A stretch of 64,000 bases of DNA, from the NCBI RefSeq assembly GCF_964204645.1, contig NC_134032.1, forward strand, positions 8,172,275-8,236,274, read 5' to 3'. A program made the position numbers and the translations under genes. Source of the stretch: Tubulanus polymorphus. Its lineage: Eukaryota > Animalia > Nemertea. Below, piece by piece: positions 1-64,000 of this stretch. The notes beneath the pieces are model-generated. The model saw only the letters and a program-made list of their open reading frames with translations, made no database searches and was not told where the DNA came from. How positions within the stretch are numbered: position 1 is the first letter of the stretch; every line of letters begins with the position of its first letter.

Positions 1-3000
1 CCAACCAATTACAATGCAGTCACAAACCGTACTCGTGGTACTTTGCAACGTTTAGCGAGAACTCCAGATATGCTGAGAGTGTATTCTAACATAATCTCTG
101 ATCAATTAGAGAAAGGGTTTATCGAGAAAGTGTCAGATTCTGAATTATCAAAGTCTGATAGAATCCACTATTTGGCGCATCACCCTGTCTTTCGAGATTC
201 AAAAACCACGCCAATTCGGATCGTTTTCGATTGCGGTTTTCGGACTTCGGATAATCCTAGCCTTAATGATTGTCTTGATTCGGGCCCTTCTTTATTAAAT
301 GAATTGACATCAATTCTATTGAGATTCCGTTTCTTTGACGTCGGATTGGCCGCCGACATAGAGAAGGCTTTTTTGCAGATTGGCTTACATCCGAAAGACA
401 GGGATGCGACTAGATTTTTCTGGCTTAGTAATGCAGATGATGCAAATTCAAAATTTGAAATATACCGTTTCAAAAGAGTGCTATTTGGAGCAACTTCATC
501 TCCTTTCATTTTGAATAGCACAGTACTGCATCATCTGAAACAGAATCGTAATGAGACTTCTTCTAATTTAAGTAAGAACATTTACGTTGATAACGTTTTG
601 ACTTCAGTTCCTTCTGAAGCTGACGCCAAAACTTACTACACACAGTCACGTAAGATACTAGCTGACGGCAGATTCAATTTAAGATCTTGGTCGTCAAATA
701 GCGAAGAAATTCGCAAGCTCGCCGGTATAGATGGCGTCTTAGAGAATTCTTTGACTATAGACTCGCTTGGCATTCGTTGGGACACAGATCGAGACACTTA
801 ATCTCTAAAACCAAAATTTATTGATGCTGATGTGCCTTTAACTAAGAGGGTAGTTATCCAGAACTTGTCAAAAATCTACGATCCTTTAAGTTTGATTACT
901 CCATTGACTATAAAGGCAAAGATTTTCGCTCAAAATTTGTGGAGACAAAACTTTGATTGGGATACGCCATTGCCTTCTGATCTGTGTCAACAATGGAAGC
1001 AAATAGCATCCGAATTAAATGTAGTTTCTGATTTTCATATTCCAAGATGTTACTTTCATAACAGGGATTCAGATAGGATAGAACTGCATACATTTGCGGA
1101 TGCCAGCAAGATGGCATACGGTGCCGTCTCGTATCTTAAGTGTGGTACTGAAAGTACACTGATATTGTCAAGGTCTAGAGTAACTCCTTTAAAAGATATG
1201 ACGATACCTCGACTTGAGCTACTCTAATAGCAGCTAGGATGTCTCATCATATTAGTGAAGCATTAAAGGATGTTACACCGGTTTCTGTTCACTTGTATAG
1301 TGACAGCCAAATTGCTCTATGTTGGATAAAGTCCAAGAAGAAGTTGCCTGAATTTGTTCAGAATAGAGTGAATGAGATTCGAAAATTAGTGGGAGAAAAT
1401 TGGTATTACTGTCCAACTTCAGAAAACCCTGCAGATGTTCTTACCCGGGGATTTGATAAATCGAACCTAGTTCAAAATTCCGAATGGTTCCAAGGACCTA
1501 AATGGTTAACTAGTGAACAGAAACCGGTTACATCACTATCACTTCTGGCGCTTCATTCATCATCAACAATAGGAGAGCAAAATCTTAAATCTCCTGTTTC
1601 AGAAGATAGGAGTCATATGCTCGACTTTTTATTTGCTAGAGAACATTCGTCTTTGACGAAACTTTTACGAGTTACAGCATTAGTTTATCGATTTATATCT
1701 AACTGCCGTGCAGCAGTGAGCGAACGTGTTACATCTTCAGTTACGGCTGAAGAAATTGAGAATGCAGATATTAAGATAGTTAAAGCCATGCAATTTGAGC
1801 AGTTTTCGGAAATTAGAGAACAGTTAATATGTAATAAAAACGGTTCACACCGCTTACCTATCATTAATCAGTTACAACTGTACATAGATAGAAATGATAT
1901 AATTCGTTGTCACGGGCGTTTCGAAAACGCACCGATACCGGATACTGCGAAGGATCCAATACTTCTCCCTAAGTATCATGATTTGACGAAATTATTTATC
2001 CGTCGTGCTCATTTCGACAACTTACATGACGGTTTGAGCTCTACAATTTGCAAAATTCGTGAGAAGTATTGGATTCCTCAAATCAGACAACTTGTTAAAC
2101 GTTATCTGATGAGGTGTGTGGTTTGTCGTAAAGTACATTGTCGACCATTTTTCTTGCCGAATCCACCTCCGTTACCAATTAGTCGAGTTACGCAATCTAA
2201 TTGTTTTCATTTTACGGGTGTGGACTACCTTGGTCCAATGACTGTTAAATCTCAAAATGGTGATCGAAAATGTCATGTCTGTTTGTTCACGTGTGCAGTC
2301 ACCCGCGCAGTTCATTTAGAGCTGGTTCGTGACCTAACAACTGAGCAATTTTTGTTAGCGTTGAGAAGGTTTGTGGCTAGACGATCTCTACCTAAACGCC
2401 TAATTTCGGACAACGCTTCAACTTTCACTTGTGCAAATGAGATCCTTAAAAAATTATTCTCATCAGAAGAAGTATCTCGCTTTTCGGCAGATCGCGGGAT
2501 AATGTGGCAATTCATACCTAAACGTGCCCCCTGGCACGGTGGATTCTATGAAAGAATCGTTGGTCTTGTTAAAAACTGTTTGAAGAAAGTGTTAGGTAGA
2601 GCTTCGATCACTTTCGATGAACTGAATACATTGTTGATTGATATAGAGGCTCATTTAAATGACCGACCAATTACATACGTTTCAACAGAAATTGGAGACC
2701 CAGAGCCGTTAACTCCATCTATGTTTTTGTGTGGTCATAAATTAACAACTTTACCGCATCCTGACGTTTCCGAAGATTTATTAGACCCCGATTTTATTGT
2801 TGATCGTTTTATGTTGGTTGATAGATTAAAATTTCTATCAACATTACTTAATGGTTTTTGGAAACGTTGGAAGAATGAGTATTTATTGAGTTTACGAGAT
2901 TTTCATAGAACCAAAGGTCGTGGTTTCAACCCTCCGGTGATAGGTGAAGTAGTTCAAATTCACGATGAGGGACCTCGTACAAAGTGGCGATTGGGGATTA

Positions 3001-3251
3001 TAACAGAGCTGCATAAGGGTTGTGATGGTTTGGTTAGGTCAGTTTCATTGAAAACTTCTTCAGGTTTTACATCACGACCAATATCTAAATTATTTCCATT
3101 GGAAATTTTATGTTCTACTCTTCCGGTTCCTGATAAGGAAATCGATGACTCTTCAATTGATACTAATTCCTTCGTACGGCCAATACGGCGTGCTGCAATT
3201 GATGCTCGTAGAAAGATCGCTACTTTGGCGGGGCGGGAGGATAATGAGTAA
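1..3251 (+). pseudogene. pol: BEL/Pao pol polyprotein (RT, RNase H, integrase, C-terminal domain), disrupted
   Basis: ORFs 43-801, 832-1227 and 1239-3251. Motifs: ADIEKAFLQI, FGATSSPF, YVDN (RT); FADAS, PRLELL (RNase H); H-x4-H...CVVC, GVDYLGP, SDNAST, FYER (integrase); FWKRWKNEYL. In-frame stop at 799-801; stop plus frameshift at ~1225-1239. Confidence 0.92.
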
Positions 3252-3408
3252 TCAATGAGGTTCACGAAAAATTTATATTGTAACTATTATGTAATTGTAA
3301 GCATGTATGATGTTGTAATATGCTGTATACGAATACTTGAATTTTAATGAAGACCAATTGAAAATCTTCTTATATGTATTAAAACACTGCCATTTGGCGG
3401 CGGGAGGA

Positions 3409-3626
3409 TGTGAATACTATAATAGTGAATACTGTAATGCTGTAATCTGGATTTAACTGTATTCAGTGTCTACCATTTCAAGCATGAATTCTCTTTTATA
3501 TGTTAAAGCAGTTTGTGATTTACACATCATTGAACACAAGTATTTATACTGTTGAGCCCTGTACTGTGGGTGAGAAATAAACTAGACGTCTTCTAATACA
3601 GTCGTTTCGTCGTTCGTAGTCTAACA
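3409..3626 (+). repeat. 3' LTR of the BEL element
   Basis: Starts TG immediately after the purine tract GGCGGCGGGAGGA, contains AATAAA at 3576, ends CTAACA. The 5' LTR is not in the window, so the 3' end is inferred. Confidence 0.7.
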
Positions 3627-3641
3627 GGGAAGGCGTTTACA

Positions 3642-4873
3642 GGGTCTTAGGTTTATGGGTCTTAGGTTTAGTGACACCTATATATAATATACTAAACCTA
3701 AGACCTATAAACCTAAGACCCCCAAATATCTCGTCTTCGAACTGTCTGAGCTGCTACTTCATGCCGTATCGCAAAGAGGTTATGTTTGACCACCGTTTAT
3801 CTATTTTTTGTTTGTTTCCATGAAACTTTTTATTAGCAAAATAACTCGGAAAGTTATGAATCGATTTCTGTAAAATACGTTTACACATGAACAGTTGATT
3901 CCTCTAAAGTTAAATTTATTTATTTTCAAGTGTCCACTCTTGGTTCGCCAAAACAACAGGCTGAGTTTAAATGATCTTATTCAACCAAATAACTCTCCTC
4001 ATCGAGCTACATTTTTTGAATATTCATTCTTTTTTTCTAGAGATTTACAAGTAGCTGGTGAACTGACACATGTATTTTAGAATCATTTTTAAATCATCCA
4101 AAGTACACAAAATAACGAATTAGAGTCGGGTCTTATGTTTATCATCCTCCCCAGCAGGGATTCGAACCTGATGGCATCGAGATTGCCACGGCACGAAACC
4201 CTGCCATAATCGACCGTGTGCGCAGATACATGCGCAGTTCAGATGATGTGATTTTTAGCCAATCAGAAATCCAGTTTTATTTTAGCCCGGGTTTTCCCAT
4301 TTATAGTTCTCCCTTGAAATTTGCCTCAACGATTATACAACGAGCAATCTGATTGGTGCCGCCAGTTTTCGTTCGGAAAGCTGCGCATGTACCTGCGCAC
4401 CCGGTCTACTGATGCAGGGGTTCGTGCCGTGGCTGAGTGTAGCGATGCCATCAGGTTCGAGTCCCTGCAGAGGGAGGATGTATGTTTATGGGTCTAAGGT
4501 TTAGTGACACCTATATATAATATACTAAACCTAAGACCTATAAACCTAAGACCCTCAAATATCTCGTCTCTGATAAATAAACCAGATTTGAATAGGCCTT
4601 CGATGGATACTAATATCTATATATTAGAACAATTTTGAATAGTCTAAAGTACACAAATAATGATTTAGAGTCGGGTCTTAGGTTTATGGGTCTTAGGTTT
4701 AGTGACACCTATATATAATATACTAAACCTAAGACCCATAAACCTAAGACCCTCAATATCTCGTCCAAAGTACACAAATAACGAATTAGAGCCAGGTCTT
4801 ATATTTATGGGTCTTAGGTTCAGTGACACCTATATATAATATACTAAACCTAAGACCTATAAACCTAAGACCC
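3642..4873. repeat. Four copies of an ~80-bp palindromic unit (31-bp arms GGGTCTTAGGTTTATGGGTCTTAGGTTTAGT)
   Basis: Copies at 3642-3721, 4128-4554 (split by a MITE), 4673-4752 and 4795-4873, with shared flanking sequence. Confidence 0.85.
4143..4480. mobile_element. MITE with 9-bp TSD (Mutator-like)
   Basis: Long imperfect TIRs CATCCTCCC...GGGAGGATG; perfect TSD TATGTTTAT at 4134-4142 and 4481-4489. Confidence 0.85.
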
Positions 4874-5588
4874 TCAAATATCTCGTCTCTGATAAATGAA
4901 CCAAATTTTAATAGGCCATCGATGGATCATTTTAACTAATATCTCCTTACATATTTTCGACTATTTTAAACATTTACAATATAGCTGCAAAGTAGCGATA
5001 CGGCTGTTATACGGATTACTTAATATTGGATTATTCAGAGTGTAATTCATATTCTCTGTTAATCCACTAAAAGGAGCTGGGTTGCATAATTTATCAAACC
5101 ATGTTACCATTTCTTCGTGATGTCATTTTTGTTTCCTGAAATTGTGCCGTTTTACATTCTTACAGCTCTTGCAGCGTTGTCTCTATTTCCCAGATCTACA
5201 AGCATTTGTTTCACTGGGGTACCTTCAATTTATATCGGCACATTTATACCTTAACAGAAAATAACAGTTGTTGTCTATTTAGACTTATACAAAGCATTCG
5301 ACCCGGTAAGTCATATCATTTAGTTATACAAATTAAATCTCTATGGGATCAGGGGATTTACTCCCTTTTTCGTTTTGTTGTTGTAATTACGTTCTGCATA
5401 TCATTTTGTTATTGTTCTTTTCCTCTGATTTCATCAGATATATTATTTTATGTTAATTTTGTCATAAAAGTTGTGATACTTTGACAATAAAGTTTAATCG
5501 TAAAATTATTCGAAAAACCACTTTGACTTAGCGCCCGTCATTTGTCTAAAGTAGCTATTTAAGAGCGCAATTTCCTAACTTGAATAAT

Positions 5589-5988
5589 AGTAATAGGGGT
5601 AATGGGCTTTCATACCAAAGGTCGAAAGGTCGAGCCCGAGAAATTTTCCAAAATGTTAAAATAACAACAATTTCTACTTGAATTAGTCGCGTACACTCCT
5701 AATTCAAGTAGAAATTATTATTATTTTAACATTTGGAAAATTTATCAACCTCAACCTTTCGACCTTTGATATGAAAGCCCATTACCCCTATTACTCTTAA
5801 AATATTCATATATATATGAATAACATTTAAATCATTGAACTTCTAAAATCAATTTTAATAAAAAAATATAGTATTAAAATGGAAGCAAATAAGTACTACT
5901 GCCCAACATGTAATATCGATATAGATAAATCCCAAAAAGCAAGACACAATAAAACTAAAACACATTTAGAGAATAAATTGAAACTAGA
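5589..5988 (+). repeat. Left TIR of the Polinton (first 207 bp self-complementary)
   Basis: Reverse complement of 22901-23299; I could see only a 1-bp indel in an A-run and one substitution. Confidence 0.95.
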
Positions 5989-6130
5989 ATATTTACAGTT
6001 ATATTCAGAACAGTTAACAAAGGGAAAGAAATTTATTGAATTATGGAATAATGATCCAAATAATGAACAATACGTTGAGGAATTTGATATCAAGGAATCG
6101 AAACAACTTATCAAAAGCAGCGAGGAATGA
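5879..6130 (+). CDS. Chimeric 83-aa ORF: pPolB N-terminal Zn finger (inside the TIR) fused to an HNH-gene-like C-terminus
   Basis: The first 38 aa match the pPolB N-terminus (one difference). LQLYSEQLTKGKKFIELWN resembles IQLYLDQLDKAKTFVELWN of the neighbouring HNH gene. Confidence 0.55.
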   Translation: MEANKYYCPTCNIDIDKSQKARHNKTKTHLENKLKLEYLQLYSEQLTKGKKFIELWNNDPNNEQYVEEFDIKESKQLIKSSEE

Positions 6131-6209
6131 AAAAGGATGACGTTGGTCGAAGAAATGGAAGAGGATTCTAAAATTATTAACCAATTTAGTAAAAAAATAC
6201 GTATAATAA

Positions 6210-6861
6210 ATGGAACCAGAACCACCACAAATTATCAATATTACAAATAACACTGGTGTTATAAACATATACTACAAGAAGTGTTCTAAATGTGAATTAG
6301 ATAAATCATTAACAGAATTTAGTAAGCGTAAGATTAGCAAAGATGGTTTTCAATATTGCTGTAAAACTTGTTTTAAACTATATACCAAACAATACCGAGA
6401 AGATAATATAGAACATTATAATTATTATATGGCAGAATATATGAGAGAAAGATATCAAACAGATCTTGATTTTAGATTAAAACAATGCTTAAGATCTAGA
6501 TTAACACAATTATTCAATAAAGAAACACATTCAGAAACATTATCTAATTTATTGGGTTGTTCAGATGAATTTCTCAAATCATGGATAATATATCAATTCG
6601 ATGATAAAATGAATATAGATAATTATGGTGAATACTTTCATATTGATCATGTGTTGCCGATTTCTAAATTTAACATTAATGATGAATACAATAAAAAAAC
6701 TTATTTGGGGTTGGAGAAATTTAAGGCCTCTTGAAAAGAAAGAAAACATAATTAAATCTAATAAACTAGATATACAGTTATATTTAGATCAACTGGATAA
6801 AGCAAAGACATTTGTTGAATTATGGAATTCAACACATAATGAAAAATATGTTGAAGCTTAA
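6210..6861 (+). pseudogene. HNH endonuclease with N-terminal CxxC Zn module, frameshifted
   Basis: CSKC...CKTC, then HIDHVLP...NLRPL..KEN..KSNK split across ORFs 6210-6734 and 6625-6861; extra A in the A7 run at ~6693-6699. Confidence 0.8.
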
Positions 6862-7255
6862 GTGCTTAGAAAACCGGTTACTCTCGATCTATGTCAAACC
6901 GCCTATATTTAATTGTATTAGGTTGTTTACAAAAACATCTGTGCCGTATTTCATATTCAGTTGAATGGGGCGCACCTCATTTGAATATTGATCGAACGTG
7001 CTATTTCAGTTGAAAAGGATTAATCAATTATATTACAAAAGAAGGAACATCTGTTGCACCAGACGGTGTTAAGCTAGTGAATAACTACCAGTTATAAACG
7101 CGCAGCACATAAGCATAGGAACGTATTGGATATTCTCTCTCAAAACACAGTTTACAGTTCTAAATCTAAATGTAAGTAAATATATTATGAAGTAGGGAAA
7201 CCTTTAAACATATTTAAGTACAGTAATTCATTTTCACGATATCTTTTAGATTAAA

Positions 7256-7722
7256 ATGGAACACAAAGATCAACCAGAAATTCCAAGTCAACCAACGGAT
7301 GAGGAACCAGAAACGATAGATAGTGAAACTCAGGAATCAATAGAAATGGAGGATGAAACTCTCGTAATTGACGAACAAACTTCACAAAATTATAAGAACA
7401 TTTGGACTATCATCAAGAAATGGTGAAAACTCTGAGTGATGTAATACATAATAAACAATTACCGCGCGAACTACAATTACCAAAATTACCAGCAACGCGA
7501 CTTAAATTGCTGTTGGGACTCAAATAATCGAAAACTAAGAAAATGAGTGGAGATATCAGTGCCGGTTTTGAAAGAAAACTGAGAAGAGTAGGTAGATTAA
7601 TAAAATATGAAAAATTCAAAATATTAGGATTAGCATTTAGTGAAGTAGTAAGACATTTACCAAAAATTGAAGAAATGATTGGAAACAATCCAGTAATTAA
7701 AGAATTCTGGACAAAATTATAA
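7256..7722 (+). pseudogene. Disrupted Polinton accessory gene (acidic N-terminus), function unknown
   Basis: MEHKDQPEIPSQ... reads to a stop at ~7424, continues in another frame with one internal stop to ...IKEFWTKL*. Confidence 0.5.
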
Positions 7723-7808
7723 ATTATAACACTGAGGTCTTTATAATATAGATATCAAAAAATGTTGTATATATCTGTTTTAATATTGTATTGTTTACTG
7801 TTAACTAA

Positions 7809-8081
7809 GTATTGCGCAATAACCGGTCCGATTGAACCGCTTTTCTATTGTTCTCTATTGTTCTATTATTGATCGTTGTTAATGGCGGCGGTTGTTCTGT
7901 ATTGATAGTTTACTGTTAACTAGGTATTGCGCAATAACCGGTCCTATTGGACCGCATTTCTATTGTTCTCCATTGTTCTATTATTGATCGTTGTTAGAAT
8001 AAAAATATAACTGTGTATTGCGCAATAACCGGTCCTATTGGACCGCATTTCTATTGTTCTCCATTGTTCTATTATTGATCG
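7809..8081. repeat. Three ~67-bp direct repeats containing the palindrome TATTGCGCAATA
   Basis: Copies start at 7809, 7924 and 8015. Confidence 0.85.
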
Positions 8082-8493
8082 CTAAAATTTACATAATAAA
8101 TATATGTGTTTATGAAATAGTAATTCCACCAGTCGTTTCTTTGAATTTATTTTCAGTTTTAGGATTTATTATCGAGAATCCGAAATGACTTATCTGGACA
8201 GTTATAGTTACCGCTCCTATAGATAGACAATAGTAGTGAGATAATCTAAATCCTAATTTAAATAAAATATAATAAAAAAACAATAACTTCAACTATCTAG
8301 TCAATTCTATTATATTTTCAATATTTTCTTTTGGTAATTCTAATTGACATTAGATTGAATAGATTTTGAATAGATTTGAATAGAAATTCTTTAACTTTAA
8401 CTAACCTAGTCAATTTAGTATTAACCTAAAGAGATACTAGTATCATTTGAAGAATACTTATAATACTATTCTTATTAAATTTCTCTAATATAA

Positions 8494-9102
8494 ATGTCAA
8501 AGAAATCTAATAAGAATAGTATTGATATTGAAAAAACATTAGATGATTTAGGTATTAGTGATAATAAAGATACAGTTGTTTCTAATTCTATTCAAGTTAA
8601 TAACAATATAGATTATGAATACTACTTATATTGTAAGCATCATCTTGAATTATTAATTGCTGGCGGGAAATCTAAGGATTTCTTGGGAAAAATAATAACT
8701 TTTCAAGAATTAGATGCTATGAAACCCGATAAAGTGATAAAATATTTTAAGATTTATGAAGAAGCTCGATTATCTAAAATAAATGATTCTATTTCAGATG
8801 GTATTGTTAAATGTTATTCAAAATTATGTAACCAGTTAATACCAATTGATGATGAAAATAAATTATATAGTGATTTGAAAAATGACTACTTAGTTATGAC
8901 TGAATTACAAAAATGGGTTGGTTATGCTTCATTTCAATTAGGATCGGTTATGACATTGATTTCTACTGGAGTTATAACATTTTCGAACATCAAACCTATG
9001 GAATATAAATCAGGTAAGAACGAAACAGATGACGCTGTACTACAACCAAACATCGAAACAGAAAATGAATCAGAACAAAAATTAACTAAAATAAATGAGT
9101 GA
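8494..9102 (+). CDS. Polinton hypothetical protein, 202 aa
   Basis: Intact ORF with TAAATG start and a hydrophobic segment near the C-terminus. Confidence 0.8.
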   Translation: MSKKSNKNSIDIEKTLDDLGISDNKDTVVSNSIQVNNNIDYEYYLYCKHHLELLIAGGKSKDFLGKIITFQELDAMKPDKVIKYFKIYEEARLSKINDSISDGIVKCYSKLCNQLIPIDDENKLYSDLKNDYLVMTELQKWVGYASFQLGSVMTLISTGVITFSNIKPMEYKSGKNETDDAVLQPNIETENESEQKLTKINE

Positions 9103-9520
9103 TAGCGTTAAGAAGAAGCCTAGATCCGAGAAACAAATTAAATGGGCAAGAGAATTAGGTAAAAGATCTTCAGAATTAAAAAAAGCTAAGAAAAAGAAAT
9201 TAACTGATATAAATGAATCACAGACTTTATCTGATGGTGCCGTACAGCACCCACACGGTGGTATTGATTCAAATGATAATCCATCTAATTCTTCTAATGC
9301 TGGAAGTAATTATAAATTATATATTACAATTGGATTAGTAACAGTTATTATATTATCCGGCGTAATATATAAATCAAAATTCAAATCTGATGATAAAGAT
9401 GATTCCAATGATGATCGGAAACTTAGTTATCCGTGTACAGACAATAAACCTATTATACCAGAAAATAAGTCAAATCATAAATCAAATGAAAATAAATCTA
9501 AAATATTATTAATGGATTAA
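9095..9520 (+). CDS. Polinton single-pass membrane protein, basic N-terminus, 141 aa
   Basis: TM segment LYITIGLVTVIILSGVIY; TAAATG start overlapping the upstream stop. Confidence 0.75.
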   Translation: MSDSVKKKPRSEKQIKWARELGKRSSELKKAKKKKLTDINESQTLSDGAVQHPHGGIDSNDNPSNSSNAGSNYKLYITIGLVTVIILSGVIYKSKFKSDDKDDSNDDRKLSYPCTDNKPIIPENKSNHKSNENKSKILLMD

Positions 9521-9523
9521 AAT

Positions 9524-10612
9524 ATGATGAAAAAAGAACAATATTTGAGAGATTTATATTACAACCCAGAAAGTGAAGTATCATATTCTAACGTTTCAGA
9601 ATTATGGAATAAAATTAAATCTGATAATAGCAATATAAAATATAGTGAATTAAAATCATGGTTACAAAATCAACCCACATATCAAATTCATAAAAAGATG
9701 GATAAAAAATATTTAACAAGAAAAGTAATGGTTTCATATATTGACCAACAATGGCAAGCTGATTTAATTGACATGAAAAACTTAGAAGAATATAACAAAG
9801 GATATTTTTGGATACTAAATGTTATAGATATATTCAGTAGATACGCATGGAGTATCCCGATTAAAAATAAAACTGGTATAGAAGTTACAAATTCTTTCAA
9901 ATTAATATTTAAAGAAGCTATCCCAGATAAAATACAATTTGATGAAGGTAAGGAATTTTATAACAAACATTTCAAAAAACTATTATCTGATAACGATGTA
10001 GAATATTTTTCAACACATTCAGATAAAAAAGCATCTGTTATAGAAAGATTTAATAAAACATTGAAATCTAGAATGTGGAAATATTTTACTGCTAATGAAA
10101 CATATAAATATATCGATGTGTTAGATGATTTAGTTAAAGGTTATAATAATTCTAAACATAGTTCTATAAATATGAAACCTATACAAGCTAGAAAAGAAGA
10201 AAATTCAGAAATAGTTTGGAATAATTTATATGGTGCGTTTGTTACACACGATTTTGGAGAACCTAAATTTAAAATAGGACAACATGTTAGAATTTCTAAA
10301 TATAGAAAAACATTTTATAAAGGTTATACCCCTAATTTTACTGAAGAAATATTTAAAATTAAAAAGATAATATTAACTAAACCATTTGTTTATAAACTAG
10401 AAGATCTAAAAGATGAAGAAATATTAGGTTATTTTTATGAACAAGAATTATCATTAGTACCAAATCCAGATGAAATAGAATACAAAATAGAAAAGGTATT
10501 GAAAACAAAAACTCTTAAAGGAAAAAAGTATTCTTTGGTGAAATATAAAGGATATGATGATAAATTTAATGAATGGATTTTATCTAGTAAAATTAAAAGA
10601 ATAAATGAATAA
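9524..10612 (+). CDS. int: Retroviral-type (rve) DDE integrase with C-terminal chromodomain
   Basis: WQADLID, QFDEGKEF, VIERFNKTLK (D-D-E); chromodomain YKIEKVLK...LVKYKGYDDKFNEWI. Confidence 0.95.
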   Translation: MMKKEQYLRDLYYNPESEVSYSNVSELWNKIKSDNSNIKYSELKSWLQNQPTYQIHKKMDKKYLTRKVMVSYIDQQWQADLIDMKNLEEYNKGYFWILNVIDIFSRYAWSIPIKNKTGIEVTNSFKLIFKEAIPDKIQFDEGKEFYNKHFKKLLSDNDVEYFSTHSDKKASVIERFNKTLKSRMWKYFTANETYKYIDVLDDLVKGYNNSKHSSINMKPIQARKEENSEIVWNNLYGAFVTHDFGEPKFKIGQHVRISKYRKTFYKGYTPNFTEEIFKIKKIILTKPFVYKLEDLKDEEILGYFYEQELSLVPNPDEIEYKIEKVLKTKTLKGKKYSLVKYKGYDDKFNEWILSSKIKRINE

Positions 10613-11219
10613 AGATTTATTTATATTTGAACCACATAATATGTTAGTTACTGGAGTTACAAATTGTGGTAAAACACATTTCATATTAGATTTGTTAGAA
10701 ACTATTTATAAGAATCATTTTGATAATATAATATTATTCTGTCCTACTTATGAAATGAATGAAACGTATAATAGAGATATAGTTTTTAAAGATAAAAAGT
10801 TTATTATATTAAATTCTAAAACAGTAAAAGATAATTTAGATAATTGTATAAAAATTGCATTAGATATTTATAAAGGATCTAATACATTATTTATTATCGA
10901 TGATTGCGCAAATTTACATGATTCTAAAATTAGAGAAAGTGAGTTATGTTATTTAGCTTTCTCTGGTAGACATTTTGATATAACAACTTGGGTTTTAAAT
11001 CAGAAATATAATTCAATTGTTAAAGACTTTAGAGAGAATATAAGATTTCTAGTTTTATTTTATAATAAAGATAAAAAATCTATGCAACAATCATTGGAAG
11101 AAAATCAAATTATACCTACTGAATTACATGATGAATATATGAATAAATTAAAAAATAATAAAGGTTCAAAATTATTACTGAGATTACAATTTCCTTATGA
11201 ATATAAATTTATAAAATAA
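10605..11219 (+). CDS. A32/FtsK-like DNA packaging ATPase
   Basis: Walker A GVTNCGKT, Walker B FIIDD, SGRH motif. Confidence 0.93.
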   Translation: MNKDLFIFEPHNMLVTGVTNCGKTHFILDLLETIYKNHFDNIILFCPTYEMNETYNRDIVFKDKKFIILNSKTVKDNLDNCIKIALDIYKGSNTLFIIDDCANLHDSKIRESELCYLAFSGRHFDITTWVLNQKYNSIVKDFRENIRFLVLFYNKDKKSMQQSLEENQIIPTELHDEYMNKLKNNKGSKLLLRLQFPYEYKFIK

Positions 11220-11241
11220 CTATTTGTATACCTATGTATTA

Positions 11242-11337
11242 GATACCCTTATACCTGATACCCCTAATACCTGATACCCCTAATACCTGATACCCTAATA
11301 CCTGATACCCTAATACCTGATACCCTATTAGATACCT
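11242..11337. repeat. Minisatellite (GATACCC[C]TAATACCT)n between convergent Polinton genes
   Basis: About six units of 15-16 bp. Confidence 0.85.
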
Positions 11338-11395
11338 TAAATAATTTAAACCCCTTTTTTTATTTACTATTATTTTATACAATTTTCAACCTTTA

Positions 11396-12328
11396 TTATT
11401 CGAGTTTTAGATAATCACTTTCTGAATCACTTTCACTATCAGACGGCTCTAACAACATATTTAAATGCTCTACCGAATCTACATCACCATCTTTATAATT
11501 TTTTTTCACCTTTTTCACCTTTTTCACCTTTTTTACCAAATCATCAATAGTTGTTTCATTTTTAAACTTATTCATCCAATCAAATTTATCATTATTTTCT
11601 ACTTTATGTTTTATAGAATCTTTATTATCAATATGTTTAACTGTAACTATATCATCATGTGGGTCATGTGGGTGTATGACATCATTTTCATTATCATCTT
11701 TATTAGTGTTTGCTCCTAATATTTCATTTACAGTGTTTGATCCTAATATTTCATTAGCATCGGTTAAATCTAATTCATCTCTATTAGGTGTTGCTAATAA
11801 AAAATCTTTATATAATTCTTTACCATTTACTTTTTGATTTGAAACAAACTTCGTAACATATCTAAATGGGTGTTCTATAAATTCTCTTAAACCAACACGT
11901 TCTATAACATTAGTAATATGTACCTTTGTATTCATATGTTTATTCCAATTTGATGGAGCGTTTGAAAATTCACCATTACAATAACCACAATAATTTCTAT
12001 TTTCACTAACATCTAATATTATTGCATTATTATATGTAGAAGGTATTACGTTATTAGATGTAGAAGGTATTACAGATGTAGTAGTAGGTATTACAGATGT
12101 AGTAGGTATTACAGATGTAGTAGTAGGTATTACAGATGTAGTAGTAGGTATTACATTATTATTAACAACACCACTTTTATTATTATCGATTTCTATCAGT
12201 TTAGTTTTATAATTTTTAAAAATAGGATTAAATATCAAAGCTATATTACAAGGTATTACATAATATAAACCATCATTATTTTCATGTGTATCGATGTATG
12301 GAATATGTTTATATACTTTACCTTCCAT
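11396..12328 (-). CDS. Polinton protein with Zn finger and TTSVIP repeats, 310 aa
   Basis: CGYC...HMNTKVH; tandem VIPTT(T)S repeats; TAAATG start. Confidence 0.75.
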   Translation of the reverse strand: MEGKVYKHIPYIDTHENNDGLYYVIPCNIALIFNPIFKNYKTKLIEIDNNKSGVVNNNVIPTTTSVIPTTTSVIPTTSVIPTTTSVIPSTSNNVIPSTYNNAIILDVSENRNYCGYCNGEFSNAPSNWNKHMNTKVHITNVIERVGLREFIEHPFRYVTKFVSNQKVNGKELYKDFLLATPNRDELDLTDANEILGSNTVNEILGANTNKDDNENDVIHPHDPHDDIVTVKHIDNKDSIKHKVENNDKFDWMNKFKNETTIDDLVKKVKKVKKVKKNYKDGDVDSVEHLNMLLEPSDSESDSESDYLKLE

Positions 12329-12360
12329 TTATTATATATATTTTTATTAAAGTTAAAATT

Positions 12361-13608
12361 TTAATACATAACACTATCTAATTGTGAATTTATAATATTT
12401 AATTGTGCGTCAGATATAATATAAATATGCATTTTAAAATTTTTGATTCCCTTTTTCTTTGTCATGAATAATTGTATTCCATCTTTAGTGTTTTGTAGTT
12501 TTTTTCCAGAACCATGTAATAAGTTATCTTCAGTTGTTCTAAAATCTAACCATAATGCATATTTATTACCGGTATAATAATCAATTTGATTAATGTTACA
12601 ATTTTCAAATGATTTTATTTTTTCATTCATAAAATGTTTTTTAATTTCTACCCATTGATCTATCATTCTCATTCCTTGACAAAATATTTTATTTGCTATT
12701 CCTTCGATAGTTATTTCTACTTTTGTTATTTCAGGATTATAATAATTGTCAACATTTATTGCACCATTAGTATACGTTCCAATGGTAAAAAATATTAATA
12801 TACCTTTAATAGATCTTCTAGGGAAGTTAATATTCTCATTAATTATTTCATCATTTGCATTAATAGTTACAGTTTTAAATTTATCAATATAATCATATAA
12901 TAATGAAAACCCTTGATTATATTTAGTTTGAATTATACTTGAAATATTTTCATCAGTTACTGTATCATATTCTAAACATATATTCGATAATTTATAACTC
13001 ATATCTTTAACAACGCTAGATAATACAATTTCATTTACAGGAGCAAATGTTATCTCAAATATAATATCTTCTTGAATTGCGTATTTATATAAAGGTGCAT
13101 TATTATTTATCAATTCAAAGTCTAATGGAATTTTATATTTGCTTCCATATATACTTTTTATCAATTTATCTACATCATTTGTTAATATTGCGCTATTAGC
13201 TTCTGATCTTAATTTATTTTGGTTTTCTGATTGGATGCCTTGAAATATCATATTATTTCTATTTTCTTTAGTTAACCATAAATCTTTATAATGCATAAAT
13301 AAATTATAATCATCTAATGAGAAAACTGTTTCCGGACCAATCTTTATTGTTAACTTTTTAATCAAATATCTTCCAACATTATCAACAACATAATTATTAT
13401 TATTACCGATTACTTTTATATCAGCTGATAAATAAATACTATTTGGAACATAAAAAGTATTTTGTGTTAATCTCGGAATTCTAACGTATAAAGTTTCATC
13501 GGGATTAATATTTGAAGGGTTATGAGTAATTATATGATGTGATCTTTCTGCTTTAATAGCATTAGATATTCTAGAAATCTTCGAAGGACTTATATAACTC
13601 CCACTCAT
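12361..13608 (-). CDS. Major capsid protein (double jelly-roll, hexon-like), 415 aa
   Basis: Size and beta-strand-rich pattern; motifs NPSNI...LYVRIP, LSNICLEYD, PRRSIKGIL, YALWLDFR as I recall them from animal Polinton MCPs; genomic context. Confidence 0.8.
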   Translation of the reverse strand: MSGSYISPSKISRISNAIKAERSHHIITHNPSNINPDETLYVRIPRLTQNTFYVPNSIYLSADIKVIGNNNNYVVDNVGRYLIKKLTIKIGPETVFSLDDYNLFMHYKDLWLTKENRNNMIFQGIQSENQNKLRSEANSAILTNDVDKLIKSIYGSKYKIPLDFELINNNAPLYKYAIQEDIIFEITFAPVNEIVLSSVVKDMSYKLSNICLEYDTVTDENISSIIQTKYNQGFSLLYDYIDKFKTVTINANDEIINENINFPRRSIKGILIFFTIGTYTNGAINVDNYYNPEITKVEITIEGIANKIFCQGMRMIDQWVEIKKHFMNEKIKSFENCNINQIDYYTGNKYALWLDFRTTEDNLLHGSGKKLQNTKDGIQLFMTKKKGIKNFKMHIYIISDAQLNIINSQLDSVMY

Positions 13609-13628
13609 TTATTTAACAAAAAAAATTA
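13606..13628 (-). promoter_or_regulatory. Poxvirus-late-like promoter of the MCP gene (representative of the T-run class)
   Basis: TAATTTTTTTT-GTTAAA-TAAATG; same layout before 14932, 16337, 16788, 17230, 17476 and 17818. Confidence 0.6.
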
Positions 13629-13650
13629 ATTATTTATTTTTTATCATGGT

Positions 13651-14932
13651 TTACTTGATATTTTTTGATATCATATTTACTAACCCAAAAATAATAGCAC
13701 TTACAACTGTAATTAAAAATAAAATAATATGTTCAGCAGCAAAGTTAATAATGTTTCCTGCAGATTTCAATATAAAACCAACAATTGAAGCAATAACTCC
13801 TGGCAATGCTGCAGCAGATTTTTTAGATAGTTCCCATAAATATTTTGCTAATTTTTTTAAACCATCTTTAACTTTATCTTATGTTATATTCTAAATCATC
13901 TTTTTCTTTTTCTAAATATGCATTTCATTTTTTAAATTCAATTTCTTCAATAACTTTATTATCTCTATCTAATTTTAGTTGTTCTATTTCTTTATTTTTA
14001 TCAGTTCTATCTTTTTCTAAAAATCTAATTTTAATATCTCTTTTACTTTTTTCATGCGCAATTTTATCAGCTGATTCTTGCATACCTTTAATTTCTCTAC
14101 GTGTTTGTTCAGGAAATGATTCTAATTCATCAGCTGATAAATCAAGTAATCCTTTTTCTAGTAAAGATTGTATTCGATTTATTCCAGCACTATTCATCTC
14201 TTCGTCAAATGAATCTCTTAATCTATCAATTTGTTTTTCTAATACTAATTGTAATTGACTTGAATCATTATCAATTTGTTGAGTGTCTCTTCTCGATGTT
14301 TCGGGTGTTGAAGATCTTAATTTATCTCTATTCTCTTCCATTTCCGTTTCTGGATTATTATCGATTATTTCAAATAATTCATTAATTCTTTGTTTAAATT
14401 CTTTTCTATTATTATCTCTTTCTTCTTGTGTAACATCATTTATTTCATTTCTATTACTTATTCTCTTAATTCTATCTGGTTCTAACTTAAGCAAAGTTGA
14501 TTCTGCTAATATTATATTTTGAGTTTTATAAGAGATGTTAATATAATAATCATCTTTCAATTTATAATAATATTCACCATCTAAATATTTTAATTCTTTT
14601 ACTAAAAGTCTGGCACCTCTGTAATTTATATTATATCCAGATTTTTCAAATACATCTTGAAACTTATATATAAATTTATTATTTTCTATATCTTCTTTTG
14701 ATAAACCTGGAATTTCATTTTCAGGATTTATTCTCGATCTAGTTCTTCTATCAAATTCATCTGTTGATGGGGCTTTAGAACCACTATCTGCTAAATTAGA
14801 ATTATATGCTGATTCATCATCATTATCAATATTAGTTTCATTAAAATCAGGTTGTGGTTCATCATCAATATATCCTTCATTATTATTTCCCATTTCTCCC
14901 ATTTCATAATCTTCTCCACCTTCTACATCCAT
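13651..14932 (-). pseudogene. Polinton acidic/coiled-coil protein with hydrophobic C-terminus, disrupted
   Basis: The 335-aa ORF stops at 13925. The tail DKVKDGLKKLAKYLW...AAALPGVIASIVGFIL...KNIK* continues in another frame to 13651. Confidence 0.7.
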
Positions 14933-14948
14933 TTACATAATAAAAAAA

Positions 14949-16337
14949 TTAAAATTTAAAATATAATATTCCTCCGATTACAATTCCTATACAAGTTATA
15001 GCTAATTTAGTATTTTCATGTGATTTATTATCATCATTTAGTTTAATTATATCATGTTGAATTTTATCAGTTTTTATATCTTCTGATGTATTGTAATCTT
15101 TTATTTTGGAATCATTATTTAATTTAATATTCTTAGTTTTAGTTTCTGTTGATTGAATATGTTTTTTATTTTTTTCACCTTCCATTAATTTTGGGGCAGT
15201 GATAATCTTTTTATTTATATCATTTAACCCAAATGAATTATTTATTGTTGCAGTTTTAATTAGATTATTATAACCAATTATATTTCCCATCTTTAATACT
15301 AAATCATTAGAAATAATTAATAGATTAGGGCCTATACAATAATTAAGTCTTACATGAGATTTATCTAAATAATTTTGATATCTTATAATGTTTTCTGGAA
15401 TCGATCTATTTTTATCATTATGAATTGAATCTTCAAATAAAACTTTAAATTGTTTTTGTGTATCAAATGATGTATTCAAATTTCCAATTATCGGTGATCT
15501 TGTTTCAACTTGCGCACCTAAAATACAAATCAAATAAGTTCTAATAGATTGATTTATTCTTTCTATACCTGATTTAGTAAAACCTTCACTATTTTCTAAA
15601 ATAAAATAAACCCAACCATTATTGTTTTCTTGTTTTAAATGATCATAAAATTTCGGTAATTTATTGAAATTTAATGTTTCTAAATCCTTTGTTTCTATTT
15701 TACCATAACCTAATTTATTATTATAGATATTATAAAGGCTATTAGATGGTATGGGAAGTGCACAATATTCTGCAATCTTTTTAGGGCAAGGAAGTGATCT
15801 TATTGTTCCAATTTTTGTTCTAAAATCAGAATTATTTATATCTATATTAAATTCATTGCAAATCTTATAAAACTTAGATAAATTAATATTATTATCTAAT
15901 TCTTTGAAATACCTAGATCCTGGTAAAGCGCACTCTAATTCATTTAATATTATTCTGATTTGAAAGTATGTATGAAATCTAAATAAACTTTGAATTAATT
16001 TATATTTAGAATTATTCAAATGATCATTCCAACTAATTCCACATCCTGTTGTTGCACAATAAACAGCAAAATTTAATTTATTCTGCCAATACTTCATATT
16101 AGATTTTAATAACCATTGTTTTTCATCTTTCAATTTTTTAAAATTAATTAAATATACATGAAATATATTTTCCATCTTTGCATTAAAATTATTAGTTTCA
16201 GTAACATAAATTTCTAAATTAGTTAATGAATCTAAAACTTCATTTCTATATGTAATATCTTTATTAAAATCTATTGCTGGAATATTATATTTAATTGATT
16301 TATTATATCGGAAAGCTTTTGGAAAACAATCTACCAT
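14949..16337 (-). CDS. Polinton hypothetical protein with C-terminal TM anchor, 462 aa
   Basis: Intact ORF; NFAVYCATTGCGIS and FRFHTYFQIR blocks; C-terminal LAITCIGIVIGGILYF. Confidence 0.8.
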   Translation of the reverse strand: MVDCFPKAFRYNKSIKYNIPAIDFNKDITYRNEVLDSLTNLEIYVTETNNFNAKMENIFHVYLINFKKLKDEKQWLLKSNMKYWQNKLNFAVYCATTGCGISWNDHLNNSKYKLIQSLFRFHTYFQIRIILNELECALPGSRYFKELDNNINLSKFYKICNEFNIDINNSDFRTKIGTIRSLPCPKKIAEYCALPIPSNSLYNIYNNKLGYGKIETKDLETLNFNKLPKFYDHLKQENNNGWVYFILENSEGFTKSGIERINQSIRTYLICILGAQVETRSPIIGNLNTSFDTQKQFKVLFEDSIHNDKNRSIPENIIRYQNYLDKSHVRLNYCIGPNLLIISNDLVLKMGNIIGYNNLIKTATINNSFGLNDINKKIITAPKLMEGEKNKKHIQSTETKTKNIKLNNDSKIKDYNTSEDIKTDKIQHDIIKLNDDNKSHENTKLAITCIGIVIGGILYFKF

Positions 16338-16353
16338 TTATATAATTAAAAAA

Positions 16354-16788
16354 TTAATAATTTATTAATTCTTTTAATAATTTATCTTGTTCTTCAACTG
16401 TTATATGACCATTTAAACTTATTATATAATCTAGTGTGTTCTTTAATTTATTAATTTCTTTTATATTAGTTTTAATTTTTTCTTTATTACTTTTTATATT
16501 TAATTTTGAACTTATACCAGTTAAAACACTTGAACTTAATCCTAATACACCAATTGATATAGCTAATGGTGTTAATGGGCTGAATATTGCTAGAAATGTT
16601 ATTACAGAACTAATTGTAACCGAACCACTTATAATCAAATAATATATAATTTTACTTTTTAGATATTTTTTCTTTTTTATCTTTAAGTCACTTTCAAATT
16701 CTAATATTTGTTTTTCTAAATATATTTTTAATTTAGTTTTATTTATATCATGAGGAATAATATCAATTCTATCAACTTTATCTTCCAT
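16354..16788 (-). CDS. Polinton two-TM membrane protein, 144 aa
   Basis: Central hydrophobic hairpin; TAAATG start. Confidence 0.75.
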   Translation of the reverse strand: MEDKVDRIDIIPHDINKTKLKIYLEKQILEFESDLKIKKKKYLKSKIIYYLIISGSVTISSVITFLAIFSPLTPLAISIGVLGLSSSVLTGISSKLNIKSNKEKIKTNIKEINKLKNTLDYIISLNGHITVEEQDKLLKELINY

Positions 16789-16807
16789 TTATTTAGAATA
16801 AAAAATA

Positions 16808-17230
16808 CTAATTAGTAAACTTATAAGCAACAAATATAACAATAACTGTTCCACCTAAAATCCATATTATTTCATATTTCTGTTGTTCTTTACTTGGGGT
16901 ATAATAATCTGATAATTTAGGTTTGTATAGATGTAATTTTTCTTTATTTGTTACTGCGTTATATAAACTCATTGCATCATCAACTGATTGAAAATCTCTA
17001 TGTGAAATCTTCTGATCATATAATTCTTTGTTAATATAATCCATATAGTTTTGCCTCTTTTCTCTATATTCTTCTGCAGCTTTATTGTATTTCTCTAACG
17101 CTAAGTTATGTCTTCTTTGTTCTCCTAATGAACTATTTTTATCAATATGTTTAAATAAATAACCACCACCAGTAAATGCTAAAGCGTTAACGATTGCCGA
17201 TCCTATAATAGTTATAATTGCAGAAGCCAT
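16808..17230 (-). CDS. Polinton small protein with hydrophobic ends and EQRRHN motif, 140 aa
   Basis: Intact ORF; TAAATG start. Confidence 0.78.
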   Translation of the reverse strand: MASAIITIIGSAIVNALAFTGGGYLFKHIDKNSSLGEQRRHNLALEKYNKAAEEYREKRQNYMDYINKELYDQKISHRDFQSVDDAMSLYNAVTNKEKLHLYKPKLSDYYTPSKEQQKYEIIWILGGTVIVIFVAYKFTN

Positions 17231-17254
17231 TTATTTAACAAAAAAATTATGTAT

Positions 17255-17476
17255 TTATATGGGAGGAATATATTTTTGTTTTTCCAAATAATCAATAGTT
17301 AAATTAGATAAAGTAACTGCTAATGTTAACTTTAAAATATCATTGATATCAAATCTATCAACATTAACACTTCCCATTTTGAATACTTTTTTTAATACCA
17401 TTGAATAACCAACCGTTCCAACTGATAGTAATGGGCCATTGTATAATCCAGTTATTATCCACTTATTATCACTCAT
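17255..17476 (-). CDS. Polinton small hydrophobic protein, 73 aa
   Basis: Tightly packed ORF with T-run/TAAATG start. Confidence 0.68.
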   Translation of the reverse strand: MSDNKWIITGLYNGPLLSVGTVGYSMVLKKVFKMGSVNVDRFDINDILKLTLAVTLSNLTIDYLEKQKYIPPI

Positions 17477-17818
17477 TTATTTATCAAAAAAATTACTATC
17501 ATCAAAATATTTAGTTAACTTATTTATGATTAATTCAACATTTATTTCATTACTAGTTTTATGATTATCATATATTTTGGTTAATATGTTTTTAATATCT
17601 TCAATAATTCCATCTTCATTTAATTCATAATATTCTAAAGGTGATTTAATTAAATCAATTACTTTTTCTATATTATACTTTTCTTTATCAATCATTGACG
17701 CATTGTTAAATGATTTACTTTTTATATCAGTAATTACGTCATTTAGTTTAATTCTCATTTCTTTACCATGTTTAAAATCAAACCCAAAACATATACTCGG
17801 TCCAACAGTTATATTCAT
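17477..17818 (-). CDS. Polinton hypothetical protein, 113 aa
   Basis: Tightly packed ORF with T-run/TAAATG start. Confidence 0.68.
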   Translation of the reverse strand: MNITVGPSICFGFDFKHGKEMRIKLNDVITDIKSKSFNNASMIDKEKYNIEKVIDLIKSPLEYYELNEDGIIEDIKNILTKIYDNHKTSNEINVELIINKLTKYFDDSNFFDK

Positions 17819-17835
17819 TTATATAGTGAAAAAAA

Positions 17836-18594
17836 TTACTCTTTACATCTTATAACTAATTCATAAATAACAGGGAAATTATTTAAATCAATTAAGTATC
17901 CATTATGATTTCTAATTTCTAATCTAAAATTATTAAAACTAGGAATGCATGGTTTGAAATCACATTCTGTTAAATTATAATTTATTTGCGTTCCAAATTC
18001 TTTAACATTTTTTAATGGTAAAATATTTAATATACTAGAATTACATGTTGTATCTTTAGTTGCTTCAAATGTTTTTGTTGGGTCAATTAAATTGCAATAA
18101 ATATAAAAATGTGTAAAAGGTATTATATTTGAAATACCTTCTACGTTTACTGTAACAACATCTGGTTCAATTCCTAGCAATTTAGCTATAGGTTTTTTTA
18201 CCATAAATGCATGTTGACTTTCATCAAATACCTTTATTTTAATTCTATTTGAGCTATCACTTTTTATAAATCTTATTAAAAATTTATCATCTTTTCTAAT
18301 TTTCAACCGTGCTCTACGATTAATTTCTTGAGATAATGTTTCTAAATTATATAATCCTGGTCTTAGAAATAGATGAAACCATTTATTTACATTTCTAATA
18401 TGAATTAAAAAAGTATTATGTTCAATAGTTTTATTCGATATATTATAAAAAGAATTACATAAACTTATATTTACTAATTTTAAATCTACACAATTCTTGA
18501 ATTCTCTATCTAATTGTACTAATAAATTATGACATTTATAATTTGTAAGTTTTCTAGAATCTACAAATATTCTGTATTCTTTTAATTCTACCAT
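17836..18594 (-). CDS. Minor capsid protein (penton, single jelly-roll), 252 aa
   Basis: PGLYN, FYIYCNLI, SSILNILP and FRLEIRNHNGYLIDLN pattern typical of Polinton pentons. Confidence 0.75.
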   Translation of the reverse strand: MVELKEYRIFVDSRKLTNYKCHNLLVQLDREFKNCVDLKLVNISLCNSFYNISNKTIEHNTFLIHIRNVNKWFHLFLRPGLYNLETLSQEINRRARLKIRKDDKFLIRFIKSDSSNRIKIKVFDESQHAFMVKKPIAKLLGIEPDVVTVNVEGISNIIPFTHFYIYCNLIDPTKTFEATKDTTCNSSILNILPLKNVKEFGTQINYNLTECDFKPCIPSFNNFRLEIRNHNGYLIDLNNFPVIYELVIRCKE

Positions 18595-18611
18595 TTATTT
18601 TACATATTTTC

Positions 18612-18953
18612 TTATTCGAAATCAATATCGTGATGCCCTTTTTCATTCTTACCTTTGTATACGAAATAGAAATCTCCAGAACATAATTCTTCTAGATCTT
18701 CACTTGATAATCTATGAAATCTATCTGGTAAATATGTTCTGAATTTATATGTATTTCCTTTTAATCCTTCATATTCTAAATGAATTACTAATTTATCTCC
18801 ATATTTATTAGTAATTGTTTCAATGTTAGTAATTAAATATTTCTTGTGAATTGTTAATTCTGTTAACTTTTTGAATTTATAATCTACAGATTTAACGCTT
18901 GAAGTATCTTTAATTCTATCTAAGAATTCACTGTGTACTTGTTTACTCTCCAT
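18612..18953 (-). CDS. Small beta-rich protein next to pPolB (possible OB-fold SSB), 113 aa
   Basis: FKKLTEL...TNKYG...YLPDRF...VYKG; function is inference. Confidence 0.65.
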   Translation of the reverse strand: MESKQVHSEFLDRIKDTSSVKSVDYKFKKLTELTIHKKYLITNIETITNKYGDKLVIHLEYEGLKGNTYKFRTYLPDRFHRLSSEDLEELCSGDFYFVYKGKNEKGHHDIDFE

Positions 18954-18970
18954 TTATTATACAAATTTTT
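18951..18970 (-). promoter_or_regulatory. A-run promoter class (AAAA + 12 nt + ATG), representative copy
   Basis: AAAAA-TTTGTATAA-TAAATG; identical spacing before 6210, 12328, 18594 and pPolB. Confidence 0.55.
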
Positions 18971-18981
18971 ATTGAAATTGA

Positions 18982-21900
18982 TTAACACGCTAGAATCCTT
19001 TTCATAATCTCATTTTCTTTTGTTTCTTCTCTTTTGAATTTTATATATTCATCTAAATTGCAACCATAGGCGACTGTGTGGATTCCATCATCTAAAATAT
19101 ATCTTTTATCATCAAATGGGTTTAGACTTATCTTCTCTATCTCTTCAATATACATTTCATGATCTTCAGATCTTAAACATTTCATCTTATGTTTTCTAAC
19201 TTCTTCATTAAATATACAATTGATGCAATCTTTAAAATGAATATTCTTTTCAACAACGCTTTTGGTAATTCCTTTTAACTTTTTAGCTTCATGAGTTTTG
19301 GTTTTATATGAATACATTTTAGATCTAATACCAATGAACTCTATCATTTCTTCACCACCTAATTCATCCTTAAACTTCCCAGGAACTTTTTTATTATCAT
19401 TGCTAAACAATTCATGATCTTTAGGATAGTTACTAAAATCAAAATGATGTTTTAATGTTTTTAAATCATCTGTTATGTTATCAGTTTTTATCTTTAATAT
19501 GTAACTGTCAGTATCAAAGTATAGAATTTCTATGTGTTTTTCTCCAAAATGGGGTTGTAATATGTTATAGTAAAATTTATACATTAATAACTTTGATAAT
19601 TCTAAAACCGATGCACCAACATAAATAGGTTTATTGAACTTCATAGAAGTTCTCCTCATTTTAACTGCTGCTAAATTTTCATCAAATATTCTGTTACCTA
19701 TAAACTTAGGATATGATTGTAAATGCCTTATCCTTTTACCATTACTAACTTACTCAATATCATTTCTATTTCTTATGTTTTCACAAGTCTTACCATAGAA
19801 TGCATTATTCATTAGTTTGAAGAAATCTTTCTCGAAATCAGTTTTAGCTTCAGTTCTCTGTGTAGTATTAAAATCTATATATTTTTCTAACCATTTAGAT
19901 TGACTGAATGAAATATATCTATGTACTTTTTTTAGAATCATTCCTTGATTCAAATAAAACTTCAACATTCTATAATGCACAACGTAATTATATTTATCTT
20001 CTTGAGTTACCATTAACTTTTCAGTATGAATATGATTATCGGGTTTAATTCTTTTTTGATAATTTGATAATTCTTCATGTTTAACAGTTTTATGTTCGGG
20101 ACAATATGCTAGATTTCTAGATTTGAATTTAATATTTTCAGGATATTCTAAATCTACAACGAAGAAGTAACCAATATCTGAATCATCTGCAATATCTAGA
20201 ATTCTTTTCTTCCAATCAAATTTATCAATTTGTAAAACTTCAGTTATTTCAAACATCCCATAAGGTTGTGGTTCCATCATTGCCCAACCATACAAATTAT
20301 TTGCATCTATATATAATAACTTATATCCAGGGTTATCATTTACATTGAAATATCTATCACCTAATACACCTGAAACTCCTCCTCTTATAGATTTTTCAAA
20401 TAATAGTAATTGATCTATATTTGTTAACAAATCCATTTTTATATCTGTAAATTTTAATCCACAATCCCATGTTAATCCTGGTGATGAATAACAATGACAA
20501 GGATCAATTTTGAAATATTTTAGGTTTACATCTCTAAACCTTTCGAATATATCGGTTAATAATAATACATCTGATTTTAAATATAAATCTACTAATTGTC
20601 CATGATTTTTAATTTCAAAATGATTCCAAATATTCAATGTTCTATTATAAACTTCATCTTTAACATATTCATTTTTTAATTCATCATAAAATTGTTCTTT
20701 TAATAATTCAGTTATATTAAAATCATTATGATTTTTATAGAAAGAATATGGAATTGCTCCTTTATATCTCATTAATTGAAAATCATCATTATTTGGGTAA
20801 TATTCTTTTAATATCTTTAATTCATAATCAACTAATGATTTTGATAGATTGTCTAATGAACTACTTAAAAATCTATATGAATCTATAAATCTTAGACAAC
20901 CAAATTGGAATGATATATAATTCTCAGATGTTTTAGCTAACATTCTAAATTTATAAGTTGGTATTTTATCTTTTGATCTATTTGAATTTAATATTTCTAT
21001 TTCATTATTGATTTCTTCTATTTTATGACATAACTGTTTGATGAATAAATGTGCATCATATCCTGATAGGTTATGAAATATAACTGGTATAAAGTTAATT
21101 TTCTTAGCTTGTAAGTTACAATTCTCATGTGCAGCGCCTCTAAACTTTCCATTCAAATGATCATGATCTCTTACTTTTTTATCTTTATAATTAAATATCT
21201 TTTCACAATAATAACATTTATCTGCAAACGCAAATTCTTCTTTATCTTCTTCTGTCATTATAATTTCTATATTTGTATTCAATAATTTACTAAATCTTAT
21301 TTCATATTCAATTAATAAGTCACAAAAATGATTGATAACATTTTCATTTCTATAATTATAATATTCACTTTCGATTAGTTCTGGATAATTAGATTTAATA
21401 TATAACCCGAAAGCTGCAGCTGATTGATGAATCTTTTTAATTGTATTTGTTATTGGTGGTTCATCTGAATAATCACTTTCATTAGAATTTAATTTCTTTC
21501 TTTTATAATATATATCTTTTCTATCTTTATCTGTTAATTCTTTATTTAATGATTCAAAATCTCCATATATTACAAATGGTACTTTATTTTTGTAATCATA
21601 TTTTTTGAATTCTAATATTTTATCCTTTTCATTTGGTAAAACTAATTTACAATAATCATGATTATCACATAGTTGTTTATGATTTAATAATGTATTTTCA
21701 TTACTAAATTTATGTAAACATTTTCTACATAGATATATTTTATGGTGATCATTTTCTGATTTAAAAAATAAATCGATTTGTTTAATCCACATGTAATGAT
21801 TCTCATAATATAGTATATCTATAACATCATTTGAATCATAATCTTTTGATAGGTATAAAGGTTCTAATGTATAATGTTTAATATTATTTCCTTTTGTATT

Positions 21901-23010
21901 TGGTAATTTGATTAAATCAAATACATTTATCTTTATATTATTATATCTTTCTATTTTTGGAATATTTTTAATTCTAACAGGATACTTATCTATCTTATAA
22001 TTATTTTCAAATGGTTTATAATGAGTTAATCTAAAACTATGTGTAATATCTTCTGTTGGATGTAAACAACTTATTATAGCCCATAGAAAACATTTATTAT
22101 CAAAATTTTGTATATTTATTACACCATTAGTTTTAAATGGTAGTTTAATATAACTTGTTCCATTTATACTATCATCTTTATAATATGATAAATTATTTTC
22201 ATCAATTGGTTTTGATTTAGTTAACTTATTATATTTTGTGTTATAAACATGTAAAGTTATAAATATTATCTCATCAAATATTAAACCAGATCCTTCAAAA
22301 TATTTCTCTTCTATTTTAGTTTTTACTTCATTATAACATTTATCTAATTTATCATCTATATGTTGTTTAGATATAATATGTTGTGAATGAGAATTTATAT
22401 TATATATTGGTTTATCTTCAGATTTTATAAACTTTACTTTAGAAGATATACTTATTTTAGGATATTCTACGTTTGTAATTATTTTTATTATTTCTTTCAT
22501 ATTTTCTAAATGTTTTTTATTTTCTTCTAATGTTTTACCTTTATGAAATTTAAACTCGATAGCTGCTGGACCAATATCACTTTTAAATGCTTCGGTTATC
22601 TCTATATCTTTTTTATTATCTAATGAATTAATATAATTTCTTACATCTTCCATATATGGTCTTTTATTGTTTAATTTATTTTTTATTCTTTTAATTGTCT
22701 TCTGTTTCTTATCGTTATCATTATCAAAATAATCTTCACCTAAAATATCATTATTCTTATTTCTAATATGACTTATAGATTTTAAATGTTCTTTATAATA
22801 TCTTTTATCACTGAATGATTGATTACATGTATCACATTTGTATGTTTCTTTTTCATCCTTTAATTCTTCTAATTTATTTTCTAATATATCATCTTTATAC
22901 TCTAGTTTCAATTTATTCTCTAAATGTGTTATAGTTTTATTGTGTCTTGCTTTTTGGGATTTATCTATATCGATATTACATGTTGGGCAGTAGTACTTAT
23001 TTGCTTCCAT
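18982..23010 (-). pseudogene. polB: Protein-primed family B DNA polymerase (pPolB) with Zn fingers and endonuclease-VII-like insert; one nonsense codon
   Basis: ExoI YGDFES, ExoII FHNLSGYD, DANNLYG, KLMNNAFYGK, YFDTDS; RDHDH...AHENCN. ORFs 19750-23010 and 18982-19659 are in the same frame, separated only by TAA at 19750-19752. Confidence 0.95.
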
Positions 23011-23299
23011 TTTAATACTATATTTTTTATTAAAATTGATTTTAGAAGTTCAATGATTTAAATGTTATTCATATATATATGAATATTTTAAGAGTAATAG
23101 GGGTAATGGGCTTTCATATCAAAGGTCGAAAGGTTGAGGTTGATAAATTTTCCAAATGTTAAAATAATAATAATTTCTACTTGAATTAGGAGTGTACGCG
23201 ACTAATTCAAGTAGAAATTGTTGTTATTTTAACATTTTGGAAAATTTCTCGGGCTCGACCTTTCGACCTTTGGTATGAAAGCCCATTACCCCTATTACT
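22901..23299 (-). repeat. Right TIR of the Polinton
   Basis: Inverted copy of 5589-5988; includes the pPolB upstream region and its first ~37 codons. Confidence 0.95.
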
Positions 23300-24843
23300 A
23301 ATGATAACAGCAATGAACGATTTTACGAAGATCATTTCTCATTTCGACCCAGTCAAAACATTAAGAAGAAACCATTTATGCGATAAGCGACGTGCAGCAA
23401 AGTAATAGATCTTTCGATATTTTGACGAGTGGCATATCTGACTTCTGGAAGATCGAAAGGGGCGCATGGTGACAAAATTGAAAAGGTCACAGCTGAAGTC
23501 ACATTTCACCTTCGACGCTTTCGAGCCTCCACTTGTCAGATCGTTCTGATATGCCCTGTCTGTTATGCTCTAAGATGCTGATCCGAACGAATAAGTAACG
23601 AGAAATGACTTGCATTGACGTTGTGGCACTTGGCTAATATCTTTTGGTCAGAATTTACGCAAGGCAGGAGATGCCCTTTTGAAATCTGTGACAGCGGCCC
23701 TGGCTTGACCCAGCGTGGAAACGCCATGGAACGAGGTACATCGGGCCACCCCATAAGAGAGATCACGCCCCGGGCGAGTGCTCTCTATGCTTCGGCGTTC
23801 AATCTCATGTATATCAAGATCCTGCAACAAACCCTTAGTACCATATATCAGTAATTCATACCGGTTGTAAATGTCCGAGTTTCTCAGACAAAGAGAAAGG
23901 TAGAAAAGATCACAGTGCGGACTAATGTTAGCTGGGCCTGCAGGGAGATGTTTCTGTCCCTCCAAAGATTTTAGAATATCATTCAGAGCAGCAGTTGCTT
24001 GAGCTGTTCTTGCAAGCACTCTCCAGTTTTTATCCCTGCTTTTGCTCACTGATTATCGTTCCAAGGTATTTGACAGATGAGACACAATTTCAGTGACCAT
24101 CAAACTCTGAATAATGTCACAATCTGAATAACGTCAAAATAGGGGCGGCACCCAGTCCGTGAGTGGGTTATATATAACACCTGTTGAAGACATTTCAGAA
24201 TAGATACAACCTACTGGCGCATCCAACGTGCAGATCTTCGGTCGGTTGGATTGATCTGATTCTAGCTATGATGTTTATGAACCGGTCCTTGGGTATGTGA
24301 TTCTTAATCATGGCTTCAACTCCAGCAGGTCAGAAACAGCAGAAACACTCCGCTTAAGGCGTATCCGATGAGGGGAGTAGATAGGCTGTGTGTTTAATGC
24401 TCTGATAGATATTTTCCAACCAGAAGATGTTTTACTATATGTATTGGCACCCTTTACGATAAATTATTGTAAGCCTACATCGCATATTCATGATCGATTC
24501 AATGACATTGTTAATCTAAATAATGATAAACTTTCACAAAAGCTTCGTTGTGTTAGATTTCAGGGAATTGATTTTCTATCCGCTGTTAACAATAAATCTA
24601 ACAAATGAATTGTAGCTTTCGTAAAGACTTTAATGATACATATCAAAGTTAAATTGATATTCCAATACGCGAGAGGACACGGTCAGTTTCGGTATTTTAT
24701 CAGAAAGTCAGTGCGCACTCTCAGACAGTCAGTAGCACACTCTCAGACCTTGGAGTTATCATTGAAGTATTACCCCAAGCTCAGACAGTCACTACACTGT
24801 CGGGCAGGCTATAGCCAACGGACTCACTTGATCTGTATGAATC

Positions 24844-25794
24844 ATGAATTCTACTCAGATGCAAATCGGCAGAACTTATAACAGTTTCATCGTTCTCATG
24901 TCTGTCGTGAACAGGTCTGGAATCTACCGTGCTGCATCGCTAATCATTCTTCCTATCGTATTTCTGTTTGGAGTGTTTGGAAATTCACTAACTTTCCTGA
25001 TAATGATAAGTCGCAAATTCCGCGGTTTATCTTACGCTAACTATCTTATCGTTTTATCCCTCAGTGATTCCATATACTGTATCAATTATACACTGATGCC
25101 TGTTTTACAGTTTGTTCTTTTGCATTTAAAAACGGGTCCAATATTCATGATGAATTCACTGATCAGTTGCCAAATCTATGAATTCATAATGAACCTTGTA
25201 GCCTCTACTAGTTCGTGGTTTATAGTAGCAATATCTCTAGAACGTGCGGCAGTTGTGCTCTTCCCGTTCACATCTCGTTTGATATGTACACCGAGATTCG
25301 CTAGATTTTCTACATTGATAATTACTTTAGTAAATGCACTTTTTCTGTATCTTCTTCCTACTTTGTCGATACATTTCCCCGATCAGTTTTTCGGATGTTA
25401 CTATAGATTATTTGACCAAATAACATTTTTCACCACATTTGTAATCCACGTTCATCTCCTACCGCTTACTTTGATTATTTCATCAAATTCCGTAATAATA
25501 TTCCAGTTATTCGGAGGTTCAAAAATGGTTTCTTCTGATCAGAAAACTACAAAATCAAAACGTACAACAATAATGCTCGTAACAGTTTCACTCGCATTTG
25601 CAATATTCACATTTCCGAACACTATCACTACATTTTTACCAATCTCGCCTGAACAGAGAGATTTTCTTTATGACATATTTGTTCAGTTCCTTGTTTGCAA
25701 CTACGTGGTAAATTTCTACATATATCTTTTACTGGGACGAGAAATTCGCGAATATTTCTGCATGAAAATCCGCTGTCGAAATTCAGACAAATAA
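24844..25794 (+). CDS. Intronless rhodopsin-class GPCR (peptide-receptor-like/chemoreceptor-like), 316 aa
   Basis: Seven hydrophobic segments; GN (TM1), LSLSD (TM2), SLER (TM3), FP (TM6), NFYIY (TM7). Confidence 0.88.
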   Translation: MNSTQMQIGRTYNSFIVLMSVVNRSGIYRAASLIILPIVFLFGVFGNSLTFLIMISRKFRGLSYANYLIVLSLSDSIYCINYTLMPVLQFVLLHLKTGPIFMMNSLISCQIYEFIMNLVASTSSWFIVAISLERAAVVLFPFTSRLICTPRFARFSTLIITLVNALFLYLLPTLSIHFPDQFFGCYYRLFDQITFFTTFVIHVHLLPLTLIISSNSVIIFQLFGGSKMVSSDQKTTKSKRTTIMLVTVSLAFAIFTFPNTITTFLPISPEQRDFLYDIFVQFLVCNYVVNFYIYLLLGREIREYFCMKIRCRNSDK

Positions 25795-27235
25795 TCATTT
25801 ATTTCAATTTTGATTCACTTCATACAACTTTTTTTCGAATCAATATTCATGTTCTTGTTTTCGCATAAAAGAGAATGATATCTTTGTTTCAAAACTGCCC
25901 TAGGCCACGCAAAAAACCCTTGTTTCTTATCAGCTCCCTTTGGGTAAATGACGAGAGCGCAGGTTTGTATTTATTCCTCACTTTAAAAAAAAAAAGAGAA
26001 ATAAAAAGCCTTACTCCATAAGTGACTCAATGATTTGATGGTGAGCCACAGAGCCATTGAACCTTTATTTAGGATCAGAGAGACGGAGATCACTGCGGCA
26101 ACAACCCCTTACGTGACTGGCGAATCTGTTGTACGCAGCGGTTGCCGAATCCAGGAAGAAAGACACTCTAAATATTTGGATGGTTATATAAAAGCTGTGG
26201 GTACTGGAGTGTGTAATGGGTAGTGTAGTGTGATCTGTGTGCATTTGTGGCCAGCACACAGATCACATTTTTCAACAACACGGAAGTAACGTGTAATAAA
26301 TGATGACTTGAATTGCATGACTACTTACCACCCCCCCCATTATTGTTGGAAAACTAAACGTTCGGCACTGGTTGGTATAATTTTTTTTTAACGGCCGTTA
26401 AGGCTTCATGTTTCGTCTGCAATTCACTGCAAAGTTTTTACGCAACTACGCACATTTCAGTGTTTTTGGCAGCGTTCGTGACTAGCTTCACTGCGGAATT
26501 ATCATTAATTAACATCGCCATATCACATCATCAACTTATATTGTGCCTTAAAACCCTAACAGCCGAAATAATTGAAATGCACACACGATTTCTATCATTG
26601 AAAATTGAGAGAGTGGCCATGTTTGTGTTTGCTGCTTCGCGTAAATCCCGCGCGGAGTGGGGCCGATACGTCCAGGTAATAATGCCAGAGGAAAAATCAT
26701 GCCATAGGTAAAAAGGCCAGAGGTAGAAATGCATTATGATGATTATGCAAACGTGAGAATTTATGAATATTCTTATTTACACTATGTTTTACATATTGAG
26801 ACCATAGTTTAACGTTGAAAGCACAGATATAACAAATTTCTAGATAATTGAAATAGAAAAGTAAATTAGTAAATAAGTAATTTATTTAGAAAAAGTCACA
26901 AATAGGCATTCAAAACACTGAGAATATATCAGTATTGGACATGATAAATTATGATGGCAAATGTTTAATAAATGACCTGCTAAGCTTCCCCCAATCATCC
27001 CATTAAATTTATATCAACACCTCATCCTGGCCACGGCTCAGCAGGATGCCATAATTTTCACTAAAATCATCGCACAAATGTTGTCAAATTGCACCATTTT
27101 CCCGAGGATTTTTAAAAAATTTCTAAATGTCGTTCGGACTTCGCCGCTGGGCGACTCGCTAATCGCAGTCTCTTCATTACGTTTTGTCAGCCACCCATTT
27201 TTGCAAAATCCTTGATCCGCCACTGTGGTTAGGCA

Positions 27236-27366
27236 TAACAGGACGCAGGAAAACCCTGTTAGCTAACCATTGTCTTCGTGTGGCCTCATATTTCAAGCTG
27301 GTTAGCCTAACCACGAATAAACCACTTACCACGGTTAGGCTAACAGGGTTTTCCTGCGCCCGTCCC
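27236..27366. mobile_element. Small palindromic MITE-like element
   Basis: Arms GCAGGAAAACCCTGTTAGC and GCTAACAGGGTTTTCCTGC; ends approximate. Confidence 0.5.
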
Positions 27367-29084
27367 AGGCTTTGTTTGATAGGAAATAATGGGGTACCAA
27401 GGCGAACAACTGAGCCTGCAAAGTTTCGGAACATATCCCTTGCGGAGGAAAATGTGATACAAATGTATGTTAATGCCGCCGGACAGACGACGAGGCTCAT
27501 CCCCTCGAAATAGTGTCCCCTGGGAAAATATGGGCATGAATTCAGGTCGAATTAATTCGTTTCAAATCCAGGGAGTGTGATGGCAGCGATTTTCAAAAGT
27601 GATTGAAACGTTTTTTCCACGTGGTTCTTCGGACGATAGCCTGACACAAACACGTACCTTACTAACGAAACACTAAACTTAATATTTAGTACCATCTACT
27701 ACAATGATTTATTAACTAATAAATGTAATAATATAATAATATTATTATTATTATTATCATTATATATAATAATAATACATGATAACAAACTATTTACAAA
27801 ATATGTTCGATTTACCAATTCGTCCATCAGGTGGTGCCCTCTGGTGGTGACATGAAGAAACAATATCAGCGGACGAATATCTACTTCCAATTTTCATGCA
27901 CTGTGATTGGTAGAATCCCGATCTGCGCTATGATTGGTGGAAAACCCCAGTCAGTTTACAGATTGGGCAAATCTCACATCACAAGACCTGTGATTGGTGG
28001 ATTTTTATCTATCAGAGTGCGTACAGGAATAAAATCATGCAATTATCAAAATTAAAAAAAAACATTTCCAATTTTGAAAAAAGTAAGACTAAAGAGGATC
28101 AAAGTCATCTAGACAAAAAGCCCAAGGCCAGTAGCTCAATAGCTCAAAAGTTGGTCAAAGATAACCGGCGCGGATAAATAGCATAGGCCTAATAACAATG
28201 AAGTTTTTAATTGACACTGATTCGCCTATCCGCTGGTTTAAACTCTAGCCAATTTTTGAGCAACTGGCCCCAGGTCTAACATGACTTGTTGCGTGGTCAG
28301 GTGTGGATCCTTGAAATTCAGTACGAGTTGGGCCAGCAGGGCTCCGAGTATTGAGTTAGATCGAGGAACTCTACAGTCCAAATAAGTTCACATTTTCGAT
28401 AATTTCTACTCTATGGGAGCATGAAATAAAGTGTGTACATGCCCATAGGTAGGGGTTGGTAATTTTAATCCCTCTGTACATATAAGTTAAATGCTCAAAA
28501 ATGCGTTCATGACTGGTTGAAAATCCTCAAAACATTGCATGAACAGCCCTTAAAGACAAATCTAACTCGCATGTGAGACATCTAGTTCTACAGGTATTAG
28601 TAAATTATGTCGTTCAAGGTTTGTTTTATTTTTAAATGCTGTTACTAAAAGTGTAAAGGGCCATTGACAACGAAATTGGGCACTTATACCCATGGCAATA
28701 TGCCAACACAATACCAACTGGATCCAATTGCACAGTTCTCAAAACCAGTCCAATTTCAATGTTTCAAACCTAGTCAAATTCAAGCCGATTACATTGGAAA
28801 ACCGAGTCCTGGCTGTCACAGTTCTTAATCGCTGAAATTTAACTCACAACTGTAGAAGTGGGGCCTGATCTACTGAAGGACATACGGCCCCGAGGCCGGG
28901 ATCTTGTCTAGAAAATCCTGATTCTATAATGCAATTACAATATTTCAACATCATTACTACTTAAATTCGGAAACCAGTTCATACAATGTATATGCATATG
29001 TACAATGTAGCAGATAGATGGTTACACCTCTTTGTGTAGTGATGTTTGATATGTTTATCTAGTGTTGACACTCCACGCGAAATG

Positions 29085-29411
29085 CATCCTCGCTTGCCAG
29101 GGTTTGATTGCCGCCTGCTGGAGCTCACGCCAATGCAAACCCTGGCTGCGAACCCTTCTTAGTCTATTACATCGCCCACAATTTCTTTGGCGGACGGATT
29201 CGGCCCGCTCACCGCCCGCCAGTCCATATATCTAGCCAATCTAATGCCTTTTTACCGGCACAAAGTTTTCTCTATAAATACCACACATCTGATTGGCTAG
29301 TTATATAGACTGGTGGGCGATATACGTAATAGACCAATGAACAGTTTGCGGTCAGAGTTTGTGTTGGCGCGAGCTTCAGCGGCGGCAGTCACAACCAAAC
29401 AAGCGAGGATG
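29085..29411. mobile_element. MITE with CATCCTC termini and imperfect 9-bp TSD (Mutator-like)
   Basis: CATCCTCGCTTG...CAAGCGAGGATG; flanks CGCGAAATG and CGCGCAATA. Confidence 0.7.
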
Positions 29412-29559
29412 CGCGCAATAACTAATGATTTAAATTCCGACACCAGATTTACAAAATCTAAAATATACCACCGGTTACCGGTTCATGGAAGAAATTAACT
29501 ACGCTGTGCTTAATAACAACAATAACAGTAGACTCCGCTTTATTCGGTCACCAAATGCC

Positions 29560-30010
29560 GAGTTAAAGAACTTGGTAGCCAGCTACTGAGTTCTCGAACT
29601 CAGTAGCCAGATTCCGTGTACATGTATAGGGAACTTGACAGCGCGACACTAAGTTAGGGGCTCAGTAGCCAGTAACTGGAAATGTTTAGCCAGATGCATG
29701 CAGCGTAAGGGAACTCAGTAGCCAGATACTGAATTAGGCAAATTGGTTTCCAGATAGTAAAGGAACTCTAATGCTAGATATTGAGTCGATGAACTGTAGA
29801 CAGATACTCTGTATAGGGAACTTGGCAGCCCGACACTACGTATATTAGGGGGCTAGGTAGCCAGATACTGAGTTAGGCGAATTTTCAGCCAGATACTGAG
29901 TTAGGCGAATTGGTACCCAGATACTGAGTCAAGGGAATTCAATAGCCAGATACACAGTTAGGGTAGCTACATACACAACGACGGAACACAAAGTAGCCAG
30001 ATACTACATG
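29560..30010. repeat. Degenerate ~30-bp tandem repeat (GTAGCCAGATACTGAGTTAGG core)
   Basis: Recurrent motif; ends approximate. Confidence 0.65.
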
Positions 30011-31596
30011 TACAATGATTCAGTTGTAGATTACAATAGCTGTGATAAAACGATAAGAGTAAAATCCCATTCATTTATTTTGGGATTTTACTCATACTAC
30101 ATGTATAAACATTTCACAGTTGCTAATCGGGGAAATTGATGGCGTGATAATAACGTCTCAACGTAACATTCACCCGGGACTCTGTGAGCCGTTTCCGAGA
30201 TGACCTGAGTAAGGTAGAGTCTACCGTTGATAAAATTTTCCACTGTTTACGCCGCAACTCCACCCAATATTTTCAACCACCAAGAAAAAGAAAACATTTC
30301 TTGATTTTCGTAATAAAGGTTTCACAGACAACTTATTAAAGCACACGCACATATAATCAACCGGCACAACATTTATTCACAGCCAATTATCTAAAAGAAG
30401 TAAAAAAAAAAGAAGAAAAACCTGGTTAAGTTTGACCCCCGGAACCAGAAACAAGCATTATGGTTGTGGATATTAAACATCGACAGGGCTCGGATTTAAT
30501 AGACTGGGTATAGAAGTTATCTCTAGGGACAAATGCTAAACCTAGACTCGGTATTATAGTCACAAGATATCGTAGTTATACCTAAGGATAAATCTTAAAC
30601 CTGGGCCACATTCTATAGATTGGAAATGAAAGTTAACGAGAGGGATGGACCCTAACTGGGACCTGGTTTAATAAGACAGGGTATCGAAGTTATCGCAAGG
30701 GATAAATCCTCAACCTGGGCCCAGTTTACAGACTAAACCGCCTCAAGGGTTTTAAAGTATATATAACTCAGCTCTGTAAAAGTGATAACCAAAATAAAAC
30801 AGTAGACTTTCGATAAAATAAAATGAAGTCGAGGATAAAATCCAACACAACTGTGAAACTACAAGTTCATGTCAATCGAACCTTTTCGGACAAATTCGAA
30901 CCCTTCTCTTTTCGACGGAAGTTTGAGTCGATTTTAGCACTATCATTTTCAGGGTATACGTAAATGTATGTACAAAGTGAATGAGAAAGAAAGAAAATAA
31001 AAATAAATGCCACATTTCAGAAAATAATAAACCGTTTCAGCACATTTAGGGCTAAATATTTATATATGTATATAGATATATCGATCATTCTTCCCGTTAA
31101 AATTACTCTGATTTTTACACTGAACAAAAAAAAAAAATATTCATATTTTGGAAGCACGCCGAAACTCTGTTGGAAGTCCCCACACCTCAAAATTATTGAG
31201 AATTGACGGTTAACCCTTTACCTTTGACACCCTTCCCTTAAAAAGACAATTTCAACAACACCTCGCAAATAGGCACCAAAAAAAAAACAACACCCTAAAC
31301 ATGAAGACAAGAATACGCAAAGCAGGGGGTCTTTTCACAGAACGACTAATACAGGTATCAATCCGCAGCCCGAGATGAACCCTTTAGACATTCATCATTT
31401 CAGTGTAAAGTCCGGCTATCGAAAGGGTCCTGATAGAATATCCAATGTTCGTACTTCATTTCCGATTGAAAATTTCTCGCGCGAATAGTTTTGAATCAAC
31501 AAGCGAAGTGTCGACTAGCTAATTTTTTAAGAAAGCGCGCCGATAAACTGTCTAATGGCCGGAGTTTGTTGTCAATTCTCACTTCAATTCGAAATA

Positions 31597-32123
31597 CGGT
31601 CAACCTCGCTTATATTCGTCGTCGGTTAATTTCTAATTTAACTACCTAATTCGTATAAAAATGAAAGGTTCCTTGTTTTTTCCTTTGTTATTCCCTTTAG
31701 TTTCCATCGGATAATTCGTAATTCGTAAATCATAGCTATATCTACGGTCCCTTTTCTTAAAAAGAATTGAAAATGGGACGCATAATTTGTATTCCATTGT
31801 TCCGCCTGCTGGCAGTGATTGGCAAGCTTATCGATTACTTGTCAGTCATTGCTACTGAGCGTGCCATAGCCTCGCGACGTATTTTCACGCCACTTAAGTC
31901 TAACAATAAATGGTTGTGGCACGCGGCGTTTGTTCCAATGCCAGTGGAAACAATTTTTAGCACGTTTTTTTTCTTATTCGTAGTTTATACAAATTAATAG
32001 ATAAATCGATTATTTCGCGAATTATACATGATTCACAGAAAGTACCAATTAGGTATAATCCGTATTTCTAATTCATAGAAAAAACCACGGTTCCAAGAGA
32101 TACGAATCAAGCGAGGTTGACCA
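31597..32123. mobile_element. Non-autonomous DNA transposon (Tc1/mariner-like MITE)
   Basis: TA|CGGTCAACCTCGCTT...AAGCGAGGTTGACC inverted ends. Confidence 0.55.
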
Positions 32124-32667
32124 CATCTCGGGTGAAGTGCTGAACACACGCGAAACGTCGACGATCACAAATCGTACGAATGATAATATAGCGTTCAAAT
32201 TGCGAAGAGGTGCGGAGTCTAGATTGCAGATTGATACGACGATAACAATAAGACGACGACGTAGAAACTTATACGAAATATTATCGAGTCATTCCATGAA
32301 ACGAGCACCTGGCTTTAATAAACCAACACGTTACAGATCTACGAAAGAATTTCACGTCGACAAGAGAAGCCGGTGAAACGGTGCACATCAATTTGTTTGT
32401 TTGTGGCTAATCGTATTTGTTTTATCGAAGGCTTTTTATTGTTCAGTTTCGCAAACGATGGTGACATGTAACACCAGACCAGTGTTCCGACTGACCGTTG
32501 GCCAAAATGGTTTCAGGGCCTGAGTGACCTCAGCCGGGCCAAGGTCCAGTTTTTCAAAGATATTTCTGTCCCAAATTGATTTGATAGAAGTTCAACTAAT
32601 GAATGAAATCAAATCGATTAAGTTTGAAAGTTTCTCATGGACCTCAGCTGGGCCAGGATGATCCTCA

Positions 32668-32807
32668 GGGGCCGGTTGCACAGTCATGGCTTAGACTTAA
32701 GACCAGTCTAAGACCAACTTAGTTCTATAGCCAATCTAACAATTTAAGACCAGTCTTAAGATTTAAGACCACTTTTTGACTTAAATCATGACTGTGCAAC
32801 TGGCCCC
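32668..32807. mobile_element. MITE with GGGGCC termini (PIF/Harbinger-like); related copy at ~60150-60280
   Basis: GGGGCCGGTTGCACAGTCATG...CATGACTGTGCAACTGGCCCC. Confidence 0.7.
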
Positions 32808-32824
32808 TGGTGCCTTACCAGCAA

Positions 32825-33230
32825 GGATAATCCCCTGGAACCTCAGCCCGGCCAGGACAATCCCCTAGTACCTCAGCCAAGCCGGGATAATCCCCTAGAA
32901 CTTCAGCCAGGCTAGGATAATCTCATGGAACCTCAGCCCGGCCAGGACAATCCCCTAGTACCTCAGCCAAGCCGGGATAATCCCCTGGAACTTCAGCCAG
33001 GCTAGGATAATCTCATGGAACCTCAGCCCGGCCAGGACAATCCCCTAGTACCTCAGCCAAGCCGGGATAATCCCCTGGAACTTCAGCCAGGCTAGGATAA
33101 TCCCCTAGAACCTCAGCCCGGCCAGGACAATCCCCTAGTACCTCAGCCAAGCCGGGATAATGTCCTGGCACCACAGCCAAGCCAGGATAATCTACTGGTA
33201 CCTCCGCCAGGCCATGATAATCCCCTGGTC
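32825..33230. repeat. 30-bp minisatellite with 90-bp higher-order repeat
   Basis: About 13 units of GGATAATCCCCTGGAACCTCAGCCCGGCCA cycling through three variants. Confidence 0.9.
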
Positions 33231-36200
33231 CATCGATCAGACCAGGAAAATCACTTGGTCTGATTTTATTGTTCATATACATGGAAATCCAAATTTGTTC
33301 ATGATATTGTAGGCCTACAAATTCAACAATAAATCGATTTGTTAATTCGCTCGTTATTTCATATCAAACATAAAACTATTTGAAATTATGAGTGGGGGGT
33401 TTTAGGTTTTTGGTTAAGACATTTTGGAACGAAATTTTAAATAAAAACAATGCTCAAATTCTATTTTTAAAGACCACTTCGGTGATGCATAAAAATCAAA
33501 ATACGTATCTATTCAGTGTCGGGCAAGTTCCACAGTTTTGTTACATTCTGACACTCTAGGATTGACTTATTCAAAATGAATGTACATCGGTATTTGAAAT
33601 TTACAATTTTAAATCAAAATTACTTGATTTTCACACAAATTTTCAGTAAAAATTAGTACATTTTCAACTACTTTTAACTCAGCATTCATAATTAGTTCAT
33701 TTTTAAATACCGGTATATTAACAACGTAACTCTAGTCCAAATCTGAAAAGTTCATCACCTCAAAACACCGTGGAACTGGGTCCGAGCCAAATGAGCTACG
33801 CAACGCATTCATCATCATTAAAAAAAGGCTGCCCGAAAAAAATGCTCAAGTCTTTCATCTTTTCTTTTTAACCTTAACGTCGAGATAAGCTGCCTTTAAA
33901 ATCAACTTTCGTCTCTCTCAATAATACAACGAATAAAACTCGACTTCAAGAGAGAGATAGCTAGAGAGAGAGTCTGTTATATGAAAGCGCTGAATAAAAA
34001 ATAACAGCGAAATATTTTCTTCGATAATCATGTTCTAGGTTAGGTATCGTTTTCTTTCGTTCTTCTCGGATCTAATTCAGTAAGGAGAAAATGCATAAAC
34101 ATAGAGACGGAGATTTTTCAAAACGGGTCATATTTTTCGTATCCTCTTTAAACGACGACGGTCTAGCAACAGCGGGATGCCGCGAAGAACTGCCTCTCTA
34201 TTTTCGTAGGAACGAAGCGCATTTAATCTACGATATAAATTCGAAATATTCAAGATCTTGCAAGACAACAAACATAAATGAACGTATCAACGTGTAAATT
34301 ACACCCAAGCATGAATTACGCGTACAAGTCAACAGCGTACACGTCATTTTCAGGTCAGAGCGCATGATCATATTACATGCTATATCGACCATGTTCAAGT
34401 CATATTAGGCGACAAAAACATTGATACCTTGTTTCTCATTATCGGCCGGGTCATTTCGTGAATTGCGATGAAATTAGTAATCGGTTTATTTCAATAGCTG
34501 CCGGGTCTGTTATGGTAAGCTTGACTGCGAAAAGTAATGCACAGGATATACCTATATAGACAAGCGGCCGGGTCAACTTTTAAGCTCAGCAGAAATGAGA
34601 AACGAGTTATCAATTTTTGTAGCGTTACATGTAGCGTTACAAGATTGCATGTATACGTTATATCGAACACGCAAATGCGCAAAAATGTGTGAAAATATAC
34701 CGTAAAACCCGGCAAATCAGGATCATTCGAGACCGATACATTTTTCGTTTTCCAGTGAAATTTCAGGGCAGTTTCGGGATTTTTTGGGGAGGTGGGGGTG
34801 GTGCACACGCCCTGCACCCTCTCTTAGGGTATGCCCCTGGTTAATACGAATGAATTACAGATAGAACAGATCCGAATTGAGCTGGTTTGACCGATATTAC
34901 AGTTCCAGTACATGAAGATGCGCAAACGTGTCCATCTTTTTTACTACGTACCTCAAGCACATGTCAATTACATGTATCGAAACATGTAGGTTACATGTGC
35001 AAGTGAGAAACAGCGCACCTTAAACGCAATTACTAATAATTTCACAGCCAATATTTGCTAAGGTTACGGTCACACCGAACCAGTTTTAATCTAATACACA
35101 CACATTTGTACTAAATACACTATACAGAATCCTGTATTAATACAAAGTTTCGTATTAAATCGGTATCATTAAAGTCCGTATGATGTACATTGTACTTGTA
35201 TGTTCTTGTATCCAAAACGAGTGATTCTTGTATTGACACTGGATCCTGTATAGCATTGTGATACATATCAATGCACAAATACATATTCTGATATCAATAC
35301 AGATTCATGCATTGATACATATTCTCGTACTGATACAGATTTCTGTGATTCCTAAATGTATCTACACATATTCTTGTATAAAGATTTCTGCAATAATACA
35401 GACTCATGTATTAAAACAGATTTCTGTTTCAATACCGATTCATATATTAATACAGATCGTATTAGTATAGATTTCTGTATTAATAAAGATTCCCGCAGAT
35501 TAATACAGCTTCATGTATTAATACAGCTTCTCATATTACCGGTAATACGAATTTCTGTATTTTTTGTATATTTCATACAAATTCTCGTATCGACGAAAGA
35601 TTTCCGTATAAATACAAATTGATACATCGAGACGAAGCCCAATACAATTCTGTGTGCGTAACCATCACCTCACCCATACACAAAGAATACACAAATAACA
35701 TATTATCATTTCGTTTCATTTATACAGAATTTACAACGCCGATGACGACACATTTGATATGATGAATTCAGTGTGAATGTTTTTAACTGAAAGCAGCCGA
35801 ACGTACGTGTGTCGGATATTATATATATATATATATATATAAATCACCACCGGAGTTCAACACAAATTCATCCATCCCCAGCCGCGCCCCGGTGGTAGCT
35901 GCCTTCTCACTTTTTTATTAAAGCTACACAGGTTCACTTTAGCTGCAACGTTTATTTAACCGATCTTTTTTTATTTCTAACCGGAGCCAATTTCATTGGA
36001 ACCATGGCGGTTCGAAATTACGTACCGCAATTTCCGTGCGAACCCCAGCTTTACACTTAACAACTTTTGTTTATATTATCAAAATGTCACAGAAACAACC
36101 AACGTGTATAAATATAACCCTCTTGGCAGACAGATTTGACCCTGCTGGGTAGACAGGCTGACCACTGGGCAGATCGAAGCGCTTAGCAGACGAACTGACT

Positions 36201-36844
36201 TGACCGCTGGGCACATTGAACTCCGGAAAGATACTTGACAACTACACAAGCTGTCCGCAGCGATGAAGACAGGATGACCGCTTGGCAGATAGACTGTCAG
36301 CTGGGCAAATCGACTGACCACTGGCCAGACCGGCTAACTGCTGGGCGCAAGACAGAAACGTGATTTAAATCAGTTAGTGTACATAGCACATACAGTAAAC
36401 ACTCAACAATTGATAAATTATAGTGATACATAAAACTTCAATCGAAAAAAACCTCGATTCATTCTTACAACTTATAGTAGAGGACATTAAAACATCTGAA
36501 TGCAACACGGCGAACGATTTTCAAGTTGCTTGCAATAAAAATCTAACGAATATTCCCCTGGTTTCCCGTCGAAACGCTTCAAAACGTCATCCCAAAAACT
36601 TGACATTTCGTTGACTTTTTAGTTCCGAAAATTATACGTAAGACTTATATTCTACTTTTGAGTCAACGACCACGAGTGTCTCCGTGGCCAGACATACTTT
36701 TCATTCTGAAAATCTGTCTTTGTAAACTCCCTCCCGAATCCGTCTGTGCTTAAAACCGATCAAGAATTTCAACTGGTAAACTCTCTCCAGAATCTGTCCT
36801 CTCCAACTAAGAATATCTGCTCCTCCCTCTTTTTCTCAGTGTAC

Positions 36845-36953
36845 TCAAGCAAAATACATAACTTTCAGAGTATCAGGATGAACAGTGACAGCGCGAGCTA
36901 ACGCAAGTTCATTTCGTTCTTCGCTCGGTCCCGACTGTTGACTTCCTTCTCCG
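36845..36953 (-). CDS. AGO1: Argonaute last coding exon
   Basis: GEGSQQSG...[12 protein letters not shown]. Confidence 0.92.
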
Positions 36954-39900
36954 CTACAAGAATATAACAAGTAAAACAATGATTTATTAACAGGAGGTCA
37001 TTAGGAGCATTTGTGGAGGCAGCCAAATAACGTATATGCTCCATTAAACCTTCCCTACAGTATAACCGGACCCCCCTGAAGTAATCGGGCCCTGAAGACT
37101 CAGTTTCCATCCAGTCTCCTCTTTCAATTCCACATCAAGGGAGAAAGGGATCCTATTAACACGCTGAGCGGCGTATGGGCGAGTGGTTAGAGCATTCGAC
37201 TCTGGGAAGCCAGGTCGTGGGTTTGAACCCTGTTCATTACTGTAGTCTCCCCGGGTAAGACACTTATCCCAATTGCCTTTATCCACCCAGGAACAAGTGC
37301 GTACCCCGTCTGATAGACTCCTGAGCACCTAGTAGATGCTCGGATGTTACTTCTCCCCAGGTACAGATAGCTGATGTACGGTTAGGATTCAAGTTATAGG
37401 CTGGAGGTAACCATGCGAATTAAATGGAAAGTGCATTTCAGACCTGCCTACCCAGAATTATTACGGCCAGTGGTTTCAGTAGTAGTAGGGCCAGTCAGAG
37501 CGTAGTTTTTTGCCATTTTTCCTAGATCGTATTCAGACTCTTCTGAGAGTAATTTTGACTTCAGCTTTTCTGTCAAAATTGTTAAAGCACTGTTAAAAAC
37601 ACCTTCAGTTGCACTCGGCGATTAGCTCAGATGCTTTTGCTTCAGCTTTAGTAATATTTCGTTTTAAAGCAAGTTCAGATGTTTCTTTTCGTTTTAGTAA
37701 ACAATGTTTGGATTGAAGGTGTTTTTAACAGTGCTTTAGTCAAATCCTTGTGTTTCTATGTGCCTACGACAATCCGACTGCCCGCACTGAGAGCATGATA
37801 TATTATTGCACGTCGAACAGTATGCGGCGCAAAGGACTGTGGGTGAACTTAGTCTCTGCAATGTCTGCGTTCGAATCCCACACAGATAGCTGATTAAAAA
37901 ATTAAACCCGGTAATTTTGTCTACTATAGCAATTATTTTTTTCTCCCTGAATTATCTGGTCATTTTTGATCACCCGATGCCTCTACATTTGTATAGCCTA
38001 TGGCCACGCCACCAAGTACAGCGCGCAACATTGCAACACTAAATGTACTATAGTATATGCCAGCCCTGTTATCAGTGCATGTGTGTGTGTTCTGTGTACA
38101 TACGTAGATGTGTACTCAAGATTAATACAAAGAAGAGGTGCGCTAATCGATAAGTCAAACTACTTCATCACTGTAAAAGGCTATAATGTATTGGCGGTAA
38201 ATACAGTGATTTAGAGAGATCACCGCTCGTATTATGGCTACCAGAAATCACCGATCATGGTATTTTTAGGTGATAGTGATGAAAATCGTATTTTCTAAAG
38301 TCAGGTCGTAGCCTCGTAATGAGGCATGAATTACCGTAGAAACTACGGCGATATCATATGGGTAGGCAGGTCCGGCATTTGAACATATTGTATCACAGTC
38401 GAAAATGCGCTAGAGAAATTAAATAGCTATTACTACTGTTACTATTACCTGTCATGTTCCTTTTCGACGAGATGGTATCTGGCTCTGAAGGCGACGAGAT
38501 GTGCATAGTAAGCGGGAGCCGGTATCGATACGCTACGTGTACACCGTACGTACGTATGACACAACTGATACGTTAACATCTGCAGCTGATCGGCCGAAAA
38601 TCCGCAATCGTCCCATAATACGTGGTAATGCGACGGACGCGACGTACCCTACGAAATAATAATGACACATATTCGAACCTTTATAGCCTTTAAGGGATGT
38701 GAGGGGAAGCAAGCGTTCTTACAGATCAGGGAATCCAAAATCTCTGACCCCCCTCACCAAAAATTCCAATTACACCATAAAACATCCCCAGTGGCGGCTG
38801 TTTCTTATCAATATATTCATCGGGCCGCTCGTCACCAGCAAGATTGCGACAAGATACCAAAAAATCTAATTTGGCGCTGATTTTCAAGAAAGCAGTCAGA
38901 ATTCCCTGTTGTTCCACAGTAAATCTAGTATTCCCTAATCTGTAAGAATTCTGGGTAACCCTACGATATAAAACCCAGCAAAAAATATTCACATTTCCGT
39001 TTCACATATATCCTAAGGGTTGGTGATGTTCAACTGTTGTTGTATAATGGAAAGTTGTTGGTTCAAATACAGTACAAATTTGATGATTGTCATAGGGGTA
39101 TTTATGGTAGCAGCCATCTTTCTGGAAGTGTGTATTTTGGTAATTCGATGATGTCATAGGGGTTTTTGGAAGTGTCTACGGTACCTAGGTATCATGTAAT
39201 TCAGCCATATTACCTAGGGAGAGAGCCAATAAGGTAATCAATTCGCGACGTCATAGGGGGAATAATGACAGATGAAGTACAGTTCAACTGACCTGTATAC
39301 CGGCGTGACTGCACAAATAGAAATCGAACTCAGTAGGATGCGTAATACCGACGTCGACGGTAGTACCGGCTGGAATATTACCGCTTTTACCGATCTGATC
39401 TTTACGATCGGCGCAGAACAGCCGCGTGTGATGTCGCTTCTGTACGACGATATACGTGATACCGGGCTGGTATTCTAACTCTAACTGCATGCACGCCTTA
39501 CGCACGGCCACCAACTCATTCTGTAAAACCTACAAAATTATTTGTTATATGCAACCGTTACGTTTAATTGATTGTGATTAACATTCGATTTTGTTTGTCT
39601 AGTGTTAGATTTCGATAACTGTCCATGATTTTGAGGAAATAGTGGTCGTACACTGGTACACTGGATCAAAATGTGCATAGACTGATTTTCAAATCACGTA
39701 GGTCTCAACTATGGAACTAATGCAAAAATGAGCTTAAATTGGTCTCATCTTCAGTCTCAACTGTGTAACTGAAGCAAAATGAGATGAGCCTGGTCTCAGC
39801 AGTGGTCGTAAACTATGCACCTTAAGCAAAATAAAGTCTTATCTAGTTTCCACTGTAGAAATGAACCTATTAAAAGTCTAGTCTGATAATGTCTTAGATC

Positions 39901-42900
39901 TCAACCGTAGAACTAGACGCAAATGTGCTTAGACGACCGTTCTTATCTTTTAAGTCTGAAGCGTTGTTTCTTACCCCGGCTGTCTGAAAGCTGCCCTCGC
40001 TGATACCGCTACGGTAGAATATGATCCGATTCGGTTTGAACCTCGTCGATTTGTAAAACTGGATGAGTAATTCGCGCACCATCGCCGACAGATCCTGTAT
40101 GATCTCCTGACGGTGTCTCTGAATGCGTACGGTTGCCGAATAGCGACTCGGGTGTGCGTCCATACTACCAACAACCTGCGGGTGAGAACGTTTGCAAGAA
40201 ACTTTCAATATCACATTTCATACGACCGATTTACAGCCATTTTCTAAATATTACTTGGAATATGGGTCCCGCCAACCAGAATACCACCGAAAAATATCAT
40301 TAGCCGATATCGATGATCGTTACTTTAAAACTTATAGACCTCTAAATACCCTGCCCGTGGACATGAGAACAGTTGATGACTTTGAGACTTAAGAACTTAG
40401 TTAAAACCTGGCTATTTTAAAGGGCCTTCAGAGAGAAAGCACAGCAAGTGAATTTATCAGAATAGTGCTTTGCTAAAGACTTTCATCATTATTATCATTA
40501 TCTTTCAACACAAAATTATTTCCAGTCAATCATCATGTTTCCACCTTAATTTTTCAGGAAACGAAATATTTTTCTAGATATTCCAGTCTTAATTGCCGGC
40601 CTAACAGTTGGCGAAAGGTTAGTTTTCTTCGTTTCTCAGATCATTTGAATTTAATTCAAATTTGTTACTCTTTCTTCAGGGATGAACATGGAAAAAGGCA
40701 AAGGTGAGAGCATGAATTTCTAGATAGCAGACACTTGATGACGGATGCTCGAGAATATTTGATCTTTTCCTGAGTTTATGTAACGGGATGGCCACTTTTC
40801 GCCCCTCGGGGTATATTACAAGGATCAGAAGTCAAAATAAGGGGACATATATTTGCGCACAGGACCACCCTCAGCCCCCGGACTATTGTACATGGAATCA
40901 CGTATTGATAAAGAAACACCCAGCCGATAACATTATCAAAATTCTCCAAATTTTCCAAGTTTTTGGTAACATTTGTCAAATTCCTGAATCCTAGATTTTT
41001 CTGATTCCCCGAGTTTTCCAGGTTTTTTAGGTCAGTGACCACTTTGTGTAATCATTTTCATACCGAGATTTCAAAAAAGTAAGTCGGAGGCAATAACGAT
41101 GAATCAAGAATGACGTTAAAAAACAATTTGATTCTTCTTTGTTTATCCAAATAATTGATGATTAAGAGTGTGGATAGGTACTTACAGCTGCAATGGAAGG
41201 TTTGGCCGTATCGCCAGCCGGGGGGTGGGTCACATCAGCACCAAGGAAAATCACAGGCTCATTAAACACAGGAGGCCTGAAACGACAAACATCACCATTG
41301 TAACTAACGTACGAGACGTTTCGAACCTCTTTCGATGAATTTCGCCTCCGGGTAGATTTCCAATCAGGTCTCCATCTTCATCATGAATGAACCCTGCCTT
41401 TGCAGTGGGCAGGGGTGGATCCAGCCTGTCGCAATTTTTCACCCCCGTTCCCTTTTGAAGATACAATGGCAATATTTTTCATGTTTATGTCAAAAGCAAG
41501 CTCTTTTAAGCACCTTGGAGACACGCTATGAACCCTATACATACCAGGCTTCCTTTTTGTTCTAACCAAAGCCTATCATCCTTTAAAGCAGTCAGATTCT
41601 AATTGGCCCTCCCCATGTTAGTTTTTACAACCCTCCATTAAGTATGGCCATTTTCTAAACTTACCGTATAGCAGGCAATAAGATACTGTTAATTCCTCCT
41701 AATTTTACGTTTATTTTCAAGCACAAATTGGACAGAGTTTGCGGAGACGTTTTGTTAACATTTTTCGCTTGCACGCACTGCGTCGCCATGCCGATCAGAA
41801 TGTCACCGACGCGTTTTACTTCGGCTGAAACGATGAAAGGAATGACGTGTGAAAATGGGGAGCACCTAGAAACTATAAGCACCGTGATGGGAGAGAGCAT
41901 CAATAAGGGCGACTGGTAGACTGATGTTGAGAAGCGAAAACCCATAGCTAACAGCAGCTATTATCATAGAAAATCCAAAGACTTGAATGCCAATAAATGC
42001 AAATACTTGAATGCCTTGAATGAATTCCAATACGGCTTTTCCCCATTACAAGCTCTTACGTATCTAAATACAAATCATCTGGTATCAAAATATCTGCAAA
42101 ATAATCCTTGCTTAAGTAGCCATTTATCTTATATGTAACTTGCAGATAGTTGAACCCAGATTTCTTATACGTAGCCAGATGAATTTCATCAGTCGAAATG
42201 ATCAGAATTAAGGGCTTCTTACTGTTTGACGAATACGGAACAAATGATTCAGAATTATTCTGACAAATCCAATGGGCCTAAGGGATTTTTGTTAGTCATT
42301 AGGCATTGCCGTGTTGAGCAAGACTGAGAAACTGAGAGTTTTACTGGACGTACCGTAGACGGGCGTTTTACCCGGCAACACGACGACGATCAGTTGTAAG
42401 CCGGCGTACGTGTTCTTGAGGAACCGGAACATCGGCTCGACCTGGTCGTGTCCAGTCGCGTATTTACAGAAACACGGCTGCCCGACGATCGGCATGCCGG
42501 CGTCGTTTGAGATCCTCTGTAGCTGCTGCGTAAAGTTCCTGGAAAAAAAACACTGCATGGAAAATCGGCGTCATCATTTCCCTCGAAAGAATTAAACAGA
42601 TTCCGATGAACATCGTTTTTTTATGAGGTTCTCGATAAGACTACAGGGATAATTGATGTAGTATCGTAATCTAAAACCTACGTTATGGTTACAACTATTT
42701 TTAGTAACATCGTATTTTCCTGGCCAACCTCACAATTTTAATATTTTTCTGCAAACCCACGATACTCGCAAAGTCGCCAATTTCCACATCTAATAATCCC
42801 CGAGTTTTCTATGATTTTTCCATGTGATATTACACAAATTTCCCTTAGTTAATCAGAGAAGTTTCTATGTCTAAAAAGATAGATTTCATTCATCTTTCAT

Positions 42901-45900
42901 TGAATCATGTATACATGAAGAAACACCCTAAGTTCCCAATTCCCTATGCTTTCCAGGTTTTTTGGTAATATTTGTCAAATTCCTAGATTTTTTCTCGATT
43001 TTTCTGATTCCCAGAGTTCTCTAGGTTTCCAGGTTAAAGCCATTCTGAGGGAATGAAAACTGTTAGGAACCATCAAGGGGGATCTCAAAACTGTTAAGTA
43101 CCCGCAAATGGTCTAGAGATTGCCATGCACCTAAAGGGGTATTAGAAACTGCTAGAGGTATATCAAGAGGGTCTAGAAACTGTCAGGTAAGGGGATCTAA
43201 AATCTAAAACATTCATAAAGGTCCTTGAAACTGTAAGATATTGTCAACGGGGGTCTAGAGATTGTCAGGCACCTTCAAAGGTTTCTAAAGTCATTTTCTT
43301 ATTATTCATCTAAAATTAATCACTATTCATACCTCAATGCGTCCTCACGGACCGTCCTCTGAGGCGCAAAACAAGCGATAGCCCAAACACGAATTTCAAT
43401 GCCGCTATAAAACTGTTTTCCCCTCATGTCCCAGACACCTTGATTCGGTACGGCTTGAGCTCTAGTTTGCTGTAGGAAAGAAAATCGAGAAAAATAACTT
43501 TGGAAACAATTTCATGAGATCCCAGAAAATATCAAATACCACTCATGTTACCCTGCCAGAAATACTTACTCTGCCTCCGTATTGAAGCCGTGGTGGGGCG
43601 AGTACGCGACCTTGAACTTCTGTCATCTGGTTGGCCACGCTAAGGCCGAACGTCTGCAGATATCGGTCGTTATTGAAATCAGCTTTTCGCACCTACAAAA
43701 GTCGAAAAGAGATTTTTCTTAAAATTCCAATGGAAAATGGATTATCATTTTTTGGATTTATGCTCTTGAAATTTTATGAGGTTTTGCACTCACCACCAGA
43801 AGGTGTGAATAATAGATGGTTTTACGTTAGTCAAAATTAGTTCATTTTCAATTTTCAACTCCTTATATTAAGCTCCAAAAAGATTCACGATTATATAAAC
43901 TACTGTTTGGTGAAGCTTTCATCGATCAGATTAACTTCATACAGAATTCTTTGAAACGTTGACAAAATTGAAACGCTGAAAGATTCACTACCAGCGACAC
44001 CTCGCGGATAATCACTCAGTAATATCCTCTATTGCGACAGTTTGATGCCACACTGCACACTAGCACACCTAGTGGATCCTCACTCGCCAAAAGCGGATTC
44101 CTCGCTTACCGCTGTAGCGGAGCCAGTACCCAATTAAAGACGCATACTTACTAGCGTGTTTATTTCTTTCTCGCGGTCGGGAGCCGAGCGTGCGGTCGCC
44201 TGAAATGAAACATTGAGCGAAATCGTTAATTACAGTAGTGACTGATGTAAATTATGTTTTCAGTTATGGAGACAATCTCGCGACTGTTCTTTTTGGAAAT
44301 CGATCTGCTCAACAAACCAGATTGTTTATTTACGCACCTTGATCATTGTTGACGTCTGTAAGTCTGTGAGTTTTTTGATGCAGCGTTGACCTCCGACAAT
44401 ATTACACACCTAAAATCATCGCACAAATAAATCGTAAACATCTTCATCAATCTGCAACAGTGGACCCTGCAACCCCTCAGTCAGACATTAGATACTTTAT
44501 TACCATTCCTCCAATTTAAGGCGCTTCAAGGGTGGCCACTTCTATTTGACTTTTCCCTGACTATTCCGTTACATGCACGTTGTTTTCCCTGACCTGATCT
44601 GCTAAGAATTCAATCAATTAACACAGTCAAATACGTACGCTGACTCGGAAACTGTTCGATTCTACGCTCGATCTAGCTATCTCAACAAATTTCCCTGATT
44701 TTTAACTTTTTAACAAAACTATTCCCTGACTTTTTTAAAGAAAATAAAATTCGCCAACTTTTCCCTGATTTCCAGAAGTGGCCACACAAACATTTTTGGA
44801 ACTTCACCGGAAGAATGAACTATAATCACCGGATATCAGACATTTTATCAGCGCACTTTCAAAGAATGAGTGTCCACACTACGTCATGTGTGTTACATGA
44901 AATTGAATGACCGGTACAAACATTAGGCGTTATATTGGCCGACTTTCAGAAAGTGATCGCTACAATGCTGAATGTCCGAGAGGATGCCATTGTCAGGCTG
45001 CATTACTTTCTGTGTATTTCTACCTTGTTCCCACAGTTGTATGAATTCAAAAATTCTCAAATACTTACTTCCAGAGGTAGATATGTATGTTTCTGCTCTT
45101 GTCCCACTTGTAAACACGGCAAATGTGGATACCTTTAATAAAGAGGAATCACAAATTTAGGGGATTTACAAGGGTATTATTTGGGGGCAATTGTCCTAAT
45201 AGGGTGTGTGTGTGTGGAACTTGGGGAAAATATGAGTGCTTCTTCAGAAGAGGTACTTACATCAATTTCATCTTGTATCGTTCATGGAAGTATTTAGCGA
45301 CGGTGCATTCTATAGTTTGACCCGATTCCAGTTGTAACGGAAACCTGCAGGAGTAAAACGAGCATAAAGTGACTAAAAAGATTCACCGAGACTTGAAGTA
45401 ACTTCGCTTTATCAAGAGAGTTCACAGAAACTATTTCAGTTGAACAGTAGCGAGAAAATAGTTTTCAATGAACTGGTGAAGTTCATTTTAAAAGTAGGCG
45501 CAGTACTTCTGGAAGAAAAGTCCAGAAGATAAGTAGTTAATGCATGTGGGAAACTATTTGAAGAATAGCTATTTAAGTAAATAGTTCCTTAAATCTGACT
45601 CATAATTGGTGCACCGCAAGAGTTTTGGGCTCATTACTGTTGATTTTCATCGGGTATAAACTTACGATTGCGTTTGCGCCGGTCTTCGCGTAACGTTACA
45701 AACTCGATATTTACGTTTCATCGTACCGCAGTGCGTGATTTCGACTTTCAGACCTGTAAATACTGTTCATATGTTACTACACTGCAATCAAACTATATTC
45801 AACGTGAATATTTTCAAAATAATCAAAAATTTCGCTCTAAAAATGTCTCACATGTCGTATGGAACTCGGGCCCCTAAAACCGGCAGAACCTATAATAGGC

Positions 45901-48900
45901 CAATTCCATTATTCATCATGATCCAGTTCCACAGTTGTCAGTTAGAGTTAACTCTGAGATTAAATCAGTTCATTTTCAATGAGTTAACTTTTGAGTCAAA
46001 TACTAACTCACAACAGCGGAAGATGTGTCATGATTCGAACCTAATAGCAACATTTTAACGGAACTTTGACCATTGATTATGGGAATCGTTGTTCATGGAT
46101 CTGCATAAGGGAATTCTTAGTGGGCAAAGGTGCGTATGTCAAAGGGGCAAGTGTTTTATAGAGTAAGGAGGCAGGAGGTAACGTTGTATTTTTTTGGGAT
46201 GGAGAGGGTAAATATTTCAGGTAGATGGCTTGTGGCTGAAGTCAATAAGAGGAACGAGTATTTTTTAGGAGGGGAAAAGGGTCGAGTATTTCGGGTAGCC
46301 GGCTTATGCGTTATTGTTCAAATGGTGCAATAGGCCTAATCAGGGAGCGGATATTTTCGGGAGGGGGCGAGGGCAGCGACTAACAGGATCAAGATACCGG
46401 AGAGAGGTTTCCGTGAGGTGCCCAACTCGGTGATTTATCGAATACCTTTTATTTCCTTGGTGAATTTGACGCGTTGCGAGTCGGTGAGCGGTTTGCGCTG
46501 TTCGCTGACGTCGCGAATGTCCAGAACCTCACACATGAATTCGATGACCGGCTGAGCCTTGTAGAACGCGGTCGCCGAGACGTCGATGTTCAGCATCATT
46601 TTCCAATGCGACGGTCGCACGCTCTGGTGGAAGCCGAACCAGACCTCTCTGCCGCCGCCGAGCGGATGATCGTAGCCGTCGGGTGGCGAGAAAAAAGACC
46701 GACCGACCGGAGTGTACCTAAAAACACGGTCAAAATTACAATTTTTGGAACTAAAATTTGTATTTCCGAGTAGTACTTACCCTTTCCTATGGTTTTTGCC
46801 AATATTTTCTAAATTTGGATTTATCGCCAATGGTTTTTCTATACGACCCGGCCCTGCGGTATTGCATTTAGCCACCGGCGAAATCCGCCATCTTTTTTCG
46901 TCATAGCAGACCAAAAAAAACAGCTATGCGGGGCAGGTGGGCGGGATTCCCACCATAGGAAAGGGTAAGTACTACTCGGAAATACAAATTTTAGTTCCAA
47001 AAATTGTAATATTTCCATCGAGTACTGTACCCTTTCCTATGGTTTTTGCTAGACTAGCCTAGCACAAGGATGGTGGGAAAGGTAGATAGAAAAACCACCG
47101 CTCAAACGCAAGGTAAGAGGGAAAAAGAGAGCACTTACCCAAGCACGGAATGGAGCACTGTAGCACAGGGAAGACCGGTTGGCCACAGTGAGTCCGTCCA
47201 GCTCAGGAGCCCCCCCAGAATTTTGCGAAATTAATACTTGCAGATATGAGCCCAAACTATGTACAAGGATACACCCCCTGTGATCCTGATAATGCTACAT
47301 AAATATTCTACACTAAAGGGTCCGATCGGAAAGAACGGACACCTTGAGCCATGACAACAGGACCAAGTGAAGCTAATGAGCCTAACTGGCCTGAAACATC
47401 CCGTAAATAAAATGACGTGAATGTCGACGGTGAATTCCAAAAGGCGGCCCGACAGACTTCCTCCAACGGAGCACCCGAAAAGGCTGCGCAGGAAGTAGCC
47501 ATAGACCTCACTTGATGAGAAACGACTCCCTCCGAGGAAAGATTCTCCTTCAATAAAATGTCCTTGATCATTGAAGAGACCCATCGGGCTACTGTGTCCC
47601 GCGAAATATCACCCTTTAGGTGATCCAGCAGCGGAATAAATAACCGCTCCCGTGAACCCCTCCGTGAAGCAGAGCGATCTAAATAGAAACACAACGCCCG
47701 CACAGGACATAAAGTCCTGTCCGGGATGCCCGGTTCCACTCGATGTTTTAGGGCTTCAATTCGCCATTGACGCCCAACCGAGCCTGGTCGTTGGTTCTTT
47801 GCCAAAAATTCCAAAGCAGGCCGCAGCGAAACAAATTCATTCGCTGGCCCAAAGACAATGTGACCTTGTCGGACTGAAAGCGCATGAATCTCAGAGCGAC
47901 GGGCCGAGCAAGCCAAGAACAGCAAAAATACAGTCTTTTTTGACAAATTTGCAAAAGACGCTGCCGAAAGAGGTTCAAATAGAGCCTCCATTAACTTCTT
48001 CAAAATTACAGACAGATCCCATGGTGGAACTGTCCTTGTTACCCTAGGCCGGGAAATAGAAAACCCAGCAACCAGCTGGGATATCCGATGATCCCCTGCT
48101 ACATTTGGCCATCCAGAAGCACGCAATGTATGAGAAATCGCGGAGCGGTAACCTTTAATAGTTATGACCTGTAAACCTTTTGCTACAAATAGGTGCAGTA
48201 AAAAATCTGCCAATTGAGCTACAGAGGGTGAGCATGGATCAATTTCCCCTGCAGCACACCAATCCGCAAAATGACTCCATTTGGCATCGTAAATGGTACT
48301 TGTTGATGGCCGCTTAGATCCTGCGATAAAGGAGGCAGCCTGTTCTGAAAAGCCTGAAGCTGACAAGGATCGCTGGACAATGGCCAGGCGAGCAGATTTA
48401 ACCACTGGCTGTTTGGATGATGCCAAAAGATCCCCTGAGACAGAAGCGATGGGAAATTCGGAAGAATCCTGGGGTTGTCGCACAGTAGGTTGAGAAGTGG
48501 TAGGAACCATTTCTGAGCTGGCCAACATGGTGCTACCAGAACTATGTTGCAATTGACTGATCTCTCTATTTGATCCAGTAGGCGCGGCAGGACTGGTGTG
48601 GGCGGGAACGCATACGCATGCATCCCCGACCAGTCCAGAGAGAAGGCATCGACCCCCCACGCTTCCGCGTCTGGAAACGGGGACACAAACAGAGGACACC
48701 TCCGATTGAACCGGGTGGCAAACAGATCCAGCAGCGGATTGCCAAAAATGCCCCGAACCCGATCGGCTACTTCTTGGTGGAGAACCCATTCTGTCGCAAT
48801 AGCCTGACCTCGACGAGACAGAGCATCGGCCATCACGTTCCTTTTCCCTGCTAAATGTGCCACAGTCAGGGACACGCCCTTTGTCTGGCACCAAAGAAGA

Positions 48901-51900
48901 ATTTTGGCCGACAGACCTGTGAGGGTTTCTGAGTGAGTGCCCCCTTGGTTCTGAAGGTAAGCCCTCACTGTTGAATTGTCTGTGGCTAACCAAACGTGGT
49001 GGCCCTCCACTCTCCTGTGAAAGAACTTAAGGGCCTTCCACATGGCCAGCATTTCTAGGAAATTTATGTGGTTGGTGGCCTCGTAGCGAGACCATTTCCC
49101 GGCTTTGACTCGGTTCTCCAGATATGCCCCCCAACCTTGGTGACTGGCATCCGTGAATACACGAACTGGAGCCTCTAACGGGGCTAGTGACACCCCGAGC
49201 CGAAGATTCGTAGTGGCCGCCCACCACAGAAGATCCGGACTTAGATGGTTGGAGGTACGGGAATCAAGGCCTCCCAGTTGCCCTTCGACTGAGACCAGAA
49301 GACCTTCCAATATTGTTGCAAGCGCCTGCTTCTGAGGCGGCCTAAGGGCACCACCAGACCCATGGAGCTGATGGAGCCTAGAAGCCGTGACCAGTAACGA
49401 GCTGTTCTCGGGGTTGTGGACACTCCCGCTACAGCTTCTTGAAGTTTGGCCACTCGAACCATAGACGGAAAGACTTTGCCGATTCGGAGATCGAAGTCCA
49501 TGCCGAGATAAGTGAACTGTTGGGCCGGCGTCAACTGAGATTTTTCCCTGTTTACGCGGAACCCTAGCTGATGGACTAAGTCCAAGACTGAGGTCATTGC
49601 CTCCCGACATTCCTGAGCCGAATTCGCGACTATTAACCAGTCGTCGAGGTAAACGAACAGTCGAACACCCCTTGACTGAAGTACCTTCTGAACTGACTTG
49701 ACCAACTTGGTGAAAACCCACGGGGCCGTACTGAGGCCAAATGGAAGAGACCTGAATTGGAACTGGCGGCCTTTCCACTTTATCCTGAGAAATCGCCGAG
49801 ATTTTGGGTGAATTGGAACCTGAAAGTAAGCATCCTTCAGGTCCAATGAAGCCGCCCATTGACCCGGACGGAGCCCTTGAATCACGTCCTTGGGCTTGGT
49901 CATCCGGAACCTTGGAATGTCTAGGTGCCGATTGAGGGATGACAGATCTATCACTGTCCGTTGACCCCCTGTGGCCTTTGGTACCATGAATATTCGAGAA
50001 AACCAGCCGGGAGAAGTTTCGTTGCAAACTGGTTCTATCGCTCCCTTCTCTGCCAGTTCCTTGAGAGCCGGAGAGATTAAGGCCTCCTGACCTGGTTTTG
50101 GCCGCATGTCGGGAGGTGACCTCATCAGGCGCGGTCGCCTTAGGAAACGGAGACGGTAGCCCCGAGAGACGACCCGGGAGGGCCAACCGTCTCCAAAGAG
50201 GTCGGACCAGTGGGTTGCTGCCTGCTGCAGACAACCTCCCACTGGTCCCAAGAATTCATTTCGAGTTTTTCCGAAAGGAAGAGCCCCTTTTTGGAGCCTT
50301 CCCCTTGCCTCGATACGAACCGGAACTGTTACGACCGGACGAGGCTTGACACGATTGTTGAAGTTGCGCGCTAGTTCTCCAACCGGCATCCGAAGCCGCC
50401 TGAGAAAGCGCTGAAGTTTGAGATGGTCCTGTTTGCGTCCGTGCCGAACCTTGCGCCGACGCTTGCGCCGCCGGCGTCGGACCAGAACGCTTTTTCCACG
50501 GAGTTCGGGGGTTGGACTTGGCCTGAACCTCCCGAATCTTCCTCAGCTCTGCGGAAACCGGAGCGCACCAACCGGAGAAGAGACGTGAAGACGTCCCCAA
50601 TGGGGCTCTCAGCAAAGCATTGGACACCATATCCGGTAGACGAGTTTTGGCACTGGAGTCCATCACTGACTGACGGGAGGCTAACACCAGATTAGCCTGA
50701 CCCCGAACCGACAACGGAATTACATGCGAAACAGACCGAGCCAAAGATTGGATAATCCGGTCCATTCCCTCCAGTTTTAGGGCAACTGACTCTGGGTCGG
50801 AGCCCGCATGAACGGCGGCGTGAGTCTCGCGAAGCTCACCCGTCAACACCTTAAGTGCCATATCTTGAAACGAACCAACCCTGGTAAGATTGTCCAGGAT
50901 TGACGTCATGGCCACCAAACCGGACTTAGGCAAACGAATACCCGACTGTGCTGTAACAGTATCCGGGCTGATCAAAGTATAATCAGCATCCAGGCAGTTA
51001 TGACTGTGATCCACAGCACCTGGAGTTGCGTAATACGCCGAGCGAAATGCGCCTATAGGTGGATCGGTTGAACTAAAATATTTCCCAGATTTCATACCCC
51101 GTTCTGGAGGGGGAAATGAAAAAGTTCCAGGCCGACATTCACCCCATAATTGCGTATCCAATCGAGCCCATTCTCTTGAAACCGCTGACGATTCCCGTAA
51201 AACGTTAAGATCGGAGTCCGGAGGGCGATAAGCTTCCATTGACTCACCGAGTTGCCCCGTGCTTGACAAAGAACTCACTTATCATCGCTCTAAATGGCAT
51301 GTCCCCCGCTGGTTCGGATAAAACTGAACGGGACGGAGATACATTGCGAGCCAGGGAAGCCCCCATCGTCTGGGGCAACCCACAATTGCTTGCGACAGGA
51401 ACGACCCCAGAAGGAATTGCCGCCTCTGGGACCCGATCCTCATTTAAATCAGACCCTACCGCAGCATCCAGGAATTCAGAGTCAGAATTCCGAAAAACTG
51501 AGTGGGCTGGCGAACTTCTAACCGGACAACCAGGAATAGGCTTACCTGTTGTAGAAGTTGCAGCGACTTGTTGCGACGAAGATAACAAGTTTAAAATTTT
51601 CTCCTCAAATACATGGAAATCCTTCTGAGTCAGGTATTTTCCAGTATCCCGACGATCATGCCGACTTCGGTGACGGTCCCTCGAACGGGATCGCGACCTA
51701 CTAGAAGAATCGCTTTCATCGCTAACCGACGTCGACGAACCATGAGAAGACCGACGGCGAAACTTCCGACAATAACGATCGTAGTCCCTCTCGCGATCAA
51801 ACCTTGATCTGCGAGAAGGAGATCTTGCTCGTTTATTACGCTCACGGCGTCTAAATCTAGTGGGAGAGCGAGCTCTATCCCCGGAGCGACGATCAGAATC

Positions 51901-54900
51901 AGACGATGAACGTACCGGATGTTTTGAACCGGACGACGTCTGGACCGGACCGGTGGCCGAACCGGACCGAACCGGACCGATGCCCGACCCGGACCGGACC
52001 GGTACCGACCGAACCGGTGCGGGCCGTTCGCGACTACCGCGGCGCGCGCTCGGTTCCGAACATGTAGTCTGAACTGGCCGAACCGGCCGAACCGGTGAAC
52101 GACCAGAGACCGGTGAATGACCGGAGACCGGTGCCGGTGAACCAGCGTTCCTCCCCGGTGAACGGAGTTGGGAAGCCGATCGTACCTGAACGACCGGCGA
52201 CCGCTCCGCTTTACGATAAGAAACAGGATTAGAAACGTCGGTTGGCACATCGGCCGAAACCGACGAATCCCTGCTAACTCGACGACGATCTCTTAGTTTA
52301 AGAGCCTTATCGGCCCGAAGCCAAAGGTCCTCGGACCACACGACGCAAATATTGCAAGGATTGCTCCTTGCACATATTTGACCGGATTTGCGCCTGCACG
52401 ACGCACATGAATCGTGGTTGTCCCAGGCGCCAAACAAATGCCCGCATCCCTCCCCGCCACGATGCTGACCCTTAGGAGAGGGTGGCATAATTATCCTGTT
52501 ACAAATCAAAACAATTCAATTCAATTCAATCAAATTATATTTGTAAATAAAATTCTTACGGAAAAAAAGAAATCAGGGATAACCCCCAAACCGAACGGAC
52601 TCACCGTTACGAGAGTGAAAACTCCCTAATATCCTAATTCCCAGATTTTTACGGCGAAAAAATCCAACGCGTTCTACTGCGAGAACGCCAAGAAAAAAGA
52701 TGGCCGATTTCGTCGGTGGCTAAATGCAATACCGCAGGGCCGGGTCGTATAGAAAAACCATTGGCGATAAATCCAAATTTAGAAAATATTGGCAAAAACC
52801 ATAGGAAAGGGTACAGTACTCGATGGAAATATTCTCACGAATCATATTTCGGTAACGAAACACGGGGTCAATAACATACCGGTACGCAAATTCTCAGAGT
52901 TTTCGAGGTTTTTGCAAAATTGGTTAAATTCCCTGATTTTTTCTCGAGTTTTACAGGTTTTCCAGATCAGTGGCCTTTTTAAATAATCTACTGTCAAAAT
53001 TCCTGTCAGTAATACTAGTAAAACGTTAAGAATAAATAACGACACGAGTAGTTCTATACAGGTTAACTAGTTATTTGACGCACAAGCTTTCGCTACTAAT
53101 GAATAGAAGCTTCATCAGGTGAATGAGTGATTCACCTGATCACCCGATGAAGCTCTTATTCATTAGTAGCAAAAGCTCGTGCGTCAAATAAATAATTAAC
53201 CTATATAGAACTACTCGTGTCGTTATCTATTCTAAACCCGGTTAACACGGCTACTCTACGAATCTAGTAAAACGTTAGAGACAAACAGTACTTTATAGCT
53301 ACGATTTAATTTCATAACCAACTGAATTGATGATACCGCATTAACTTTCTTGTCTAAGCACAACAGAAACTCAGTGTGAAGAATATCAACATTTTTTTTA
53401 CAAACAATGACCACGTGACGAATTTTTTCGAAAAATCATAATTTTGCCCAAAACCCGGCTCAACGTAACAGATAGCTCCGACCATCAAAATAAAATTTCA
53501 TGTAATATTCCTGGTGTATCAAAGCCCCCACGATACATATGGTAAAGCAACCGTCAGGGCGATATTTGAGCCAGGAGTTTCTAATGTCCCCATATTCTAC
53601 AACTGTAACTAGTACTGTTATAAACTAGCACAGCTATCGTTCCTGGGGATGGAAAATGGCTTTTTTTATTCAAAAATGAGATATCTTGTACTTCCAGTTC
53701 GGCCATCATTGCCACTACCAGTATACAATACTCATATAGCTGACCCTTCCTATTCACAGGCACATATTTGCACTGTGGGACATGGGAATGAACGTTCCTG
53801 ATTGGTAAGCAATGTGAACTAACTAATCTAATAGCTACAGTGCCAGCTTCAAATATAGCCCTACTCGGTGACAATTGGGGGCGCCACCATATCATCATGG
53901 TGGCAGTGAGCGTGTTAACTTTAGGAAAGTGAAAATTAATTCACTTTGCTTCATTACTTAAGACTTTCAGATTCAAACTCAATTCACAAATGTGAAAGTG
54001 GAACCTGTATGGGATCTATAGGAAGGCCAATTTCTGACCATTTTATAAATTCCCTGATTTTTCCATGTCACGTATAACACAAAATTCTCCTGAGTGATTC
54101 GGCGGGTGAATAGAGAAATTTCTTGGTTTACAATTCTTTTCATTTTTCATGAATCACATGTTGATCAAGTAACGTATGGTCAATAGTGGTCCTATATTTG
54201 AAAATAATAATATGGTCCTATAGTTAACTTAAAGGTTTTTTGTAAAATATGTCAAATATTCCGATTTTTTTCTAGATTTTTCCGAGTCTCTGAGTTTGTC
54301 CAGGTTTGTCTCGGTCAGTGGCCACCCTGTCCCAGGTACTCACTTCATGCTTGGTAAATGACGTAGCACGACGTCTAGAGCTTGTATGGCGTCGTAAGGG
54401 ATGGCGTGGTTTTTGCCCTCGAGAGCCTCTTCCAGAGCGAACAGACTGACTTGCGCTACCCAGCGTATATTCACTTTAAACACACGGTCCTTCCCTTCAC
54501 CGGGCAGAGTTACCTCTAAATCAACCTAAAAGATAACATTACAGGTGATGATCTAAAATAAATAATTAGTGATAGCCTTCTCAATTCAAACTGACTTCAA
54601 AATTTCTGATATTACGATAGTTTCACTGAAATTTTGAAGTCATTACTTATCAGATGATAACCTTCTCATTGACTCCAATATGATTAGCTACTAATCAGGG
54701 CCATACCTAGTATTTAAACGTAGGGGCGGCAGAGAAAACCGAAAAAAGTTAATTACCTTACCGAAAAAGGGCAATCACCTAAAGTCTTAAAAACCAATAT
54801 AACAATTCTTCTCATATGAACAAACAAAAACTCTAACAAAATGCTTTTAAGTCCCGAGTGAAGGATTCTACATGAGATTACTATTGGATTTAACAATAAT

Positions 54901-57900
54901 GTTCAGCGAAAAGGGCACTTTTCCAAAATCTCTGGGGGGGGGCCAAATGTCCCCCCTGCCCCGCTTTGTATGGCCCTACTAATGACAACCTTTTTAAACG
55001 AATCAGTGAAATCATGATTAGTAACCATACTGAGGACTTAAATAAACTTGAATACACATGTAGTTTAACATTCCTTTTAGCAATCAATCCAGCTGTAAGA
55101 GAGCTTTTAGTTTTGCTGCTCCAGCTCTTTGGAATGCCCTGCCTTTCTCTGTAAGGCTTAGTCCATCAGTGCAATGTTTTAAGTCAAATTTAAAAACGTA
55201 CCTTTTTAAAAGGACTTTTAAAGCTATTTTACTGTGTCTTTGCTCCTGCTGTTTTATCATATGCTTTTTAAGTTCTTGATTTTATGTATATGTATTAACC
55301 CTTTGTACAGCGCATAGATCATTATCATTTTAGTTATGCGCTATATAAGAAATAAATTATTATTATATAGTTTATTCATCACTAAGCAAGGATTTACGAT
55401 CTGACATTATAAATAATACACGTAGTTATGTTCATGGTTCAATGTGGCTGGATGAAGTGAAAGCAAAACGCCTTCTCAAATTCTCAGTAAAATCAACAAT
55501 TCAGTAAAACCATGATTAGTTAGGCTACTAATATAACTAGTTAGTTAAAGTATGAATAACGTACCTTTTCTCGCCCTATTGGTAGCGGATCTCGACTGTA
55601 GAGGTTTTTACGCCCGTCAAACACCGGCTTTTGCCCGTCGAATATTCTCTGACTGTACGCCTGAACCATTGTCTCAATGATTTCGCTGAAACGGCAAAAA
55701 TTAATTCTTAACTCGTCGCTCAAACAATTAGTTCGTGTTCATTAAAATAAACTAATTTAGCATAGGTTCATAAATATAACTAACACAAGCCATGAGGTGA
55801 CAACGGTTCTCAGGCACAGAGTTTTTAGCGCCTAGTTCAGCCGCTAGGTGGTGCACTGGACTAATTTGCCGTGCACAACTAGACCCCCAAACTAACATTG
55901 TATCAAAGTTTCGCCAAGATCGACTAACTATGAACGAAGGTAAGTAGCTGAAAGACACACAAACCCACAGACAGTACGAGAATAAGGGTCTCACGGAAGC
56001 CCAAAAACCAGAAATGATAGCGATATCTATTTCTAAAAACACTTACACATTTTCTAAGATCTGTTAAATTCCGCAATCATCGTAAATAGAGTATTACTAT
56101 GGGGCCAAGGACACGATGCGCACTTCATAACTTCATCTCAGCCAATGAACTGAACTTTTGTTAACGGGAGTTCATGATTTTGGCTGAATTCCGAGACCAG
56201 GGCGGTTCATAATAAAGGGTTGACCCTTCAAAGGTAGTCACTCAGTCTCTGCTTGCCTCGGGTTTATAAATTCTCTCCGAGGTACATGAATTCCGGGGCA
56301 GTCGGAGCAAGGATGGACCGTTATGACGATGTATTGGAGTAAGCTAACATCCGTGTCACAATAAACTATCGGACTATTTACACGTAGAAAACGACCAAAA
56401 AAATATTAAAAAGGGACAAAATGATCTTCAACCTTGTAATATAGCTATTTCCAAAATCCCAATGTATTAAATTAAGCAGCCTGAAAAATTCATCCCAATC
56501 AGTCGCTTGCCAGTTCAGACTGAATGGAAGATTGTTTGGATGAACCGGAACCGAATTTCCAATTATGTACTTCGATTTAAAAATATTCTGTTAACTCGAC
56601 CGCCGATCACACATCTATATCTGTACTTCTTTTTCCGATTTCAAAATCAAACCCCCTGTTTCGCTTCCCGGCAGGTGTGGTGGGTCTGTAAGGGACACTC
56701 AATCGAAAAATCAAACAAAATTTACCAGCCAAATAAATAAATAATGGGGACAATCCCTATTTTAAGATAAACTAGGGGTCCAGGGACACCATGCCCACTT
56801 GGGAAGTGGTTTCAAATGCTCAACAATTTAACAATTTCAATATTCAACGCCCTCTGGTGACCATATACAAAAACCAATGACCTTGAAACTCAATACAATC
56901 ATAAAACATGTCAGCAGCTACGATTTTGTAATTGATTGTGATAACAAAAAATGCCTCATTACTAATTTAATATGGAAATACTAAGTTAATCTACTATTCA
57001 ACGCCCCCTGGTGACCATATTCAAAACCCAATAACCTTGTAACTCACCATATTCATAGAACATGTCATGAACTACAACTTTGCAATTGATCATGGTAACA
57101 AAATATGCCTAGGTACCAATATAATAAGGAAATACCAGGTTATTCTACTATTCAACGCCCCCTGGTGACCATATAGAATAACTAATTTCCTTAAAACTCA
57201 CCACAATCATAGATGATGTCATGAGCTACAACTTTGCAATTGATTGCGGTAACAAAATATGTATTGGTACAAATATAATATAGAAATACTTAGATATTGT
57301 ATTATTCAACGCCCCTGGTGGCCATATACAAAAAACAATGAACTTGAAACTCACCCCAATCATAGAACACGTTATACGCTACAACTTTCTAATTCATTGT
57401 TGTAACAAAATATGCTTAGGTAACAATATAATGTCGAAAAACTTTTTCCCACCTACGAATGAGTACTAATGACACCAAGATGGCCGCCAATTGCGTCATA
57501 ATTGGCGGATCAAAAATACCTATCTCAGGTATAAAAGAGCCCTTTACAAAGAATACCCATCACAAATTGCAATAAGAAATGGCAAACCAGTAGGAAGCTA
57601 CAGACCTAGAATTCTGGCCAAAATTGACATTTTTGGGCACTAAAAAGGTCATAGGACGGCCATCTTCAGTCAGATGGACCCAATTTTTCTTATGCTGATG
57701 GGCCCTTGGTAGATTCAAATATATTCGAAAGATCAAGGTAATTGATCATATCGTCTTCAAAATTTCCCTCGTAAACTTCCAAAATGTGTAAAAAGTGCTG
57801 ATTTTGGTGAACAACAATGGCTGCCAGTCGGCCATCTTGATTCTGATAGGGCCAGTTTTTGGGCTGAAGATGTGTCTAGGGTAGATACATGTATAAACCA

Positions 57901-58706
57901 AATATCAAGACATTACCTTGAAGCGTCTTCAAAACTTCCCAAAATAACTGGATTCCGTCTACGGACGGACGAACGGACGAAAAGTGAACGCAATAGCCCG
58001 CTGGGACTAAAGTCCCAAGTGGGCTAAAAAAAAACATCCGTGTGCCGGTAATATATAGGGCACACGATGAGAGGACTCCAGGGATAAGCCGAGTCTACAG
58101 TATGATATATTTTGCACTTATTCATCATGAAATGTTCGTACTGAGCAACCGACTTGTAGGTTTTTGAAAATTTTTCAAAGCCGGGTTCTTATACGCACGG
58201 ATCAGGGAATCCAAAATTGACTACACACCCCCTGATTAAATTACACATTATCCTCGGTAGGGGGCTTGATTTCTTCTTCGCGAGGTTCTTTGTGCATGAA
58301 CGACAAAACGCCGAATATTGGAATTCCCGGATCTTTCCCTGATTTTCAAGAAATGAGTAAGACATTTCTGATTGAAATTCTAACATTATCCTCAGTGGGT
58401 ATGTTTCTTCTCAAGAGGTTCCTTGTGGTCGGCTCTGGGAAGCCAGGTCGTGGGTTCGAACCCCGTACATTGCCGTAGTGTCCTCGGGCAAGACACTTAT
58501 CCTCATTGCCTCTCTCCACCCAGGATTAAATGGGTACCTGGTCTGATAGATGACTCCAGAGCGCCTAGCAGCTGCTCGGATGTTACCTCTCCCCAGGGAG
58601 AGATGACTGATACATGGAATAGAGTTATAGGCTGGGGGTAATAATACCTAGTTTGGAGCGCGTTTGAACAGACTGTAGTTTGGATACCTGCGCTATGTAA
58701 ATGTCA

Positions 58707-58747
<41 letters not shown>

Positions 58748-59418
58748 GGTGCTCGTCACCAGCAAGAACAATTAACTGATGTTCAAGCAAGGTCAGAATT
58801 CCCTGACAAGGTGGACACTTTCCTCTAATTTATAATCCCCCGCGTTATAACACAAAATTCTCTGAATAAATCTGAGGAATTTCTTGGTTGAGTATGTTAC
58901 AATTAATCAATTTTTTTTTGAATCACGTCAATAAAAAAACGTGTAGTCATTAGCATATCAAAATAACCTAAGTTATCCAGGTCATTTGCAAAATGTGTTA
59001 AATTCCCTGATTTTCTCTAGACTTTTCAAGTTTTTCTACACCGCCCTGCCTGATTTTCCCGGTCCAGGCAAAAATAAACGAACCACACGTACATACTGAT
59101 GTACTTACCGATTAACTCTTCGCGGACATTTGTCGGGTGAAATCGACACTTCGTAGTGGTGAATCAGTCCTTTCGGCATGTGCACTTGAAAATGATTCGC
59201 TCTCAGCATGATCGGACGGCCCTCGGTGCCATGGTTCGGTCTTGCGGGCGACGCGAATTCCAAATTCGTCGCCGGCGCCGCGACTGGCACGGCGGCCGAG
59301 AATCTCGGCGCACCGACTGCTCCGGGCGGAGGAGCGATCGGGGGCTGCTGGCCCGGAGCGCCTAACGACGTCTGCCCGGCCGGCGGCGTCTGCCCCGTTG
59401 GACCAGTCGGCGTGAATC
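36845..59418 (-). CDS. AGO1: Argonaute, AGO subfamily (miRNA class; often annotated argonaute-2-like); 18 coding exons traced, start exon not identified
   Basis: Exons, all GT-AG and phase-compatible, 2684 bp total: 59109-59418, 55565-55685, 54344-54525, 46446-46717, 45666-45753, 45261-45344, 45069-45132, 44338-44409, 44152-44199, 43570-43692, 43333-43469, 42354-42538, 41665-41824, 41186-41276, 39975-40175, 39293-39529, 38449-38648, 36845-36953. Motifs [47 protein letters not shown]. Confidence 0.96.
37166..38447 (+). mobile_element. tRNA-derived SINE interrupted by a DNA transposon
   Basis: A/B-box-like head; similar to the copy at 58424-58747; tail resumes after 38375. Confidence 0.7.
37439..38374. 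mobile_element. Non-autonomous DNA transposon (hAT-like CAG end) with 6-bp TSD
   Basis: TIR CAGACCTGCCTACCCA / TGGGTAGGCAGGTCCG; TSD GCATTT at 37433-37438 and 38375-38380. Confidence 0.75.
38449..40175 (-). CDS. AGO1: Three Argonaute PIWI exons (39975-40175, 39293-39529, 38449-38648)
   Basis: [12 protein letters not shown]...FYRSGISEG; QKRHHTRLF...CSHAGIQ; GTSRPSHY...[13 protein letters not shown]. Confidence 0.93.
41186..42538 (-). CDS. AGO1: Three Argonaute MID/PIWI exons (42354-42538, 41665-41824, 41186-41276)
   Basis: ISNDAGMPI...LPGKTPVY; AEVKRVGD...KINVKLGG; [12 protein letters not shown]. Confidence 0.92.
43333..44409 (-). CDS. AGO1: Four Argonaute L2/MID exons (44338-44409, 44152-44199, 43570-43692, 43333-43469)
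   Basis: [16 protein letters not shown]; [10 protein letters not shown]; [14 protein letters not shown]; [10 protein letters not shown]. Confidence 0.9.
45069..45753 (-). CDS. AGO1: Three Argonaute PAZ exons (45666-45753, 45261-45344, 45069-45132)
   Basis: LKVEITHCG...; [19 protein letters not shown]; [21 protein letters not shown]. Confidence 0.9.
46446..46717 (-). CDS. AGO1: Argonaute exon (L1/PAZ)
   Basis: YTPVGRSFF...[14 protein letters not shown]...KFTKEIKG. Confidence 0.93.
46953..47049. repeat. DIRS internal complementary region (ICR)
   Basis: 46953-47010 is the reverse complement of 46735-46792; 47011-47049 is the reverse complement of 52792-52830. Confidence 0.9.
47308..48993 (-). 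CDS. DIRS tyrosine recombinase
   Basis: SARRSE (R), HQVR (HxxR), FW and FTSFY (W, Y) catalytic set; N-terminal domain [10 protein letters not shown]. Confidence 0.93.
   Translation of the reverse strand: MVSHRQFNSEGLPSEPRGHSLRNPHRSVGQNSSLVPDKGRVPDCGTFSREKERDGRCSVSSRSGYCDRMGSPPRSSRSGSGHFWQSAAGSVCHPVQSEVSSVCVPVSRRGSVGGRCLLSGLVGDACVCVPAHTSPAAPTGSNREISQLQHSSGSTMLASSEMVPTTSQPTVRQPQDSSEFPIASVSGDLLASSKQPVVKSARLAIVQRSLSASGFSEQAASFIAGSKRPSTSTIYDAKWSHFADWCAAGEIDPCSPSVAQLADFLLHLFVAKGLQVITIKGYRSAISHTLRASGWPNVAGDHRISQLVAGFSISRPRVTRTVPPWDLSVILKKLMEALFEPLSAASFANLSKKTVFLLFLACSARRSEIHALSVRQGHIVFGPANEFVSLRPALEFLAKNQRPGSVGRQWRIEALKHRVEPGIPDRTLCPVRALCFYLDRSASRRGSRERLFIPLLDHLKGDISRDTVARWVSSMIKDILLKENLSSEGVVSHQVRSMATSCAAFSGAPLEEVCRAAFWNSPSTFTSFYLRDVSGQLGSLASLGPVVMAQGVRSFRSDPLV
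48219..50389 (-). pseudogene. pol: DIRS reverse transcriptase, RNase H and DNA adenine methyltransferase-like domain; 1-nt frameshift at ~49250
   Basis: LDLKDAY, LPFGL, YLDD in 49241-50389; TDAS, HINFLE, TDN, ADALSR, DLFA, YAFPP in the 3' part of 48219-50234. Confidence 0.9.
50256..52488 (-). CDS. gag: DIRS gag-like ORF1, split into two frames (51244-52488 and 50256-51278)
   Basis: N-terminal Cys/His cluster (CGH...HDSCASC...C...CNIC), RS-rich middle, helical C-terminal domain; likely true start MPPSPK at 52488. Confidence 0.75.
53029..53263. mobile_element. Penelope-like retroelement remnant (inverted LTR pair) with 14-bp TSD
   Basis: ~100-bp inverted arms; TSD CTAGTAAAACGTTA at 53015-53028 and 53264-53277; hammerhead motifs in both arms. 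Confidence 0.72.
53081..53121 (-). ncRNA. Minimal type I hammerhead ribozyme (Penelope type)
   Basis: CAC-CUGAUGA-A-GCUUCUA-uucau-UAGUAGC-GAAA-GCU-U-GUG; a mutated copy lies on the + strand at 53141-53181. Confidence 0.65.
54344..54525 (-). CDS. AGO1: Argonaute exon (N domain)
   Basis: [16 protein letters not shown]...[15 protein letters not shown]. Confidence 0.92.
55565..55685 (-). CDS. AGO1: Argonaute exon (N domain)
   Basis: EIIETMV...[21 protein letters not shown]. Confidence 0.92.
56770..58034 (+). mobile_element. Non-autonomous Helentron/HINE (Pearl-like) element with internal ~155-bp tandem repeats
   Basis: Starts AACTAG; four ~155-bp repeats (56830-57430); (ACGG)n at 57961; 3' hairpin TAGCCCGCTGGGAC...GTCCCAAGTGGGCTA then an A-run. 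Confidence 0.75.
58424..58747 (+). mobile_element. tRNA-derived SINE, 5'-truncated, with (ATT)n tail
   Basis: B box GGTTCGAACCC; core GTGTCCTCGGGCAAGACACTT...TAAATGGGTACC; (ATT)n tail. Confidence 0.8.
59109..59418 (-). CDS. AGO1: Argonaute exon (Pro/Gly-rich N-terminus, N domain)
   Basis: GFTPTGP...[18 protein letters not shown]...CPRRVNR. Confidence 0.92.
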
Positions 59419-62400
59419 CTAAATGAGAGAAAATAACTGAATGCAAAAATTTCTGTCATTGCACAATTTTCTTTTTTTTTTATCAGTAATGACGAATCTT
59501 TCATTTTGTTACATCTTCTCAAGGCGGGTTCAGGTCGTGGCAACTCATGTTCTACTTTCCGCTACGCGATCGTCACCCAGTGCGAGTTGTGAGCAGTTTC
59601 AATCCTTCGAACCCCGAGCTCCCTTGGACGTTCACCACAGGTAAGGATCATAAGTCAGAAAATCTGATTTTATTTCTGTCCGAGTTAGTCAGAAGTTGAA
59701 GTAGGCCGTGTTCGAGGGAGGTGAGGTGCAAATTAAATCGAGATTCCTATGAATTTCAGATTTGCTGGAGATGATTTGAAAATTCTTAGAAGTTCCCCCT
59801 CAGTGTATTGTATAACGGGCATACCGCTACGGTGCGGTGTATCGTTAATCGCTGACATTTCGCTACGTTTGACAGGTGCTGCCATCTTTTAATAGCGATA
59901 AAAGCTAATCACTAATAGCATCGACACACTGTGATGCAGTGTGTGAGCTAAGTCCATCACTGATTCATACACTGCACTACGGTGTAGACACACTGAAAGG
60001 CTTAACTACTTCCAGTTACAATGAAGATATATTCATAATCACAATAGTTTAGTTATACCGGCACTGCCATTTTTGACAGGTTATCCCAGGTAGTGTAGCA
60101 TCGACGCGCGAGTTACAAATCGACCTAAACCTGCCTTCCGAATAACCTTGGGCCCAGTCGCTAAGTCATGACTTTATAGAGTCCAAAAGCGGTCTTCAAT
60201 CTCAAGTCGGTAAGTAATCTTTAGATATAAGTTTGTCTTAGACTGGTCGTAAATCTTAGCCATGACTGTGCGATTGGCCCCGAGTATTGACGAAAATTAT
60301 CTTCAAATTTCTAAACCTTGGTGTCGCGGGAATTAAGTCACTATAAAAGAATTGCGCCTTGAATTTGAGGGGTTGAACGAGTCAATGTACGTAGATACAA
60401 CAAATGTTTTCCAATTGTGAAATTATGACAAATATTATTGGAAAGGTGATGGTCACGTGGAGAAACAACAGGGCTGAAATTGGAAACAAGAAGCGATCGT
60501 CGAGAGAGGCTAGGCTTACGGTAATAATAACGTCCAACGCGAGTTTTTAATTACGTTCAACCGTTCTCATCAGTGAAACTAAAGCACGGTGCTTCTTTGG
60601 CTAGTGAAGATCCACCAGGTGGAGAGTGTGCTGTTTGGGTACACTATCTGGGGGAATAACCGGCGACCTAGATAGAACAAGTATGTCCTACTTTTACGCA
60701 CGCCATCTAGTGGGATTACAGGTGAACTACATAGTGAACGCACATCCGACGTTGAGATACGTCACCACAACTGGTAGCATAGATAGAACTTAAGCATGTC
60801 CTACTTTTATGTACGCCATTTAGTGGAATTATCGGTGAACTAGATAGAGTTGAGAATGTACGTCATCTGGGAGGATAACTATAGCATAGAAAGAACAAGC
60901 ATGTCCTAGTCCGATGGTACACAATATGGTGGGATGACTGATGACCTGGATGGAACATGCCCTGTAAGCCATCTAGTGGGAGAACTGGTGGCACAGCACC
61001 CTCATCAATTAAATGAATTCTCTTCTTTCTCTTTCTTTAACTCAATGGCACTATTTAGGACATCAAAAGCAGGAACAAGATATCTTTTTAGTCCCATGTC
61101 TACTGCACTGCAAGCATACAGCCTGTGCATTGCAACTAGTTAACTGGAATTCAGAGCTGTACACCAATAAATTCTCAATTACAACGAGGCTCACGTTATC
61201 GTCAAACGGGGTGCAGAATTTCAACTTATATCAGCTGAGCTTGACTGTCTAAAATTTTTCAACGAAAACGAAATAATTGGCATCATTGCATCTCAATAAC
61301 ACATGATGAAAACGGCGCGAAAGTTGAACGGCCTATAGCTCCCTCTCAAATCGAGTAATTAAATTTTCGATCATTGATCGTGTAGAGAAAGTATACATCG
61401 ATTATTAGTTATTAATAACATTCATCGTTTTATAATATGATCAAATCAACCGAGCTCCCAACTGTGGAACTGCCAGGTTGACGCACCCACCGACGGGCCG
61501 ACGGGAAGGAAGGAACCGCACTGAAATTCTAATCGCAATGAATATATAGCCGCTGAAAGCTAGAATTGTCTCGGGATAAAAGAAGCGAGTTCCTGCGGTG
61601 ATTAGAGATCTGGAAAAAAGATCGGAAGTAATTTTCTTTTTTTTTTCAAATTTCAAACCGGCGTCGCTGCGTTGTAAAACCAACGCTTGTTGCCGGTGAC
61701 GAGTTATAGTACGTGCTTCAACTGAAATGGACACAATTTTTTGCTAAGTCGCTTTTTAAGCGTCCTTAATTCGGAGGCGGAAGAAAAAAGAACGGGCAGC
61801 CCTGTGTGATCAAATCAAGAGTCGCTCATAATTAAACAGTCATATTGTAGGCAAGGGCAAGGGTTTTACGAGGGTTGCAGATGAGGGTTGCAGATGGTTT
61901 CATCGGAGGTTCTAATAGTGCTACTGCTGGGGCGAGGGTTCCACAAGGGTTGTTAGACTCATTATTGCAGCTGGATCCTTACAGATCAGTCATTCCTGGA
62001 TATAAGGGGTTTTCAAGGAAGCATCCCCATCACGTTCATATGATGAGCATTCCATACAAGGGCTTAGACCACTGTTGTGGCAGGTGAGGGTTCCATGAGG
62101 ATGTCGAGACAAACGGCGCCGGGTACTTAGGCCGCCCCTGTGCACATAAGGCTTCCAAGACCATGGCACTACAGCAAATGAGGTTCCATGGTGGTTTTGA
62201 AGACAACAACCATGGTTAGGTGATGGTACGTAGCACGAGAGTATACTAAGGCTGTCACTTCGCAGGTAGGTGACTGCTGCAGTTCCAGAAGGTTTTTCTA
62301 TTCAATTTTTCGATCGATGACCATTTATGCCATAAATCTTTTTTAAAGACAAGACGAATGAAACTTGTAAAATTATGAGCGAATCTTTTGCGATCTCGGG

Positions 62401-62822
62401 AATGTGGGATATATAGCCATCTATCAGCGATAGGGGTCAGGCTTAATTTCACACAACACCAACACACAAATATTGCCGGCATTTCTCAGCAAAAAATTAT
62501 CGAAGAAAAAAAAAATGAAAGAAAAACAATCTTTTGGCGTTTTTTACTTGAGTCGTCTTTCGAGGGATCGAGGCGTCCGTTCTCAGTGATGATATGACTG
62601 CCACCGACGCCTCCTCCTCCGTTGCCACCGGACCACGCCGAATCATCAGTCGTCGCGTTCGACAATTGCCAAGCTGTGAATGAACGGCAAGAGAACAAAT
62701 TATCAACAACAGCAACAACAACAAAAATAAACATAGCCGCAAAGCAGCGATCAGAGTTTTCAGCATTATTTATGGGTTCCGCGCGGTCCTCACAGATCGG
62801 TCATCCCTGGATATACGGCGAG

Positions 62823-63028
62823 ATTGTTTGGCTTTACGTCGCTTGGACCTTGGTTTCCCTAGACTAACCCTATTGTATTGTTCATTTAACCTCACCACCG
62901 GGCGGCCTTTGAAGTGTTGCCCGCACACTGTAAGCAGCCAGCAGGACTCGAACCTGCTAGTCAGTCAGCACTGATAGTGGATGCAACAGCATCAGTACCT
63001 TATCTCACTGAGCTACCGAGGCCGCTCC
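62823..63028 (-). mobile_element. tRNA-derived SINE, second family
   Basis: A box TAGCTCAGTGAG, B box GGTTCGAGTCC, tail GCGACGTAAAGCCAAACAA. Confidence 0.6.
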
Positions 63029-64000
63029 GTTTTCATGGTGTTACAAAGGAGAGAAAATTTCAAGTGTCCGCATCACTTTCATGCATCCCAATTACAGTAG
63101 ACTCCTCCTAAATCGGTATTGTTTACCTCGGCAAACCATTATTTCAGTACGTTTCAACTTCCTACAGTACACTCAGTTTCTAAATCGGTAACTGGTAAAT
63201 TGGGTATAAAAAATCCACGTCCCAACTGTATCGATTTCCAAATCTACTGTACAATTACGAACATTTCAGATTGCCTATTCTCAAAATTGAAGGAGTTTTA
63301 AAGGGGTTTTGGGCATTTTGTCCAAATTAAAGGAGTTTACCAAGCACCTTGAAAAGCATTTTCCATTTTTTAAAGAATCAAGGAGCTGTATAGTGACCCT
63401 GGCGTTAGCAGAGTTATATATAGGCCTACATGCCTAACAGAACTGATCAGTTCATATCTTTTATAATCAAGCTCCATTCAGCCTTGGCTTATGCCAAAAT
63501 GGATTGGAGATATCCACGTTTTAGACCGTATTCTAATTAGGATCCTGTGCTGCACACTTTTGGCTATCCCGCAACTGGATGGCGCGTGTAACCGTCGAAA
63601 TGAAGTCAATTTTCAATTGGGCCTATACCTACATTGATCCTCAGGGTTCGTAGAGGCCTAATGCGCGCAAGATATTTGATACAATCAAAACATTTACAAC
63701 ATTCAAAAAAATTTCCCCATTTTAGTAGGTTTTGATTAGGCCTATGCAAGAATTGCATCATTCAACATAATTAAGACAATGTAATTGTAACAATTGTGAA
63801 TCTTGTGGGCAAAAGTTAAATAGTCGTATTAATTAAACGGGTTTCGAATTATCCAAATCAGGATTGATATAAAAAGCTTGGCTGAAAATCATCGTACTTT
63901 TAAACTGGATTCGTCATTAGCAGAGATGAGAACGCCGACTAAAAATCATCACCCAGTAGTGTATAATATCTGAAGGCGTTCGCCACACACTCGCGGCAAC

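Follow-up and report, generated by a model that had tools for sequence, protein, structure and literature searches.

The analysed window, 64,000 nt of the nemertean Tubulanus polymorphus (NC_134032.1, positions 8,172,275 to 8,236,274), contains a complete Polinton. Its features are given on window coordinates, and A-type and T-type denote two classes of promoter core.

5589..23299: complete Polinton, 17,711 nt, 24% GC, ends AG...CT
5589..5992, plus strand: left terminal inverted repeat (TIR), 404 nt, 99% identity with the right TIR
6192..6734, plus strand: HNH/endonuclease VII-like ORF with A-type promoter, TAAATG at 6207-6212, frame-shifted near its 3' end
8476..9102, plus strand: 202-aa ORF, family-wide core, TAAATG start with mixed promoter core
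9077..9520, plus strand: 141-aa ORF, clade-restricted, A-type TAAATG start, overlaps the end of the upstream ORF
9524..10612, plus strand: RVE integrase with chromodomain (Pfam rve, E 7e-9), start TAAAAT-ATG, not TAAATG
10587..11219, plus strand: A32-like packaging ATPase (Pox_A32, E 1e-12), A-type TAAATG start
11396..12346, minus strand: 310-aa Zn-finger ORF, clade-restricted, A-type TAAATG start, A-type in 4/4 orthologues
12361..13626, minus strand: double jelly-roll major capsid protein (MCP), 415 aa, T-type TAAATG start
13925..14950, minus strand: 335-aa family-wide ORF, T-type start
14949..16355, minus strand: 462-aa family-wide ORF, T-type start
16354..16806, minus strand: 144-aa ORF, T-type start, weak SLATT-like similarity below the cut-off
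16808..17248, minus strand: 140-aa family-wide ORF, T-type start
17255..17494, minus strand: 73-aa family-wide ORF, T-type start
17477..17836, minus strand: 113-aa ORF, T-type start, no relatives in the fetched loci
17836..18612, minus strand: minor capsid (penton) protein, 252 aa, A-type start
18612..18971, minus strand: 113-aa ORF, A-type start, T-type in the sole orthologue (locus L003)
18982..23028, minus strand: protein-primed DNA polymerase B (pPolB; Pfam DNA_pol_B_2, E 8e-16), A-type core, TAAAATG start
22897..23299, minus strand: right TIR, has a terminal hairpin like that of the left TIR, holds the pPolB promoter and start

Polintons/Mavericks (Polintoviricetes) possess TIRs with AG...CT ends and a 6-bp target-site duplication, and all of these are found here, the duplication (5583-5588 / 23300-23305) having one mismatch (5 of 6). 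Support for the end at 23299 comes from 1,019 reads whose flanks are heterogeneous, and the first 207 nt of the left TIR form an imperfect hairpin (fold -87.4 kcal/mol, z -20). About 65 germline copies with 90-99% identity occupy many insertion sites; the copy described here carries one in-frame stop in pPolB, at codon 1087 of 1342. The element also encodes the proteins that characterize Polintoviricetes, namely pPolB, RVE integrase, double jelly-roll MCP, penton and A32-like ATPase. The predicted MCP structure (AlphaFold2 pLDDT 87) matches MCPs in Foldseek (E 6e-20), and the predicted penton fold matches minor capsid proteins (E 3e-11). An adenovirus-type cysteine protease is common but not universal in Polintons; no match to one was found among the element ORFs with Pfam and PHROG, and a divergent one may be present among the unassigned ORFs, the largest of which has 462 aa. 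Likewise, none of these ORFs matched an RNA polymerase or a known transcription factor (Pfam, PHROG, NCBIfam). Assignment as a virophage in the taxonomic sense (Maveriviricetes) was rejected, as virophage MCPs come low, at ranks 33 and 41, among the matches to the MCP fold and no protease was matched. The element may work like a provirophage, yet it is not classed with the Maveriviricetes; features of such a lifestyle are its promoters, which it has in common with a class of large viruses, and the lack of a recognised RNA polymerase of its own.

The initial annotation had placed 14 ORF starts in TAAATG, and all of them were found there, corresponding to 14 of the 16 genes. A TAAAT(G/A) initiator over the start codon is a feature of poxvirus late promoters. 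The exceptions are the integrase (9524, TAAAAT-ATG) and pPolB (23010, TAAAATG), and the TAAAATG of the latter recurs at 5879 within the left TIR. Only at the 73-aa ORF does the TAA double as the stop of the upstream gene. Among the other ATGs of the element, 47 of 677 lie in TAAATG (Fisher p 2e-13), and short spurious ORFs, which served as a first-ATG-after-stop control, gave 17 of 173. The enrichment also holds against composition-matched shuffles of the upstream 40-mers (n=17), in which the mean was 1.5 and the maximum 8 in 20,000. A T at -12 is present in 14/14 element starts versus 22/47 internal TAAATG, and an An-Tm tract in 12/14 versus 0/47.

Two classes of promoter had been described, and both are real. 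In the T class, comprising the MCP and the six genes upstream of it, the spacer is 6-8 nt as claimed, whereas the T-run measures 6-8 and not 5-8 nt; the starts at 13608 (MCP) and 17230 have a 19-mer in common. The class A pattern fits the starts at 6210, 12328, 18594 and 18953, where the distance between A-run and ATG is always 12 nt, a spacing that pPolB retains with TAAAATG, and further A-type starts are those at 10605 (12 nt) and 9095 (13 nt). The ORFs terminating at 9102 and 10612 indeed finish in INE*. In both classes the core, at about -18 to -12, consists of A and T only, and both have a T at -12, which is present in all A-type starts; in these, the A-run ends 9 nt upstream of TAAA.

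The initial annotation had proposed a repetition on related Polintons. TAAATG is found at 59 of 71 starts in 16 loci of one clade versus 10 of 419 in 64 other relatives, and the motif carriers form a single MCP clade (SH-aLRT 99, 14/15 rows positive, in a quick tree). Clade loci of 29-44% GC have TAAATG at 27/33 starts, out-of-clade loci with at most 36% GC at 2/66, and the out-of-clade orthologues of the MCP, the ATPase and the penton at 0/59, 1/50 and 0/21. The clade arrangement consists of an A/T-only tract from about -18 to -12, a T at -12, and then AWA-TAAATG. This T is present in 68/73 clade starts versus 49/138 internal TAAATG, and the An-Tm tract in 50/73 versus 5/138. Starts of divergent genes carry the motif in 17 of 20 cases, and it is used in both directions between head-to-head genes. 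Out-of-clade groups have TTRAA at -45 to -25 (32/77 and 25/90), which in the clade is at background level (5/41); the clade lineage appears to have swapped the TTRAA-type upstream signal of its relatives for the TAAATG arrangement.

In vaccinia late promoters, TAAAT+G is described as covering the start codon, and a T situated 10 nt upstream is conserved (PMC11980589); the core-to-TAAA spacing is given as ~6, compared to ~11 in intermediate promoters (PMC12722222). Poxvirus late and intermediate promoters, as far as these sources describe them, resemble those of the clade in the TAAAT(G) fused to the start codon, the T-rich core 6-8 nt upstream, the G favoured at +4 and the back-to-back use (PMC11980589, PMC5294985, PMC12722222). 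In our reference set, which consists of 35 chordopoxvirus loci from a single genomic region, includes no entomopoxviruses and therefore holds few independent genes, a T at -13 is present in 90/113 starts versus 181/668 internal sites. The clade peak is one base off, at -12 (64/69, with -13 at 52/69), and the profile correlation between clade and poxvirus starts is 0.52 (internal control -0.14). Unlike poxvirus promoters, those of the clade have the T at -12 and not -13, a stricter A/T-only An-Tm core and AWA at -6 to -4, and they sit in a nuclear-integrated element. When 79 viral stretches were searched with the clade promoter pattern, salmon gill poxvirus came out on top with 8/13 starts, 2 of these 8 being forced by the pattern itself, and the fit of marine giant viruses was nearly as good. 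No poxvirus-specific link was found among the clade proteins, the A32 similarity being generic only, and the dNK of L003 has no poxvirus-named relatives. The promoters had been called poxvirus-like, which stands in that they have a fixed register, are clade-specific and are most like poxvirus postreplicative promoters, and has to be qualified in that the marine giant-virus profile is similar too.

As nearly every gene starts at a poxvirus late-promoter sequence, the element is likely switched on by a co-infecting large-virus RNA polymerase. Judging from the sequence, we think that it is probably a provirophage-like Polinton with poxvirus-type late promoters, from which the RNA polymerase of a large, probably poxvirus-like, cytoplasmic virus would transcribe during co-infection. 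The searches turned up no helper gene or virus. Transcription would begin inside TAAA and result in a nearly leaderless mRNA with a 5' poly(A) leader made by slippage, and expression would depend on helper late factors, as that of mavirus depends on CroV. T-type cores would serve the MCP and its neighbouring genes and A-type cores the enzymes and minor proteins, with the core type setting promoter strength, either in place of timing or in addition to it.

A two-step cascade with A-type as intermediate and T-type as late promoters, as proposed in the initial annotation, is compatible with this reading, but we consider it doubtful. It would agree with the bimodal A-count in the core, with the conservation of class in 11/14 orthologue groups (six nearest loci) and with A-type genes being mostly enzymes; vaccinia intermediate promoters are described as an A-rich stretch followed by T (PMC11980589), and the TAAAAT at pPolB and integrase is also the initiator of the vaccinia intermediate G8R promoter (PMC12722222). 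However, the T at -12 of both classes is a late-type feature described as absent from intermediate promoters (PMC11980589), and the 9 nt between the end of the A-run and TAAA fall between the ~6 of late and the ~11 of intermediate promoters (PMC12722222), on which grounds class A was rejected as a poxvirus intermediate promoter. Furthermore, 10 loci have a T-type and 3 an A-type MCP promoter, a single tract between head-to-head genes of relatives reads as T-class in one direction and as A-class in the opposite one, and profile searches of the element ORFs found no element-encoded regulator. Because both classes carry the -12 T and class flips at shared divergent promoters, the cascade is a tentative proposal, and strong versus weak late promoters fit the two classes equally well.

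It seems improbable that the helper is instead a large DNA virus from outside the poxviruses, or a linear element that resides in the cytoplasm and brings a polymerase of its own, with late promoters that end in TAAATG. A marine giant-virus contig group (DUF5832, DUF5792 and NMT genes), the sequences of which are near-copies of few genes, has TAAATG at 39/123 unique starts, with AWA at -6 to -4 and an A-rich block upstream. The A-block at -18 to -16 and the AWA of the clade are closer to this group than to poxviruses, and its profile correlation with the clade is 0.48 versus 0.52 for poxviruses. In this group, however, TAAATG is one of several endings and the T at -12 occurs in only 23/41, whereas in the clade 83% of starts have the motif fused to the ATG, like in poxvirus late genes. 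The yeast elements pGKL1/2 are reported as pPolB-based and linear, with a TAAAN initiator similar to that of poxviruses and poly(A) leaders made by slippage, and pGKL2, which encodes an RNA polymerase, serves pGKL1; unlike the Polinton, they are cytoplasmic, not integrated and have no capsid (PMC6211774).

We regard it as quite unlikely that the element is autonomous, with the motif acting as a compact promoter for host Pol II or as a signal for translating leaderless mRNAs, recognised by factors of the host or the element. The high copy number implies germline activity, the G found at +4 in 70% and the AAA that precedes the ATG resemble animal Kozak contexts, and AT-rich out-of-clade relatives prefer AAA-ATG (24/66). 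Yet a Kozak context needs no T at -3, no fixed core at -18 to -12 and no 24-30-nt bidirectional units, and TATAAA directly on the ATG cannot give an mRNA containing that ATG. TATA-like boxes upstream (22 vs 22.3) and AATAAA near stops (motif itself excluded; 20 vs 17.8) are at background level in the clade. A by-product of gene packing (stop-start coupling, upstream poly(A) signals, trans-splicing acceptors or AT-rich chance) is extremely improbable and refuted by the divergent-gene and composition controls: AATAAATG does occur at 34/73 starts, many tandem genes lie <40 nt apart and T-runs follow stop codons, but the upstream stop supplies the TAA in only 3/73 starts, the motif is found at 17 divergent and 18 distant tandem starts, an AG lies <=11 nt from the ATG in only 10/73, and GC-richer clade members retain the motif that AT-rich outsiders are without, so that the fixed A/T core with its -12 T and the motif at head-to-head genes exclude stop-start coupling and composition.

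A provirophage-like Polinton would have several known counterparts. Mavirus and the endogenous mavirus-like elements of Cafeteria are described as integrated, with pPolB, RVE integrase, TIRs and TSD, and with promoters that mirror a large-virus late motif; silence until the helper infects is shown for mavirus and presumed for the Polinton (10.1101/068312). Mavirus differs in its protist host, its helper CroV, its place in the Maveriviricetes and its late motif (10.1101/068312), whereas the Polinton has an animal host, a Polinton-type MCP, no detected protease and a postulated helper. PLVs have been reported in entomopoxvirus occlusion bodies, and AHEV_PLV1/2, CBEV_PLV1 and Ca_PLV1 are likewise Polinton-type and proposed poxvirus hyperparasites in animals (PMC11296320). 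By published description, they differ in their size of ~12 kb, in having a cysteine protease and in being without an RVE integrase, and they are tied to their helper by co-packaging; the word "promoter" does not occur in the available text or supplement of that paper (PMC11296320). For the PLV PgVV Gezel-14T, helper dependence was also deduced from shared promoter motifs, in that case from the helper's early AAAATTGA motif and in an algal host (10.1101/2022.07.28.501842).

A clade-wide poxvirus-type promoter would be a sequence-level and testable answer to the question of expression for one animal Polinton lineage, and it bears on how animal Polintons get expressed and whether any are virophages. 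To our knowledge, demonstrations that such elements depend on a helper come only from protists and algae. The literature searched, which covered few subscription journals, held no earlier report of poxvirus-type promoters in Polintons. Our reading predicts a poxvirus-like virus of the host, and promoter grammar alone could become a route to assign helpers to endogenous elements. That the whole clade represents heritable satellites of an undiscovered invertebrate poxvirus lineage, with postreplicative promoters, a two-stage programme and a role as inducible germline antiviral provirophage, is a tentative and rather unlikely extension; if it were true, start motifs specific to single lineages of the wider family would record the large virus exploited by each of them. 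For the ~65 germline copies to arise, either the germline must have been co-infected or integrase and pPolB must have been expressed independently of a helper, and it is these two genes that are without an exact TAAATG.

The element is a complete Polinton of 17,711 nt (5589-23299) with a GC content of 24%, versus about 39% in its flanks, which carry a retrotransposon and a rhodopsin-family GPCR gene that marks the host as an animal. It is bounded by terminal inverted repeats (TIRs) of 404 nt and 99% identity with the termini AG...CT, and by a target duplication of 6 bp in which one base differs. Its genes include pPolB, which has a single in-frame stop in the window copy, an RVE integrase with chromodomain, an A32-like ATPase, a double jelly-roll major capsid protein (MCP), a penton and an HNH/endonuclease VII-like ORF, and about ten further ORFs of at most 462 aa each carry no assignment. 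Among the ORFs, database domain and family searches revealed neither a protease nor an RNA polymerase nor any known transcription factor. Three short ORFs lie towards the left end.

Short ORFs of the Polinton (window coordinates)
5879-6130: 83-aa ORF; N-terminal Zn finger of pPolB duplicated via the TIR, final segment resembles the HNH gene end
7256-7426: 56-aa ORF; TAAAATG start as in pPolB, no NCBIfam match
7543-7722: 59-aa ORF; no NCBIfam match

In a DNA run of an element-bearing species, mapped over 12200-25500 and thus to the right of the left third of the element, the median read depth was 515 on the element versus 8 on the adjoining flank, an about 65-fold excess, and 1,019 reads cross 23299 into heterogeneous flanks. 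The Polinton is therefore a multi-copy family that is integrated at many sites, and nearly all element reads are 90-99% alike. Another 83 reads join 12345 to 23033 and skip 10.7 kb, likely reflecting a deleted derivative in which the Zn-finger gene stands directly behind the TIR promoter region in some copies. Each TIR opens, exactly from the element end, with an imperfect hairpin of 207 nt (5589-5795 and 23093-23299; z -20), and an imperfect palindrome of 206 nt is also found at the end of L062, a related locus outside the clade described below. The hairpin resembles the incompletely paired terminal hairpins of poxviruses or parvoviruses and could serve self-priming; a literature search returned nothing specific on such hairpins. 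Three direct repeats, each about 92 nt long and containing short palindromes (7790-8087), lie in the sole long non-coding stretch of the element and are possibly an origin or enhancer.

The initial annotation had proposed that the Polinton genes start within a poxvirus-like TAAATG. This word indeed occurs at 14 of the 16 gene starts, versus 47 of 677 background ATGs, and the enrichment remains at p < 1e-11 after shuffles and a control with the first ATG after a stop. The integrase and pPolB starts have TAAAAT instead of TAAATG, and these two genes could have a second expression route. The early-promoter pattern AAAnTGAAA had no match upstream of any gene start.

The signal is real and clade-wide. 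An MCP alignment search yielded 227 metagenome loci, and among the best 80 of these TAAATG was present at 59/71 ORF starts in the 16 loci with an MCP at least 50% identical, a line drawn post hoc after inspection of the table, versus 10/419 starts in the other 64. A quick tree of the 62 MCPs that reach 300 aa, from which L031 and L075 were left out as too fragmentary, gave a single clade (SH-aLRT 99) in which 14 of 15 rows are motif-positive, the exception being L016, a locus with two ORFs. Clade loci of 29-44% GC keep TAAATG at 27/33 starts, whereas AT-rich loci outside the clade have it at 2/66, and composition therefore does not explain the pattern, which rules out chance or AT-richness as its origin. 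Orthologues outside the clade start with TAAATG in 0/59 cases for the MCP and 1/50 for the ATPase. Outside groups instead carry TTRAA at -45 to -25 relative to the ATG, at 32/77 starts in the L020-L062 group and 25/90 in the L039-L077 group against a background of about 3%; it is missing from the clade, in which TAAATG thus seems to have replaced the start signal across the whole lineage. TATA-like words near -10 were also seen at 15/32 starts of the L018-L068 group. Such outside signals could represent TATA-like boxes of the host or, alternatively, promoters belonging to different large-virus helpers (cf. the asfarvirus-like TATA initiator). A search of genome contigs for the MCP added three fragments outside the clade with TAAATG at 0/12 starts, and viral contigs yielded no MCP relative. 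MCP homologues of 54% identity filed as Bartonella sp. on short contigs (P0046, P0159-P0166) probably reflect host DNA that contaminated bacterial assemblies.

In the 73 clade starts, G and C hardly occur between -18 and -12; A stands at -18 in 77% and T at -12 in 93%, followed by AWA-TAAATG and G at +4 in 70%. T at -12 marks 68/73 starts versus 49/138 internal TAAATG of the same loci, and a tract consisting of an A-run and then a T-run precedes 50/73 versus 5/138. Head-to-head genes carry the motif at 17/20 starts, and several divergent pairs are units of 24-30 nt with TAAATG at each end and one common tract between. Stop-start coupling is rejected by these divergent starts and by a TAA that doubles as upstream-frame stop in just 3/73, overlap with poly(A) signals by independent AATAAA at background level, and trans-splicing acceptors by the rarity of AG before the ATG. 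As TATA boxes likewise showed no excess over background in the clade, packing artefacts are excluded, and the sequence evidence argues for a short promoter that is flexible in orientation and has an initiator overlapping the start codon.

According to the reviews PMC11980589 and PMC5294985, TAAAT+G covers the start codon in vaccinia late promoters, with a T conserved ten bases upstream; intermediate promoters lack that T, and their TAAA is preceded at a greater distance by an A-rich core. The distance from core to initiator is about 6 nt for late and about 11 nt for intermediate promoters (PMC12722222), spacings being taken from reviews and our own measurement. In 35 poxvirus loci, which represent one genomic region and no entomopoxviruses, 138/690 starts were TAAATG. 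T at -13 was found in 90/113 unique TAAATG starts of this set versus 181/668 internal controls, and the upstream profiles of clade and poxviruses correlated at 0.52 (0.51 when shifted by one base; control -0.14). A DNA pattern built from the back-to-back units of the clade matched 79 viral stretches, among which salmon gill poxvirus had the highest TAAATG share (8/13, two of these forced by the pattern). The same search also retrieved marine giant-virus contigs with TAAATG at 39/123 unique starts and a profile correlation of 0.48 against the 0.52 of poxviruses; a polymerase of this type might read the clade promoters instead, which speaks against exclusivity. A poxvirus-like polymerase appears to be the best fit.

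The initial annotation also distinguished A-type and T-type starts, with an A-rich or T-rich core upstream of TAAATG, and assigned them to an intermediate/late cascade. The descriptions of both classes hold on re-examination: core A-content is bimodal across clade starts, and 11 of the 14 orthologue groups among the six nearest loci keep their class. The two-step cascade is rather unlikely, as both types share the T at -12, the A-run stops 9 nt short of TAAA, the MCP start is T-type in ten loci and A-type in three, and a shared tract reads T-type one way and A-type the other. The types are read here as two settings of one core, possibly a strong and a weak one; Davison and Moss are said to have found in 1989 that late promoters are stronger with T-runs than with A-runs.

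With a poxvirus-like polymerase as reader, the RNA polymerase and late factors of a co-infecting helper virus would initiate inside TAAA and produce mRNAs that carry poly(A) leaders but are otherwise almost leaderless, and the integrated copy might be activated as proposed for mavirus (10.1101/068312). The helper model gives no account of the tens of germline copies or of the first contact of a nuclear copy with a cytoplasmic polymerase. By taxonomy the element is a Polinton and not a Maveriviricetes virophage, but in its working mode it may resemble the helper-dependent, provirophage-like lifestyle of mavirus (10.1101/068312) and the helper-dependent Polinton-like virus (PLV) PgVV. Poxvirus-associated PLVs occur in insect occlusion bodies, and neither the text nor the supplement of the paper on them (PMC11296320) analyses promoters. 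A literature search covering mostly listings, with bioRxiv supplements outside its view, found no report that pairs Polintons, Mavericks or adintoviruses with TAAATG or poxvirus-type promoters.

When clade ORFs were compared with the poxvirus stretches, A32 was the single match, and Atlas matches of the Zn-finger orthologue were all below 0.9. The clade member L003 encodes a deoxynucleoside kinase, unusual in a Polinton, with its own TAAATG start (10340-10981; Pfam dNK, E 2e-31). It was rejected as a poxvirus-derived gene, since relatives with poxvirus names are absent, and its sole viral locus, L081, has TAAATG at 1/18 starts. A search for unknown poxvirus-like kinases gave four matches at E<1e-10, three of them named poxviruses and one close to fish poxviruses, with no entomopoxviruses among them.

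Elsewhere in the window, 70-3251 holds BEL/Pao-like retrotransposon pol fragments (rve, DUF5641), and 46778-52833 is a GC-rich 6-kb element of DIRS-like layout that has inverted terminal repeats and in which the RT and RNase H frames overlap.
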